This document shows, one piece after another, positions 1 through 64,000 of a DNA stretch of 64,000 nucleotides (position 1 is the first letter of the stretch; each line of letters begins with the position of its first letter). The notes beneath the pieces were generated by a model. It was not told where the DNA came from. It saw only the letters and a list, made by a program, of their open reading frames with translations, and did not search any database. The translations under genes were made by a program, and so were the position numbers. This stretch comes from Myxococcota bacterium (GTDB lineage Bacteria > Myxococcota_A > UBA9160 > JAFDDA01): NCBI GenBank assembly GCA_965228475.1, contig OZ245817.1, positions 672,001 to 736,000 on the forward strand, in the 5' to 3' direction.

Positions 1-2
1 CG

Positions 3-1325
3 GACGCGCGCGGCTTCCAGGTCGAGGGCGAGAAGTACACGCCCAACCAGCAGGAGAACATCGCGCGCAACAAGACCCTGGTGAACGGGGCGCGCTACTA
101 CGTCGACCACGCCCACCCCGAGTACTCCTGCCCGGAGGTGACGAACCCGCGCGACCTCGTCGTGCACGAGAAGGCCGGCGACATCGTCGTCGAGCGCAGC
201 CGCAAGGAAGCGAACGCCCTGCTGCCCGAGGGCACGCAGATGCTGCTCCACAAGAACAACAGCGACGGCAAGGGCAACAGCTACGGCTCGCACGAGAACT
301 ACCTGATGGACCGTCGCACGTCCTTCAAGCAGATCGTCGAGCACCTGATGCCGTTCTTCGTGACGCGCCAGGTCTACACGGGAGCCGGCAAGGTCGGCAG
401 CGAGAACCGCGCCCACCCCTGCGACTACCAGCTCGCCCAGCGCTCGGACTTCTTCGAGACCGAGGTGGCCCTCGACACGATGGTCAAGCGACCCATCATC
501 AACACGCGCGACGAGCCCCACGCGGACCGCGAGAAGTACCGCCGCCTGCACGTGATCGTGGGCGACGCGAACATGCTCGAACCGACGATCTTCCTGCGCC
601 AGGGCGCGACGGCGCTCGTGCTCTCGATGATCGAGGACGGCAAGGTGAAGCCCTCCTTCGCGCTGCGGGATCCGGTGCGCGCGATCAAGGACGTCTCCCA
701 CGACGTGGACCTCGGCCACGAGGTCCAGCTCGAGAACGGCAAGAAGTTCACGGCCATCCAGCTCCAGCGCGAATACTGCGACCTCGCGACGAGCTACGTC
801 GCCCAGGCGAGCGACCTGCACCCGAGCTACAAGGACGTCGTCGAGATGTGGCAGCGCGTGCTCGAGACCCTCGAGCGCGACCCGATGGAGCTGGCCGACG
901 AGATCGATTGGGTGGCGAAGAAGGCCCTCATCGAGAACTTCATGGAGCGCAAGGGCCTCGACTGGAGCTCGCCGCGCGTGCGGCTCCTCGACCTGCAGTT
1001 CCACGACCTGCGCCGGGAGAAGGGCCTCTACTACCTCCTCGAGCGTCAGGGCCGCGTCAAGCGCATCACCACGGACGAGGAGATCGAGGCCGCCGTCACC
1101 GAGCCGCCCGAGGACACGCGCGCCTACTTCCGGGGCCAGTGCCTGAAGCGCTACTCGGGCGAGGTGTTCGGCGTGAACTGGGACTCGCTTTCCTTCGGGA
1201 TCGGCGACGAGCCCATCAAGCGCATCCTGATGGCGGAACCGCTGAAGGGAACCAAGGCTCACGTCGATGAGCTGTTGAACCAGTCGAAGGACGCGGCCTC
1301 GCTGGTGAAGGCACTGCGCGCCTAG
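3..1325 (+). CDS. dop: Pup deamidase/depupylase Dop (5'-truncated by window edge)
   Basis: Frame open from position 3 (DARGF...). Motifs NGARYYVDHAHPEYS, GNSYGSHENYL, IINTRDEPHAD..YRRLHVIVGDANM, PPEDTRAYFRG, NWDS. Lies directly upstream of pup. Confidence 0.93.
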   Translation, partial: DARGFQVEGEKYTPNQQENIARNKTLVNGARYYVDHAHPEYSCPEVTNPRDLVVHEKAGDIVVERSRKEANALLPEGTQMLLHKNNSDGKGNSYGSHENYLMDRRTSFKQIVEHLMPFFVTRQVYTGAGKVGSENRAHPCDYQLAQRSDFFETEVALDTMVKRPIINTRDEPHADREKYRRLHVIVGDANMLEPTIFLRQGATALVLSMIEDGKVKPSFALRDPVRAIKDVSHDVDLGHEVQLENGKKFTAIQLQREYCDLATSYVAQASDLHPSYKDVVEMWQRVLETLERDPMELADEIDWVAKKALIENFMERKGLDWSSPRVRLLDLQFHDLRREKGLYYLLERQGRVKRITTDEEIEAAVTEPPEDTRAYFRGQCLKRYSGEVFGVNWDSLSFGIGDEPIKRILMAEPLKGTKAHVDELLNQSKDAASLVKALRA

Positions 1326-1382
1326 CGGCAGGACGACGCGAGCGAACGGATTTCGAGCCCCGGCTCGGGAAGAGAGAGAACG

Positions 1383-1583
1383 ATGGCACAAGAGCAAAAG
1401 CACAAGGGTGGCGGTGGTTCCGGCGACGATTCGTCGGGCAAGGACTCCGGCGGTCAGAAACTCGCCAAGAAGGGCGAGGAGCTGAAGGAAGAGATGGACG
1501 CGCTCGTCGACGAGATCGACGAGGTCCTGGAAGAAAACGCCGAGGAGTTCGTGAAGAACTACGTCCAGCGCGGCGGCGAATAG
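1383..1583 (+). CDS. pup: Prokaryotic ubiquitin-like protein Pup, C-terminal GGE
   Basis: 66 aa, MAQEQ..GGGG N-terminus and DEIDEVLEENAEEFVKNYVQRGGE C-terminus; closely resembles mycobacterial Pup. Confidence 0.97.
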   Translation: MAQEQKHKGGGGSGDDSSGKDSGGQKLAKKGEELKEEMDALVDEIDEVLEENAEEFVKNYVQRGGE

Positions 1584-1654
1584 ACAGCCAAGACGGGGTT
1601 GGCCGGTCTTGGCCGGCGCCATTCAGGTCTTGTAGAACGGATTCGGGGGGGATC

Positions 1655-2452
1655 GTGTTCTTTCGCAACGGCTACTCTGGTTTCCGGAGCGGCTACCAAG
1701 GTTCCAGTTTCTTCGATCTGGTCAACAGTGAAGCGCCGGCCCTCGCGCCGGACTTCGCGACGCTCGCGCGCGGGCTCCAGCTCGAGGACGTGCCCCACGG
1801 CACCACCGTCTGCTCCTTCAAGTTCGAAGGCGGCGTCGTCATGGCCGGCGACCGGCTCGCCACGGCCGGCATGCGCGTCGCTTCCCGCGAGGTGCAGAAG
1901 GTCTTCCCGACCGACACGCATTCGATGATCGCCATCGCCGGCGCCGCGGGCCCGGCCATCGAAATGGCGCGCCTGCTCTCGATCGAGCTCGAGCACTACG
2001 AGAAGATCGAAGGCGAGCGCCTGGAGCTCGACGGCAAGGCCAACAAGCTCTCCCAGATGATCCGCCAGAACCTGCCGGCCGCGATGCAGGGCCTCGCGGT
2101 CGTGCCGCTGTTCGCGGGCTACGACCTGCGGCGCCGCGTCGGGCGCCTGTGGAACTTCGACATCACGGGCGGCCGCTACGAAGAGGGTGAGTTCGAGTCC
2201 TCGGGCTCGGGCGGCCTCTACGCCGCGGAGTACATCAAGAAGGAGTGGCGCCAGGGCATGGACGCGCCCGCGGCCCTCGACCTCGCCGTTGCCGCGATCA
2301 GCGCGGCCGCCGACGAGGACCGGGCCACCGGCGGCGTCGATCTCGGCCGCGGGATCTTCCCGATCGTGAACGTCTGCACCGAAGCCGGCATCGTGCGCGC
2401 GACCGACGAAGAGGTCCGCGCCAGCTACGACCGCGTTCGAGGAGCCAACTAG
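1655..2452 (+). CDS. prcB: 20S proteasome beta subunit with propeptide
   Basis: Propeptide then PHG|TT autocleavage site; Thr1, Asp17 and Lys33 conserved (TTVCSFKFEGGVVMAGDR...QK); SGSGG motif. Confidence 0.95.
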   Translation: MFFRNGYSGFRSGYQGSSFFDLVNSEAPALAPDFATLARGLQLEDVPHGTTVCSFKFEGGVVMAGDRLATAGMRVASREVQKVFPTDTHSMIAIAGAAGPAIEMARLLSIELEHYEKIEGERLELDGKANKLSQMIRQNLPAAMQGLAVVPLFAGYDLRRRVGRLWNFDITGGRYEEGEFESSGSGGLYAAEYIKKEWRQGMDAPAALDLAVAAISAAADEDRATGGVDLGRGIFPIVNVCTEAGIVRATDEEVRASYDRVRGAN

Positions 2453-2454
2453 CG

Positions 2455-3153
2455 ATGTCGATGCCCTTCTACGTTTCGCCCGAACAGCTCATGCAGGACA
2501 AGGCCGAGTACGCCCGCAAGGGCATCTCGCGCGGCAAGTCCATCGTGACGCTCGAGTACGAAGGCGGGATCCTTCTGGTGGCCGAGAACCCCTCGACGAG
2601 CCTCTCGAAGATCGGCGAGATCTACGACCGCGTGGCCTTCGCCGGCGTCGGCAAGTTCAGCGAGTTCGATCAGCTCCGGAAGGTCGGCGTGCGCTACGCG
2701 GACACCCGCGGCTACGCCTACAGCCGGGACGACGTGCGCGGCAAGGCCCTGGCGAACGCCTACTCCCAGGTGATCGGCGAGACCTTCACGCGCGAGATGA
2801 AGCCCCTCGAGGTGGAGATCGTGGTCGCCGAGTGCGGAGACCCGCGCTTCGCCGGCCACGAGGAGGACGCCCTCTACCGCGTGCGCTTCGACGGCAGCAT
2901 CACGGACGAGCAGAACTTCTGCGTGATCGGCGGCAACGCCGAGCCGCTCGAGAGCCACCTGCAGTCCCGGTACGAGAAGGGCGCCTCGCTCGCCGACGCC
3001 CTGCGGCTCGGCCGCGACGCCCTCGGCCGCGCCGAGAACGGCGATCCGGACCTCGGCGCACCGAACCTCGAGGTCTGCGTGCTCGAGCGCCAGCGCGAGG
3101 GCCGCAAGTTCCGGCGCCTCGAGAGCAGCGAGATCTCCACGCTCCTCGGCTAG
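2455..3153 (+). CDS. prcA: 20S proteasome alpha subunit
   Basis: MSMPFYVSPEQLMQDKAEYARKGISRGKS, KIGEIYDRVAFAGVG, YAYSRDDV, KPLEVE; ATG 2 nt after the prcB stop. Confidence 0.95.
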   Translation: MSMPFYVSPEQLMQDKAEYARKGISRGKSIVTLEYEGGILLVAENPSTSLSKIGEIYDRVAFAGVGKFSEFDQLRKVGVRYADTRGYAYSRDDVRGKALANAYSQVIGETFTREMKPLEVEIVVAECGDPRFAGHEEDALYRVRFDGSITDEQNFCVIGGNAEPLESHLQSRYEKGASLADALRLGRDALGRAENGDPDLGAPNLEVCVLERQREGRKFRRLESSEISTLLG

Positions 3154-3257
3154 GGAGGGAAGCCCGGGCCCCCGCGGGGCGCTCGGCAAAAGGTCTGCGC
3201 CCGGGCTGCCGATACCGGAAGGGCTATGGTGCCCTTCCAGGGCCGGGTGGGAGTCTC

Positions 3258-4664
3258 GTGCAGAAGCGCATCTTCGGGGTCGAGACGGAATACGGGATCA
3301 TCTTCACGCCGGAAGGGCGGAAGACGCTGCCCGTCGAAAAGGCGATCCGCTTCCTCTTCGAGAAGCTGATCACCACCGAGCATTTCCTCAACGTCTTCCT
3401 CGAGAACGGCGCCCGCTTCTACCAGGACACGGGCTGCCACCCCGAGTACGCGACGCCCGAGTGCGCCTCGCCGCGCCAGCTCATCGTCTACGACAAGGCC
3501 GGCGAGCGGATCCTCGAAGATCTCCAGGACTACGCCGAGGAGAAGATCCGCGAAGAGCGCATCGCGGGCCGCCTCAGCATCTTCAAGAACAACACCGACT
3601 TCGTCGGGAACAGCTACGGCTGCCACGAGAACTACCTCGTCGATCGCGACGTGGACTTCTACTACCTGGCCGAGCAGCTGATCCCGTTCCTCGTGACGCG
3701 CCAGATCTACAGCGGCGCCGGCAAGGTCTTCCAGACCCAGGACGGCATCCACTACTGCATCAGCCAGCGCGCGCAGCACATCTACCAGAAGATCTCGGGC
3801 ACCACGACGAACGACCGCTCGATCATCAACACGCGCGACGAGCCCCACGCGGACCGCGAGAAGTACCGCCGGCTGCACGTGATCGTGGGCGACTCGAACA
3901 TGAGCGAGTACACGAACTTCCTGAAGGTCGCGGCCTGCACCGTCGTGCTCCAGATGATCGAGGACAACTACATCCAGAACGACTTCACCCTGCGCAACCC
4001 GGTGAAGGCGATCAAGGACATCTCCTACGACACGACGTGCAAGCGCAAGCTCCGCCTCGACAACGGGCGCGAGTACTCGCCGATCGAGATCCAGCGTGAG
4101 TACTGCGAGCTCGCGCAGAAGTACATCGAGCACTACCCGGTCTCCGACGAGCTGAAGGAAGGCGTGCGCATGTGGCAGCACGCCCTCGACGCCCTCGACA
4201 CCGACCCGAACCAGCTCGCCGACAAGATCGACTGGGTGATCAAGCGGCGCCTGATCGAGAGCTACCTCGACAAGCGCGGCACGAGCTGGAACGACCCGCG
4301 GGTCTTCATGCTCGACCTCCAGTACCACGACATCCGGCTGAACCGCGGGCTCTACTACCTGCTCGAGCGCCAGGGTGCCGTCGAGCGCGTGCTCACCGAC
4401 GAAGAGGTGATCAAGGCGAAGACCGAGCCGCCCCCGGACACGCGGGCGAAGATGCGCGGCGAGTTCATCAAGCTGGCCCGGCAGAACGCCATCCAGTACG
4501 ACCTCGACTGGTCGAACATCCGCCTCGGCAACCTCCTGAACGTCCGGGTGATCTGCAACAACCCCTTCGAGACGGACACCGAGAAGGTCGCGGAGCTCGT
4601 GCGGACGATCCAGAAGACGAATCTCCGCAAGACCTCCCTCTCCAAGCTCGTCATTCAGAGTTAG
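3258..4664 (+). CDS. pafA: Pup-protein ligase PafA
   Basis: RIFGVETEYG, FLENGARFYQDTGCHPEYATPEC, GNSYGCHENYL, RLHVIVGDSNMSE, PPDTRAKMRGEFI, DWS. GTG start after a GGGAG SD. Confidence 0.93.
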   Translation: MQKRIFGVETEYGIIFTPEGRKTLPVEKAIRFLFEKLITTEHFLNVFLENGARFYQDTGCHPEYATPECASPRQLIVYDKAGERILEDLQDYAEEKIREERIAGRLSIFKNNTDFVGNSYGCHENYLVDRDVDFYYLAEQLIPFLVTRQIYSGAGKVFQTQDGIHYCISQRAQHIYQKISGTTTNDRSIINTRDEPHADREKYRRLHVIVGDSNMSEYTNFLKVAACTVVLQMIEDNYIQNDFTLRNPVKAIKDISYDTTCKRKLRLDNGREYSPIEIQREYCELAQKYIEHYPVSDELKEGVRMWQHALDALDTDPNQLADKIDWVIKRRLIESYLDKRGTSWNDPRVFMLDLQYHDIRLNRGLYYLLERQGAVERVLTDEEVIKAKTEPPPDTRAKMRGEFIKLARQNAIQYDLDWSNIRLGNLLNVRVICNNPFETDTEKVAELVRTIQKTNLRKTSLSKLVIQS

Positions 4665-4708
4665 CTCGGACCTCTCCGGCAGGGACTCCTCGGCGCTATG
4701 GTCCGCCC

Positions 4709-6994
4709 GTGGTGGCGGAGGAGCGATCGGAGCCAGCCAGGGACCCCACGGTAGGTCGGTGGGCCGTGGCCGCCTTCGTCTTCCTCACGGCCCTGATCGT
4801 CCGCGCCGTGCGGCATCCGCTGGTGTTCACGCCGTCCGGTGTGGACTTCCCGTTTCTGGGAGATCTCTACTACCACGTCCGCCGGATCTGGTTCACGGCA
4901 GCGAACTTCCCCGAGATCCTCTCTCACGATCCCTACGTGAGCTTCCCGGACGGGGCTCAGATCGTCTGGCCCGGCGCCTTCGATGGGTTGATCGGGGCGT
5001 TGGCCTGGCTTCTGGTCGGGGGCGAGAGTCAGGCACGAGTCGAGGAAGTTGCGGTGTGGGTGCCACCCGTCCTGGGAGCCGTCACCGCCGCGGCCGCTTC
5101 GTGGATCGCACAGCCCCGATACGGACGCCCGGCAGCGCTTCTCGCCGGAGGAATCTTCGCCTTTCTCCCGGCGAGCTTCGTCTTCTCGCAGCTTGGCCAG
5201 TTGGATCACCACGTCGGGGTGGCCTTGCTTGCCGCGGGCCTGCTCGGAGCCGGACTCGCCGTGATGGAAAAGCCCGGCCGGTCTACGGCGGTGGCCCTGG
5301 GTGTGATGATGGCCGGGATCATCGGGCTGTGGCCCGGTGCGTTGCTCCACGTCCTGGTCGTGGAGGTCGGGCTGGCGGTCTGGACATTCGGTGCCGCCGA
5401 CGGGCGCTCGGCTGCTTCGAGGGCGGGTGTCCTCTCGGCGGCTCACGCCCTGGCGGCGCTGCTCCTCGCCCCCTTCTGCATTGGCCGTGTTTGGGAGGCT
5501 TTCGGCGCGTGGACGCCGTGGGCGCTCTCGAACTTCCAGCCCGTTTGGTTGGGAGCGGTCGCGGCGGCGCTCGCTGTCGCCGGGGCGGCTTTCCGTCGCA
5601 CCTCGGCCGGTCGAAGCCCGGTGGCTCGCATGACCTTCGCTGCGGCGCTGGCGGTCGTTGCCTCGTCCGTCTCGCTCGTCCTGATCGCTCCCCTGCAGGA
5701 TTCCCTCTCCGAGGCTTCGGGTTGGTTCGGACAGACGGAGGAGTTCCAGAGCCACGTCGCGGAGCTTCGACCTCTGCTCTACCCGAAGGGCCGGTTCGAA
5801 CTCCGCTCGGTGGTCACGGACTTCGGCCTGGCGGGCCTCTTCTTTCCGTTGGCCTGGCTCGCGCTGTTCGTAACCGGTTGGCGACACCGCCGATCTTCCG
5901 ACGGGCTCCTCCTCTGGTTCGCTGCAAGTTTCATGATTCTCACCTTGAACCAGCGTCGCTTCGAGAACACGCTCGCCGTACCCTACGCCCTGGTGTGGGG
6001 AGCGGTGCTCGGCGACCTTGCGCCCCGCGCGTGGCGCTCCCTGGCGGGCCATCGGCTCGCGAGAGGGCTCGTGGCCGCAGGGATGGTGCTGGGGCTCCTG
6101 CTCTCGGCCGGGTCGGTGGTGAACTACTACGTGCCGTTCCTCGGCCAGGCGCAGATGGCATCGGCGAGCTTCCCGCCACCGAGGAGCCCCGTCCGAACGC
6201 AGCAGCGCCTCTTCGAGCGTGCCGGGCGCTTTCTGGCCGCGAACTCTCCACCGACGCGGGGCTATCTCGACCCGAGCGTTCGGCCGGAGTACGGAGTGCT
6301 CTGCAACTGGGGCGTTGGCCACCTGCTTCGCTATCGCGCCGAGCGGCCAATGGTTCAAGACAACTTCGGCGTCTACGGAGGGCGCCGCACATTCGACCTC
6401 GCGTGGGCGTACTTCGCTGCGGAGGAAGAGAGCGAGGCCGTCGCCATCGCCCGTTCTCTCCGGGCTCGCTACGTCGTCGCCGATCCTCTCGGCGCCGGGT
6501 CCCGGAAGCCCTACGCGCCCCGGAGCCTGGCTCGCCGGCTGGCCCAGTTCTACGGGAGCGAGCACGACCTTCCCGGAGGTCGCGGGCGTGTCCCGGCCCT
6601 CGCGCACCACCGGCTGTTGTTCCACACGAGCGGGGACGACCGCGCCGAACTCGTCACGCAGCGCCGCGACCTCGCCGTTGCCGTCTTCGAGATCGTGGCC
6701 GGCGCTCGCATCGACGGTCTTGCCCGGCCGGCTTCGAACGTCGAGGTGAGCCTCCCGATCCGAACCGGCGAGGGCCGCCGCCATCGCTACCGGGTCACGA
6801 CCGTGGCCGACGGAAAGGGGCGTTGGTCCGTGACGGTTCCGTATCCGACGGACGTCTCATGGAGTCCGGACCTCGCGGGCGGAGCGAGCTACCGCGCACG
6901 TTCCGCGGAGCGTGAGGCTGCGTTCGAGGTGCCCGAAGCCGCGGTTCGCGGCGGTGACACGGTTCCCGGTCCGAACCTGGGCGCCGGCGAATGA
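4709..6994 (+). CDS. STT3/AglB-like oligosaccharyltransferase-family membrane protein
   Basis: Many TM segments; GDLYYHVRRI, DPYVSFPDGAQIVWP, DHH, HVAE, RRF, degenerate NWGVGH (WWDxGH position), DNFG; C-terminal soluble domain. Confidence 0.7.
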   Translation: MVAEERSEPARDPTVGRWAVAAFVFLTALIVRAVRHPLVFTPSGVDFPFLGDLYYHVRRIWFTAANFPEILSHDPYVSFPDGAQIVWPGAFDGLIGALAWLLVGGESQARVEEVAVWVPPVLGAVTAAAASWIAQPRYGRPAALLAGGIFAFLPASFVFSQLGQLDHHVGVALLAAGLLGAGLAVMEKPGRSTAVALGVMMAGIIGLWPGALLHVLVVEVGLAVWTFGAADGRSAASRAGVLSAAHALAALLLAPFCIGRVWEAFGAWTPWALSNFQPVWLGAVAAALAVAGAAFRRTSAGRSPVARMTFAAALAVVASSVSLVLIAPLQDSLSEASGWFGQTEEFQSHVAELRPLLYPKGRFELRSVVTDFGLAGLFFPLAWLALFVTGWRHRRSSDGLLLWFAASFMILTLNQRRFENTLAVPYALVWGAVLGDLAPRAWRSLAGHRLARGLVAAGMVLGLLLSAGSVVNYYVPFLGQAQMASASFPPPRSPVRTQQRLFERAGRFLAANSPPTRGYLDPSVRPEYGVLCNWGVGHLLRYRAERPMVQDNFGVYGGRRTFDLAWAYFAAEEESEAVAIARSLRARYVVADPLGAGSRKPYAPRSLARRLAQFYGSEHDLPGGRGRVPALAHHRLLFHTSGDDRAELVTQRRDLAVAVFEIVAGARIDGLARPASNVEVSLPIRTGEGRRHRYRVTTVADGKGRWSVTVPYPTDVSWSPDLAGGASYRARSAEREAAFEVPEAAVRGGDTVPGPNLGAGE

Positions 6995-7063
6995 CGGCTC
7001 GCTCTCCACTCATTCGGAGCTAGACTCTCTCTCCATCGTCGATCCCCTTTGCACGGAGTTCCC

Positions 7064-7492
7064 ATGAGCGAGAGCACCCCCGAGACGAACGAATCCACCC
7101 GCAAGGCCCATCTCCAGTCCGTCCCCGCCAAGGAGTCGAGCGCGCCGGCGCCGGCCCAGAGCGGCCCCGTGCGGCAGTCCGGCGGCCACTTCACCGGCCT
7201 GCTGGCCCTGCTGCTGGCCGTGGCGGTGTTCGCCCTGCTGGCCCAGTTCTCCGCGAACCAGGGTCTCGAGGCCGAGAACGCCGAGCTGAAGACCCAGCTC
7301 GCCTCGACCCAGGCCGAGCTTGCGGCCAGCCAGGAGAACATGAGCACCGCGCGCGACGCGCTCGGCGGCCTGAAGGACGTGCTGGCCCGCGTCGAGGCGC
7401 TCCTGCTGCCGCCCGTCGCCGCCGAGGGCGGAGCCGAAGCGGCCCCCGAGGCTGTGAGCGCGGACACGCCCGAGGCGCTCCCGGCCGAGTAG
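7064..7492 (+). CDS. Hypothetical bitopic membrane protein with coiled coil
   Basis: One TM helix followed by a heptad-rich segment; GGAG SD upstream; host-like codon usage. Confidence 0.65.
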   Translation: MSESTPETNESTRKAHLQSVPAKESSAPAPAQSGPVRQSGGHFTGLLALLLAVAVFALLAQFSANQGLEAENAELKTQLASTQAELAASQENMSTARDALGGLKDVLARVEALLLPPVAAEGGAEAAPEAVSADTPEALPAE

Positions 7493-7685
7493 CGCCGCCA
7501 AGAGCGAGGAATCGCGGGCCGGTCCGACGGGCCGGCCCGCTGACCCCGCGTCCGCTCCCACCCACACGCCCTTCACCCCAGGCCGATCCACTTTCGGCCA
7601 TGCGTGTGCTTTTTCCGCTCAGGGGCCTCCCGGGTAACGCCGATGAGACTCGGTAGAACACCTCCCCCCCAACGGAGGTCCTCCC

Positions 7686-8723
7686 GTGGTCTTTGGTCCC
7701 ATCGCCGCATTCCTGTCCGACGATCTCGCAATCGATCTCGGAACCGCCAACACGCTCGTCTACTCCCGGGGCAAGGGCATGATCTGCTCGGAGCCGTCGG
7801 TGGTGGCGGTGGCGCACGACGGACGCAGCCGCGTCGAACGCGTGCTGGCCGTCGGCCACGAAGCGAAGGAGATGGTCGGCCGCACCCCGGGCGGCGTCCG
7901 CGCGATTCGCCCGATCAAGGACGGCGTGATCGCCGACTTCGAGATCGCCGAGGCGATGCTCCGCTACTTCATCCAGCGCGCGCACAACCGCAGCAAGCTG
8001 GTCCGCCCGCGCATCGTCATCTGCGTGCCGCCCTGCATCACCAGCGTCGAGAAGCGCGCGGTGCGGGAATCGGCGCTCTCGGCCGGTGCGCGCGAAGTCT
8101 TCCTGATCGAGGAGCCCATGGCCGCGGCCATCGGTGCGGGCCTCGACGTCACCGCGCCGACGGGCAACATGGTCGTCGACATCGGCGGTGGCACGACCGA
8201 CGTGGCCGTGATCTCGCTCTCGGGCATCGTCACCTCGCGCAGCGTCCGCTGCGGCGGCGACAAGATGGACGAGGCGATCATCAACTACGTCAAGCGCAAG
8301 TACAACATGCTGATCGGCGAGCGCACCGCCGAGCGCGTGAAGATGACCGTCGGCACGGCTTCGACCCACACGAAGACGAGCACGATGGAGATCAAGGGCC
8401 GCGACCTCGTGGCCGGAATTCCGAAGACGGTGATCACGAGCAGCGACGAGATCCGTGAAGCGCTGCTCGAGCCGATCAACGCGATCGTCGAGACGGTCCA
8501 CCTGACGCTCGAGCGCACGCCGCCCGAGCTCGCGGCGGACATCGTCGACCGGGGCATCATGCTCGTCGGCGGCGGTTCGATGCTGATGGACCTGGATCAC
8601 CTGCTCCGCGAGGAGACGAAGCTGCCGATCCTGCGCAGCGAGGATCCGTTCACGGCGGTGGCGACGGGGGCCAGCACGGCGCTCGAGAACATGTCGCTGC
8701 TGCGGGACGTCTGCTTGGACTGA
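7686..8723 (+). CDS. mreB: Rod shape-determining protein MreB
   Basis: DLAIDLGTANT, RPIKDGVIADF, IEEPMAAAIG, DIGGGTTD, TPPELAADI; GGAGG SD. Confidence 0.96.
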   Translation: MVFGPIAAFLSDDLAIDLGTANTLVYSRGKGMICSEPSVVAVAHDGRSRVERVLAVGHEAKEMVGRTPGGVRAIRPIKDGVIADFEIAEAMLRYFIQRAHNRSKLVRPRIVICVPPCITSVEKRAVRESALSAGAREVFLIEEPMAAAIGAGLDVTAPTGNMVVDIGGGTTDVAVISLSGIVTSRSVRCGGDKMDEAIINYVKRKYNMLIGERTAERVKMTVGTASTHTKTSTMEIKGRDLVAGIPKTVITSSDEIREALLEPINAIVETVHLTLERTPPELAADIVDRGIMLVGGGSMLMDLDHLLREETKLPILRSEDPFTAVATGASTALENMSLLRDVCLD

Positions 8724-8756
8724 GTTCTTTGCCCGGGCCTTGGGGCGTTGTCTCTG

Positions 8757-8902
8757 GGCCGGGGGATGGGGTGTTCGGCTCCGTGGGTGTGGCCGCGTTG
8801 GCTTCTACTCACGCTCGTAGAGCGCCCTGCGTTTCGTCGACTCCGGTCCGTTTTCAGGCAATAGATCACCACCCACTGCGCCGAACACCCCATCCCCCGG
8901 CC
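8757..8902. repeat. 146-bp element bounded by a perfect 23-bp inverted repeat
   Basis: GGCCGGGGGATGGGGTGTTCGGC (8757-8779) and its reverse complement (8880-8902). Confidence 0.85.
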
Positions 8903-8984
8903 AAGTTGCGCGGGTGGCTCCGGGGTTGCTCGGGGTCTCGCGTTGCCGGACCGCGAGCATGCTAGTGAGCCACCGAGTGAGTCA

Positions 8985-9131
8985 GGCGGGGGAAGGGTAT
9001 TTCGCAGCAGGCGGCTGGTGATCTCTTGCAACGACGGCGTTTCGCACCGCCGAGCCCACTCGAACGTCCAGAGAAGCCCCGAAGCCCCCAGGCGGCCACA
9101 GCCGCCGGAGGCGAAATACCCTTCCCCCGCC
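8985..9131. repeat. 147-bp element bounded by a perfect 21-bp inverted repeat
   Basis: GGCGGGGGAAGGGTATTTCGC (8985-9005) and its reverse complement (9111-9131). Confidence 0.85.
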
Positions 9132-9151
9132 GTCCTCGTACCTCCTCTGCC

Positions 9152-9790
9152 TCAGGCCGCCCGAAGCCAAAGCCACGCATGGCTCAAGCTCGGGGTCAGC
9201 CGGAGCTGCGCGCCCCGGATCCGGCGCCGGTTCGGCCCGTCGCTGCGCTCCGCCAGCCCTTCGAGCCAGAGCGTCGCTTCCTCCTTCCGCCCCGAGCGCG
9301 CGAGCAGGCCCGCGAGATCGATCACGACCTCGGGCTCCCAGGGCGCGTAGGTGAGCGCTTCGCGAAGCAGGTAGACCGCCGCTGGGCGCTGGGCCCGGCG
9401 GCGCTGGTGTTTCCGTCCGCGCAGGAGTGCCTTCACCGCGGCCTTGGGCCGCCCCAGGCGGCGTTCGACGCGGGCGATGGCGAGCCAGGCGTCCATCTTG
9501 TCCGGGAGCCGCTCGGCGGCGTCGCGGAAGACGTCGAGGGCTTCGGCGTACTCGCCGGCGCGCTCGTGGCCGCGGGCGACCGCCCGGAAGGAGAGCCAGG
9601 CCTCGAAGGGCTGGCGGTCTTCGGCGAGGAGCGGCCCGAGCTCGCGGTGGACGTCGACGTTTCCGGGCTCGGCGACGAGCACCCGGCGGTAGAGCGCAAT
9701 CGCCCGCCGGCGCCGCCCGCGCCCGGCTTCCCGTGCTGCGGCGGCCAGCGCCTCGCGCCGGTCGTAGCGTTCGCGACGAAACCACCCCAT
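9152..9790 (-). CDS. Tetratricopeptide-repeat protein
   Basis: TPR-like helices (AIALYRRVLVAEPGNVDVH, EALDVFRDAAERLP, LLREALTYAPWEP). Confidence 0.7.
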   Translation of the reverse strand: MGWFRRERYDRREALAAAAREAGRGRRRRAIALYRRVLVAEPGNVDVHRELGPLLAEDRQPFEAWLSFRAVARGHERAGEYAEALDVFRDAAERLPDKMDAWLAIARVERRLGRPKAAVKALLRGRKHQRRRAQRPAAVYLLREALTYAPWEPEVVIDLAGLLARSGRKEEATLWLEGLAERSDGPNRRRIRGAQLRLTPSLSHAWLWLRAA

Positions 9791-9839
9791 CCCCGAGACG
9801 ATCGGCCCGCCGGGCCGCAGCCTCGGTGCTCGGGATCAC

Positions 9840-10463
9840 CTACTCCGGGGAGAGCGCCGCCAGGGCGAGCTGCATGGCGATCTGGAGGTCGCCCGAGACG
9901 TCGAGCTGGCCGCTCATGAAGGCGTTCTGGGGGTCGAGGCGGCCCGCGCGGAGGTCGTCGTAGATCGCCGGGCCGACCTTGATCTCCATGTCCGGCCTCT
10001 CGGGTACCGGCGTCTCGCCGAAGTGCACGCGGAAGGCAAAGCCCTCGTCGCCGGTGACCTCGAAGCCGATGCAGCCGCCGACGCCGCGCACGTTTTCGAG
10101 CCGCGAGCGCGTGAGCTTGAAATCGCCGGCGAAGCCCGCGAGGCCGCCGAGCAGGCCGAGGGCGGAGTCGCCGGCCTCGGAGGCGATCCGCTCGAAGGCG
10201 CGGCGGTCCTGCAGCACCGTCATGAGCAGGGGCTCCGAGGGAGCGTCGCCCGCGGCCATGGCGCCGTCGGTGACGTTCAGGAAGAACGTGCCGCCGGAAT
10301 CCCCGTCGACGTCGACCCGCAGCGTCGCGGACACGCCGCGCATTCCCTCGAGCACCTTCGCGGCTTCGTCGTCGCCCGCGGCGGCGGCCTCCTGCTCGGC
10401 CAGGGTCTCGTTCCACTGGGCGGGGACGGTCTTGGTATAGAACGTGCGCGGGTCGAGGCTCAC
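9840..10463 (-). CDS. SCP2 sterol-binding domain protein
   Basis: C-terminal GRLDPQNAFMSGQLDVSGDLQIAMQL SCP2 signature; GTG start with GAGGA SD just after the mltG stop. Confidence 0.8.
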   Translation of the reverse strand: MSLDPRTFYTKTVPAQWNETLAEQEAAAAGDDEAAKVLEGMRGVSATLRVDVDGDSGGTFFLNVTDGAMAAGDAPSEPLLMTVLQDRRAFERIASEAGDSALGLLGGLAGFAGDFKLTRSRLENVRGVGGCIGFEVTGDEGFAFRVHFGETPVPERPDMEIKVGPAIYDDLRAGRLDPQNAFMSGQLDVSGDLQIAMQLALAALSPE

Positions 10464-10471
10464 GGCTTCCT

Positions 10472-11497
10472 CTACTTGGACGGGGACTTCTTGCGCCGCC
10501 CGCGGCGCTGGAAGCGATCGACGTTGCGGTCGTGCTCGGCGTAGGACTTCGAGAACACGTGCGTGCCGTCGTTGCGGGAGACGAAGAAAAGGTAGGAGGA
10601 CTTCGCCGGCGCGACCACCGCGCGCAGGGCCTCGGCGCCGGGGTTCGCGATCGGGCCCGGCGGGAGCCCCGCAATCTTGTAGGTGTTGTACGGGTTCTCG
10701 CCGTTCTCGAGATCGCGGCGGCGCAGGTTGCCGTCGAAGTTCGGGATGCCGTAGATCGTGGTCGGGTCCGACTCGAGCCGCATGCCGCGCTCGAGCCGGT
10801 TGTGGAAGACCGACGCGATGAGCGGGCGCTCGACCGCGGCGCCGGTCTCCTTCTCGACGATGGAGGCGAGCGTCACGACTTCGCGCATGGAGAGGTCGCG
10901 GGCCTTGGCGGCGTCGGCGACTTCGCGCCAGGTATCGAGGAAGTGCTCGATCAGGACGCCGACGACGGCGTCCGTCGGCATGCCGCGCGGGAAGCGGTAG
11001 GTCTCCGGGTAGAGGTATCCCTCGAGGCCGGGGCCCTCGACGCCGAAGCGCTCGGCGCTCTCCGGCGCCTCCACCACGGCGAGGAAGGCGGCCGCCTGCG
11101 CGACCCCGGCGGCCTCCATGCGCGCCGCGATCTCGCGCGCCGTCAGGCCCTCGGGGATCGCGACTTCGTAGGTCTTGACGCGGCCCTCGACGAGCACCGC
11201 GAGGATCTCCTCGGCACCCTGCGAAGGCGCCAGGGCGTACTCGCCGACCTGGAGCTTCCCGGCCTCCTCCCGCCAGCGGGCGAGCCACTCGAAGGCGCGC
11301 GCGTCGCGGATCACGCCGCGGGCGGCGAGCGTGGCCGCCACGTTCTTCAGCGTCGCGCCGCGCGCGACTTCGAAATCCACCGTTTCCTCGCTCGCGGACG
11401 CCGGTTCGAGCGCTCCGCGGAACCACGAGAGGCCGGCCAGCGCCGCGCCGCCCGCGAGACCCGCGAGCAGGACCAGAGCGAGGAGCACGCGCTTCAC
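10472..11497 (-). CDS. mltG: Endolytic transglycosylase MltG
   Basis: IPEG, LEGYLYPETY, LASIVEKET, VFHNRL, LESDPT, PYNTY..GLPPGPIANPG. Confidence 0.95.
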   Translation of the reverse strand: MKRVLLALVLLAGLAGGAALAGLSWFRGALEPASASEETVDFEVARGATLKNVAATLAARGVIRDARAFEWLARWREEAGKLQVGEYALAPSQGAEEILAVLVEGRVKTYEVAIPEGLTAREIAARMEAAGVAQAAAFLAVVEAPESAERFGVEGPGLEGYLYPETYRFPRGMPTDAVVGVLIEHFLDTWREVADAAKARDLSMREVVTLASIVEKETGAAVERPLIASVFHNRLERGMRLESDPTTIYGIPNFDGNLRRRDLENGENPYNTYKIAGLPPGPIANPGAEALRAVVAPAKSSYLFFVSRNDGTHVFSKSYAEHDRNVDRFQRRGRRKKSPSK

Positions 11498-11940
11498 GCC
11501 GACCGCTCCTCCGCGCGCACGGGCCGCTTCGCCTTGCGGCGCTCGAGGTGGGCGCGCAGCAGGATCGAGGCGGCCACCGCGTCGATCACGGCGCGCTGTT
11601 TCTTCCCCTTCCGGCCGGATTCCCGCAGGGCGCGCTCGGCTTCCACCGTCGTGAGCCGCTCGTCGAGGGTCGCGATCGGGAGGCCCGTGTTTTCGCCGAG
11701 AACCTTGGCGAACCGGCGCGCCCGCTCGGAGTCGTCGCCGCGCCGGCCGTCCATGTGCAGGGGCAGGCCCACCACGATCTCGCCGACCTCGTGGGTCTTC
11801 ACCAGCTCCGCGACGGCCGCCGCGTCGCGCACGTCCCCGCTGCGCTCGAGGGTGGTGAGCGGGGAGGCGATCACGCCGTCGGGGTCCGAGAGGGCCACAC
11901 CGATGCGGCGGCTGCCGAGGTCGATGCCGAGCACGCGCAT
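11494..11940 (-). CDS. ruvX: Holliday junction resolvase-like RuvX/YqgF
   Basis: LGIDLGSRRIGVALSD, VVGLP, DERLTT, IDAVAASILL. Confidence 0.95.
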   Translation of the reverse strand: MRVLGIDLGSRRIGVALSDPDGVIASPLTTLERSGDVRDAAAVAELVKTHEVGEIVVGLPLHMDGRRGDDSERARRFAKVLGENTGLPIATLDERLTTVEAERALRESGRKGKKQRAVIDAVAASILLRAHLERRKAKRPVRAEERSA

Positions 11941-11965
11941 GGGGCGAGACTAACGGAGTGGCGGT

Positions 11966-13603
11966 TCAGGAGCCCGCTTCGGGGCCGCCTTCGGGCGCGC
12001 CGCTCATGGCGCGGCGTGCGGCGACGGCGAGGCTCATGTCTTCGCCCGAGGCGACCTCGACGAGCGCCTCCCGGGCCGGTTCGCCGGGGAGCCGGCCGAG
12101 GGCAGCCACGGCCTGGAGCTTCAGCTCCTGGAGTTCCTGCCTTCGGAAGAAGCTCCGCTTGCGCAGGATGCGGCGGAGTTCGGGCACGGACTCTTCGCGG
12201 CCGAGCCGGCCGAGGGAGCGGATCACGGCGGTCGCCAGGCCGATGCGCCGCGCGCGGCGGGCGTCGCGCAGGGTGTCGGTGAGGGCGGTGGCCGCTTCCG
12301 CGCGGCCGGTGACGCCGAGGCAGTAGGCGCAGAGCGCCGCCACGTCTTCGCGGGAGCTCTCGAGGCCGTGGGTCAGCGCCGTCAGGGCCTTCTCGTTGCC
12401 GACGCGGGCCAGGGCGCGGGCCGCTTCCGAGCGCACGCCTTCGTCGCGGTGGTCGAGCAGGCGCGTGAGGGTGGGGACGGCGCGTTCGTCGCGGATCTCG
12501 CCGGCGATGCGCGCCGCGATGCGGGCCCGCTCCTCGGAGCTTCCCTCCATCGCGCGGCGGAGCGCCGGGGTCGCCGCGCGCCCGAGGGCGATGGTGATGC
12601 CGAGCAGCTCTTCGCGCTTCTGGCCGTCGTGCTGGACGTCGATCGCCGAAAGCAGGGCCGTGGCCACGTCGCCCGCGAGCTGGAGCAGGATCTCGGTGGC
12701 GCGGTGGTTCTCCTCGGCGTCGGCGCTGGTGGCGCGCGCGATCAGATCCGCCAGGCGCTTGCCGGTACAGATCTCGACGAGGGCCTCTCGAGCCTGCTTG
12801 CGCTGGGCCTCGCTCCGGTCGCCGCGTGCGCTGGCGTGGCGGGCGAGGGTGCGGAGGGTCTCGTCGGCGTGGCGCGTGGCGTCCGAAGCTTCCGGGGCGT
12901 CGGGCTCGGCATCGGGCCCCGCGTCGGCCTCGCGGGCGCGGTTCGCGGCATTCAGCTCGGCGACGACGGCCGTCAGGGCCTCCCCGTAGCGCTCGTCGTC
13001 CCGAGCGAGGCGCAGCCGCTCGAGGGCCGTGACCTCTCCTTCGAGGGCTTCGGCGGCGGGTTCGTGTGCCGGCGCCGCATCGTCTTCCTTCGCCTCGGGG
13101 TCGGCACCGATGGCGTCGCCGGCGGGCAGCGCGATCCCCACGCCGCGCTCGGGCAGGAAGCTCGCGGCCCCGCCGTGTTCGGCGACGGAGGCGGGGTCGC
13201 TCACGAGCAGCGAGACCAGCGCGCCGTAGGTCGGGGCATCGAGGCCGGGCTCGAAGCCGAGGCGGGGCAGTCCGCGTTCGCGCATGCGCCGGCCGAGCTC
13301 TTCGAGGCGGCCGCGTCCGAGGGGCGGGCCGTCGGCGGCCGCCCGCACGCCGGACTCGGCGGCGTGGAGTTCGAGGGCGCCATTGCGGTCGAGGTCCGTT
13401 CGCCAGGCGCGCCAGGCGCGGTCGACGGAGGGCGCCCGCCCGCCCGCGCCGCGCGTCTGGAAATCCTGCTCCCGCACCGCGCGCAGCAGCTCGACGCAAA
13501 GCGCCACGACATCATTGGGAGTGCGGGTCTGGCCCACGGTTCGATCGCGCTCCACGGCTGGGGCTCTCAAGGAGTCAGGAGAGTAGGAAGGTGGCAAATC
13601 CAC
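11966..13603 (-). CDS. HEAT/PBS-repeat protein
   Basis: C-terminal HEAT-like repeats (VRSEAARALARVG, AVIRSLGRLG, AVAALGRL); start codon uncertain. Confidence 0.7.
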   Translation of the reverse strand: MDLPPSYSPDSLRAPAVERDRTVGQTRTPNDVVALCVELLRAVREQDFQTRGAGGRAPSVDRAWRAWRTDLDRNGALELHAAESGVRAAADGPPLGRGRLEELGRRMRERGLPRLGFEPGLDAPTYGALVSLLVSDPASVAEHGGAASFLPERGVGIALPAGDAIGADPEAKEDDAAPAHEPAAEALEGEVTALERLRLARDDERYGEALTAVVAELNAANRAREADAGPDAEPDAPEASDATRHADETLRTLARHASARGDRSEAQRKQAREALVEICTGKRLADLIARATSADAEENHRATEILLQLAGDVATALLSAIDVQHDGQKREELLGITIALGRAATPALRRAMEGSSEERARIAARIAGEIRDERAVPTLTRLLDHRDEGVRSEAARALARVGNEKALTALTHGLESSREDVAALCAYCLGVTGRAEAATALTDTLRDARRARRIGLATAVIRSLGRLGREESVPELRRILRKRSFFRRQELQELKLQAVAALGRLPGEPAREALVEVASGEDMSLAVAARRAMSGAPEGGPEAGS

Positions 13604-13835
13604 CCCGAAACACCCCTGTGCGATCGGTCAGGCAGGGAGAAAGCTGTAACCCGGCCTGGTTTCGCCCTTGACGCCGGGCGCAGCCGACGGCTATCAAAAT
13701 GGGGTCGTCCGGCCTCAATCCCTCCCTCCCCAGAGGCTGCACAGGCGACACCTCTGCGGTCCCGGGTGACAGCGTCATCGAACCGTCGGCTTGCCATCGC
13801 TGCGATTCCAAGAAGCCTCGGCCTGGAGTGTCCGA

Positions 13836-14318
13836 ATGAGGCCGCTGGCCCTCATTCTGGCAACCGTCGGCGTCGGCTATCTGCCGGGCGCCCCGGGCAC
13901 GTACGGGGCCCTCGTGGCGGTGGGCCTCGGCTGGGCGGCGCTGGCCGCCGGGATCTCCTGGCCCCTCTACCTGCTGGCCACTCTCGCGGTCTCCGCGGCC
14001 GGGGTCTGGGCCGCCACGGAGGCCTGCCGGGCCTGGGGCACCCACGACGACGGGCGCGTGGTGATCGACGAGGTCGCCGGCCAGCTCCTGGCGTTCCTCC
14101 CGCTCTTCTTGTTGCCGAAAAGCAGCAATTTTTTTCCGGCCCTCGTGACCGGATTCGTCCTGTTCAGGCTGTTTGATATCGCCAAGCCGGGCCCGGTGCG
14201 CTGGGCCGAGCGCCGCTTCCCGGACGGGGTGGGCGTCATGGCGGACGACCTGGTCGCCGGGCTGCTGGCGGCGGCGCTGCTCGGGGTGGGGATGGTCGCG
14301 TGGGGAGGGTCTTCATGA
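13836..14318 (+). CDS. pgpA: Phosphatidylglycerophosphatase A
   Basis: GYLPGAPGTYG, VVIDEVAG, FVLFRLFDIAKP, GVMADDLVAG. Confidence 0.93.
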   Translation: MRPLALILATVGVGYLPGAPGTYGALVAVGLGWAALAAGISWPLYLLATLAVSAAGVWAATEACRAWGTHDDGRVVIDEVAGQLLAFLPLFLLPKSSNFFPALVTGFVLFRLFDIAKPGPVRWAERRFPDGVGVMADDLVAGLLAAALLGVGMVAWGGSS

Positions 14319-14381
14319 GGGGAACGGTCGCTTGAGCGCAGAAGTGGGCATGAGGGGAACAGTCGTTTGAGCGCAGAAGTG
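14314..14381 (+). repeat. Tandem 33-bp duplication (2 mismatches, 35-bp period) spanning the cinA translation start
   Basis: CATGAGGGGAACGGTCGCTTGAGCGCAGAAGTG (14314-14346) and CATGAGGGGAACAGTCGTTTGAGCGCAGAAGTG (14349-14381). Confidence 0.9.
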
Positions 14382-15647
14382 CTGACCATCGGGGACGAGC
14401 TGCTGCGCGGCGAGATCGTCGATTCGAACAAGTCGTTCCTCTCGGACCGGCTGCTCTCCCTCGACATCGAGACCCGCTTCCACGGCTCCGTGCGCGACGA
14501 CCCGGAGGACATGACGGATGCCTTCCGGCGCGCCGCCGAGCGCAGCGAGATCGTGCTGGTCTCCGGCGGGCTCGGGCCCACCCGCGACGACCTCACCATC
14601 GAGATCCTCGCCCGGACCTTCGGGCGCGAGCTCGTGCTCGACGAAGCCTCCCTCGAGGCCATCCGCGCCTTCTTCGCGCGCTTCGGCCGCACCATGGCGA
14701 AGAACAACGAGAAGCAGGCCTGGCTGCCCGAGGGCGCCGAGGCCCTGCCGAACCCGGTCGGTACGGCGCCGGGCACCCACCTGCGCGTCGAGGGGACGTC
14801 CTTCTTCTGCATGCCGGGGATCCCGCGCGAGCTCCACTTGATGATGGACGAGCAGGTGCTGCCGCGCATCGCGGCCGGGCGCGAAGGCGGGCGCGTCGTG
14901 CGCTCCCGCTTCCTGCGCACCTTCGGCCTCGGCGAGTCGAACCTCGACGAGCTGCTCGCGGACATCGCCCAGGACGGCGACGTCACCCTCGGCTTCCGCA
15001 CCGCGTTCCCGGACAACCACCTGCGCCCGCTCACGCGCGGCGCGAGCGCCGAGGATGCCGACGCGAAGCTCGAGCGGGTCGTGGCGGTCGTGCGCGAGCG
15101 GCTCGGCGTGATGGTCTACGGCGAGGGCGACGAGACCCTCGAGGAGGTCGTCGGTGGCCTGCTCGCCCGCGCGGGGCAGACCGTCGCGGTGGCCGAGAGC
15201 TGCACGGGGGGGCTGCTCGCCGAGCGGCTCACGCGCGTGCCGGGCAGCTCGGGCTGGTTCCTCGGCGGCGTGGTCTCCTACGCGAACTCGGCCAAGGCGG
15301 GCCTGCTCGGCGTCCCCGAGGCGATGCTCGAAGCGCACGGTGCGGTCTCCGAGCCGGTGGCCCAGGCCATGGCGGAGGGCGTTCGCGAGCGGCTCGGTAC
15401 GGACTTCGGCGTCGCCACCACGGGCATCGCCGGGCCGGACGGCGGCAGCGAGGAGAAGCCCGTCGGCACCGTCTGGATCGCCGTGGCGGATGCTTCGGGC
15501 GCCGCCGCGGAGCGCTTCGTCTTCCCCTTCGACCGGGAGCGAAACCGCCAGGTCACGGCCCACGTCGCCCTCGACTGGGTGCGCCGCTCGCTGCTCGGCG
15601 AGCCGCTCGTGGCCCCGCGCTATCTGCGCACGGAAGGGGGCAACTAG
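14367..15647 (+). CDS. cinA: Competence/damage-inducible protein CinA (MoCF + PncC domains)
   Basis: [57 protein letters not shown] start. Confidence 0.95.
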
Positions 15648-16231
15648 TGGGTGACGTCCGTGCCTTCTTCGCCGTCGAGCTCGGCGCATCGCTCGACGAG
15701 GCGGCCCAGCGCGGCATCGAGACCCTGCGTGAGCGGGCGGGGGAGGGCGCCCGGGGCCTTCGCTTCGTGCGCACGGAGTCTCTGCACGTGACGCTGCGCT
15801 TCCTCGGCGACGTCTCCGTGGAGCGGCTCGGCGAGCTCGTCGCGGCGGTGCAGAAGGAACTCGCTTCGACGCCGGCGTTCCCGCTCTCGCTGGGCGGCCT
15901 GGTGGGCTTCCCGAACCCGCAGCGCCCCCGCGTACTGGCCTTCGAGGCGTTCCCGGCCAAGGCCCTCTCGCGCGCGGCGGCGGCGGTCGAGCGCGGCGTG
16001 GTCGCGGCGGGCCTCCCCGCCGAGGAGCGCCCCTTCCGGCCCCACCTCACGCTGGCGCGCGTGCGCGGCGGCGCGCCGTCGCTCGAGGGCATCGACGCCT
16101 CGGGCGCCGAGCCCTGTGAAGTCCGCGAGGTCGTCTTGCTGCAAAGCGAGCTCGGCCCCGAGGGCGCCCGGTACACCCCGCTCGAGCGATTGCCGCTCGG
16201 CGGACGCGATTCGAACGAACCCCGTCTCTAA
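15647..16231 (+). CDS. thpR: RNA 2',3'-cyclic phosphodiesterase (2H family)
   Basis: Two HxT motifs ([18 protein letters not shown]); between cinA and recA. Confidence 0.92.
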
Positions 16232-16243
16232 AGGAGAATGATC

Positions 16244-17359
16244 ATGGCCAAGTCCAAGCACGCTGGAGCAGACCGAAGCAACGTCACGAACCTGAGCAAC
16301 AGCAACCCGGACATCCGCAAGAAAGCGATCGATCTGGCGGTGTCGACCATCGAGAAGCAGTTCGGCAAGGGCTCGATCCAGACCCTCGACGGCGACGGTG
16401 TGGACCGCGACGTCGATGCCATCTCGAGCGGCTCGCCGAGCCTCGACATCGCGCTCGGGATCGGCGGCTACCCGCGCGGGCGCGTGGTCGAGATCTACGG
16501 CCCGGAGTCGAGCGGCAAGACGACGCTGACGCTGCACGCGGTGGCGGAGTGCCAGAAGAAGGGCGGCGTGTGCGCCTTCGTGGATGCGGAGCACGCCCTC
16601 GACGTCGGCTACGCGCGCAAGCTCGGCGTGAACGTCGAAGACCTGCTGGTCTCCCAGCCGGACACCGGCGAGCAGGCCCTCGAGATCGCCGACGTGCTGC
16701 TGAAGAGCGGCGCCATCGATCTCGTCGTGATCGACTCGGTGGCGGCCCTCGTGCCGCGCGCGGAGATCGAGGGCGAGATGGGCGACACCCACGTCGGCCT
16801 GCAGGCGCGGCTCATGAGCCAGGCCCTGCGCAAGCTCACGGGCACGCTCGCGAAGTCGAACGCCACGATCATCTTCATCAACCAGATCCGCATGAAGATC
16901 GGTGTCATGTTCGGCAACCCGGAGACCACGAGCGGCGGCAACGCGCTCAAGTTCTACAGCTCCGTGCGGCTCGACGTGCGGCGCATCGGCGCGATCAAGG
17001 ACGGCGATGCCGTGGTCGGCAACCGGACGCGCGTGAAGGTGGTGAAGAACAAGGTGGCGCCGCCCTTCCGCCAGGCCGAGTTCGACATCCTCTACAACGA
17101 GGGCGTCTCGCTCGAGGGCGACCTGCTCGACCTCGCCGTCGAGGCCGACATCGTCGAGAAGAGCGGCTCCTGGTTCTCCTACGGCAGCGAGCGCATCGGC
17201 CAGGGCCGCGAGAACGCCCGCCGCTTCCTGAAGGAGAACCCGGACATCTCCGCCACCATCGCCGAGAAGGTCTTCGCCGAGAAGGGCCTGAAGCGCCTGG
17301 TGCCGGCGGTGGAGGAGGGCGCCAAGGACGACGCGGAGCCCGCCGCCGCCGAGGCTTGA
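16244..17359 (+). CDS. recA: Recombinase A
   Basis: [51 protein letters not shown]. Confidence 0.99.
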
Positions 17360-17484
17360 TGCCGGCCGGTCCGGGGGGCGCAGCGGCCGCTCCCCGGGCC
17401 GGATCGGTCAGTCTTGCTCGGTCAGAATTTCCGAAACGCCGGCGCCGCCTCGCTGCGGGCCGCCGAGTGCTCCCTTTCGAGCCA

Positions 17485-17500
17485 TGGCACGGCCCTTGCT
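17485..17500 (+). promoter_or_regulatory. Sigma-54 (-24/-12) promoter
   Basis: TGGCACGGCCCTTGCT matches the TGGCACG-N4-TTGCW consensus, 35 nt upstream of the ATG at 17536. Confidence 0.75.
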
Positions 17501-17535
17501 CTTCCCACGACACAACTTTGTGGGAGGAGTGAGAC

Positions 17536-17853
17536 ATGAAGTGGACCCAGTGGAGCGGATTGTTGGTGGCCGGGCTGTTCGTGCCCGCCACGGTGATCGC
17601 CTGCTCGCCGCAGGACACGCACGAGGAATCGAGCGCCGTCCTCGAGGCGCCGGCGACGACCCTGGCGGATGCCGCCGAGGCCGCCGAGAAGAAGGCCGAG
17701 GAAGCCGCCGACGCCATGGAAGCGGCCGGCGAGCGGATCGAGCAGGCCGCCGAAGAGGCCGGTGAGGCCATCGAAGGCGCGGCGGACGAGGCGGCCGAAG
17801 CCGCCAAGGACGCCATGGACGAGACGCCCGACGTGGCGGCCCCGGCCTCCTAG
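17536..17853 (+). CDS. Small Ala/Glu-rich lipoprotein
   Basis: Signal peptide with VIA-C lipobox, then low-complexity acidic AAEE repeats; GGAGG SD. Confidence 0.75.
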   Translation: MKWTQWSGLLVAGLFVPATVIACSPQDTHEESSAVLEAPATTLADAAEAAEKKAEEAADAMEAAGERIEQAAEEAGEAIEGAADEAAEAAKDAMDETPDVAAPAS

Positions 17854-18160
17854 CCGACGTCCCATCCTCCAGTGCCGACGGACACGACGCGTTCCCCAGA
17901 GCCGCGGTCCCGTCGGGGTGCCCCTGGAGGACGGCGAGCGCGGCGCCGGGATGTCGCCGCGCTCGCCCCATCTTTTCCGCCCGGCCCTAGGGGGTTCGCC
18001 CGAGGCGCGGGCGGAGACCGGCCTGATCCCGGGGCCCTCTCGCTGGAGCTGCCGCTCCGCGAGGCCCCCGGATCCGGTTCCCCTGACTCAAGAAACCGCG
18101 CCCATCGGTCGAAACGACCCGTGGAACCCTGGACTTCCGAGCTGGAGACGCAGGCGCGCG

Positions 18161-19351
18161 ATGGCTTTCGACCTGAACGAGATCTTGAAGGTCGCCCTGA
18201 AGGGCGGCGCGTCGGACATCCACCTGAAGGCGGGCCTGCCGCCCATGTTCCGCGTGGACGGCATGCTCGTCCCGCTGAAGAACGGCGAGCGGCTGCCGCC
18301 CGGCGAGATCGAGAAGTGCGCCCTCGGGCTGATGAACCCGGTGCAGCGCGCGCGCTTCGACGAGTTCCACGAAGCGGACCTGGCCTACGGCCTGCCCGGC
18401 GCCGGGCGCTTCCGCGTGAACGTCTTCCAGCAGCGCGGCAGCATCGGCATCGTCTTCCGCGTGATCCCCTTCAACATCCAATCGATCGAGAACCTGCACC
18501 TGCCGAAGGTGGTCGAGTCGATCTCGATGGAGAATCGCGGCCTCATCCTGGTGACGGGAACGACCGGTTCGGGCAAGTCGACGACGCTTGCTTCCATGAT
18601 CAATCACATCAACATGAACCGGACGTGTCACATCATCACGATCGAGGACCCGATCGAGTTCCTGATCAAGGACCGCCGCTCGATCGTGAACCAGCGCGAG
18701 ATCGGCGTCGACACGAACACCTTCGCCCACGCCCTGCGCGCCGCCCTGCGCCAGGACCCGGACGTGATCCTCGTCGGCGAGATGCGCGATTTCGAGACCA
18801 TCGAGACGGCCATCACCGCCGCCGAGACCGGCCACCTCGTCATGTCGACGCTGCACACGCTCGACGCGGTCGAGACGATCAACCGCATCATCTCCGTCTT
18901 CCCGCCGCATCAGCAGAAGCAGATCCGGCTGCAGCTCGCCTCGATCCTGAAGGCCGTGATCTCCCAGCGCCTCGTGCCCCGCGCCGACGGCAAGGGCCGC
19001 GTGCCCGCCCTCGAGGTGCTCGTCACCACCGCCCGCGTGCGCGAGTGCATCGGCGACAAGGACCGCACGAAGGAGCTGCACGACGCCATCGCCAAGGGCT
19101 TCACGACCTACGGCATGCAGAGCTTCGACCAGTCGCTCATGCACCTGGTGAAGCAGGACCTCGTCACCTACGAAGAGGCCCTCAAGCACGTCTCGAACCC
19201 CGACGACTTCGCGCTGCGCTTCCGCGGCATCTCCTCCACCTCCGACGGCAGCTGGGACGACTTCGACAAGGAAGCCGGCGAAGAGGAGAAGGCCGAGGAG
19301 AAGGCTCCCGAGGGCGGCGGCGGCGACGAGTTCGAGATCGATCGCTTCTGA
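18161..19351 (+). CDS. pilT: Type IV pilus twitching-motility ATPase, PilT family
   Basis: ASDIHLKAG, RFRVNVFQQRG, GTTGSGKST, TIEDPIE, ALRQDPDVILVGEMRD, AAETGHLV, GMQSFDQ. Confidence 0.92.
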   Translation: MAFDLNEILKVALKGGASDIHLKAGLPPMFRVDGMLVPLKNGERLPPGEIEKCALGLMNPVQRARFDEFHEADLAYGLPGAGRFRVNVFQQRGSIGIVFRVIPFNIQSIENLHLPKVVESISMENRGLILVTGTTGSGKSTTLASMINHINMNRTCHIITIEDPIEFLIKDRRSIVNQREIGVDTNTFAHALRAALRQDPDVILVGEMRDFETIETAITAAETGHLVMSTLHTLDAVETINRIISVFPPHQQKQIRLQLASILKAVISQRLVPRADGKGRVPALEVLVTTARVRECIGDKDRTKELHDAIAKGFTTYGMQSFDQSLMHLVKQDLVTYEEALKHVSNPDDFALRFRGISSTSDGSWDDFDKEAGEEEKAEEKAPEGGGGDEFEIDRF

Positions 19352-19419
19352 GTCCGAGACCGTTCCGACGCCGATGCGCCGCTTCTAGCGAGCCCGCTCC
19401 CGGGCGCTACGCTCTCACC

Positions 19420-19803
19420 ATGTTCCGGATTCCGGTCATCGCAGCCGTCCTGTTCGCGACGCTTCCCGCAGCGATCTGCGAAGCGGCCTGCACGCCGCCG
19501 GAGCCCGTGGCCCACGTGGCCTCGCTGCCCTGCCACGGCGCCCCGCCGATGGCAGAGCCGGAGCCCGGGCCGAGCCCGGCGCCCTCCAGCCACGATGCTG
19601 ACTGTCCGAGCTGCGCCCTCGACCTCGTCGTTTCCGGTGGGCCCGCCGGAGCGTCTTCTGCCCAGGCGGTCGCCGCGCTGACCCTTTCCACGCCCCAGAG
19701 CGCATCGCATGCGCTCGGAGCCGCTCGCGCCGTTCGCCCGGAACGTCCACCGGACCGGCTCCACTCTCCCTACGCCCGAAGCAACGCACCCCTCCTCCTC
19801 TGA
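19420..19803 (+). CDS. DUF2946-like Cys/His leader protein
   Basis: Signal-like N-terminus, CEAAC, PCHG, HDADCPSC, Pro-rich C-terminus (PERPP); precedes metal-binding genes. Confidence 0.6.
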   Translation: MFRIPVIAAVLFATLPAAICEAACTPPEPVAHVASLPCHGAPPMAEPEPGPSPAPSSHDADCPSCALDLVVSGGPAGASSAQAVAALTLSTPQSASHALGAARAVRPERPPDRLHSPYARSNAPLLL

Positions 19804-19879
19804 TCGCGGCCACGTCCGCCGAGCGGCTCCAGTCGCAGGCACCCGTGCGCCGACTCCACCGATCCATGAGGAGACTCCC

Positions 19880-20449
19880 ATGTTCCGAACGCTTCTATTG
19901 GCGATCGCCCTGGCGGCGGTCCCGTTTGCATCGGCCGCGTCCGACGACGACGGTCACGACCACGCTTCACCTGCGACCCACGAAACCCCCGTCCACGCCG
20001 AAGCCGGCGAGGTGGTGGTGGCCGTGAAGGGCCTCGTCTGTTCCTTCTGCGCCGTTGGCCTCGGCAAGCGCCTCGGCGAGCTCCCGGAGCTCGACCGCTC
20101 GCGCCACAACAAGGGCCTGCTCGTCGACGTCGACGCAGGGCTCGTACGCTTCGCGCTGCTCGAGGGGCAGCCTGCGCCCTTCCGGGCGATTGCCCGCGGC
20201 GTGAAGCGCGCCGGCTACGAAGCAAAGCGCTTCCACCTGCTCGTGGAGGGAAGCGCGTCGGAAGGCGGCGGCTTCGAGAGCGTCGTGCCGCCCCAGCGGT
20301 TCGTGCTGGCCGCCGCGCCTCCGCAGCCGCAGCCAGGTTCGTCGCTGCAGCTGAGGGTCGAGGCGGCGGACGTGGCAGAGCTCGACGACGGCGCCCCGGT
20401 GCCGGCGACCCCCGAGCCCCGAGCGGCGGCCCCCGATGCGAGGCCGTAG
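19880..20449 (+). CDS. Exported heavy-metal-associated (HMA) domain protein
   Basis: Signal peptide, His-rich DGHDH, VKGLVCSFC metal-binding loop, ..RAGY HMA end; GAGGAG SD. Confidence 0.75.
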   Translation: MFRTLLLAIALAAVPFASAASDDDGHDHASPATHETPVHAEAGEVVVAVKGLVCSFCAVGLGKRLGELPELDRSRHNKGLLVDVDAGLVRFALLEGQPAPFRAIARGVKRAGYEAKRFHLLVEGSASEGGGFESVVPPQRFVLAAAPPQPQPGSSLQLRVEAADVAELDDGAPVPATPEPRAAAPDARP

Positions 20450-21320
20450 CCGGGTCCTGCTCCGGAACCTCGTCGCGATCGCCGGGCTGCTCGCCGCCGC
20501 CGCCGCCCAGGCGCACCAGCCCGTGATGGACATGGCGCCGCGCTGGGAGGACGGGTTCGGCATCCAGGTGCGTCACGAGTATCGCACGAGCGACACCCTG
20601 CTCGACGGCGACGACGAGGTCTCGAACCCCCTCGACCGCGAGCGCACCATCCACACGACCTGGGTCGAAGCGGTCTACACCCTACAGCGGGAGGTTCGCT
20701 TCACCCTGAAGGTGCCGATCCTCGACCAGGAGCGGATCTCGAACGTCGGAGGGCAAGCGGTGCGAACGCGCGGCACGGGCCTCGGGGACGTGATCCTCGC
20801 GATGCCGCTCAAGAAGTACTGGAACCTCGAAGGCTGGACGGCGAACCTCGGCCTCACTCCGAGTGTTCGTCTGCCGACCGGCTCCACGGCGGATCGCTTC
20901 CCGACCGGCGACGGCAGCGTCGACGGCGCCCTGGGCCTGTCCTTCGCGGCCGAGTCCTTCCGGTACTACATGTTGGCCGACCTCTTCTACTGGAGGAACG
21001 GCCGCGGTGGCCGGGGCATCCACCGGGGCGATCAGCTCGGCTTCGACCTGAACCTGGGCCTCCACCCCTGGCATCGCAACGCCGACAACGCCGGGGTCTT
21101 CGTGATGCTCGACTTCGAGGCCCGCCGGGAAGCCCGCGGTCGAGACGACACGGCTTCCCGGCTCGGTGGCGAGCGCGTGAGCGCCGGGCCGATCCTGGTC
21201 GGCTACCGCGGCAACTGGATGGCCCGGGCCGAGGTGAAGTTCCAGGTCTGGGAGCGCGTCCGGGGTGTGCAGGTGAGCCACGGGACGCACTTCAACGTCG
21301 GGATCGGCGTGACGTTCTAG
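20436..21320 (+). CDS. Putative outer-membrane beta-barrel (MetA/SphA-like transporter family)
   Basis: Signal peptide (AQA|HQPVMDM), GLGDV, RLPTG, GDGSVD, C-terminal IGVTF beta-signal. Confidence 0.7.
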   Translation: MRGRSRVLLRNLVAIAGLLAAAAAQAHQPVMDMAPRWEDGFGIQVRHEYRTSDTLLDGDDEVSNPLDRERTIHTTWVEAVYTLQREVRFTLKVPILDQERISNVGGQAVRTRGTGLGDVILAMPLKKYWNLEGWTANLGLTPSVRLPTGSTADRFPTGDGSVDGALGLSFAAESFRYYMLADLFYWRNGRGGRGIHRGDQLGFDLNLGLHPWHRNADNAGVFVMLDFEARREARGRDDTASRLGGERVSAGPILVGYRGNWMARAEVKFQVWERVRGVQVSHGTHFNVGIGVTF

Positions 21321-21429
21321 GTGCGGAGGCCGGCGGCTCCCGGGGCATGCCCTGGGCAGCCGCCGGCCGGTTCGTCTTGTATATTCGCACCCTTACGGGC
21401 CTGCACGGCCCCGTGGAGGTTCGAGCATC

Positions 21430-24066
21430 GTGAGCGGCCCGACGAGCGGCAAAGAGATCCGGGAGGCGTTCCTCGCCTACTTCGAGCGCAACGGCCACCG
21501 GCGCGTGGCGAGCTCGTCGCTCATCCCCCAGGCCGATCCGACCCTGCTGTTCACCAACGCGGGCATGGTCCAGTTCAAGCGCGTCTTCCTCGGCGAGGAG
21601 TCGCGCGACTACGCGCGCGCGACGACCTCCCAGAAGGTCATGCGCGTCTCCGGAAAGCACAACGATCTCGAGAACGTCGGGCGCACGCCGCGGCACCACA
21701 CTTTCTTCGAGATGCTCGGAAACTTCTCCTTCGGCGACTACTTCAAGCAGGAGGCGATCGACTTCGCCTGGGAGCTGGTGACGGAGGGGTTCGCGCTCGA
21801 TCCGGCCCGCCTGGCGGTGAGCGTCTTCGAGGAGGACGACGAGGCCTTCGACCTCTGGCGCAACCGCATCGGCCTGCCCGAAGAGAAGGTCTACCGGCTC
21901 GGTGCCGAGGAGAACTTCTGGTCGATGGGCGACACCGGCCCGTGTGGGCCCTGCACCGAGATCCACATGGACTTCGGCCGCCCGGCGAGCTGCACCAACG
22001 ACGCCTGCGACCCCTCCTGCGACTGCGGGCGCTGGCTCGAGTTCTGGAACCTCGTCTTCATGCAGTTCAACCGCGACGCGAGCGGGGAGAAGGCGCCGCT
22101 GCCGAAGCCCTCGGTGGATACCGGCCTCGGCCTCGAGCGCATCGCGCAGATCCTCCAGGGCGCCTCGACGAACTACGAGACGGACCTCTTCACGCCGATC
22201 CTCACCCGCATCCAGGACGTCGCGGGCAAGCGGCTCGGCGAAGACCCGGAGCTCGACGTCTCCATGCGCATCGTCGCGGACCACGCGCGGGCCTGCACCT
22301 TCCTGATCGGCGACGGCGTGCTGCCCTCGAACGAAGGCCGCGGCTACGTGCTGCGCCGCATCCTGCGCCGCGCGGCGCGCCAGGGCGCTGCCCTCGATCT
22401 CGACCGGCCGTTCCTCTACGAAGTCGCGGACACCGTCGTCGACGAGATGGAAGGCGCCTACCCGGACCTCTCCGAGCGCCGCGCCTACATCACCGGCCGC
22501 ATCCGCAGCGAGGAGGAGCGCTTCCTCGAGACCCTGTGGAAGGGGCTCTCGCTGCTCGAAGACGAGATCCAGGGGCTCGGCGGCGAGCGACAGCTGCCGG
22601 GCGAGGTGGTCTTCAAGCTCTACGACACCTACGGCTTCCCGCTCGACCTGACCGAGGACATCCTCTCGGGGAAGGGGCTCTCTCTCGACCGGGCCGGCTT
22701 CCAGGAGGCGATGGAGGCCCAGCGCGCCCGCGCGCGGGCGGCCTGGAAGGGCAGCGGCGACACGCGAATCGACGAAGTCTACGGCGAGCTCGCCGGCGAG
22801 TTCGCGACCGCCTTCCGCGGATACGAGACCCTCGACGCCGCCTCGACCGTGCGCGCGCTCGTGGTCGGCGGCGCCCGCGCGGAGCGCGCGGAAGCGGGCG
22901 GCGAAGTCTCGATCGTCGTCGACGAGACCCCCTTCTACGCCGAGAGCGGCGGCCAGGTCGGCGACCGCGGCACGCTCACGACGCCGGGCGGCCGTGTCGA
23001 GATCCAGGACACCCAGCGTCCGACGGGCGACCTCGTCGTGCACGTCGGCAAGGTCGTCGAGGGGAGCATCGCCGTCGGCGAGCTCGCCGAGCTCACCGTC
23101 GACGGCGAAGCGCGCGGCGCCACCGTGCGAAACCACTCGGGCACCCACATCCTGCACGCGGCCCTGCGCGCGGTGCTCGGCCCCCAGGCGATGCAGAAGG
23201 GCTCGCTCGTCTCCCCCGAGCGCCTGCGCTTCGACTTCACCCACGACCAGCCGCTCACCGAGACGGAGCTGCGCCAGATCGAAGACCTCGCCAACCGCTG
23301 GATCGAAGAGAACCACGCCGCCGAGGTGCGCTTCCTGAGCTACGACGAAGCGGTCCAGAGCGGTGCCATCGCCCTGTTCGAGGAGAAGTACGGCGACGTC
23401 GTGCGCGTCGTGTCCTTCGGGCCGTCGACGGAGCTCTGCGGCGGCACCCACGCCGGCGCGAGCGGCGACATCGGCTTCCTGAAGGTGTTCTCCGAGACGG
23501 GCATCGCCGCCGGCGTGCGCCGGATCGAGGCGGTGACGGGCCTCGGGGCCCTGGCCCACGTTCGCGGCCAGGAGGATCTCCTGCGCGAGACCGCGAGCTT
23601 CCTGCGCGCGCCCGTCGCGGAGATCCCGACGCGCGTCGAGAAGCTGCTCGAAGAAAAGCGCCAGCTCGAGCGCGAGCTCGAAGCCGTGCGCGCCGAGAGC
23701 CGGGGCGCCGCTTCGGGCGAACTCGTCGAGCAGGCCCGCGAACTCGCCGGCGTGAAGGTCCTGGCCACGCGCTTCGACGACGTCAACCCGAAGGAGCTGC
23801 GCAACCTCGTCGACGACCTGCGCGGCCGCCTCGGGTCCGGCATCGTGCTCGTCGCGGCGCCCTCGGGCGGCAAGGTCCCGATCGCCCTCGGCATCACCCA
23901 GGACCTCGTCGGCCGCTTCAAGGCGGGCGACCTGATCCGCGAGGTCGCCGGCGTGCTCGGCGGGAAGGGCGGGGGCCGGCCCGATTTCGCCCAGGCCGGC
24001 GGCACCGACGTCGCCAAGCTCGACGAGGCCTTCGAGCGCCTCTACGCCCTCGTCGAGGGCGCCTAG
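21430..24066 (+). CDS. alaS: Alanine--tRNA ligase
   Basis: DPTLLFTNAGMVQFK, HHTFFEMLGNFSFGDYFK, GPCGPCTE, NHSGTH, ELCGGTH, GGKGGG..AQAGG. Confidence 0.99.
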   Translation: MSGPTSGKEIREAFLAYFERNGHRRVASSSLIPQADPTLLFTNAGMVQFKRVFLGEESRDYARATTSQKVMRVSGKHNDLENVGRTPRHHTFFEMLGNFSFGDYFKQEAIDFAWELVTEGFALDPARLAVSVFEEDDEAFDLWRNRIGLPEEKVYRLGAEENFWSMGDTGPCGPCTEIHMDFGRPASCTNDACDPSCDCGRWLEFWNLVFMQFNRDASGEKAPLPKPSVDTGLGLERIAQILQGASTNYETDLFTPILTRIQDVAGKRLGEDPELDVSMRIVADHARACTFLIGDGVLPSNEGRGYVLRRILRRAARQGAALDLDRPFLYEVADTVVDEMEGAYPDLSERRAYITGRIRSEEERFLETLWKGLSLLEDEIQGLGGERQLPGEVVFKLYDTYGFPLDLTEDILSGKGLSLDRAGFQEAMEAQRARARAAWKGSGDTRIDEVYGELAGEFATAFRGYETLDAASTVRALVVGGARAERAEAGGEVSIVVDETPFYAESGGQVGDRGTLTTPGGRVEIQDTQRPTGDLVVHVGKVVEGSIAVGELAELTVDGEARGATVRNHSGTHILHAALRAVLGPQAMQKGSLVSPERLRFDFTHDQPLTETELRQIEDLANRWIEENHAAEVRFLSYDEAVQSGAIALFEEKYGDVVRVVSFGPSTELCGGTHAGASGDIGFLKVFSETGIAAGVRRIEAVTGLGALAHVRGQEDLLRETASFLRAPVAEIPTRVEKLLEEKRQLERELEAVRAESRGAASGELVEQARELAGVKVLATRFDDVNPKELRNLVDDLRGRLGSGIVLVAAPSGGKVPIALGITQDLVGRFKAGDLIREVAGVLGGKGGGRPDFAQAGGTDVAKLDEAFERLYALVEGA

Positions 24067-24070
24067 CGCG

Positions 24071-26050
<1,980 letters not shown>

Positions 26051-26077
26051 CGCGGGCGACGCGCCCGCGGCCCAGGC

Positions 26078-26581
26078 TCAGCGCGGCGGCGGCGCGGCGA
26101 CGTCGGCTCCGCCCGCCGCGCGGCGGGCTTCGTCGAGGGCGGCCAGGGCCTGGGAATCCGCGAAGACCGCGTGGTCGCGCCCCACGAGCGCGGTCCCGAG
26201 CCAGAGCAGGAGCCCCGCCACGAGCAGCCCCTCGGCCGTGCCGAGGATGCCCCCGCCGAGCCGGTCCGCCCAGCCGAGGCCCACCGCCCGCACGCCCTTG
26301 CGCAGCATGCGCCCGGCGAAGCCGACGCACACCATCACCGCCACGACCAGCAGGACGGCCGCGGTGACCTTCAGCGCGAAGGGACTCCAATCCAGGCTGA
26401 ACTCGAGGGCGAGGCGCTCGGCCAGCGGGTCCATGAAGACGCGGACGGCGATCACCGCGCCGGCCAGGGCCGCGATCGAGAAGGACTCCCGGATCAGGCC
26501 GAGGAACAGGCCGCGCAGGAGTGCGATGGCCAGCACCGCCACCACGACCACGTCCACCGCTGAAAGCCCGCTCTCGCTCAC
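26078..26581 (-). CDS. cvpA: CvpA family membrane protein
   Basis: RGLFLGLIRE, GLGWADRLGGGILG; four TM segments. Confidence 0.88.
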   Translation of the reverse strand: MSESGLSAVDVVVVAVLAIALLRGLFLGLIRESFSIAALAGAVIAVRVFMDPLAERLALEFSLDWSPFALKVTAAVLLVVAVMVCVGFAGRMLRKGVRAVGLGWADRLGGGILGTAEGLLVAGLLLWLGTALVGRDHAVFADSQALAALDEARRAAGGADVAAPPPR

Positions 26582-26654
26582 GGCAGCATTCTAGTAAACG
26601 GGGCCGCCGGATGTCCCGGCGGCCCCGTCGTAGGTTCGATGTGCGGTTTCGCGG

Positions 26655-27449
26655 CTAGTTCGCGGCGGGCACGAACTCCCGAGCCGCCTCGGCGAACTCG
26701 GTGCCGTCGTAGTTGTTCAGGATCACCTCGAAGATGCGCGTGGCCTCGCTGTCGAGGTTCATCTTCGAGTAGCAGGTGCCGAGCTTGTAGAGCGCCTGCC
26801 CGTCGAGCCCGAGGCCCGGGAAGTCGTTCAGCACCTTGCGGAAGCGGTCGGCCGCGGACTGGAACTCTTCGCGATCCATGTAGAAGTCGCCGACGCCCAT
26901 CTCGTGCTCGGCGAGCCGCATGCGCATCTCGCGCCAGAGAACCTCGGCCTCCTGGGCCTCCGGCGAGTACGGGTAACGCGCGAGCAGCTGCTCGAGGTGC
27001 TCGAGGGCGTTGTGCGTGTTCGTCTGGTCGCGGTTCGAGGCGAGAGCCTGGTGCTTGCGGCAGAGCGCCGAGCGCAGCACCGAGTAGGGGACTCGCTCGT
27101 GGGAGGGGTGGAGCTCCGCGAAGTCGCGGTAGTAGGAGAGCGCCTCTTCCCACTTGCCCTGGTCGTAGTAGGTGTCGGCGATCTTCAGCTCGGCGAGCAC
27201 CGCGTAGTCGCTGTAGGGGTAGTTGTCGACGATGGTCTGGAAGATCTCGATGGCCTGCTCGTGGTCGGCCTTCGGGATGACGCCGAGCATCTTGCCGTCT
27301 TCGAGGGCTTCGATGCCCTGGCGGTAGAGCACGTCGGCCGTGGGGACTTCCTGGAACTCCGCGGCGTTGTCGGCGCAGCCGGCCGAGAGGGTGAGCGCCA
27401 GCGTGGCTGCGGCAACCCGGAGGGCGGTTCGGAAATGCCCCTTTACCAT
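26655..27449 (-). CDS. bamD: Outer membrane protein assembly factor BamD
   Basis: Lipobox SAG-C, TPRs (YPYSDYAVLAELKIAD, HPSH, RDQT, LAEHEMGVGDFY); GGAG SD. Confidence 0.9.
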   Translation of the reverse strand: MVKGHFRTALRVAAATLALTLSAGCADNAAEFQEVPTADVLYRQGIEALEDGKMLGVIPKADHEQAIEIFQTIVDNYPYSDYAVLAELKIADTYYDQGKWEEALSYYRDFAELHPSHERVPYSVLRSALCRKHQALASNRDQTNTHNALEHLEQLLARYPYSPEAQEAEVLWREMRMRLAEHEMGVGDFYMDREEFQSAADRFRKVLNDFPGLGLDGQALYKLGTCYSKMNLDSEATRIFEVILNNYDGTEFAEAAREFVPAAN

Positions 27450-27708
27450 GGTGTCTCCCTTCAGAAACGGCGCCCGCGGCGAGCGGGAACCCAAGCCCAC
27501 ATGAAAGACCACGAGGGCCTCGAAAGCAAGCGAAAACGCTATCGAAACGCCCGACTTGCCGCCAACTCTGCTACGTTCCGCGCAAGCTCCCGGGCGGCCT
27601 CCGCCCGACGTGCCAGGAACCGCCCGGCGCCGGCTCGAGCGGGCCCGATCCGGGTGGCCCTGACGGGTCCGGGCGCCGGACCAACGAAGAATCGAGGGGG
27701 ACTCTCGC

Positions 27709-27897
27709 ATGATCGACCGCCACATCCGCGACTTGAGGCTCGACCGCCGGCTGCTCGACCGCCGTGGGTGGATCTCCGCCCACGATCTCGAGGAGGCGCT
27801 CTCCTCGCTCCCCGACGTGGCGGACAAGGGCGAGCTGGTGACCGACGAGGAGGCGTCCGCCCGCCCGGCCTCGAGCGACCCCCTCGCCACGCTCTGA
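27709..27897 (+). CDS. Small hypothetical protein
   Basis: 62 aa, GAGGGG SD, host-like codon usage, DRRLL..GWIS...LSSLPDV pattern. Confidence 0.65.
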   Translation: MIDRHIRDLRLDRRLLDRRGWISAHDLEEALSSLPDVADKGELVTDEEASARPASSDPLATL

Positions 27898-27938
27898 GCG
27901 AGCGAGCTTTCTGACCCCAGGCACTGGAGGCACCCGCC

Positions 27939-28568
27939 GTGCTGAAGGCCAAGATCGGCAAGGCCGTCGACCCGGCGGTCCGCAAAGTCTTCCCCTTCCT
28001 GTTCAAGCGGCCCATCAACCCGAACCTGCTGACGGTCGTGGGGACGGTGATCTGCATGGCGTCGGCGGTGGCCTTCGCCTTCGACCCGTTCTGGGGCGCG
28101 GTCATCCTGTGCCTGGGCGGGCTGTTCGACCTCGTCGACGGCGTCGTGGCCCGGCACCACGGGACCGAGTCGAACTACGGCGCCTGGCTCGATTCCACCC
28201 TCGACCGCCTCGTCGACATGACGATCCTGCTCGGGCTGCTGATGTTCTACGCCCGGGCCGGAGAGCCCGGCCTCGTGCTGCTGGTCGGCTGGGTGCTCGT
28301 GGCGAGCGTGATGGTCTCTTACGCCAAGGCCCGCGCCGAGCGCTTCGTCGAGCGCTTCGAGGGCGGCATCATGGAGCGGGCCGAGCGCATGGGCCTCGTG
28401 GCCCTGGGCGCGCTCACGGGCTTCCTCCAGCCGCTCCTGTGGGTCGTGGCCATCGGGTCGACGATCACCGTCATCCAGCGCTTCGGCCTCGCCTACCGCC
28501 TGATGAACGCCCTCGAGAGGGGGCCGGAGGGCTCCGTCGGCGACCAGCCGACCACGAGCGTTTCCTGA
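27939..28568 (+). CDS. CDP-alcohol phosphatidyltransferase (PIP-synthase-like)
   Basis: PNLLT, DLVDGVVAR..G...GAWLDSTLDR signature, SYAKARAE, GIMERAER. Confidence 0.88.
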   Translation: MLKAKIGKAVDPAVRKVFPFLFKRPINPNLLTVVGTVICMASAVAFAFDPFWGAVILCLGGLFDLVDGVVARHHGTESNYGAWLDSTLDRLVDMTILLGLLMFYARAGEPGLVLLVGWVLVASVMVSYAKARAERFVERFEGGIMERAERMGLVALGALTGFLQPLLWVVAIGSTITVIQRFGLAYRLMNALERGPEGSVGDQPTTSVS

Positions 28569-28576
28569 GGCGCGCG

Positions 28577-28849
28577 ATGGCCGACCCGACGCTGCCCAAG
28601 ATCGATTTCTCGACCTTCATCCTCTCGCTCTCGACCTCGGCGCTCTACCACCTCGGCCTGGCCGAGGATCCGGCGACCGGCGAGAAGGGCGAGACGGACC
28701 TGCCCCTCGCGAGCCAGGTGATCGACACCCTCTCCCTGCTCCAGGAGAAGACCCGAGGCAACCTCGATCCCGAGGAGGAGCGCCTGCTCACGAGCCTGCT
28801 CTACGACCTGCGCATGCGCTACGTCGAAGTGGGGCAGGCGAAGTCCTAG
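28577..28849 (+). CDS. DUF1844 domain protein
   Basis: FSTFILSLSTSALYHLG, IDTLSLLQEKTRGNL, LYDLRMRYV. Confidence 0.9.
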   Translation: MADPTLPKIDFSTFILSLSTSALYHLGLAEDPATGEKGETDLPLASQVIDTLSLLQEKTRGNLDPEEERLLTSLLYDLRMRYVEVGQAKS

Positions 28850-29790
28850 TGGGCACGCGCCGGCTCTTGGCACCCGCCAAGCTGAACCTCGGTCTGCGCA
28901 TCGTCGGCGTCCGGGCCGACGGCTACCACGAGCTCTCGAGCCTCTTCGTTCCGCTCGATCTGGCGGACGAGGTCACCGTCGAGGTGGCGCCCGCCGAGCG
29001 GGCCCGGGTGACGATCGAGGTCGAGGCGGCGGCCGGCGTCCCGGGGGACGTGCCCGCGGATTCGAGCAACCTCGCCGCCCGGGCCGCCCTGGCGTTCCTC
29101 GAGGCCGCGGGCCTCGCGGCCGCGGTCCACATCCGGCTCGAGAAGCGGATCCCGTCGCCCGGGGGCCTCGGGGGCGGGTCGAGCGACGCCGCGGCGGTTC
29201 TCCGGGCTCTGGCCGCCGAGTTCCCGGGAGCCCTGGCCGGGGAACGGCTGGAGAGCCTGGGCCTCGGCCTCGGGGCCGACGTGCCCTTCTTCCTGGGCCC
29301 CGGCGGCGAGGGGCCCGTGCCCGCCCGGGTCGAAGGCATCGGGGAGCGGGTCGCCCCGGCCCCCGGGGTCCCGAGCCTCGCCGCGGCCCTCGTCCACGCC
29401 GGCCCGCCGCTCGAAACCGCCCGCGTCTACGCGGAGTTCGACGCATCGGGGGCTTCGTTGACTGGCGAAAGGGCACCCACTACGATGCCGGCGCCCGCGG
29501 GCTGGCTCGCGGCGGACTGGCTCTCCACCTTGCTCGTGAACGATCTCGAGGCGCCCGCCACGCGGCTGGCTCCGGGAATCGCTCCGCTCCGGGAGGCCCT
29601 CGCCGCCGCCGGTGCTCGCGGGGTCGGGCTGAGCGGAAGCGGCCCGACGCTCTTCGGTATCTTCCCCGATGCGTCGTCCGCGTCGGAGGCGTTGTCGGGA
29701 GCGCGCTTGCGCGAAGAACTCGCCCGAACGGGAGCCGCGCAAGCCTTCACGGGCGTGGCCCGGACCGTCGCCTCGGGTGAGGCGCGGTAG
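28849..29790 (+). CDS. ispE: 4-diphosphocytidyl-2-C-methyl-D-erythritol kinase
   Basis: [47 protein letters not shown]. Confidence 0.95.
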
Positions 29791-29845
29791 GAAGCGGACG
29801 CGGCAGCGCACGGATTTCGGGCGTCGCCGAAGGGGCGACGCGCCT

Positions 29846-29920
<75 letters not shown>

Positions 29921-29936
29921 TCAGGAAGACCGAACG

Positions 29937-30875
29937 ATGCAGCAGCTCAAGCTCTTTGCCGGGAACTCGAACCCGGATCTCGCCCGCGCCATCGCGCGCG
30001 AGCTGGGCCAGGAGCTCGGCCACGCCGAAGTGACCCGCTTCAGCGACGGCGAGATCAGCGTCGAGATCGGCGACAACGTGCGCGGCATGGACTGCTTCGT
30101 CCTGCAGAGCACCTCGACGCCGGCCAACCGCCACCTGATGGAGCTGCTGATCATGACGGACGCGCTGCGCCGCGCGTCCGCCCGCCGCATCACCGCGGTG
30201 GTTCCCTACTACGGCTATTCGCGGCAGGATCGGAAGGTCTCGCCGCGCGCGCCCATCACCGCCAAGCTCGTTGCGGACCTCCTGACGGCGGCGGGCATCT
30301 CGCGCGTGCTGTGCCTCGACCTCCACGCGGGCCAGATCCAGGGCTTCTTCAACATCCCCGTCGACAACCTCTACGCGCGGCCGATCCTGCTCGACGCGAT
30401 CGGCCGGCGCTTCCCGCAGGACGTCACGATCGTCTCGCCGGATGCCGGCGGCGTGGAGCGCGCCCGCGCCTACGCGAAGCGGCTCGACGCCCCGCTGGCG
30501 ATCATCGACAAGCGGCGGGAGCGGGCGAACGTCTCCGAGGTCATGCACGTGATCGGCGAAGTCGGCGACCGCAACTGCGTGCTGGTCGACGACATGGTCG
30601 ACACCGCCGGCACCCTGGCCCAGGCGGCGACGGCCCTCTCGAAGGAAGGCGCGCGCTCCGTGGTCGCGGCCATCACCCACCCGGTGCTCTCGGGGCCGGC
30701 CATCAAGCGCCTCGACGAGTCGCCCCTCGAGAAGCTCATCACCACCGATTCGATCCCCCTTCGCGACGACGCGAAGGAGTCTCAGAAGATCGAGGTCGTC
30801 TCCACCGCCAAGCTGCTGGCGGAGTCGATCCGGCGCATCAACAACGAAGAGAGCGTGAGCTCGCTCTTCGCCTGA
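29937..30875 (+). CDS. prs: Ribose-phosphate pyrophosphokinase
   Basis: [45 protein letters not shown]. Confidence 0.98.
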
Positions 30876-30912
30876 TCTTTCGAGTCGGCCGAGCCGACCC
30901 CAGGAGAACACC

Positions 30913-31608
30913 GTGTCCGATACCACCATCGAAGTCGAAGCCCGCGAGGGCGTGGGCAAGGGCGTCGCCCGCAAGCTGCGCGCCGCCGGGAAGATCCCCG
31001 CCGTGTTCTACGGCGGCGGCCGGGAGGCCGTGCCGGTCTCCCTCGACCCCGCGCGCCTGCAGAAGGTGCTCCATGCCAGCGAGACCGGGCTGAACACGCT
31101 GCTCGACCTCGCGGGTTCGGGCAACGCCGCCGTCGACGGCAAGACCGCGATGGTGCGCGAGCTCCAGCGCGACCCGATCAAGGGCACCTTCATCCATGCG
31201 GACCTCTACGAAGTCGACCTCAGCCAGAAGATCGAGGTCGAGGTCCCGCTCCACGTGACGGGGAAGGCCATCGGCGTCGAGAACGGCGGCGTGCTCGACC
31301 AGGCGCTGCGCGAGCTCGAGATCAAGTGTCTGCCCCGGGCCATCCCGGACGAGATCTCGGTCGACGTGACGAGCCTCGACATGGGCGACAACCTCCACGT
31401 GCGCGACATCGAGCTGCCGGACGGCGTCGAGCTGATCTCCGACGGCGACCTCTCGGTCGTGTCGGTCGTCGCGCCGGTGAAGGAAGAGGACCTCGTCGCC
31501 GACACGGGCGAAGAGGCCGACGCCGCAGCCGCCGCGCCGGACGCGGAAGCCGAGGGCGATGCCCCGGCCGCCGCCGAGGGCGAGGGAGAGAAGAAGGACG
31601 GCGAGTAG
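30913..31608 (+). CDS. rplY: 50S ribosomal protein L25/Ctc
   Basis: GKGVARKLR..GKIPAVFYG, QRDPI...HADL, GGVL, IPDEI; acidic tail. Confidence 0.96.
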   Translation: MSDTTIEVEAREGVGKGVARKLRAAGKIPAVFYGGGREAVPVSLDPARLQKVLHASETGLNTLLDLAGSGNAAVDGKTAMVRELQRDPIKGTFIHADLYEVDLSQKIEVEVPLHVTGKAIGVENGGVLDQALRELEIKCLPRAIPDEISVDVTSLDMGDNLHVRDIELPDGVELISDGDLSVVSVVAPVKEEDLVADTGEEADAAAAAPDAEAEGDAPAAAEGEGEKKDGE

Positions 31609-31677
31609 CATCGCCCGCCCCGACGTTCGCGTGCCCACGCCGTCCGCCCCGGCTTCGTCGTGGCCCGAGCGCGCGCG

Positions 31678-33819
31678 ATGAAGGTGGTGGTCGGTCTCGG
31701 GAACCCCGGCGAGCGCTACGCCGCGACGCGCCACAACGCGGGTTTCTGGGTCCTCGACCGCCTCGCCGCGGCGCACGGCCTCGCCTTCGAGGCCCATGCG
31801 GACGCCCACGTCGCCCGTGGGCAGCTGCCCGACGGCTCCCCGTACGCCCTGGTCAAGCCCTGGACCTTCATGAACCGCTCCGGGGGGCCGGCGGCCGGCT
31901 GGTTCGAGGCGCTCGGGGCCGGGGACCCGGCGGTCGACCTGCTCGTCGTCTACGACGACCTCGATCTCCCGCCCGGCCAGCTACGGCTGCGCAAGAAGGG
32001 CGGCCACGGCGGCCACAACGGCCTTCGCGACGTCATCGCGGCCTTCGACGCCCGCGTCTTCCCCCGGCTCCGGTTCGGCATCGGGCGCCCGGACCCAGGC
32101 GTGAGCGTCCTCGACCACGTCCTCACGCTCTTCCCCGCCGCGGACCTGCCCGCGATCGAAGCCAGCGTCGACCGCGCGTCCGAGGCCGTGACCGTCTTCC
32201 TCGCCGAAGGCATGGACGCGGCGATGAACCGCTTCAACGCAAACCCGGAGCCGGCGGTGAAGGGTTCCCCCGGCGCCGGCGCGGGCCGGGCCTCCGAGGA
32301 AGAACCCGCTATAAAGTCGGCTACTTCGGCAGACGATTCAGCCACCATGGCGAGTCCGATCCGCGAACCCTCGAACCCGGAAGAACACTCCGGGCCCGAT
32401 GACCGGGAAGCAACCAACGTCTACGATGCTGGCAACGTCCACGATGCTGGGGATGGGACACCCGGAATGAGCCTCGCCGCGCCGGGCGCTGCGCAGCCGA
32501 AGCTGGCCGAGCGCATCGCGCGGCCCTTCGTCCAATTCATGCAGCTCGAGACCGGCAGCGCCGTCCTGCTGCTGGTGATGTCGGGCGTCGCGCTCGCCTG
32601 GGCCAACTCGCCCTGGGCCGAGAGCTACGAACACCTGCTCCACGAGCCCGTGGCGTTCTCCTTCGGGACGCATGCGCTCTCGCTCTCCGTCCACCATTGG
32701 ATCAACGACGGACTGATGGCGATCTTCTTCTTCCTGGTCGGGATGGAGATCAAGCGCGAGATGGTCATGGGCGACCTCTCGACGCCGACGCGCGCCATGA
32801 TGCCGGTTCTCGCCGCGCTCGGCGGGATGGTCGTCCCGGCGGGCGTCTACGCGTTCCTGCTCTGGGGAGACCCGGCCGTCAAGGGCTGGGGGATCCCGAT
32901 GGCGACGGACATCGCCTTCGCGGTCGCCGCGATGTCGGTGCTCGGCAAGCGCGTACCCCCCTCGCTGAAGGTCTTCCTGCTCGCCCTCGCCATCGCCGAC
33001 GACCTCGGCGCCGTCATGGTGATCGCCGTCTTCTACACGGACACCATCCACGTGGGCGCGCTCGCTTGGGCGTTCGGCTTCCTCGCCATGATCTTCGGCA
33101 TGAACCGGGCCGGCGTCCGCGCGTTCCTCCCCTACTGGGTGGTCGGCGCGGTCGTCTGGTTCTTCATGCACGAGTCCGGCGTCCACGCCACGATCGCCGG
33201 CGTGGCGCTCGGCCTGCTCACGCCGGCCCACCCGGACCCGCACCGGCAGAACAGCCTCGTCGAGCGCGGGCGGGATGCCCTCGATCACCTGCGGGAGTGG
33301 GTCACGCGCGACCACGAAGACCACGGCGGGCACAAGCGTCACCACGCCGTGCTGACGCTCCAGGACGCCTCGCGCGATTCCCTCTCGCCCCTCGACTACC
33401 TGACGAACCGCCTCGAACGCCCGGTCCTCTTCGTGGTGATGCCGCTGTTCGCGCTCGCGAACGCCGGCGTCGCCCTCGAGACGGAGACGCTCGGGAACCC
33501 GGTCTCGCGCCAGGTCGCCGTGGCCGTGATCGCCGGCCTCGTGCTCGGCAAGCCGATCGGGATCACCGTCTTCAGCTGGATCGCGGTGCGGCTCAAGCTC
33601 GCGGAGATGCCGCGCGGCGTGAACTTCGCCGCCATCTTCGCCACCGGCATGCTCGCCGGCATCGGCTTCACGGTGGCCCTCTTCATCGCCGCGCTGTCCT
33701 TCGACGATGCCGCCATCACGGCCGGCGCGAAGGTGGGCATCCTGATCGGTTCGGTGCTCGCGTGCGTGATCGGCCTGGCCGTGTTGGCGCGCGCGCTGCC
33801 CGCCGAGCCCCAGAGCTAG
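31678..33819 (+). CDS. Peptidyl-tRNA hydrolase in frame with Na+/H+ antiporter NhaA (single ORF; NhaA could also start internally near 32467)
   Basis: N-terminal VGLGNPG..Y..TRHNAGF, KPWTFMN, GGHNGL, RLRFGIGRP, AMNRFN. C-terminal HWINDGLM, EIKRE, PMATDIAF, LAIADD, GKPIG, GIGFT. No stop codon between the two. Confidence 0.85.
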   Translation: MKVVVGLGNPGERYAATRHNAGFWVLDRLAAAHGLAFEAHADAHVARGQLPDGSPYALVKPWTFMNRSGGPAAGWFEALGAGDPAVDLLVVYDDLDLPPGQLRLRKKGGHGGHNGLRDVIAAFDARVFPRLRFGIGRPDPGVSVLDHVLTLFPAADLPAIEASVDRASEAVTVFLAEGMDAAMNRFNANPEPAVKGSPGAGAGRASEEEPAIKSATSADDSATMASPIREPSNPEEHSGPDDREATNVYDAGNVHDAGDGTPGMSLAAPGAAQPKLAERIARPFVQFMQLETGSAVLLLVMSGVALAWANSPWAESYEHLLHEPVAFSFGTHALSLSVHHWINDGLMAIFFFLVGMEIKREMVMGDLSTPTRAMMPVLAALGGMVVPAGVYAFLLWGDPAVKGWGIPMATDIAFAVAAMSVLGKRVPPSLKVFLLALAIADDLGAVMVIAVFYTDTIHVGALAWAFGFLAMIFGMNRAGVRAFLPYWVVGAVVWFFMHESGVHATIAGVALGLLTPAHPDPHRQNSLVERGRDALDHLREWVTRDHEDHGGHKRHHAVLTLQDASRDSLSPLDYLTNRLERPVLFVVMPLFALANAGVALETETLGNPVSRQVAVAVIAGLVLGKPIGITVFSWIAVRLKLAEMPRGVNFAAIFATGMLAGIGFTVALFIAALSFDDAAITAGAKVGILIGSVLACVIGLAVLARALPAEPQS

Positions 33820-33844
33820 CGGCCGCAGCCGCGCCCCAGCTCTG

Positions 33845-33891
33845 TTGACCGCCGCTGCGCGCTAGAGCGATTGACCGCCGCTGCGCGCTAG
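33845..33891. repeat. Perfect 21-bp direct repeat (26-bp period) between convergent genes
   Basis: TTGACCGCCGCTGCGCGCTAG at 33845-33865 and 33871-33891. Confidence 0.9.
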
Positions 33892-34508
33892 CGCCGCCAG
33901 CGGACGTAGCCCCGCATCCCCGCGATCAGCACGACCGTCCCGAAGCCCGCCCAGTGGGTTCCGGCTTCGGCGACGCGTCCGCCGTAGGAGACCAGGTAGA
34001 TCGCCCAGATGTACCAGCCTCCCAGCAGGTGGAGCCGCTTCCAGTTGCGCCCGAGGGCGCGAACGGCCGCGTCGTTCGAGGTGGCCGTCATCGCGGCGGC
34101 GAGCACGAAGCCGAAGCCGCCGAGCAGGTTCGAGACGTCCGGGTCGAGGGTGCGTTCCGTTCCGGCCATGACGGCAACGACGGCCGCCATGTGGATCATC
34201 TGCGAGACGCCGTAGGCAATGCCGACCGCGCGGCGGTTGCGCAGCAGCGTCCGGCTCACCGGGCTCCGCCAGAGCGCGTACAGGGACGAGGCGGCGAAGG
34301 CCAGGGCGAAGGGCACGAAGGCGATGCGTGCCGTGAAGCGCGCCGCCCGGTTCAGGCCGAGCTCCCCCGAGCCGAAGGCCAGCAGGGCGTAGGCCACGGC
34401 CAGGACCGAGACGGTGCCCGCGAGCACCGGCGCCCAGGGCAGCCAGGCGATCCGGTTCGCCCCTTTCGTCGAGGCCAGGCGGGCGGAGGCGTCTTGCTGG
34501 GTGGTCAT
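33888..34508 (-). CDS. Ferric reductase-like (MsrQ-like) transmembrane protein
   Basis: [10 protein letters not shown]...[15 protein letters not shown] motifs; several TM helices. Confidence 0.75.
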
Positions 34509-34624
34509 GGAGAACTCCCGGGCGCCTGGCGACCCTACCGCTCCCGGGCCGATTTCGGCAAATCCCGACAAAATGTCCGGTCAAAAGGGGGTCAATAGGC
34601 CAGGATCTGCACGAATTGTGCGGA

Positions 34625-34653
34625 TTGAAGCCTCTTTGTCCCCGGATTATCCT
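34625..34653 (+). promoter_or_regulatory. Sigma-70-type promoter of the pdxR-pdxST unit
   Basis: TTGAAG-N17-TATCCT ending 8 nt before the ATG at 34662. Confidence 0.6.
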
Positions 34654-34661
34654 GCCCGCTC

Positions 34662-36161
34662 ATGGAGTTCTCGATCGAGCGCAGATCCGTTTCCGGGCTG
34701 CCGGTCTACCGGCAGATCGCCGACCAGATCCGCAGGGCCGTCGTCGCCGGCGCGCTCGTGCGCGGCGACCGCCTGCCGACGATCCGGGCCCTCGCGGAAG
34801 AGCTCGGGGTGAACCGCGACACGGTCTCCCTCGCCTACGACACCCTCGCCCAGAACGGCGTGATCGAGTCCACCGTCGGGCGCGGGACCTTCGTCGCCGA
34901 TCCGCCGGCCGTCGAATCCGAGCTGCCCGAGCCGCTCGGCGCGCCGCCGCCGCTCTCGCCGCTCGTCGACCGCCTGCTCGAGTTCGGCCGCACGCGGCCG
35001 AGCTACGCCTCCGGCGGCGGTGCGGTGCCGATGCATTCCCTGATCCCCGACCCGACGCTGTATCCCGTCGACGCCTTCCGCCGCTCGATGAACCGCGCGC
35101 TCGCCGAGGGCGGCTCGGACCTGCTCGTCTACGGCGGGCCGGACGGTCACGAGGGGCTGCGCGGCGTCATCGCCGAGCGCCTTCGCACCGAGGGCATCGA
35201 GGCCGCGAACGACGAGAACGTGATCCTGACCCAGGGCGCGAGCCAGGGCATCTCGCTCGCGCTGCGGCTGTTCGCCGCGCCCGGCGATTGGGTCGCCGTC
35301 GAAGAGCCGACGTATCACAACCTGCTCGCGGTGCTCGTCGGGCTGGGGCTCCGGCCGACGCCCGTTCCCATGACGCCCGAGGGGCCGGACCTCGAAGTGC
35401 TCTCGCGCGTGCTCGCCCGGCCCGAGGTGAAGGCCTTCTACACGATGCCGAGCTTCCACAACCCGATGGGGACGACGACGAGCCTCGCCCACCGCCGGCG
35501 CCTGCTCGACGTCGCGGCCCGGCGCGGCAAGCCCGTCGTGGAAGACGCCTTCGAGATGGACCTGCGCTTCGCCGGCCGCCCGGTGCCGCCGCTCGCCGCC
35601 CTCGACGACCACGGCCTCGTCGTGCACCTCTTCTCCTTCTCGAAGTCGCTCTTCCCGGGCGTGCGCGTCGGCTCCGTGATGGCGCGCGGCCGCGCCCTCG
35701 AGGGCCTGCGGGCCCTCAAGCGAACGATCGACCTCTCGGGCGCGCCGGTGCTCCAGGCCGCGGTGGCGGACTTCGTCGCCAGCGGCGCCTACGACCGGCA
35801 CCTCGGCCGTCTGCGGAAGACCCTGCTCGAGCGCTGCGATGCCCTGCTCGAAGCCCTGGCCGACGAGATGCCCGAGGGCACGCGCTTCACGCGCCCCGAG
35901 GGCGGCTACCAGGTCTGGGTCGAGCTGCCCGGCGGCATCGACTCCGGCGAGCTGCTCGAAGACGCCCGCCGCGCCGGCGTGCTCTTCGCGCCGGGCTCGC
36001 TCTTCCACCACGACGGGCGCGTCTCGTCCGGCCTGCGGCTGACCTTCGCCCTGGCCGACGTGGACGAGATCCGCCGGGGCGTCGCGGCCCTGGCCGAGGT
36101 CACGCGCCAACACCTCGAGGCGGGGCCGCGTCGGCCCCGCGACCACGGAATCTACGTCTAG
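34662..36161 (+). CDS. MocR/GabR-family regulator (GntR HTH + PLP aminotransferase-like domain), PdxR-like
   Basis: [51 protein letters not shown]; directly upstream of pdxST. Confidence 0.9.
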
Positions 36162-36196
36162 GGGCGGATCGACGCCCGGGAACAGGAGGGACGACG

Positions 36197-37111
36197 ATGT
36201 CCACGAACACGAGCAACGGAAACGGAAAGAGCGACGCGCGCTCCTTCGAGATCAAGGTCGGCCTGGCCGAGATGATGAAGGGCGGCGTCATCATGGACGT
36301 GACGAACCCCGAGCAGGCGAAGATCGCCGAAGACTCGGGCGCCGCGGCCGTGATGGCCCTCGAGCGGGTGCCCTCGGACATCCGCAAGGACGGCGGCGTC
36401 GCGCGCATGTGCTCGATCGAGGTGATCGAGGGCATCCAGAAGCAGGTCTCGATCCCGGTAATGGCCAAGGTGCGGATCGGACACTTCATGGAGGCGAAGA
36501 TCCTCGAGCAGCTCGGCGTCGACTTCATCGACGAGAGCGAGGTGCTGACGCCCGCGGACGAAGAGCACCACGTCGACAAGGCGGGCTTCCGCTCGCCCTT
36601 CGTGTGCGGTGCGCGCAACCTCGGCGAGGCGCTGCGGCGCATCGGCGAAGGCGCGGCCATGATCCGCACCAAGGGGGAGGCGGGCAGCGGCAACATCGTG
36701 GAAGCCGTGCGCCACCTGCGGACGGTGATGGGCGACATCCGCGCGCTCACGGTGCTGCCGCCGGAGGAGATCCCGGCCCGTGCCAAGGAGCTGCAGGCCC
36801 CGGTGGACCTCGTCCGCTACGTCGCCGAGAACGGGAAGCTCCCGGTGCCGAACTTCGCCGCCGGCGGCGTCGCCACGCCGGCCGACGCCGCGCTCTGCCG
36901 CGCCCTCGGCGCCGAGGCGGTGTTCGTCGGCTCGGGCATCTTCAAGGCGTCGGATCCGGAGAAGCGCGCGCGCGCCGTCGTCCAGGCCTGCACGCACTGG
37001 GACGACCCGGAGCAGCTGCTCGGCTCCTGCCGCGGCCTCGGCGAGGCCATGGTCGGCATCGAGATGGAGACGCTCAGCGAGAGCGAGCGCCTCGCCAACC
37101 GCGGCTGGTAG
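36197..37111 (+). CDS. pdxS: Pyridoxal 5'-phosphate synthase lyase subunit
   Basis: [72 protein letters not shown]. Confidence 0.97.
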
Positions 37112-37133
37112 CGGACCCGGGCAGGGCGCTGCG

Positions 37134-37703
37134 ATGAAAGTCGGCATCCTCGCCATCCAGGGCGACGTGGAGGCCCACGCGCGTGCGCTCGCGCGCGTGG
37201 GTGCCACGGCCGTTCCCGTGCTCGCCGAGAAGGACCTCGACGGCCTGCACGGGCTCATCCTGCCCGGCGGCGAGAGCACGACCATCTCGAAGGGGCTCGA
37301 GCGCCTCGATCTCTACGAGACCCTGCGCTTCTTCGTGCACTCGGGCCTGCCCGTGCTCGGCACCTGCGCGGGGGCGATCCTGCTGGCGCGCGAGGTCGAG
37401 AACCACCCGGTCGAGACGCTCCACGGCATCGACGCCGTGGCCGTGCGCAACGCCTACGGCACCCAGGTCGACTCCTTCGCCGCGGAGGTGGACGAGGGGG
37501 CCGCGCGCGGGCTCGAGGGGCTTCGCTGCGTCTTCATCCGCGCGCCGCGGCTGCGCGAGATCGGCGACGGCGTCGAGATCCTCGCGCGGGTCGACGGCGA
37601 GCCCGTCCTGATCCGCCACGGCAACGTCCTGGCCGCGACCTTCCACCCCGAGCTGACCGACGACCCGCGCGTCCATCGGCTGCTGGTGGAATCGGCCGGC
37701 TAG
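37134..37703 (+). CDS. pdxT: PLP synthase glutaminase subunit
   Basis: LAIQGD, LPGGEST, GTCAG, RNAYG.Q..SF, FIRAP, FHPEL. Confidence 0.96.
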   Translation: MKVGILAIQGDVEAHARALARVGATAVPVLAEKDLDGLHGLILPGGESTTISKGLERLDLYETLRFFVHSGLPVLGTCAGAILLAREVENHPVETLHGIDAVAVRNAYGTQVDSFAAEVDEGAARGLEGLRCVFIRAPRLREIGDGVEILARVDGEPVLIRHGNVLAATFHPELTDDPRVHRLLVESAG

Positions 37704-39409
37704 CTCCCGGCCAGCCAGGCGGTTCGGCGGCGGGTCCCCACACGAGCAAGCAGGGCGATGGCCATCCCGGCGCCCCCGCCTCCGCAGCCCGCGGGCTTCT
37801 CGCCGAGCGTCCAGGTCGCGTTCGTCGGGAGCGCGTGCCAGCCGATCACGCGGCCGGTCGCCGGCCAGGTCACCCGCACGCGGTCGACCCGTTCGATGCC
37901 CGGGCCGAGGCCGAAGTGGAGCTCGGGTTCGCTCTGGCCGAGAAAGTGGCTCGCGGCGCCGACTTCGCGGACCTGCGGCGGCCCGTCGTAGCGCGGCCAG
38001 ACCTCGACCCGGGCGCCGAGGGCCTCGCGGCTGCTGCCGTCGCCCTCGATGCGGAGCCGCAGCCAGCGCGCGTCGCCCGCGAGATCGTTGCGGTAGAGGC
38101 GCGGCGCGCCGGCGTTGTTCACGACGAAGAGGTCGAGATCGCCGTCGCCGTCGTAGTCGAAGGTGAGGAGCCCCTTGCCCGACGCCGTGTCCGTGAGCCC
38201 CGCCGCCGCCGAGACCTCGGTCATCGCGCCGCTGCCGTCGTTCTCCCAGAGCCGCATCGGGTCGGCGTTGAAGGCGTCTTCGATTCCCGTGTGCGCGACG
38301 TCCATGCCGTTGGTCATGACGAGGTCGAGATCCCCGTCGTTGTCCATGTCGAAGAAGACGGTGCCCCAGCCCCAGCGGCCGTCGCGGACGCCGGCGTCGT
38401 CCGTGGCGTCGCGGAAGACGCGGCCGCCCTCGTTCTCGTACAGCCGGTTTCCGGTGTAGCCCCAGATGCAGTTGCCGCCGTCGCAGGAGGCGTCGGGGTC
38501 GAAGATGCTCGTCACGAACCAATCGAGGTCGCCGTCGCCGTCGTAGTCGCCGAAGGCCGAGCCCATGCCGTTCTCGTCGGTGCCGACGCCCGCGGCAACG
38601 GTGCCGTCCGTGAAGGTGCCGCCCTCGTTCCAGAAGAGCCGGCTCGTTCCGAAATCGCCGGCCACGGCGAGCTCCTGCCAGCCGTCCCCGTCGAGATCCA
38701 CGAAGGTCGAGGCGAACCCGTTCACGCCGGCGAAGGAGAGCCCCACCGCTTCGGTCACGTCCTCGAAGTGGCCGGGCGCCGCGGCGCCGCGGTTGCGCAG
38801 CAGGCGGGAGTGGGCGCTCGCGAGCCACTCGGTCACGTGGAAGTCGACGAAGCCGTCGCGGTCGAAGTCGCCGAACGCGACCGACCAGGTGAGCCGCGGG
38901 TCGGTCGAGGCGAGGGCCGCGCCGCGGGCCACCGCCTCCTCCGTGAAGACCCCGCTCCCGTCGTTCACGAACAGGTAGTTGCGGTTCGACGGCCCGCTGC
39001 CGTTCCCCACCACGGTGACCAGGAGGTCCGGGTCGCCGTCGTTGTCGATGTCCGCGAAGGCCGCGCCGTTCGAGTGGAGGTCGAAGCCCGCGAGCCCCGC
39101 GGCGGCGGTGGCGTCCGTGAAGCCCCCCGCGCAGTCGTTGCGGAAGAGCAGGTCCGGGGCGTCGAGCCGGGTGGCGAAGAGGTCCGGGCAGCCGTCGCCG
39201 TCCACGTCCGCCACGGCCGCGCCGCCGGTCATGCGGTCGACGTCGCAGGCCAGGCTGCCGACGATGCAATCCGGCGGCTCCGGGGGAGCGTGCTGGAGGT
39301 AGGCGAGGCCGGCCTCGGCCGTCACGTCCGTGAAGGTCGTGCCGGCGTGGGCCGGAAGGGCCAGGAGGGCCATCGCCGGGAGCCAGGGCAGCAGGGCCGA
39401 GCGCAGCAT
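37700..39409 (-). CDS. CRTAC1/ASPIC-UnbV FG-GAP repeat secreted protein with C-terminal Cys-Gly/hydrophobic/basic tail
   Basis: Signal peptide, repeated DxDxDGxxD, FTDVT..AG, LHFGLG, VTWP; ends PAGCGGGGAGMAIALLARVGTRRR. Confidence 0.88.
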   Translation of the reverse strand: MLRSALLPWLPAMALLALPAHAGTTFTDVTAEAGLAYLQHAPPEPPDCIVGSLACDVDRMTGGAAVADVDGDGCPDLFATRLDAPDLLFRNDCAGGFTDATAAAGLAGFDLHSNGAAFADIDNDGDPDLLVTVVGNGSGPSNRNYLFVNDGSGVFTEEAVARGAALASTDPRLTWSVAFGDFDRDGFVDFHVTEWLASAHSRLLRNRGAAAPGHFEDVTEAVGLSFAGVNGFASTFVDLDGDGWQELAVAGDFGTSRLFWNEGGTFTDGTVAAGVGTDENGMGSAFGDYDGDGDLDWFVTSIFDPDASCDGGNCIWGYTGNRLYENEGGRVFRDATDDAGVRDGRWGWGTVFFDMDNDGDLDLVMTNGMDVAHTGIEDAFNADPMRLWENDGSGAMTEVSAAAGLTDTASGKGLLTFDYDGDGDLDLFVVNNAGAPRLYRNDLAGDARWLRLRIEGDGSSREALGARVEVWPRYDGPPQVREVGAASHFLGQSEPELHFGLGPGIERVDRVRVTWPATGRVIGWHALPTNATWTLGEKPAGCGGGGAGMAIALLARVGTRRRTAWLAGS

Positions 39410-39609
39410 CCGCCCAGTCTACCCCGGGGCACCCCGGTCCCCGCGGGTGAAAAGCGGCAATCGTCCAGGAATCCGAGGGTTTGCACCCGGCAGGCGGCGC
39501 CGCCCGGGCGGCCGTGCTACCCGTACGGCCCTTCGCGGGCCCGAGGCCCGTCCACCTTCGGTCCCGATTTCGGGGCCCGGGCCCAGGGCCCGTCCACGGG
39601 GGACACGAC

Positions 39610-40206
39610 GTGCGCGAGTACGAAACCACCTTCATCGTCCAGCCCGAGATCACCGACGACGTGCGCGAGGCCTTCCTCGCCAAGCTCGACGGCCTGCTCG
39701 AGAGCGGCGGCGCCCTGCGCCTGATGCTCGACGATTGGGGGAAGCGCAAGCTTTCCTACGAGATCAACAACTTCCAGAAGGGTCACTACTACTCGCTCAA
39801 GTACCTCGACGAGGGCGGCGTGGTGATCGACCTCGAGCGCACGCTGAAGCTCGAGGAGTCCATCCTCCGCTATCTGACGGTGCGCGTGGCCGACGAGGTC
39901 GCCGACATCGAAGCCCGCCGCGCCGACGCCGCGGAGGAAGAGAAGAAGCTGCGCGAGCGCCTCGAAGCCGAGCGCGCCGCGCGGGAAGAAGAAGAGAAGG
40001 CCCGCCGCGAGGCCGAGGCCCGCGCCGCCGCCGAGGCCGCGGAAGCCGCTGCGGCCGCCGCCGCCGCGAGCGAAGCCGCGGAAGGGGCCGAAGGCGCGGG
40101 CGAGGGCGAAGCCGGCGAAGCGGCGCCCGCCGCCGACGTGGATGAAGCCGCCGAGGCGCCCGAAACGGTGGCCGAAACGGCGGCCGAAGAAGGCGAGGAG
40201 CGCTGA
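39610..40206 (+). CDS. rpsF: 30S ribosomal protein S6 with long charged C-terminal extension
   Basis: REYETTFIVQPE, WGKRKLSYEI, GHY, ILRYL; GTG start. Confidence 0.93.
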   Translation: MREYETTFIVQPEITDDVREAFLAKLDGLLESGGALRLMLDDWGKRKLSYEINNFQKGHYYSLKYLDEGGVVIDLERTLKLEESILRYLTVRVADEVADIEARRADAAEEEKKLRERLEAERAAREEEEKARREAEARAAAEAAEAAAAAAAASEAAEGAEGAGEGEAGEAAPAADVDEAAEAPETVAETAAEEGEER

Positions 40207-40209
40207 GCG

Positions 40210-40665
40210 ATGGCCCAGATCGAACTCATCCTGAACGAGGACGTCGACAACCTCGGTGATGCGGGCGATCTCGTCCGTGTGAAGCCGGGCTTCGCGCGCA
40301 ACTACCTGCTGCCCCAGGGCAAGGCCATCATCGCCACCAAGGCGAAGATCGCCGAGGTCGAGCACCACAAGCGGATCATCGCCGAGCGCGTCGCCAAGGA
40401 GATGAAGAATCTCGAGGCGACGAAGAAGGCGATCGAGAAACTCGAGCTCTCCGTCGAAATGCAGGCGGGGGAAGAGGGCAAGCTCTTCGGCTCGGTCACC
40501 TCGGCGGCGATCGCCGAGCTGCTGGCCGAGAAGGGCTTCGAGGTGGATCGCCGCAAGATCCAGCTGAAGGACCCGATCAAGGAACTCGGCGAGCACGAAG
40601 TGCCGCTGAAGCTGCGCGGCGAGCTCGTCGCCAACATCAAGCTCAGCGTCACCGCCTCCGAGTAA
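40210..40665 (+). CDS. rplI: 50S ribosomal protein L9
   Basis: LGDAGDLVRVKPGFARNYLLP, GKLFGSVT, PIKELG. Confidence 0.97.
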   Translation: MAQIELILNEDVDNLGDAGDLVRVKPGFARNYLLPQGKAIIATKAKIAEVEHHKRIIAERVAKEMKNLEATKKAIEKLELSVEMQAGEEGKLFGSVTSAAIAELLAEKGFEVDRRKIQLKDPIKELGEHEVPLKLRGELVANIKLSVTASE

Positions 40666-40759
40666 CGCCGTTCGAGCGCATTCGTGCCCTCGGTTGCCGC
40701 CTCTGCGCCACCCCAGCGCCATCGGGTTGAGATAGAATCGGCCTCGAGAGGGGTGAGCG

Positions 40760-42262
40760 TTGGCGGAATCCTTTCCGACACCGCCGAGCGACCGCCGTGA
40801 ACGCGCAGGGCGCGGAGCGCGCGGGAGCGAAACGGCCGCGGCCCGGGTGCCGCCGAACGACGTCGCTGCGGAGAAGGCCGTGTTGTCGAGCGTGTTGCTC
40901 GACAACACCGCGCTGAACGCCGTCTATCCCGAGCTGAAGCCCGAGGACTTCTACCACCCGGCGCATCAGCGGCTCTTCACCGCGATGATCGCGCTGTTCG
41001 ATTCGAGCCAGCCCATCGACGTGCTGACGCTTGCGGACTACCTGACCGGGGAGAAGCTGCTCGAGGCGATCGGCGGCGCTTCCTTCCTGGCCGAGATCGC
41101 CGAGTACGAGGCGACCGCGGCCAACGTCGAGCACCACGCGAAGCTCGTGCGCTCGAAGGCGCTGCGGCGCCGGCTGATCGAGACCGCGACGGACATCGTG
41201 CGCACGGGCTACGACTGGACGGGGGGTGGCGAAGAGCTCCTCGAACAGGCCGAGTCGCGCATCTTCGAGCTCTCGCAGAAGCAGTCGTCGTCGAGCTTCC
41301 GCAGCATGCACGACGAGCTGCCCGACACCTTCAACTACGTCGACGAGATCATGCATCGCGCCGGCCAGCTCACGGGCTGCCCGACCGGCTACCACGACCT
41401 CGACGAGATGACGGGCGGTCTGCAGCCCGGCGAGCTGATCATCCTCGCGGCGCGCCCTTCGATGGGGAAGACGGCGCTCGCGCTGAACCTGATGCAGAAC
41501 GCCTCGCTCGAGCACGGCAAGAAGTCGGCGATCTTCTCGCTCGAAATGACCCGCCGCTCCCTCGTGCTGCGCATGCTCGCGAGCGAGGCGCGGATCGACA
41601 TGTCGACGCTCCGGCGGGGCTACCTCGCGCCGGTCGACTACCAGAAGCTCACCACCGCCGCCGGGCGGCTCTCCCACACGGACGTGTGGATCGACGACAG
41701 CGGCACCGTCACCATCCTCGAGATCAAGGCCAAGGCGCGGCGGCTCGCAGCGCAGCAGGGCCTCGACCTGCTCGTGATCGACTATCTCCAGCTCGCCCAC
41801 GGCGACAAGGACGCCGCCTCGCGCAAGGACCTCGAGATCGCGCAGATCAGCCAGGGGCTGAAGGCGCTCGCGAAGGAGCTCGACATCCCGGTGATCGCGC
41901 TCTCGCAGCTGAACCGCGGCCCGGAACAGCGCGACCCGGACAAGCGCCGGCCGAACATGGGCGACCTGCGCGAGTCCGGTGCCATCGAGCAGGACGCCGA
42001 CGTGATCGGCTTCATCTACCGCGACGTCGTCTACAACAAGGACACGGAGGATCCGAACCGGGCCGAGCTGATCATCGCGAAGCAGCGAAACGGCCCGACC
42101 GGCACCGTCGACCTCCACTTCGACGGGCGCTTCGCGCGCTTCTCGAGCCGGGTCCGCCAGGAGGTGGGCGACGACCTGCCCCCGCCCGCGCCGCCGCCAG
42201 GCTACGACGGCCCGGCCGGCGGGGATCTGCCGCCCGCTCCCGAAGACGATCTGGATTTCTAG
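40760..42262 (+). CDS. dnaB: Replicative DNA helicase
   Basis: [56 protein letters not shown]. Confidence 0.98.
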
Positions 42263-43195
42263 GTGGCCGGCGTCGCCAAGCCGCACGCACTGCGTCCCGG
42301 CGGGACCGTCGGGCTGGCGGCGCCCGCCGGGCCGGTCGACCCGGAGCGCCTGGCGCGCGGCGTCGCCTGGCTCGAGGACGCGGGCTTCTCGGTCGTGCAG
42401 CGGGACGACCTGGTGGCCCGCCGCGGCTACCTCGCCGGAGACGACGAGCGGCGCGCGAAGGAGCTGATGGAGCTCGTCCGGGACGACCGCGTCGATGCGA
42501 TCCTCTGCACGCGCGGCGGCTACGGCTGCCACCGCATCGTGGCGCGCCTCGACGCCGGGGCGGTGGCCGCGGCCCGCAAACCCCTGGTCGGCTTCAGCGA
42601 CATCACGACCCTCCACCTCTGGCAGCTCCGCCGTGCGGGGCTCGCGAGCATCCACGGGCCGATGCCCGCCCGCGCCGCCGAGGGCGACGAGCCCGAGCGC
42701 GAGCGCCTCGTCCGCATGCTCTGCGGCGACGATGCGGGCGACCGCAGCATGGCCGGCCGGGCCTGCGGCGGCGGCGTGGCCGAGGGCCGCCTGGTGGGCG
42801 GGAACCTCGCCGTGCTCGTGGCGAGCCTCGCGTGCCCCTGGGAGATCGAAACCGAGGGCGCGATCCTGATGATCGAGGACGTCGGCGAGCGCCCCTTCCG
42901 CATCGACCGGCTGCTCGCCCAGCTCGGCGCGGCCGGCAAGCTCTCGGGCCTGGCCGGCGTGGCCGTCGGCGGCTTCGACGGCTGCGAGGACGAGCACTAC
43001 CCGGTGCCCACCGCCTGCGACGTGCTCGAAGAGGCGCTCCGCCCGCTCGGCGTCCCGCTGGTGATGGACTTGCCCTTTGGCCACGGAGAGCGGAACGTTC
43101 CCTGGCCGCACGGCGTACCGGCGCGGATCGACGGGGACGCAGGGACCGTCGAGTGGCTTGAAGCAGCAGTGGAGACGGGAGCCTCGCAGGAATGA
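42263..43195 (+). CDS. LD-carboxypeptidase (S66)
   Basis: RGGYG, GFSDIT (Ser), GGNL, IEDVGE (Glu), FGHG (His). Confidence 0.92.
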   Translation: MAGVAKPHALRPGGTVGLAAPAGPVDPERLARGVAWLEDAGFSVVQRDDLVARRGYLAGDDERRAKELMELVRDDRVDAILCTRGGYGCHRIVARLDAGAVAAARKPLVGFSDITTLHLWQLRRAGLASIHGPMPARAAEGDEPERERLVRMLCGDDAGDRSMAGRACGGGVAEGRLVGGNLAVLVASLACPWEIETEGAILMIEDVGERPFRIDRLLAQLGAAGKLSGLAGVAVGGFDGCEDEHYPVPTACDVLEEALRPLGVPLVMDLPFGHGERNVPWPHGVPARIDGDAGTVEWLEAAVETGASQE

Positions 43196-44352
43196 AGTGG
43201 AGTCTGATCAAGCGCAAGCTCGAACGGGTGGATCGTGCCCTCGCCAAGGCCGTCGAGAAGGGCGAGACCCCGGGCGTGGTCGTGCTGGCCTCGATGCCGC
43301 GGGAGGGCGAGCAGGTCTCCTACGAGGCCGTCTACGGGGACGCCGTCGTGCGCCCGCAGCGGGTCGCCATGCGGCGCGACACGATCTTCGATCTCGCGTC
43401 GCTGACGAAGCCCCTCGCGACCACGGGCGCCGTGCTGCTGCTCGTGCGCGACGGGCTCGTCGACCTCGACGACCCGGTCGCGAAGCACCTGCCCCACTTT
43501 GCGGAGCGCGACAAGGAAGAGGTCACGGTCCGTCACCTGCTCACGCACTCCGCGGGGCTTCGGCCGGTGCGCTTCTTCCACGAGGATCTGCTCGATCGCG
43601 AGCGCAAGAAGGGCGAGCGCTGGATCGGCGAGCCCGCCGCCCGGCCCTGGGTGATCGAGCGCATCTGCAAGTCGAAGCTCGTCCACGAGCCCGGCGAGGC
43701 CGCCGTCTACGGCGACCTCGACTTCATCGTGCTCGGCGCGCTCGTCGAGGCGGTCAGTCAGGAGCGGCTCGACGCGTTCTGCGCGCAGCGCATCTTCGAG
43801 CCGCTCGGCCTCGCCGATACCGGCTTCGGGAGCGTCGGACGCACCGGCCCGGAGGGCGCAGACCCGAAGTGGCTCGCGCGCACCGCGGCGACCGAGCAGT
43901 GCGAGTGGCGCGGCCGGATCCTCCGCGGCGAAGTCCACGACCCGAACGCCTCGGTGCTCGGCGGCGTCGCGGGGCACGCGGGCCTGTTCGGTACGGCCGA
44001 CGACGTCGTCACCCTGGCCAAGGCCTGGCTCGACGCCTGGCACGGCCGCGAGAGCCTCTTTCCGCAGGAGCTCGTCCGTACCTTCTTCACCCGCCAGGAG
44101 CTGCCGCCGGGCTCGGACTGGGCGCTCGGCTGGGACACGCCGACGGAAGGGCAGTCCTCCTCGGGCCGCCACTTCGGCAAGCACTCCGTCGGCCACCTCG
44201 GCTTCACCGGCACGTCGCTCTGGATGGACCTCGAGCGCGAGCTCGTCGTCGTGATCCTCGCGAACCGCATCCATCCCCTGGTCCGCCGCGCCCGCTTCGG
44301 GCTCCGGCCGCTCGTCCACGACCTGCTCGTGGAGGGGATGACCGCGGAGTGA
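43192..44352 (+). CDS. Serine hydrolase, beta-lactamase class C-like family
   Basis: FDLASLTK (SxxK), LLTHSAG, GEVHDPNA, GHAGLF, GHLGFTGTS. Confidence 0.9.
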   Translation: MKWSLIKRKLERVDRALAKAVEKGETPGVVVLASMPREGEQVSYEAVYGDAVVRPQRVAMRRDTIFDLASLTKPLATTGAVLLLVRDGLVDLDDPVAKHLPHFAERDKEEVTVRHLLTHSAGLRPVRFFHEDLLDRERKKGERWIGEPAARPWVIERICKSKLVHEPGEAAVYGDLDFIVLGALVEAVSQERLDAFCAQRIFEPLGLADTGFGSVGRTGPEGADPKWLARTAATEQCEWRGRILRGEVHDPNASVLGGVAGHAGLFGTADDVVTLAKAWLDAWHGRESLFPQELVRTFFTRQELPPGSDWALGWDTPTEGQSSSGRHFGKHSVGHLGFTGTSLWMDLERELVVVILANRIHPLVRRARFGLRPLVHDLLVEGMTAE

Positions 44353-45779
44353 GCGTGGCGGCGCGCGGCGAGCACATCCACTTCATCGCCATCGCCGGCA
44401 CGGGGATGGGCGCGCTGGCCGGGCTCCTGCGCGAGCGGGGCCACCGCGTGACGGGCTCCGACGAGGGTGTCTATCCGCCGATGAGCACGGCCCTCGAGAA
44501 GTGGGGCATCCCGGTCCATGAGGGGTTCTCCGCGGAGCACGTCGCCGGCCCGCGGCCCGATCGCGTCGTGATCGGCAACGTCGTGCGGCGCGAGAACCCC
44601 GAAGCGCGCGCGGCCATCGACGGCGGCATCCCGTATCTCTCCTTTCCCGATGCGCTCCACGAGTACGCGATCCGCGGGAAGCACTCGGTGGTCGTCTCGG
44701 GGACCCACGGAAAGACGACGACGACCTCGCTGCTCGCCGCGCTGCTGCTCGAGACCGGGCAGGATCCGTCCGTGCTCGTGGGCGGGATCGCCGCGAACCT
44801 CGACGGCAGTTTTCGCGACGGGGGCGGGCCGCACTTCCTGGTCGAAGGCGACGAGTACGACACCGCCTTCTTCGACAAGACCCCGAAGTTCCTCCACTAC
44901 GGCGCCCGCACCGCGATCCTGACCTCGGTGGAGTTCGATCACGCGGACATCTACCGCGACCTCGACCACGTGAAGTCGGAGTTCCGCAAGTTCGTTGCGT
45001 CCCTGCCCGAGGACGGCGCGCTCATCGCGAACTTCGACGATGCGAACGTGCGCGACGTCGTCACCGGCGCTGCGTGCCGGGTCTACGGCTACGGGCTCGA
45101 CGTGCACGAAGGCGCCTGGCACGCGGCCCTCGGCGAGGTCGGGCCGGAAGGCCAGGCCCTCGCGATCACGCTTCCCGGCGGGGTGCAGGTCGAGGCGTCC
45201 CTGCCGTTCCCGGGCCGCCACAACGCGGCCAACGCGCTGGCGGCCATCGCCTGCGCCGCGGAGCTCGGGATCCCGGCGGACGAGGCCGCGACCGCGCTGG
45301 CGGCCTATCGCGGCGTGAAGCGCCGGCAGGAGCTGCGCGGCGAGCCGCGCGGGATCGCCGTCCTCGACGACTTCGCGCACCACCCGACGGCCGTCCGCGA
45401 GACCCTCGCGGCGGTGAAGTCGCAGTACGCCGGCCGGCGGCTCGTCGCGATCTTCGAGCCGCGCAGCAACACCAGCCGGCGGGCCGTCTTCCAGGACGCC
45501 TACGCCGAAGCCTTCGACGCGGCAGACCGCGTGCTCATCGCCGAGGTTCCGGACACGCCGATCTACTCGAACACGGGCGAGGTCACCGAGCGCCTCTCCT
45601 CGGAGCGGCTGGCCGAAGCGCTGCGCGCCCGGGGAACCGACGCCACGTGTCCCGGCGCGGCCGATGCCATCCTCGCGGACCTGCTCGAAGCGAGCCGCCC
45701 GGGCGACGTCCTGCTCGTCATGAGCAACGGCAGCTTCGACGGGCTCTGCGCCCGTCTCGTCGAAGGCCTCGCGGCCTAG
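44349..45779 (+). CDS. mpl: Murein tripeptide ligase Mpl (UDP-MurNAc:L-Ala-gamma-D-Glu-mDAP ligase)
   Basis: IAGTGMGALA, YPPMST, GTHGKTTT, EGDEYDTAFFDK, EFDHADIY, DDFAHHPTA, FEPRSNT, MSNGSF. Confidence 0.93.
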   Translation: MSVAARGEHIHFIAIAGTGMGALAGLLRERGHRVTGSDEGVYPPMSTALEKWGIPVHEGFSAEHVAGPRPDRVVIGNVVRRENPEARAAIDGGIPYLSFPDALHEYAIRGKHSVVVSGTHGKTTTTSLLAALLLETGQDPSVLVGGIAANLDGSFRDGGGPHFLVEGDEYDTAFFDKTPKFLHYGARTAILTSVEFDHADIYRDLDHVKSEFRKFVASLPEDGALIANFDDANVRDVVTGAACRVYGYGLDVHEGAWHAALGEVGPEGQALAITLPGGVQVEASLPFPGRHNAANALAAIACAAELGIPADEAATALAAYRGVKRRQELRGEPRGIAVLDDFAHHPTAVRETLAAVKSQYAGRRLVAIFEPRSNTSRRAVFQDAYAEAFDAADRVLIAEVPDTPIYSNTGEVTERLSSERLAEALRARGTDATCPGAADAILADLLEASRPGDVLLVMSNGSFDGLCARLVEGLAA

Positions 45780-45798
45780 CGACTCCGCAGCGAGCGGC

Positions 45799-46344
45799 TC
45801 ACGCCCGGCGCCGGGCGAACCCCCCGAGGCCGAGCAGCGCGAGGGTCGGCAGCCAGATCACCACGAACTCGTTGGCGAGGATGCGGAGGGCCGGGCCGGC
45901 GAAGAAGGCGGCCACGCCGGACGCCGAGGTCGCGATCGGCGAGGTCGAAAGCGGTCGCCAGGGCGCGAAGAAGCGAGCGTCGTCGAAGGGCAGGAAGAAG
46001 CCGACGCCGAGCCCGGCGTCCGTCATCGCGTCGAGCAGGCCGTGGGAGGCCGTCGCGCACGCGAGGAGCGCGGCGGTGGCGAACCAGCTTCGCCCCCTCG
46101 GCCGCGGGACCAGCCAGGTGGCGACGAGCGCACCCAGCGCGGCCGCGAATGCCAGCGAGTGCGTCGCGCCCCGGTGACCGAGCGGGTGCTCGTAGGGGAT
46201 CCCGAGCGCGAAGGCCGCGACGTCGACGTCCGGCAGGGCGGCGCAGGCTGCGGCGGCGATGGCGAGCCTCCGCTTCGGTACCCCCGGCGAGCCGATGCGC
46301 GCGAGCGCGGCACCGAGAAAGGCATGGGTGAAGACCGTCGCCAC
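45799..46344 (-). CDS. Metal-dependent hydrolase (YdjM/YbcI family)
   Basis: TH, LPDVD, GHRGATHS, SHGLLDAMT. Confidence 0.88.
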   Translation of the reverse strand: MATVFTHAFLGAALARIGSPGVPKRRLAIAAAACAALPDVDVAAFALGIPYEHPLGHRGATHSLAFAAALGALVATWLVPRPRGRSWFATAALLACATASHGLLDAMTDAGLGVGFFLPFDDARFFAPWRPLSTSPIATSASGVAAFFAGPALRILANEFVVIWLPTLALLGLGGFARRRA

Positions 46345-46356
46345 GGGGTGGGGCGC

Positions 46357-47226
46357 TCACGGCCGTCCCAGGTGCCGCGCGAAGAAGGCGAGCACGCGCG
46401 CTTCGTACGCGGCCGGGGCGTGGGCGTGGAAGTTCTCGTGCCGGGCGTTCGGCAGGACCCAGAGCTCCTTGGGCTCCGGCGCCGCCGCGAACAGGGCCCG
46501 CGACTCCCCGAGGGTCGTTCGCCGGTCGGCGCCGCCCGCGATCAACAGGATCGGCGCGCGAGCCCCGGCGATCGTCTCGACCGGGTTCAGGGCGTGTGGG
46601 TCGAATCCGAGGCGAGGTGCGGCGGGGAGGAGAAGAAGGCGGGTGGCCAGCGGGGCGACCGTCCGGCCGAGCCGGAGGGCGATGCGGTTCTCGACGGCGG
46701 AGACGAGCTCCGGGTAGACGGCCTCGAGCACGAGGGCGGAGACGTCGAGGGGCTCCGGTCCGAGCAGCGCGGCGGCCCCGGCGAGGGACGGGCCGATGAA
46801 TCCGATCGGCGCCGCGGGGCGGCCCTCCCGGACGAAGGCGACGACGGCCGCGGCGTCGCGCGCCTCGAGCCAGCCGAAGCTCATGCGATCGCCCGAACTC
46901 TCCCCGTGGGCCCGCGCGTCGTAGAGCAGGACGCCGTACCCCGCCCGCGCGAGGAAGAGGGCGCGCCCGAGGAGCTGGCGGCGGGAGCCCCGGACGCCGT
47001 GGGAGAGCACGACGGTCGGTGCGCCCGCCGCGGCCGGCGCGAACCACGCCGCGAGTTCCACGCCGCCGTCTCCCGGAATCCGGACGTCGCGCGCTCCGAG
47101 CTCGGGCGGAGGCGGGCCGGCCTCGGCGGGCACGGGCGCGCTCAGCCAGGACCCGGCCACCCACGCTGCCGCGAGCGCGGCCAGGGCCGCGGCCGCGAGG
47201 GCCGCCCCGGCCAGCCGTGCGGTCAT
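46357..47226 (-). CDS. Alpha/beta hydrolase
   Basis: N-terminal TM, HG, D.RAHGES, GPSLAG nucleophile elbow, Asp/His near C-terminus. Confidence 0.88.
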   Translation of the reverse strand: MTARLAGAALAAAALAALAAAWVAGSWLSAPVPAEAGPPPPELGARDVRIPGDGGVELAAWFAPAAAGAPTVVLSHGVRGSRRQLLGRALFLARAGYGVLLYDARAHGESSGDRMSFGWLEARDAAAVVAFVREGRPAAPIGFIGPSLAGAAALLGPEPLDVSALVLEAVYPELVSAVENRIALRLGRTVAPLATRLLLLPAAPRLGFDPHALNPVETIAGARAPILLIAGGADRRTTLGESRALFAAAPEPKELWVLPNARHENFHAHAPAAYEARVLAFFARHLGRP

Positions 47227-47277
47227 GAAGTCGTCATCGGCGCGCTCCTTCGCCGTCGAAGATCGCTGCGAAAGCTA

Positions 47278-47742
47278 TCACTCCGGCGGGGGCGGGTCCG
47301 CGATTGCTCGCCGCAGGTAGAGGTCGCCGTCCCTTCGCTCGTACGGGCGGAAGCCGTGTCGCTGGTAGAACGCGACGACCTCGCTCCAGGTCTCGGTGGT
47401 CTCGAGCATGGCCGTCCGAAAGCCGCGGCGGTGAGCGACGCCGAGGAGGTGGTCGAGCATCCGGGAGCCCAGCCCCTGGCGCCGCAGCCCTCGGGCGACC
47501 GACATGCGGTGGATCTGGACGGTCTCGGACGATACGGGAAGGAATGCGCCGGTGCCGACGAGGGCTTCGCCCTCGAAGGCGCAGGCGAAGTAGCCGGCGG
47601 CGTAGCTCCGGGCGATTTCCCGGAGGTCGGGGTTCAGGCTCTCGTCGATCGAGCCCCAGTGCTCGCCAAGCCCTTCGAGCACGAGCGCGCGCGCGGCAGC
47701 CTAATCGGCTGCCGCGAACGCTCGGAACGTGATCGGGGAGTC
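47278..47742 (-). pseudogene. GNAT acetyltransferase with in-frame amber stop near the 5' end
   Basis: Reading frame SPITFRAFAAAD*AAARALVLEGLGEHWG...RMSV..LRRQGLG...FYQRHGF; TAG at 47703-47701. The intact portion from the GTG at 47682 lacks the first GNAT strand. Confidence 0.6.
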
Positions 47743-47764
47743 GGCCGGCGTCGCTGCGCCCCGC

Positions 47765-50700
47765 TCAGGCGCGGCGCCGACGGCGCAGGGCATGGGCCAG
47801 GCCGAGCAGGGCGAGCCCCTCGGCGCCCAGGAGACCGCAGGCCGCGCCAACCTCGTTGTCGTCGGACGCGTCGGTGCAGTCCAGGTCCGCGAGGTCGGTG
47901 GCGCCGTCGTTGTCCGTGTCGAAGCCGTCGTTGCACTCCGGGTTCTCGATGTTCGGCGTGCCGCCGCCGGTGCAGCCCGGGTCGGCCGCGTCGATCGTGC
48001 CGTCGCCGTCGTCGTCGATGCCGTTGCTGCAGGCGCCGACGATCGAGCCCGGGTTGCCCGGGTCCGTGCCCGCATCCCGCTCGTCGCCATCGAGCACGCC
48101 GTCTTCGTCGCGGTCGATGCCCACGCGCTGGCCCGAGCCCGGCGGGACGCAGGTGTAGGTGAGCTCCTGCCCGGCCGTCGCTGCCTGTGCGCGAAGGCCC
48201 GCATCGGTGATGGTCTCGCCCGCGCGGTCGCTCTGGAAGCTCCCGGCCAGGGGCTGCCAGAGCCAGCCGCGCGCTTCGCCCGCGACCTGGCCCTTCACCA
48301 CGAGGTCGCACTCGGTGACCGTGCCGCCGAGGACGAGCGAGTCGAAGGCCGCGCCGGCCCGCTGGATCAGCAGGTCGATGCGGCCGTTCACGTCCGCGCT
48401 GCCCGCGCCGGCCAGGGTGACCTGCTGCCCGACGATGGGCGCCAGGTCGGTCGGGAATTCGAGCGCGAGCTGTTCGAGCTCGTCTTCCTGCGCGGGCGAG
48501 AGCGAGAAGACCGGCGAAGACAGGAAGGTCGTGACGGTGTCGATGCTGCCGTCGTGGAGGAAGCCGAAGCCCCGCACCTGGTCGCCGAGGTGCGCGCCGC
48601 CGCCGGACGTCCCGAACATGCCGACCTTCTGATAGGTGTTGCGCATGTGCGGGACCTTGAAGGTCTCGGGCAGCCCCTCGACGCTCTGGAATCCGCCGCT
48701 CCCGAAGAAGCCCTGGGACGGATCCGTCACGTGGCAGCCGTTGCAGTTGAGGATCAGGTCCGTGATCGGCCCGAAGAAGGTCGAGTTGCCGGCCTGGGCC
48801 GCGGCGCTCAGGGAGTTGTCGAGGGCGCGGATCGGGTTCGGGGGCAGCTGGACCTGGAGGATGAAGTCCGTGAAGGCCTGCATCTCGAGGGCCGTCGGCA
48901 GATGCTCGCGCCCGACGAGGCCCTCGAACGCCACGATGAAGTTGTTGAAGGAGAGCTCTTCGCTGCACGGCGCGCCGGTCGGCTCGGTGCACGGGTCGAG
49001 GCCGAAGAAGCCGTCCACGCGGTCGCCGCGCCAGTGCAGGGCGCCGTGGGTGGACATGCCCCGCAGCGTCTGGGTCGTCATCGGGCCCTTCATCGGGTGG
49101 AGGGTCGAGCCCGGGAGCACGCCGGGCTGGGTGTTCTGGCTGACGGCGCCGTCCGGGTCGCCGAGGTTCCAGGCGAGGCTGTCGAAGTCCGCGAAGATGT
49201 GACAGCTCGAGCAGGACGCTTCGCCGTTGCCGGAGGAGAAGTCCGCGTCGTAGAGGAACGGGCGTCCGGCCACGAGCGAATCGGGCTCCGGGTTGTGCAG
49301 CGGGATCCGGTTCGTCTCGCTCCCGCTGCCGAGGTCGATCACCGCGACCGAGTTGTCGAAGCGGGTGAGGACGTAGAGGCGGTCGTTCGCTTCGTCGAGG
49401 GCCAGGCCGGCGGGGCCGCCCGGGACGTCGAGGTACTGGCTGCTCTCGGTGGTCGGGTCGAAGTTCGTCTCGAAGGCGGGGTCTTCCACGTCGCTCGTGT
49501 CGAACACGCCCACCTTGCCCGAGCCGAAGGCCGCCACGTAGAGCGTGGCGCCGTCCGAAGAGACCACCGGCTGGAGCGGCGTCGCGAGGCTGTGGAGCTT
49601 CTGGGTCGGGTCGACGAGGTCCGGCACGTCCGTGTGGAGCCGCGAGTAGTCGATGTGCTGATTCAGGTGCTGCGGGTCGACGCCGCCGGTGCTCGGGTCG
49701 AGCACGGTGATGCGCGATTCCGAGAGGTGGCCCTGGACGGTGCTCCCGCCGTGGACGCCCGGGCCCTCGAAGCGCACGTGGTTCGGGAGCTCGGTGTTCG
49801 TGACGTAGACCTTCCCGTTCACCGGGTTCACGGCCATGTTGAACAGGATCGTGCCGACGTGGTCGTACTCGGGGACCGGCTGCGGCGCGAGCGTCGAGGC
49901 GTCGATCGCGAAGACGTCATGGTCCGGCAGGTCGAGGTTCACGACGGCGCTCCAGTCGCGGCCGACGGCGTCCCGCCAGGCGGCGCCGTCGAACTTCACG
50001 ATCACGCCGCTCTCGGGGGCCGCGTCGCCGGCGGCATTGTCGTCGGGGCCCGGCACGCCGCCGGGCGCTCCGCCCGAGGGGCCGGCCGAGTCGAAGCCGT
50101 TCGGGACGACGCTCTCCGTGATCGCCGTGGTCTGGTTCCCGGAGTGGAAGGCGCCGACGTAGACGGCGTTGCCGTCGGCGCTCACGGCCAGTGCCCGGGG
50201 CGTGTCGGCGAAGAAGGTCAGGATCTCGACCGGCGTGCCGCCGAGGGTCGAGCCGAGGGCGCCCGCGTCGAACACCCAGACGTCCGCGCGTCCGATGCCT
50301 TCGGTGGTGAGCTGGGGGTCGCCGGCGCCGGGCACGGCGCTGATGGAGCCGTGTTCGCGGTGCTGGCCGCGGTGGGCGGTGGTGATGAAGGCGCGGTCGC
50401 CGCCCGGGTTCGCGAACACGATGTCGCGCGGCTCGTCGCCGACCAGGAGCGTCCGAACCACGCGCCGCGAGGGGATGTCCACGATGCTCACGCTGTCCGA
50501 GAGGTGGTTCACCACCCAGACCTCGGTGGCCGAGCGCGCGGCCACCGCCACCGGCTCCATGCCGACGGCCACGGAGAAGAGGTGGGAGATCCCGCTCCCG
50601 CCCACCGTGAAGACCTCGAGCGCGTTGTCCGGCGTGTTGGCGACGAAGAGGAGCTCGCCGCCCGGCGAGAGCGCGACCGGCCGGACGGGTCCGGACTCGA

Positions 50701-50791
50701 AGGCGACGAAGGAGGTCTGCGCCTCGCTTCCGGCAGACGAGAGGACGGCGAGGGAAAGAGAGGCCAGGAGAGCCAGGCGGAGCGAGCGCAT
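47765..50791 (-). CDS. Secreted YncE-like beta-propeller + diheme cytochrome c protein with Asp/Cys repeats and C-terminal anchor
   Basis: Signal peptide, YVTN-type blades (VGMEP, VGDEP, VYVTNTE), CSSCH and CNGCH heme motifs, C.NGIDDDGDG..D..DPGC repeats, ends CGLLGAE-hydrophobic-RRRRR. Confidence 0.85.
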   Translation of the reverse strand: MRSLRLALLASLSLAVLSSAGSEAQTSFVAFESGPVRPVALSPGGELLFVANTPDNALEVFTVGGSGISHLFSVAVGMEPVAVAARSATEVWVVNHLSDSVSIVDIPSRRVVRTLLVGDEPRDIVFANPGGDRAFITTAHRGQHREHGSISAVPGAGDPQLTTEGIGRADVWVFDAGALGSTLGGTPVEILTFFADTPRALAVSADGNAVYVGAFHSGNQTTAITESVVPNGFDSAGPSGGAPGGVPGPDDNAAGDAAPESGVIVKFDGAAWRDAVGRDWSAVVNLDLPDHDVFAIDASTLAPQPVPEYDHVGTILFNMAVNPVNGKVYVTNTELPNHVRFEGPGVHGGSTVQGHLSESRITVLDPSTGGVDPQHLNQHIDYSRLHTDVPDLVDPTQKLHSLATPLQPVVSSDGATLYVAAFGSGKVGVFDTSDVEDPAFETNFDPTTESSQYLDVPGGPAGLALDEANDRLYVLTRFDNSVAVIDLGSGSETNRIPLHNPEPDSLVAGRPFLYDADFSSGNGEASCSSCHIFADFDSLAWNLGDPDGAVSQNTQPGVLPGSTLHPMKGPMTTQTLRGMSTHGALHWRGDRVDGFFGLDPCTEPTGAPCSEELSFNNFIVAFEGLVGREHLPTALEMQAFTDFILQVQLPPNPIRALDNSLSAAAQAGNSTFFGPITDLILNCNGCHVTDPSQGFFGSGGFQSVEGLPETFKVPHMRNTYQKVGMFGTSGGGAHLGDQVRGFGFLHDGSIDTVTTFLSSPVFSLSPAQEDELEQLALEFPTDLAPIVGQQVTLAGAGSADVNGRIDLLIQRAGAAFDSLVLGGTVTECDLVVKGQVAGEARGWLWQPLAGSFQSDRAGETITDAGLRAQAATAGQELTYTCVPPGSGQRVGIDRDEDGVLDGDERDAGTDPGNPGSIVGACSNGIDDDGDGTIDAADPGCTGGGTPNIENPECNDGFDTDNDGATDLADLDCTDASDDNEVGAACGLLGAEGLALLGLAHALRRRRRA

Positions 50792-50897
50792 TCGGAACCT
50801 CGGAAGGGTGGGCGGATGTGCCCGAAGGGAGACGAAGCCGAATTCTCTCACCTGCCAAGGCCGGTTGGCAAGCCTCGGCCCGGCAGCCGGAGAGGCC

Positions 50898-51239
50898 CTA
50901 GACCCAGCAGTCGATCCAGTCGAGCGCCATGTGGATCACCAGACCCAATCCGAAGAGGTGCACCCGGAGCCCCCACGGTTTCCATCCGTCGCCCTCGGAG
51001 CGCCGTCCGAGCCAGAGCGGCAGCAAGCAGGCAGCGGCATAGAGCGCGATCGGCACGGCCGTGTGCAGCGGATGGAAGCCGATCGAGCAGCGCTCGGGGT
51101 CGTAGATCGGGTCCGCGACCACGTGATCGAGATCGACCCCCATGGTCGCGACGAGGATCCCGAACGCCAGGTGCCAGCGGTCGCGATGGAAGACGAGGGC
51201 CACGGCCAGCGGGACGAGGAAGTGGAGCGCGAGGTGCAT
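50898..51239 (-). CDS. Small membrane protein (DUF6122-like)
   Basis: HFLVP, TMGVDLDH, PIYDPERCSIGFHPLH, HMALD. Confidence 0.75.
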   Translation of the reverse strand: MHLALHFLVPLAVALVFHRDRWHLAFGILVATMGVDLDHVVADPIYDPERCSIGFHPLHTAVPIALYAAACLLPLWLGRRSEGDGWKPWGLRVHLFGLGLVIHMALDWIDCWV

Positions 51240-51260
51240 GGCGGCGCGGCCGGGGCCGCC

Positions 51261-52118
51261 TCAGTCCCGGTCTTCGTCCATGAAGGCGGCGAAGCGGTCC
51301 GCCCAGTCCGGGTGCCAGCGCGAAAGGGCGGGTCGGTTTTCCGTGAGGTCGCCGGCCGCCCACTCGATGCGGCGCCGGTCCATCTCCTCGGTGACCTCGT
51401 TGTCGGGACAGATCAGGTAGAAGTGGCCGCGGTCGAGCCCGGCGAGCAGGAAGTCCGCGACCTCCTCCGGGAGCCACGCGCTCGGCGGCTTCTCCTTCAG
51501 GAAGCGGCGCACCATCCCCGTGTACGTGAAGCCCGGGACGAGCAGGTGCGCCGTCACCTGGCAGCCTTCGGTGGCGCGCAGCTGGTGCGCGAGGCTCTCG
51601 GTCAGGCTCTTGATGCCCGCCTTCGAGACGTTGTACGCCGCGTCGCCCGGCGGGTTGGTGATGCCCTGCTTCGAGCCCGTGTTCACGATCGCGCAGGGCG
51701 TGCCCTGATCGATCATGGCTTGGGTGAAGGCCTGGAGGCCGTGGACCACCCCGAAGAGGTTCACCCCGATCACGCGGGTCCATCCTTCGGGGTTCTGCCA
51801 GGGGCCGCCGCCGCCGCCCGTCCCGGCGTTGTTCATGAGCACGGCCACTTCGCCGAAGCGCTCGAGGACGGCGTCGCGGAGCGCTTCGACGGACTCGAGG
51901 CGTGCGACGTTCGTCGCGGCGGTCAGCACGGCGTCCGCGCCGCCCGGGGCGGCCCGGGTGACGGCCTCGGCCGCGGCGGCGAGCGCTTCTTCGTCGAGGT
52001 CGGCGAGGCACACGTTCATGCCGCGCGCCGCGAGCTTCTCGGCGACGGAGAGGCCGATCCCGCTCGCACCCCCCGTGATGACGGCGGTGCGGCCGGAGGC
52101 CAGGGCCGGATGGGACAT
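51261..52118 (-). CDS. SDR family oxidoreductase
   Basis: TGGASGIG, NNAG, NTGSKQG, YNVSK. Confidence 0.93.
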   Translation of the reverse strand: MSHPALASGRTAVITGGASGIGLSVAEKLAARGMNVCLADLDEEALAAAAEAVTRAAPGGADAVLTAATNVARLESVEALRDAVLERFGEVAVLMNNAGTGGGGGPWQNPEGWTRVIGVNLFGVVHGLQAFTQAMIDQGTPCAIVNTGSKQGITNPPGDAAYNVSKAGIKSLTESLAHQLRATEGCQVTAHLLVPGFTYTGMVRRFLKEKPPSAWLPEEVADFLLAGLDRGHFYLICPDNEVTEEMDRRRIEWAAGDLTENRPALSRWHPDWADRFAAFMDEDRD

Positions 52119-52129
52119 GTGGGCTCGCT

Positions 52130-52339
52130 CTAGTGGCAGTGGTAGTGGCCGAGCGCGCTGTGGCACCCGAACTCGTCGATGCCGCCGTGGTGGGACGGGG
52201 CGCCTTCCGTCACGCCGCCCTCGTGGCTGTGGCCGGGGTGGAACTCCACGGGTTCCGTCGTCGCGGTGCGGTTCAAGCCGGCGTAGGCCAGGGTCCCCAC
52301 GGCGAAGAGGGCCGCGGCGGTCAGGATGCGAAGCTTCAT
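52130..52339 (-). CDS. Small secreted YHYH-like His-rich protein
   Basis: Signal peptide; HHGGIDEFGCH...GHYHCH; AAGGAG SD. Confidence 0.75.
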   Translation of the reverse strand: MKLRILTAAALFAVGTLAYAGLNRTATTEPVEFHPGHSHEGGVTEGAPSHHGGIDEFGCHSALGHYHCH

Positions 52340-52427
52340 GGGACGACTCCTTCCGGCGCGGGCCGGCGCGGCTCGCGACCGCCCGAGTGTACCGCTTCGC
52401 CCGCCGAAGTCGCGGACGTCCGCGGCC

Positions 52428-52898
52428 TCAGTCGGTTCCGGTCTCCGGCAGCAGGGAATCGACGAGCGAGGCGAAATCCTCTCGAAACCAGCGCCGGTTC
52501 ATTCCCCACCAGACCGCGACGCCGGGCGGGGTCACGCTCAGGCGGATCGCCTCGCGCTGGGCCTTGAAGCTCTCTTCGTCGAGCATGCCCTTGCAGTACT
52601 GGTAGTAGTAGTTCTCGTAGCCCTTGAAGTTGCTCCGCATCCAGGCGTCGAACTGGAAGCGGACGGAGCCCTCGAGGCGCGACGGGTCGATCATGCCCTC
52701 GACGAAGCGCTCGGCCAGGACGTCGTCCCGGGCCAGGGTCATCAGGCGTCCGACGGAGGCGTCGGAGATGGTCTGGAACGTGTTGGCCTCGAGCGAGCGC
52801 GTGTTCTGGCGGATCTGCATCGCCAGGTAGATGAGCGACGCGATCACGCCGATGGCTCCGACGAGCTCGGCGATCGCACCGACGGCTTCCCAGTTCAT
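52428..52898 (-). CDS. Hypothetical membrane-anchored protein
   Basis: MNWEAVGAIAELVGAIGVIASLIYLAMQIRQN N-terminal TM pattern; GGAGAG SD. Confidence 0.75.
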   Translation of the reverse strand: MNWEAVGAIAELVGAIGVIASLIYLAMQIRQNTRSLEANTFQTISDASVGRLMTLARDDVLAERFVEGMIDPSRLEGSVRFQFDAWMRSNFKGYENYYYQYCKGMLDEESFKAQREAIRLSVTPPGVAVWWGMNRRWFREDFASLVDSLLPETGTD

Positions 52899-52926
52899 GG
52901 CGCTCTCCCCTGCAAGGCGTTTCCTT

Positions 52927-53715
52927 TCATCGCGGCGCGCCGAGATCGAGGACGGGCGCGCCCTGCCCGATGGCCCGGGCGCCCGCGATGGCCGAAGCCA
53001 CGAAGGCCTGGGCGCGGGCGGTCGCCTCGGGGACGCTCTTCCCGGCCGCCAGGCCCGCCGCGATCGCCGCCGAGAGTGCGCAGCCGGTTCCGTGGGGGCT
53101 CGGGCCGTCGATCCGCGGGGATTCGTGCCAGATCGTCCGGACCTCGCCGCGCAGGGCGAGCAGGTCCCGCGGTGCCCCGTCGCGGTGGCCGCCTTTGACG
53201 AGGACCGCCTGCGCCCCGGCCTGCTCGAGGAACCAGGCTGCGGCCCGCTCCGCCCCGGCGTCGCTGCTCGTGTCTTCGCCCGAGAGTTCCATCGCCTCCG
53301 GGCGGTTCGGCGTGACCAGGGCCGCCATGGGAAAGAGCCCGACGAGCGTCGGCCGGGCACGCCGCTCGAGAAGCTCCGCGCCGTTGCTGGCCGCGAGGAT
53401 CGGGTCGATCACGATGGGGATCGATGCGTCGACCCCCGAGAGCGCGAGCGCCACGTTCCGGGCGACGTCGTCGCTCGCGAGCATGCCGAGCTTGATCGCC
53501 GCCGGGCGGACGTCCGCGAAGAGCGCGCGGAGCTGGTCGAGGACGACGCTCGGGAAGGTCGGCAGGACCTGCTTCACCCCGGTCGTGTCCTGGATGGTGA
53601 GCGCGGTCGGCACCGCGGCGCCGTGGAGCCCGTGGACGCGGAAGACCTGCACGTCCATCTGGAGACCGGCGCCGCCCGTCGGGTCCGAGCCAGCGATCGA
53701 GAGGGCGACTTTCAT
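52927..53715 (-). CDS. thiD: Hydroxymethylpyrimidine/phosphomethylpyrimidine kinase
   Basis: SIAGSDPTGGAGLQMD, IKLGML, IDP, TPNRPE, KGGH, HGTGC. Confidence 0.92.
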   Translation of the reverse strand: MKVALSIAGSDPTGGAGLQMDVQVFRVHGLHGAAVPTALTIQDTTGVKQVLPTFPSVVLDQLRALFADVRPAAIKLGMLASDDVARNVALALSGVDASIPIVIDPILAASNGAELLERRARPTLVGLFPMAALVTPNRPEAMELSGEDTSSDAGAERAAAWFLEQAGAQAVLVKGGHRDGAPRDLLALRGEVRTIWHESPRIDGPSPHGTGCALSAAIAAGLAAGKSVPEATARAQAFVASAIAGARAIGQGAPVLDLGAPR

Positions 53716-53788
53716 CCGCCGAAGGGTACACGGGTGCGGCCCGCCCGCTCGGGTCCCCGCGGATCGGGGGACTGGTAAGCTCCCCGCC

Positions 53789-55021
53789 ATGCGCTCGCGC
53801 GCGCCGCTCGTTCCGGCGCTCTTCGGTCTCCTGCTCGCCTTCGCCCCCCTCGAGGTTCCCGCCGGCGAGGCCCCTCTCGAGGTTCCGGGCGAGCCGCCCT
53901 CGACCGTGGTCCTGATCTCCATGGACGGCGTCCGGCCCGCCGACCTGGAAGCCCAGGAGCTGCCCGCCCTCGGCCGCATGGCGCGCGAGGGCGCTCGCGC
54001 CGCGCGCATGGTGCCAGTTTTCCCGACCAACACGTTTCCGAACCACGTGACGCTCGTGACGGGCGTCTCGCCCGAGCGCCACGGCATCGTGAACAACACC
54101 TTCCTCGACCCGGAGCGCGGCGAGTTCTCCTACGGGAACGACCCGGCCTGGCTCGAAGCGGAGCCGCTCTGGGCGATCGCCGGCCGCCACGGTCTCGTCT
54201 CCGCGGCCTACTACTGGATCGGCTCCCAGGGGAAATGGAAGAACGGCCACGGCCCGCGCTACTGGAAGGCCTTCAACAGCCGCACCGGCGAGCCCGAGAA
54301 GGTCGATCAGATCCTCGCCTGGCTGGCCCTGCCGGAGGGCGAACGCCCGCAGCTCGTGACGGCCTGGTTCCACGGTGCCGACTACGCGGGGCATCGCCAC
54401 GGCCCGGGTTCCCGCCAGGTCCTCGAGGCGATGCGGGAGCAGGACGCCGCCCTCGGGCGGCTGCTGGCCGGGCTCGATGCCCGGAAGGCCTGGCGGCACA
54501 CGACCCTGATCGTCGTCTCGGACCACGGCATGCACGCGATCGAGGAGTCGATCCACCTCCAGGGCCTGCTCGACGACGCCGGCATCGCCGGCCGCGTCCG
54601 CGGGGGCGGCGGGTTCGTGACGGTCACCCTCGAGGATGCGGCGGATCTCCCGCGCGCCCTCGAGACGGCGCGCGGCGCGGGCCTCGAGGCCTGGGCGCGG
54701 GGGCAGGGGCCCGAGGGGCTCGCCACCGCCCACCCGAGGTTCGGGGACTTCGTCGCCCTCGCGCCGCCCGGCACGGCGATCCGGCGCTCGGGCGTGGTGA
54801 ACCGGATCCGCGCGGCCTTCACCGGCGGAGGCCACGGCTATCGGCCGAGCGAACCGTCCATGGCCTCGATCTTCCTGGCGCTCGGCCGCAGGGCCGCGCC
54901 CGGACATTCCGTGAACTTCGTGCATGCCCGCGACGTCGCACCTACCGTACTGTCCCTGCTCGGGGTGCCCGTGCCGGAAACGATGGAGGGGAGCCCGATT
55001 CCCCTCGCACCCGTCCCATGA
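53789..55021 (+). CDS. Ectonucleotide pyrophosphatase/phosphodiesterase (alkaline phosphatase superfamily)
   Basis: ISMDG, FPTNTFPNH, HGIVNN, D..GH.HGP, SDHGM, GGHGY, DVAPTV. Confidence 0.92.
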   Translation: MRSRAPLVPALFGLLLAFAPLEVPAGEAPLEVPGEPPSTVVLISMDGVRPADLEAQELPALGRMAREGARAARMVPVFPTNTFPNHVTLVTGVSPERHGIVNNTFLDPERGEFSYGNDPAWLEAEPLWAIAGRHGLVSAAYYWIGSQGKWKNGHGPRYWKAFNSRTGEPEKVDQILAWLALPEGERPQLVTAWFHGADYAGHRHGPGSRQVLEAMREQDAALGRLLAGLDARKAWRHTTLIVVSDHGMHAIEESIHLQGLLDDAGIAGRVRGGGGFVTVTLEDAADLPRALETARGAGLEAWARGQGPEGLATAHPRFGDFVALAPPGTAIRRSGVVNRIRAAFTGGGHGYRPSEPSMASIFLALGRRAAPGHSVNFVHARDVAPTVLSLLGVPVPETMEGSPIPLAPVP

Positions 55022-55029
55022 GGAAACGA

Positions 55030-55704
55030 ATGCCCGCCCGCCCGATCCTGCTGATGTGGCTCCTCACCCTTCTGTTGCCGCTCCCGGCCCATGCCGAGGA
55101 GGAGACCTGGCACGCGGAGACGCTCTCGAGCAGCCCGCGCGGCGTCCACGTCACGCAGTATTGGGCGAAGAAGAACGACCGCCTGCGCGCGGAGACCGTG
55201 ATCGCCGGCCACCGGCTCGTGACGATCATCAACGGCGACACCTACTACGCGATCGACGCGAACGAGGGCATCGCGATCGCGGTGAAGCGCAACGCCCGCG
55301 CGCGCAAGAACGACAAGAAGTTCCCCCGGCTGGTCGGCACCGAAGGGTTCGTCATCCGGGAGCGCGGCGGCGAGAAGGTGAAGACCGAGCGGCTGGCTGG
55401 CCAGAAGTGCGACGTGTGGCGGCTGACGGACCAGCGCGGCCGCCGCGCGGTCTGGGTCCAGCAGAGCGGCAAGGAAGAAATGCTGCCCCTGCGCGTCGAG
55501 GTCTACAACCGCCAGGCGGCGACGGAGATCCGCACCGACTACACCCAGTGGGCGAGCGGTCTCGAACTCCCCGACCGGCTGTTCGAGCCGGACCCGCGCT
55601 TCGACGTCAAGGAACTCAGCTACGAGGAATACGTGAAGCAGGCCGGCGAGGGCGCGCGCTTCCCGCCCGTCCTCCACGCGAACCTGCTCCACGGCGAGCG
55701 CTAG
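55030..55704 (+). CDS. Secreted hypothetical protein (LolA-like/DUF4412-like fold possible)
   Basis: Signal peptide AHA|EE; G.KCDVW, VWV, PLRVE, LPDRLFEP. Confidence 0.65.
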   Translation: MPARPILLMWLLTLLLPLPAHAEEETWHAETLSSSPRGVHVTQYWAKKNDRLRAETVIAGHRLVTIINGDTYYAIDANEGIAIAVKRNARARKNDKKFPRLVGTEGFVIRERGGEKVKTERLAGQKCDVWRLTDQRGRRAVWVQQSGKEEMLPLRVEVYNRQAATEIRTDYTQWASGLELPDRLFEPDPRFDVKELSYEEYVKQAGEGARFPPVLHANLLHGER

Positions 55705-56261
55705 GACTCGGGGAAGAGCTTCGCGACGTCGAGGATCGGGCGCGTCGAGCGCCGCGCGCGCGCCAGGAGCAGCGCCCCCTCCATGGCCGAGAGCACGAGC
55801 CCGGCCCGCGTCCGGGCCTCGCGCCGCGCGACGCCGGCGCCTTCGAACACGCCCGCGATGACCTCCGCCCAGCCGTCGAGCGCGGCTTCCCCGGCCGCCG
55901 TGATGCCCGGGGAGCCCGGCGCGGTCTCGAGCAGGGTCGTGGCGATCGGACAGCCCGAGCGGAACTGCGACTCCTCCATCCAGCCGGCCATCGTCCGCGC
56001 GTAGGCGCGCAGGAAGGCCTGCGGGTCGCGGTGGCGGGTGGCGAGCTCCGTGAGCTTCTCGGTGAGCAGGCGGCCCGCGAGTTCGACGGCCGCCTCGCCG
56101 AGGCCCTCCTTGCCCGCCGGGAAGTAGTGGTAGAGCGAGCCCTTGGGGGCGCCGCTCTCCTCGACGATCTGCGCGAGGCCCGTCGAGGCGTAGCCCTGGC
56201 GGCGGAAGAGGCGCATGGCGGTCCGGACGAGGTTCGCCTTGTGCTGGCTGGCTTTGGGCAC
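55701..56261 (-). CDS. TetR family regulator (LmrA/YxaF-like)
   Basis: LFRRQGY..TG, SGAPKGSLYHYFP.GKE, GCPIA, EGALLLAR. Confidence 0.92.
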   Translation of the reverse strand: MPKASQHKANLVRTAMRLFRRQGYASTGLAQIVEESGAPKGSLYHYFPAGKEGLGEAAVELAGRLLTEKLTELATRHRDPQAFLRAYARTMAGWMEESQFRSGCPIATTLLETAPGSPGITAAGEAALDGWAEVIAGVFEGAGVARREARTRAGLVLSAMEGALLLARARRSTRPILDVAKLFPES

Positions 56262-56268
56262 CGATCAG

Positions 56269-56286
56269 ATTATAATGACTGGTCGA
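56269..56286. promoter_or_regulatory. Overlapping divergent -10 boxes and putative TetR operator
   Basis: ATTATAATGACTGGTCGA: TATAAT readable on both strands, next to a near-palindromic GACTGGTC. Confidence 0.55.
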
Positions 56287-56312
56287 CATAGTTCAAGCGC
56301 CCGGAGGACCCC

Positions 56313-57011
56313 ATGTCCACACCCGCCACGATCGAGATCCGCGAAGGCATCGGCCGCGTCCGCATGGACGACGGCAAGGTGAACGCCATCAGTCACGCCA
56401 TGCTCGAGGCCCTCGGGGCCGCCTTCGACCGGGCCGAGGCCGAGGGGGTCACGGCCGTGGTGATCGAAGGCCGCGACGAACTGTTCTCCGCGGGCTTCGA
56501 TCTCAAGACCTTCGCCAAGGGCGGGACGGCCGGGCCCGAGCTCGTCTTCGCCGGGGCACGATTCTACGAGCGCATGCTCCGCTTCCCGCGCCCGATCGTC
56601 ACCGTCTGCCGCGGCTACGCGTACCCGGCGGGGGCGTTCCTGCTGCTCGCCGCCGACGTCCGCTTCGCCGCGGCCGGCGCCTCGCCGATCGGGATGAACG
56701 AGGTCGCGATCGGTCTGACCGTCCCGCGCTTCGCGATCGAGCTCGCCCGCCACCGGCTGACCCCGGCCGGCTTCGCGGCCATCAGCACGGCCACCCTGTT
56801 CGGAACCGAAGAGGCCGCGAGGGCCGGCTACGTCGACCACGTCGTCGCACCCGAGGCGCTCGGCGCGGCGGTCGAGGCGGAGGTCGAGCGGCTGCGCGGG
56901 CTCGACGCGAACGCGTACGCGGGGACGAAGGCGCGGCTCAACGGCGAGGCGCTCGCGCGGATCGGCGCGGCGATCGACCAGGAGGCGAAGGAGGTGGGGA
57001 TCGAGGTCTAG
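56313..57011 (+). CDS. Crotonase/enoyl-CoA hydratase family protein
   Basis: MDDGKVNA, FSAGFDL, GAFLLLAAD, IGMNEVAIG; GGAGG SD. Confidence 0.92.
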   Translation: MSTPATIEIREGIGRVRMDDGKVNAISHAMLEALGAAFDRAEAEGVTAVVIEGRDELFSAGFDLKTFAKGGTAGPELVFAGARFYERMLRFPRPIVTVCRGYAYPAGAFLLLAADVRFAAAGASPIGMNEVAIGLTVPRFAIELARHRLTPAGFAAISTATLFGTEEAARAGYVDHVVAPEALGAAVEAEVERLRGLDANAYAGTKARLNGEALARIGAAIDQEAKEVGIEV

Positions 57012-57152
57012 CGGGTCGTTCCGGGAGGCGTCGCCCACCCGGACGGGCCTGATTGAGAGTTCCCTGAGGGTTCGGGGCGTGCCGCGGTCCGCAGGTCCCC
57101 TGCCGGGGCGGAAACCGCCCACGCCGATCCTCGCCGGCCGTAGCTTCGGGCC

Positions 57153-57257
57153 ATGGAACCGTTGGACCTGAAGCTCTGGGCCACCCTGCTCGTCGCCGTT
57201 GCCGTGGCCCTCGTTCGTGCCGCGCTGCCCGCTAGGAAGGGTCGGCGACCCAGGTGA
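57153..57257 (+). CDS. Putative 34-aa single-TM small protein
   Basis: MEPLDLKLWATLLVAVAVALVRAALPARKGRRPR; preceded by TAGCTT-N6-ATG; 3' end overlaps the mrp 3' end. Confidence 0.35.
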   Translation: MEPLDLKLWATLLVAVAVALVRAALPARKGRRPR

Positions 57258-58335
57258 TGTTGGCGTCGGCGATGGGCGGCGACTGTGCCTCCATCACGGC
57301 GAGCTTGCGCACCACCGACCCGGCGACGTCGCGGATGCGTTCGGCGACGTCGCAGTCCGGCGAGAACTCGAGGATGGGTTTCCCGACGTCGCCGCCCTCG
57401 ACCACGCGCGGGTCGATCGGCAGCTCGCCGAGGAAGTCGACACCGATCTCCTCGGCGGTCCGCTGGCCGCCGCCCTGGCCGAAGATGTAGTAGCGCTTGT
57501 CCGGCAGCTCGGGCGGCGTGAAGTAGGACATGTTCTCGACGATGCCGAGCACCGGCACGTTCACCTTCTCGAACATGGCGAGGCCCTTGCGCGCGTCGAT
57601 CAGCGAGAGGTCGTTCGCCGTCGTCACGATCACCGCGCCCGAGAGCGGCGCCATCTGGGTGAGCGTGAGCGCGGCGTCGCCGGTGCCGGGCGGCAGGTCG
57701 ATCACGAGGTAGTCGAGCTCGCCCCACTCGACGTCGCGCAGGAACTGGGTGATGAGCCCGTGCACCATCGGGCCGCGCCAGATCACGGGCGACTGGTCGT
57801 TCACGAAGAAGCCCATGCTCATGAGCTTCAGACCGTACTTTTCGTGGGGGACGATGCGCTTCTCGGTCGCCTCGGGCCGGCCGCTCACGCCCGTGAGCAG
57901 CGGGAGCGAGGGTCCGTAGACGTCCGCATCGAGCAGGCCGACCTTGGCGCCCATCTGATGCAGGGCCAGCGCGAGGTTGGTCGAGACCGTGCTCTTGCCG
58001 ACGCCGCCCTTGCCGGAGGCGACGGCGATGGTGTTCTTCACGCCGGGGAGCAGGTCGCCCTTCGGCCCTTCGATCGGCCGCCGGCCGCGCTGCTGGGCGG
58101 TTATGTTGACGTCGACCTCGTCGACGCCGTCGAGCTGGCCCACGCGCTCGCGCGCCGCCTTCTCGAATTCGGCCTTCACCGGGCAGGCCGGCGTGGTGAG
58201 CTCGATGTCGAAGGCGACGCGGCCGCCCTGGATCGACACGTTCTTCACGAAGCCGAGCTCGACGATGCTCTTGCCGAAGTCGGGGTCGACGATGGGGCGC
58301 AGGGCGTCGAGAACCTGCGGCTCGGTCACGGGCAT
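57232..58335 (-). CDS. mrp: Mrp/NBP35 Fe-S cluster carrier ATPase
   Basis: N-terminal FeS_assembly_P domain (TTPACPVK), ASGKGGVGKST, DADVYGPS, WRGPM, DLPPGTGD, VENMS. Confidence 0.95.
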   Translation of the reverse strand: MPVTEPQVLDALRPIVDPDFGKSIVELGFVKNVSIQGGRVAFDIELTTPACPVKAEFEKAARERVGQLDGVDEVDVNITAQQRGRRPIEGPKGDLLPGVKNTIAVASGKGGVGKSTVSTNLALALHQMGAKVGLLDADVYGPSLPLLTGVSGRPEATEKRIVPHEKYGLKLMSMGFFVNDQSPVIWRGPMVHGLITQFLRDVEWGELDYLVIDLPPGTGDAALTLTQMAPLSGAVIVTTANDLSLIDARKGLAMFEKVNVPVLGIVENMSYFTPPELPDKRYYIFGQGGGQRTAEEIGVDFLGELPIDPRVVEGGDVGKPILEFSPDCDVAERIRDVAGSVVRKLAVMEAQSPPIADANITWVADPS

Positions 58336-58436
58336 GGGGCCTCCGAGGGGGGCGCGTTGCGAGACGCGGGGACGCTAGCGCACGGCCCGGCGGGTGGCCT
58401 CGTGGCGCCGTGCCGGCCGCGCGCGCCGGGGCCCGG

Positions 58437-61400
58437 CTACTCGGCGCAGAGCTGCGCCGCCCGGAGCGCGGCGCTCCGCTTGGCGACGTCCTCGAAGTCC
58501 GTGTTCGGCGTCGTGCGCGCGGCCGCGAGCTGGGCCGCGGCGTCGTCCCGGCAGGCCTCGCACGCGGCGTCGCCGCCCGCGCAGGCGACCGCTGCGATCT
58601 CGGCCTCGGCGGTGTCGTCCACGCTCGCGATCAGCCGGTCCCGCAGCGGCGCCATCAGGCCCTCGAGCTCGTAGGGAAGCAGCAGGCTCACGAGGGCGAG
58701 GGCGAGGTCCGTCTGCGGAATGGGCTGCCCGGTGGCGAGCGACCCCGCGATGCGCCCCCGGACCCAGGGCAGGATCTGGCCGCCGAAGGTGTTGGCGAGC
58801 TCCGGGTGGGTCGCCGTCATCGCGTCGAGCTCCGCATCGAGGGAGTCGAGGGTCCAGAGCAGACGCTCCATGGGCGCGCGTGCCGCAGCCAGGGGGGAGA
58901 CGTTCGATTCGTGATTCTGCGTGTTGCGCCGGTCGTGGCCGAAGCCCTGCCAGGGGATGCTCGTGGCGGTGGCCGGAGCCGGCGTGTCCCAGACGAAGAG
59001 GTCGCCCTCCCGGGTCCCGACCACGATCTCGACGAGGCCGTCGCCGTCGACGTCGCCCGCGAGCGGCGAGGTGATGATCCAACCCATCGTGAGCTTCGGC
59101 CAGCCGGCCGGCTGCACGGCGCTTCCGACGGGCACGCCCGCGGCGGCGGCCTCCGAGGCCTCGTCGAGGATCTCGAAGGCGCGCACGAGATAGGTGCCGC
59201 TGCCCTGGACGACCTCGGGCACGCCGTCGCCCGTCACGTCCGCGAGGCCCGGGCTCGCGATGAACTGCATGTCCTCCATCGGCTGCGGGAAGGCGGGGAC
59301 GAGCTCGCCGAGGCTCGCCGGGTCCGCGTTCCAGGCGGCGATCTGGTGGTCGCCGCCGAACTGCTGCCCCGGGACGAGCACGTCGAGGAGCTTGCGGAAG
59401 CCGGCCGTCGGCGCGACCCACTCGGGCAGGCCGTCCTGGTCGATGTCGCCGAAGGCGCCGGAGCCGAGGGTGGGGAAGAAGGGGCCGTCCGCGGAGCCGG
59501 CTTCCGGCGGAACGCCCGGGAAGCCGCCGCCGGCGAAGTCGATGGCGAGGGAGCGCGGCAGGCCGTTGTGATCGCCGAGGATCGGCTCGCCCGCGCCGTT
59601 CACGACGAGCGCCGGCCCGGCGTAGCCGTGCACCACGGCCTCGAGGCTGCCGTTGCCGTCCGTGTCGGCGAGGGCGACGGAGGTCGAGGTGCCGGTCGCC
59701 ACGCTCGGCAGGAGCTGGGAGATCAGCAGCGGGACCGCGACGGGCCAGCCGTCCACCATTTCGCCCGTGGCGTCGACGGCATAGATGCGGCTCGTCACGT
59801 CGAGGTCGAGCTCGTCCTCGAAGCCGAGGGTCGCGAGCAGGCCGAAGAGCGAGGAAGGCGCGCTCCACACCGTCGGGCTGTCGCCGTACTCCTCGGTGGT
59901 GCCGACGATGATCTCGGGCCGTCCGTCCCCGGTGAGGTCGCCCACCGCCGGTGAGCCGATGATCTTGCGCGCGCGCGACTTCGCGTCCGTGCCGGGGAGC
60001 GGCGTGCTGGCGCCGGTGTTCGGGTCGACGCTCACCAGCGACGTGTCGGCGAGCCGCACCGGGAAGCCGGTGACGAGGCTCCCGTCGGCGCGCCAGGCGT
60101 AGAGGTAGCCGTCCATGGCGCCGGCGATGATCTCGAGCGCCGGGTCCACGCCGGCCGGGTCGAGGTCCGCGAGGGTCGGCGCGCTGAACAGGCCGGGGTC
60201 CGCGTCGTTCAAGCGGTTGCGGTTTTCCGGCGCGGAGAAGGCCGGGTTCGTCTGGACGGGGAAGCCCGGGCGCGGGTTGCCCGTCTCGTCCCAGACGTAG
60301 ATGCCGCCCTGGGTTCCGACGGCGACGATCTCGACGCCGCCGTCGCCGTCGAGGTCGTCGGCGGCCACCGCGCCGCCGATGGCTTCGCGAGGCAGGTCGA
60401 CCGCGCCGCTCCCGAATCCGTTCTCGGGGCTCGCTTCGCCCGAGGGCAGGGTGGCCGTGAAGACCGGGAAGCCCGGCAGGTCGTCGCCCGTGGCGCCGTC
60501 GAACACGTGGACGCTGCCCGCGCCCGTCGCGTAGACGATGTCGAGCACGCCGTCGCGGTCGACGTCGGCGAGGGCCGGAGAGCTCTCGCCCGAGGCGCCG
60601 ACGTGGCGCGTCCAGGCCTGGGTCGGGTCGTGGTGGATCGCGACGGCCCGCCGGTCTTCGCCGAGGTTGCCCTCGACGTCGGTGACCTGGAGCCGCAGGG
60701 TGACGGTGTGTTCGTCGGGCTCGCCGACCGGGGTCGCCGGATCGAACGCGCAGGCCTCGGCGATCAGGCCCGGGTCGAAGCTGCCGAGCACGGCGTCTTC
60801 GACGGCCGTCATCGAGAAGCCGCTTCCGATCTCGACGAAGTCCTCGTCGAGCCCCGCGTCCCAGCCGCAGCCGATCTGGAGGCTCCAATCGAAGCCCGTC
60901 GAGCGGACGGCGCGCGCGCTCCCGCGCACCTCGACGCTCGAGCTCGCCTCCGGGTCGACGATCTCGAACCAGCGCAGGCCGCCGGCGAGGTCGGCCTCGG
61001 GCGGGATGCGCACCGTCGTGCCGCCCATGCCGTCCGGCTCGACCAACTCGGCGAGCCGCGCGACGTCCGGGCGCCCGTAGCCCGTGATCGGGTCCCAGCC
61101 CGGCCCGGCCGGGAAGTGGGACGTCCCGAAGTCCATGCCCACCGCGGCGTTGCTCAGCACGAACTGCGCCACGAGGTCGAAGGTCGGCGTGAAGTTCAGG
61201 GCGAAGCCGTCCGGGGTGTGGTCGATGTCCTGGGTCATGAAGCGGAAGATCTGGCGGACCTCCTCCGCCGAGAACGGTGCGGCGTGGTCGCAATCGCCGG
61301 CGTCGTCGCAGTAGGACGAGAGGAGCCCCCGGTCGATCAGGTTCAGGCCGTGGGAGACGATCAGCGCCGCCACGCCGCCCGAGCGGCCCGTCGCTTCGGA

Positions 61401-62669
61401 GGAGCAGCCCGTCGAGGGGATCGCCGCGAAGGCGCGCGGCCCGAAGTTCGTGCAGCCGTTCAGGAGGTCGAAGCCCAGGTTCACGACGCTGCCGTCGCTC
61501 GCGACGTTGTTCGGCACGATCGAGCCGTCGCCGTTCTGGATCGAGTTCACCCAGATCGTGTGGTCGTAGTTAGCCGGGTAGTTGTGGTGCTGGGCCTGCT
61601 CGTCCGCCGCACTGGCGATGAGCGGGACCCCGCGTTCGTAGGCGTAGTCCACGGCCTGCTGGCCGACGGGGCCGACGGTAATCGTCCCGAGCGCCTCGGA
61701 GATCACGTCGACGGGCCAGTCGGTGGCGTAGACCGTGGCGCGCGCGAACTCGGTGCCGATCGCCACGAAGCTGTCGGCGACCTTCAGGGGCAGGTAGAGC
61801 TCGTTCGGGGCCGTTCCCGGGAAGCCGCCGCCGTTGTTCGCCTCGCCCGCCTGATCCTGGGCCTCGCCCGTGCCGTGGCCGTAGTCGACGTCGTCGAAGG
61901 GGTCGTTGTCGTCGTCGTGGAAGTCCCAGCCGGCGATGTCGTCGACGTAGCCGTTGCCATCGTTGCCGCCGCCGTAGCCGTCCTGGCCGTCGCTGCAGGC
62001 GCGGATCAGGTCCTGGCCGTCGAGCAGGGTCGGGCTTCCGCCGAGGGCGGCCGAGACCACCGTCGGGCCCGACAGGCCCTGGCAGGTGATGCCGTCGAAG
62101 TCCTCGACGGAGACGAGGCCGTCGCCGTTGCAGTCGTAGCCGGGGCCCGTGCAGGCGACGGGCGGGGAGGCGTCGGCCGGCATCGGAAGCTCTTCGAGGC
62201 GGAGGGCGACCTTGCGGGCGATGTCCGGCGAGCTCCAGCGGATCCCGCTGTCGAGCACGGCGACCACGACGTCGGGCCGCCCGGTCGTCGTCTGCCAGGC
62301 GCGGAGCAGGTTCAGTCCGGACACGAGGCCGTCGGCCGGGCCGCCTTCGATCTCGCCCTGGTACTTCCAGCCGCTGCCGGAGTCCGGGTTGTCCGGATCG
62401 AAGGCGTAGTCGTTCGGAGTTTCGTCGCTCTCGCCGGGTCCGGGGGCCGGGAGGAACAGGTACTCCGCGTAGTCGTCGGCGCCGATGCAGCTCGCGTCGC
62501 CGATCGGGCACTCCGGGTCGCAGGCGTTGTCCGCCCGCGAGCAGGCGGGGTAGGGGAACTCGGCGTGCGCCGCGGGGGCGCCGAGCAGGGCGAGTCCGAA
62601 CGAGAGAGTCGCCGCCCGCAGCCAGGCGCCTCCGGATCGGACCGTCGAAACACCGCGCAGCATCACCAT
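58437..62669 (-). CDS. Large secreted S8 subtilase-like peptidase with FG-GAP repeats
   Basis: Signal peptide; VAVLDSG (Asp), GWDF, YGHGT (His), GCSSEATG (Ser), GYGR; many SSPALADxDxDG / GFPV / GWP repeats; GGAGG SD. Confidence 0.82.
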   Translation of the reverse strand: MVMLRGVSTVRSGGAWLRAATLSFGLALLGAPAAHAEFPYPACSRADNACDPECPIGDASCIGADDYAEYLFLPAPGPGESDETPNDYAFDPDNPDSGSGWKYQGEIEGGPADGLVSGLNLLRAWQTTTGRPDVVVAVLDSGIRWSSPDIARKVALRLEELPMPADASPPVACTGPGYDCNGDGLVSVEDFDGITCQGLSGPTVVSAALGGSPTLLDGQDLIRACSDGQDGYGGGNDGNGYVDDIAGWDFHDDDNDPFDDVDYGHGTGEAQDQAGEANNGGGFPGTAPNELYLPLKVADSFVAIGTEFARATVYATDWPVDVISEALGTITVGPVGQQAVDYAYERGVPLIASAADEQAQHHNYPANYDHTIWVNSIQNGDGSIVPNNVASDGSVVNLGFDLLNGCTNFGPRAFAAIPSTGCSSEATGRSGGVAALIVSHGLNLIDRGLLSSYCDDAGDCDHAAPFSAEEVRQIFRFMTQDIDHTPDGFALNFTPTFDLVAQFVLSNAAVGMDFGTSHFPAGPGWDPITGYGRPDVARLAELVEPDGMGGTTVRIPPEADLAGGLRWFEIVDPEASSSVEVRGSARAVRSTGFDWSLQIGCGWDAGLDEDFVEIGSGFSMTAVEDAVLGSFDPGLIAEACAFDPATPVGEPDEHTVTLRLQVTDVEGNLGEDRRAVAIHHDPTQAWTRHVGASGESSPALADVDRDGVLDIVYATGAGSVHVFDGATGDDLPGFPVFTATLPSGEASPENGFGSGAVDLPREAIGGAVAADDLDGDGGVEIVAVGTQGGIYVWDETGNPRPGFPVQTNPAFSAPENRNRLNDADPGLFSAPTLADLDPAGVDPALEIIAGAMDGYLYAWRADGSLVTGFPVRLADTSLVSVDPNTGASTPLPGTDAKSRARKIIGSPAVGDLTGDGRPEIIVGTTEEYGDSPTVWSAPSSLFGLLATLGFEDELDLDVTSRIYAVDATGEMVDGWPVAVPLLISQLLPSVATGTSTSVALADTDGNGSLEAVVHGYAGPALVVNGAGEPILGDHNGLPRSLAIDFAGGGFPGVPPEAGSADGPFFPTLGSGAFGDIDQDGLPEWVAPTAGFRKLLDVLVPGQQFGGDHQIAAWNADPASLGELVPAFPQPMEDMQFIASPGLADVTGDGVPEVVQGSGTYLVRAFEILDEASEAAAAGVPVGSAVQPAGWPKLTMGWIITSPLAGDVDGDGLVEIVVGTREGDLFVWDTPAPATATSIPWQGFGHDRRNTQNHESNVSPLAAARAPMERLLWTLDSLDAELDAMTATHPELANTFGGQILPWVRGRIAGSLATGQPIPQTDLALALVSLLLPYELEGLMAPLRDRLIASVDDTAEAEIAAVACAGGDAACEACRDDAAAQLAAARTTPNTDFEDVAKRSAALRAAQLCAE

Positions 62670-62847
62670 GGGAACCTCCACCGAACCACTCTTTTACCAC
62701 GGGGCGTCCGCGGCTGAACAGTGGGTCGGTCGGGATTTCCCTCATCGGAACGCGGGTTTCGAGGCTTGGCGTGCATTTCCGGCGATGCCTGCGTGTGATC
62801 GCCGGTGGCTGTGGTACCCCTGCGCCACCTCGGAGAGGAGGCCGCCT

Positions 62848-63123
62848 TTGAACTGGGAAGACACACCCTTCTGGTTGGCATTCGGACTGCTCGGGAACGC
62901 GGCCTTCGCCTCGCGCTTCCTGGTGCAGTGGGTCGCCTCGGAGCGTGCCGGGGAGAGCGTCGTCCCGAAGGCGTTCTGGTACCTGTCGATCGTCGGCTCG
63001 GTGATCCTGCTGATCTACGCCATCCACCTCGAGAACCTGGTCTTCACCCTGGCGTACCTGCCGAACTGCGTCGTCTACGTGCGCAACCTGATGTTGATCC
63101 GCCGCAAGGAGGTCGCGACCTAG
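62848..63123 (+). CDS. Lipid A biosynthesis N-terminal domain (LAB_N) protein
   Basis: FGLLGNAAFASRFLVQWVASERAGESVVPKAFWYLS, YVRNL; TTG start with GAGGAGG SD. Confidence 0.9.
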   Translation: MNWEDTPFWLAFGLLGNAAFASRFLVQWVASERAGESVVPKAFWYLSIVGSVILLIYAIHLENLVFTLAYLPNCVVYVRNLMLIRRKEVAT

Positions 63124-63136
63124 GCCCAGCCAGGGC

Positions 63137-63955
63137 CTACCAGGCGCCCGGGGCGAACATCCCGTCGAGGGCGTGCTGGCGCCGGCGGAGGATCTCCTTC
63201 TGTTCGGCGTGGGTCAGGATGTAGAGATCGTTGCGCTCGATCCCGCGCAGGACGCGCCGGACGACCTCGTCGACTTCGATCACGCCGTTCTGGCCGGCCG
63301 TGATCTCGGTCTGGGTGAGGAGTTCCGGGACCTCCTTCTTGATCGCCTCCGGCCGGAGCCGCGTCGCGTTCTGGTTGATCGGCGTCGCCACGATCATCGG
63401 GCAGAGCACCGAGACGCCGATGCCCTGGTCCGCGACGTCGCGCCGCAGCGCCTCCGAGAGGCCGACCACGGCGAACTTGCTCGCCGCGTAGACCCCGAGG
63501 CCGCGCATGCCGACGAGGCCGGCCATCGACGCCGTGTTGACCACGTGCCCTTCGCCCTGCTCGGCGAGGCGCGGCACGAAGGCCTCGACGCCGTGCACGA
63601 CGCCCCAGAAGTTCACGTCCATCACGAAGCGCCACTCTTCCGGCGAGGCCCTGTGCAGCTCCCCGTAGGAGAAGACGCCGGCGTTGTTGCACACGACGTG
63701 GGCGGCGCCGAAGGCCTCGAAGGTGCGCTCGGCCAGGGCGAAGACGGCATCGCGGTTGGTCACGTCGGTGGGGACGGCGAGCACCTCCGCGCCCTCGGCG
63801 CGCAGCTCCTCGCCAGCCCGTTCGAGTGCCTCCTCGTCGCGGTCCGAAAGGACGAGCTTCGCCCCGCGCGCCGCGAAGCCTGCGGCCAGGCCGCGGCCGA
63901 TGCCGCTCGCCGCGCCCGTCACCACGGCCACGCGTCCTTCGAAGGGGTCGCTCAT
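63137..63955 (-). CDS. SDR family oxidoreductase
   Basis: TGAASGIG, CNNAG, NTASMAG, YAASK. Confidence 0.93.
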   Translation of the reverse strand: MSDPFEGRVAVVTGAASGIGRGLAAGFAARGAKLVLSDRDEEALERAGEELRAEGAEVLAVPTDVTNRDAVFALAERTFEAFGAAHVVCNNAGVFSYGELHRASPEEWRFVMDVNFWGVVHGVEAFVPRLAEQGEGHVVNTASMAGLVGMRGLGVYAASKFAVVGLSEALRRDVADQGIGVSVLCPMIVATPINQNATRLRPEAIKKEVPELLTQTEITAGQNGVIEVDEVVRRVLRGIERNDLYILTHAEQKEILRRRQHALDGMFAPGAW

Positions 63956-64000
63956 CGTTCCATCGCCTTTCCCGCCCGCGGCCACGCATCGTCGTGGACC

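Follow-up and report, generated by a model that had tools for sequence, protein, structure and literature searches.

The region between positions 3 and 4664 of the DNA analysed here, a stretch of 64,000 nucleotides that we call the window, is confirmed as a complete and intact Pup-proteasome gene set like that known from work on Mycobacterium, with the 5′ end of dop lying outside the window. The locus is very probably the canonical system of the core chromosome of its class, most likely gained once and vertically inherited, in a lineage of uncultured Myxococcota that bear an outer membrane.

All five genes of the window, dop-pup-prcB-prcA-pafA, match their family models and lie on the plus strand, where an earlier note on this DNA had placed them (Table 1). 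The ARC/Mpa ATPase that the note expected just to the left of the window is found there, giving a six-gene order of arc/mpa, dop, pup, prcB, prcA, pafA in which every reading frame is open and prcA starts 2 bases beyond the stop codon of prcB. The NCBIfam equivalog cut-offs are surpassed by all six proteins when Dop is taken at full length, although for PafA the margin is narrow.

Table 1. Features of the Pup-proteasome locus and its host genome. Plain positions are those of the window; positions beginning G000:C1 are those of the host genome. Model scores are followed by their cut-offs where available.
Feature	Position	Strand	Details
sigma-54-type element	G000:C1:669723-669736		upstream of arc, outside window
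arc/mpa	G000:C1:669800-671683		upstream of dop, outside window; TIGR03689 746.7 bits (cut-off 504.75)
dop (depupylase/deamidase)	3..1325	+	5′ end truncated by window edge; fragment alone TIGR03688 534.6 bits
dop, full gene	G000:C1:671838-673325		495 aa; start 163 bases before window; TIGR03688 586 bits (cut-off 492.3)
pup	1383..1583	+	66 aa, C-terminus GGE; TIGR03687 57.5 bits (cut-off 41.45); PF05639 68.9 bits
prcB, 20S proteasome beta subunit	1655..2452	+	TIGR03690 279.5 bits (cut-off 191.9)
prcA, 20S proteasome alpha subunit	2455..3153	+	TIGR03691 311.7 bits (cut-off 139.05)
pafA, Pup ligase	3258..4664	+	GTG start, 468 aa; TIGR03686 555.5 bits (cut-off 551.3)
bamD	26658-28160		192.6 bits
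tRNA-Gln	29846-29920
LAB_N-like ORF	62668-63120
PAC2 family gene	G000:C1:3411951-3412607		PF09754 169.4 bits; unlinked to locus

Alignment of PafA and Dop to solved actinobacterial proteins, together with inspection of PrcB, bears out the claim that the catalytic residues are intact. Over its whole length Dop aligns with Acidothermus Dop 4b0r (514.8 bits), and PafA aligns over residues 2–449 with C. glutamicum PafA 4b0t (355.7 bits) with no large insert. PafA has an Asp where entry 4bjr carries Asn, and this residue we take to be the catalytic Asp. In PrcB, which scores 216.8 bits against the Rhodococcus beta subunit, Thr1, Asp17 and Lys33 are intact after a 49-residue propeptide counted on the translation, and the alignment to the mature chain 1q5q_H begins at residue 50. 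PrcA matches M. tuberculosis PrcA over residues 1–231 (243 bits). The ARC protein of 627 residues, with GPPGCGKT and FFDEMD motifs, aligns with Mpa 7px9 from the coiled-coil region through the terminal GQYL (655.5 bits); its C-terminus reads SSGQYL and so includes the GQYL docking motif.

The C-terminal 14 residues of Pup (AEE, then FVKNYVQRGG followed by E or Q) are identical in 70 of 72 Pups of the clade, and the remaining two differ by a single Val-to-Ile change. The termini are GGE in 49 of the 72 and GGQ in 23, with none otherwise. Pup in this genome ends in GGE and is thus ligation-ready, making deamidation unnecessary here. Contigs from metatranscriptome libraries of four studies cover all five genes of the window at a likeness of at least 85%, which is weak support for the reading preferred here: the contigs have little length, derive for the most part from relatives, and possibly reflect DNA carry-over.

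The host genome is a single closed contig of 5,006,157 bases with a GC content of 0.705. Its diderm character, proposed in the earlier note along with a Myxococcota-type affiliation, is upheld by BamA (548.5 bits) and BamD, and its close relatives are metagenome-assembled genomes (MAGs) labelled Myxococcota or Deltaproteobacteria. The class carrying the locus appears to be GTDB class UBA9160 of Myxococcota_A. The other landmarks that the note had listed, recA-pilT-alaS, ispE and prs as well as BamD, tRNA-Gln and the LAB_N-like ORF of Table 1, were likewise located in the window. The locus is flanked by ftsK-lolA-like genes on one side and mreB on the other; between pafA and mreB lie an AglB-like gene and a 147-aa ORF, and no PafBC-like regulator was found in the neighbourhood of pafA. 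A profile search for Bpa (PF10759) gave no match in this genome or in any control genome and so had no positive control. The codon usage resembles that of housekeeping genes, as the note had observed, with GC3 values of 0.91–0.97 (0.81 for pup) against 0.93–0.96 for mreB, recA, alaS, dnaB and ftsK.

The arrangement is conserved well beyond this genome. All six genes are present in 65 of 80 related loci, with identical order between the same flanks in 65 out of 65, and where mreB is present (65 loci), it lies within 3 kb on the downstream side in 63. Across the 80 loci PafA is 80–94% identical to the protein of the window, and the median identities are 88% for PafA, 81% for MreB, 74% for ARC, 73% for Dop, 66% for PrcA and 62% for PrcB. 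PafA identity is above that of MreB in 62 of 62 loci, a comparison that is biased upward since the loci were ranked by PafA identity.

To define the phyletic range of the system, we sampled 400 genomes of the phylum in addition to the host, 77 within the class and 323 outside it. The earlier note had proposed looking for the locus in sister genomes, and there it is found: PafA is matched in 75 of the 77 class genomes and PrcB in 72, versus no PrcB in the 323 genomes from the rest of the phylum. The PAC2 family (PF09754) is distributed similarly, in 57 of the 77 and none of the 323. PafA gives 10 weak matches outside the class (E-values 6e-21 to 1.6e-42), which are probably Plesiocystis-type ligases. 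Near-full-length PafA, scoring at least 490 bits, is present in 36 of the 41 nearest genomes, and the other five have partial or split matches only. Two class genomes, G224 (92% complete) and G229 (91% complete), matched neither PafA nor PrcB. The partial or split PafA of those five nearest genomes may reflect loss, breakage or assembly gaps alike. The note had called such systems sporadic outside their usual phyla; that description does not hold within this lineage, where we are confident that the Pup-proteasome locus is a class-wide, near-universal trait of the core chromosome. The most likely history is a single gain in or before the ancestor of the class, followed by vertical inheritance under strong purifying selection.

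Upstream of arc we identified a sigma-54-type element of the −24/−12 class. Of 56 related loci, 53 have the pattern GG[CT]A[CT]-N5-TTGC at 53–177 bases 5′ of arc, against a background of 0.03 per 330 bases, and 34 have a strict form of it, versus two occurrences in 1.76 Mb. In this genome it reads CGGCACGCGCTTTGCA, 77 bases ahead of the arc ATG. The strict sigma-54 motif is found 55 times genome-wide where 61 are expected from base composition, and its conservation across loci alone lends weight to the one copy here. The host encodes rpoN (459.1 bits), and the operon probably owes its transcription to a sigma-54 promoter 5′ of arc, an enhancer-dependent signal of host type.

The clade is monophyletic in the trees of PafA and of Dop alike (99, starred). 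Two trees agree on the PafA subclades; the Dop FastTree recovers the same two four-member subclades and leaves the position of locus L090 without resolution. The sister of the clade in PafA is a cluster containing Candidatus Moduliflexus, 62% identical (SH-aLRT 91, FastTree 98), and in Dop a cluster containing Candidatus Entotheonellia (FastTree 98, starred), each label resting on one named member per cluster. All four PafAs labelled Actinomycetota fall together in a starred group that excludes the clade PafA, and the latter is 41–48% identical to the Actinomycetota-labelled representatives. An old, ameliorated transfer had been suggested in the earlier note. Old and ameliorated both fit a locus that is class-wide, without a canonical counterpart in the 323 other genomes and housekeeping-like in GC3; the PafA tree does not show the donor to have been an actinobacterium. 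It is conceivable, though we regard it as rather doubtful, that the class together with Candidatus Moduliflexus and Candidatus Entotheonellia forms a separate, slowly evolving ‘diderm’ branch, sister to the actinobacterial systems and not nested within them, which in the class would have been rewired to the enhancer-dependent sigma-54 signal and become a near-indispensable regulator. If so, the system would have a greater age, or a wider circulation among diderm phyla, than the view of an ‘actinobacterial invention’ allows.

By homology to the mycobacterial system, PafA would join Pup by its C-terminal Glu to lysines of the substrate at the expense of ATP. The ARC hexamer would then bind Pup through its N-terminal coiled coils and unfold the tagged protein, with the C-terminal GQYL docking on the 20S alpha ring, and PrcB, self-processed to Thr1, would degrade the substrate. 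Dop is expected to remove Pup and, in relatives with a GGQ Pup, to deamidate it first. Enzymatic activity, substrates and regulation are predictions, and it is from conservation that we infer a ‘working’ pathway, as the note had it.

Pupylation might here serve chiefly as a reversible mark for regulation and lead to little degradation by the proteasome. Some actinobacteria, Corynebacterium for example, have Pup, PafA, Dop and ARC but lack a 20S particle, and a regulatory role has been proposed for them; our control genome of C. glutamicum matches PafA and Dop and not PrcB. In the present clade, conservation is much stronger in PafA and at the Pup C-terminus than in PrcB and PrcA, and Dop is retained despite a GGE Pup here and in the 49 clade members noted above, which argues that depupylation matters. 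Nevertheless, we judge this reading unlikely: PrcB is nearly as widespread in the class as PafA and has its three catalytic residues intact in this window, prcBA lies inside the operon in all 65 loci, ARC has its proteasome-docking end, and the system co-occurs with a gene of the PAC2 family, whose annotation is that of proteasome assembly chaperones.

The preferred reading, a canonical and vertically inherited system, has also to be weighed against origins foreign to this genome and against decay. Recent horizontal transfer from an actinobacterium to this genome would account for the textbook actinobacterial appearance of the system, and the GC content of the locus, 0.63–0.69, is slightly under that of the genome. 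The lower total is due to low GC2, however, while GC3 is at the housekeeping level; the locus occurs throughout the class between constant flanks, and the closest Actinomycetota-labelled PafA, at no more than 48% identity, belongs to a group from which the clade is excluded, so that a recent transfer is very improbable. We consider it equally improbable that the locus is a decaying, non-functional relic. The two class genomes without matches and the few with a split or partial pafA could be read in this way, but the six open frames with intact catalytic residues, the conservation of PafA above that of MreB and the conserved promoter-like element all argue to the contrary. Still less probable, to the point of being negligible, is an assembly chimera or contaminating contig that would make the pup genes foreign to a diderm genome. 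Nothing was found in favour of this, and the chimeric join considered in the earlier note is contradicted by the single contig, by the recovery of 95–99% of sampled words of window positions 1–4700 in four runs from three studies and by dozens of MAGs, each assembled independently, in which the locus is again joined to ftsK-lolA-like and mreB.

Among other known systems, the Plesiocystis/Rhodopirellula-type Pup ligase is described, in the passages cited here, as having a four-helix membrane insert and being unlinked to proteasome genes (Iyer, Burroughs and Aravind 2008, PMC2588565). It belongs to the same Pup-ligase superfamily as the pafA product of this locus, which can be ruled out as a ligase of that type: it has no insert, is 468 residues long and colinear with C. 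glutamicum PafA, and is encoded in an operon with prcBA. Profile searches of this genome for PafA and Dop returned only pafA and dop, and no membrane-type copy. A membrane-type example of 642 aa with a hydrophobic insert is encoded in the relative G040, next to a rhomboid-domain gene. The Pup tag was also considered as UBact, a system reportedly described from Gram-negative phyla by Lehmann et al. in 2017; among NCBIfam and Pfam models it matches solely those for Pup, TIGR03687 and PF05639, above their cut-offs.

Comparison with the actinobacterial Pup-proteasome system reveals six shared components in identical order, together with the Pup GG-E/Q terminus, the ARC GQYL, Thr1 of PrcB behind its propeptide, and a genomic PAC2-family gene. 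The differences are that the host here is a diderm Myxococcota with BamA and BamD, that pafA follows directly after prcA with no adjoining pafBC-like genes, that the PAC2 gene is unlinked and that arc is preceded by a conserved sigma-54-type element. To our knowledge, Actinobacteria are generally without sigma-54. The nearest relatives found outside the clade, the PafA of Candidatus Moduliflexus flocculans and the Dop of Candidatus Entotheonellia, come from different phyla and were compared by sequence alone. Reviews, in the passages cited, confine the bacterial proteasome wholly or largely to Actinobacteria (PMC6466877, PMC8223512), and for ‘deltaproteobacteria’ the corresponding passages of the literature searched mention only the membrane-inserted ligase without a proteasome (PMC2588565). 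The genes reported here are already auto-annotated in public MAGs, and the result is no new kind of system or mechanism but a widening of the range of a known one. It adds to Actinobacteria another large and phylogenetically independent lineage in which to ask what pupylation is for, which of its parts are most constrained and how it has spread between phyla.

The locus is a real, complete and canonical Pup-proteasome operon. All five genes that the earlier note had read in window 3-4664 score above their NCBIfam equivalog cut-offs (see the table), and a Pfam search of the window returned the same gene identities. The first 55 codons of dop lie outside the window and are lost at its edge, and the ARC/Mpa ATPase that had been predicted just to the left is present there in the single 5,006,157-base contig (96% complete) that makes up this genome, G000, in which the window spans G000:C1:672001-736000.

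Features of the locus, of its surroundings and of related genomes (G000, own genome; G016 and G040, relatives; L101, a numbered related locus)
Feature	Location	Strand	Match and remarks
arc/mpa	G000:C1:669800-671683		TIGR03689 746.7 bits (cut-off 504.75); directly upstream of dop
dop	window 3-1325	+	TIGR03688 534.6 bits (fragment), 586 (full gene in genome); cut-off 492.3
pup	window 1383-1583	+	57.5 bits (cut-off 41.45)
prcB	window 1655-2452	+	279.5 bits (cut-off 191.9)
prcA	window 2455-3153	+	311.7 bits (cut-off 139.05)
pafA	window 3258-4664	+	GTG start; TIGR03686 555.5 bits (cut-off 551.3)
AglB/STT3-like oligosaccharyltransferase, 770 aa	window 4682-6994	+	TIGR04154 295.6 bits (under cut-off 450); also PF18079, PF22627
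BamD	window 26658-28160		192.6 bits
719-aa frame	window 31660-33816	+	peptidyl-tRNA hydrolase (residues 8-178), NhaA Na+/H+ antiporter (285-709)
1414-aa protein	window 58440-62681	-	subtilisin/mycosin-like protease region, residues 250-444; TIGR03921 E 1e-15, far under cut-off
PAC2-family gene	G000:C1:3411951-3412607	-	PF09754 169.4 bits; outside window, unlinked to locus
Pup-ligase-family protein, 642 aa	G040:C1:3537506-3539431 (L101 3007-4932)		PF03136 259 bits
Divergent PafA/Dop-like gene pair	G016:C88:2711-5519		about 200-220 bits on TIGR03686
Divergent PafA/Dop-like gene pair	G016:C42:28937-31960		about 200-220 bits on TIGR03686

In alignments with reference sequences, ARC, a chain of 627 residues with the C-terminus SSGQYL, matches Mycobacterium tuberculosis Mpa at 655.5 bits (7px9); the matched part runs from the coiled coil to the final GQYL, and the Walker motifs are kept. 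The mature chain of the Rhodococcus β subunit (1q5q_H) starts at PrcB residue 50; counted on the translation, a 49-residue propeptide is followed by Thr1, Asp17 and Lys33, and the propeptide and residues described earlier as intact are confirmed by this alignment. PrcA matches M. tuberculosis PrcA with 243 bits, Dop aligns end to end with Acidothermus Dop (514.8 bits), and residues 2-449 of PafA align with Corynebacterium glutamicum PafA (355.7 bits), an Asp being retained at the position where the 4bjr entry has Asn. Pup ends in GGE in G000 and is therefore ligation-ready. What the system does, and on which substrates, we infer from homology.

The surroundings of the operon are those of a diderm genome. 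Of the outer-membrane functions claimed for the window, BamD and a LAB_N-like ORF are confirmed, the genome also has BamA (548.5 bits), and recA, pilT, alaS, ispE, tRNA-Gln and prs were all recovered, together with mreB, mltG, ruvX, ispG and dnaB. As had been noted, codons of the locus end in G or C to the same extent as those of the housekeeping genes (GC3 0.91-0.97; pup 0.81); its total GC is slightly lower, the source being low GC2. UBA6930 and SZUA-336 are among the names on related PafA loci, and family UBA6930 is placed in class UBA9160 ('Vahlivitia') of Myxococcota_A in a 2026 preprint (10.64898/2026.07.10.737566); we infer that G000 is a member of this class. Elsewhere in the window, the 719-aa frame may be two genes that the ORF caller has read through, or else a single fusion gene, and a 1414-aa protein contains a protease-like region.

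Throughout this class of uncultured diderm Myxococcota, the Pup-proteasome operon is a vertically inherited trait. A PafA-family match was found in all 41 of the nearest genomes, which span 12 families and 32 genera; the match is near-full-length, at 490 bits or more, in 36 and partial or split in the remaining five, which are 68-92% complete. The search of sister genomes that had been proposed was extended to 400 further genomes of the phylum, in which PafA occurs in 75 of 77 from the same class (61/63 in the order, 14/14 in a sister family) and PrcB in 72 of 77, versus, in the 323 genomes from the rest of the phylum, ten weak PafA matches (E 6e-21 to 1.6e-42) and no PrcB. Two class members, G224 (92% complete) and G229 (91%), gave neither a PafA nor a PrcB match. 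In named genomes, a PafA scan picked up related stretches numbering at least 574; the top 80 are 80-94% identical, and nearly all of these 80 are labelled as Myxococcota, Deltaproteobacteria or Myxococcales MAGs, and a few otherwise, for example as Spirochaetaceae, Geobacter or Gammaproteobacteria.

The organisation of the locus is well conserved. All six genes are present in 65 of the 80 related loci, and in each of these 65 they are colinear and on one strand. An ftsK gene and a lolA-like gene form the upstream flank, and, of the 65 loci containing mreB, 63 have it no more than 3 kb downstream. Median identities to the window proteins are 88% for PafA (80-94), 81% for MreB, 74% for ARC, 73% for Dop, 66% for PrcA and 62% for PrcB; in each of 62 loci compared, PafA has a higher identity than MreB, with the caveat that PafA identity was the criterion by which the loci were ranked. 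Of 72 Pup sequences, 70 share the same 14 C-terminal residues (AEEFVKNYVQRGG followed by E or Q), and the other two show a single Val-to-Ile change. Pup ends in GGE in 49 and in GGQ in 23 of the 72, so that every member would need Dop for depupylation and some would need it for deamidation too. Between pafA and mreB, the window has the AglB/STT3-like gene, which occupies this position in none of the 80 related loci. Its GC3 (0.81) is below that of its neighbours; G000 has five paralogues with identities of 35-43%, one of them containing an internal TAG, and 21 of 40 relatives have members of the family.

Among accessory genes, the PAC2 family is represented in 57 of 77 genomes of the class versus 0 of 323 in the rest of the phylum and, among the control genomes, only in C. 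glutamicum and archaea. It was not found in the sampled members of some proteasome-keeping genera (0/5 in g35, 0/2 in g9). A search of G000 for Bpa (PF10759) gave no match, nor did PF10759 match any control genome. Additional members of the ligase family were also encountered. The 642-aa protein of G040 contains a hydrophobic insert some 140 residues long; similar segmented matches occur in G007, G015 and G021 as well. A membrane-type ligase like that of G040 probably accounts for the ten weak PafA matches in the rest of the phylum. Besides its canonical locus, G016 has two extra divergent PafA/Dop-like gene pairs, which may represent a second tagging system.

The nearest relatives found for the clade's system sit in other diderm candidate phyla. 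When 1.84 billion representative proteins were searched with PafA, 2,144 matched at E ≤1e-30. Fragments aside, the best match from outside the clade has 62% identity and belongs to a cluster that includes a Candidatus Moduliflexus flocculans protein; the next, at 48%, belongs to a cluster whose members are labelled Ilumatobacteraceae or Actinomycetota. Two trees were calculated. The first, a FastTree of 139 rows, was taken as a first look only and carried warnings of long-branch joins and, for 34 rows, of odd composition. The second was an IQ-TREE quick search with 46 rows (LG+C20 PMSF, SH-aLRT support only). Tips carry an organism name for eight of the 30 clusters looked up. The PafAs and the Dops of the clade are each monophyletic in both trees (99, starred). 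PafA subclades are identical between the two, and the Dop part of the FastTree has the same two four-member subclades, one locus (L090) falling in a polytomy. With the root placed on Dop, the clade PafAs are sister to the Moduliflexus sequence (91) and fall outside a starred group (96) to which all four PafAs with an Actinomycetota label belong (Ilumatobacteraceae, Dermatophilus, Corynebacterium and an Actinomycetales MAG). The tree neighbour of the clade Dops is a representative whose cluster has a Candidatus Entotheonellia member. That the system is restricted to one class speaks for its having been gained once, in the class ancestor or earlier.

The operon is probably σ54 dependent, since a promoter-like element is conserved upstream of arc across related loci. 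In G000, which encodes RpoN (459.1 bits), the -24/-12 element CGGCACGCGCTTTGCA (G000:C1:669723-669736) precedes the arc ATG by 77 bases and has the canonical GG-N10-GC spacing; this lone site means little by itself, the strict motif having 55 occurrences genome-wide versus 61 expected from composition. Of 56 related loci, 53 carry GG[CT]A[CT]-N5-TTGC on the coding strand no more than 300 bases upstream of arc, versus a background of 0.03 per 330 bases; the strict GGCAC-N5-TTGC is found in 34 of 56, versus two occurrences in the remaining 1.76 Mb of locus sequence. A consensus scan of window 1-7700 for promoters and terminators gave one σ70-like site, inside dop, and four terminator-like sites versus 3.3 expected. 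Between 95% and 99% of sampled words of window 1-4700 occur in four runs from three studies. Each of the five genes is matched, at a likeness of at least 85%, by sequences from four metatranscriptome libraries (four studies), which hint at expression; they are short contigs rather than reads, mostly from relatives and possibly derived from DNA, and carry no starts, strand or level.

Such loci have reportedly been noted in Nitrospirae by De Mot in 2007, and the UBact system is reportedly the subject of a 2017 paper by Lehmann. Literature searches on pupylation or the 20S proteasome and Pup in Myxococcota, on Entotheonella, Moduliflexus and Tectomicrobia as sister lineages, and on UBact and Pup in Gram-negative bacteria found nothing relevant, and neither proteasome nor Pup occurs in the main text of the Myxococcota preprint (10.64898/2026.07.10.737566). 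Two reviews describe bacterial proteasomes as restricted, or largely so, to Actinobacteria (PMC6466877, PMC8223512). Pup has been recorded as sporadic in deltaproteobacteria, with the example of Plesiocystis, whose ligase has a four-helix membrane insert and is without linkage to proteasome genes (Iyer, Burroughs and Aravind 2008, PMC2588565). No membrane ligase of this Plesiocystis type is present in G000, whereas the 642-aa protein of G040, encoded beside a rhomboid-domain gene, resembles it.
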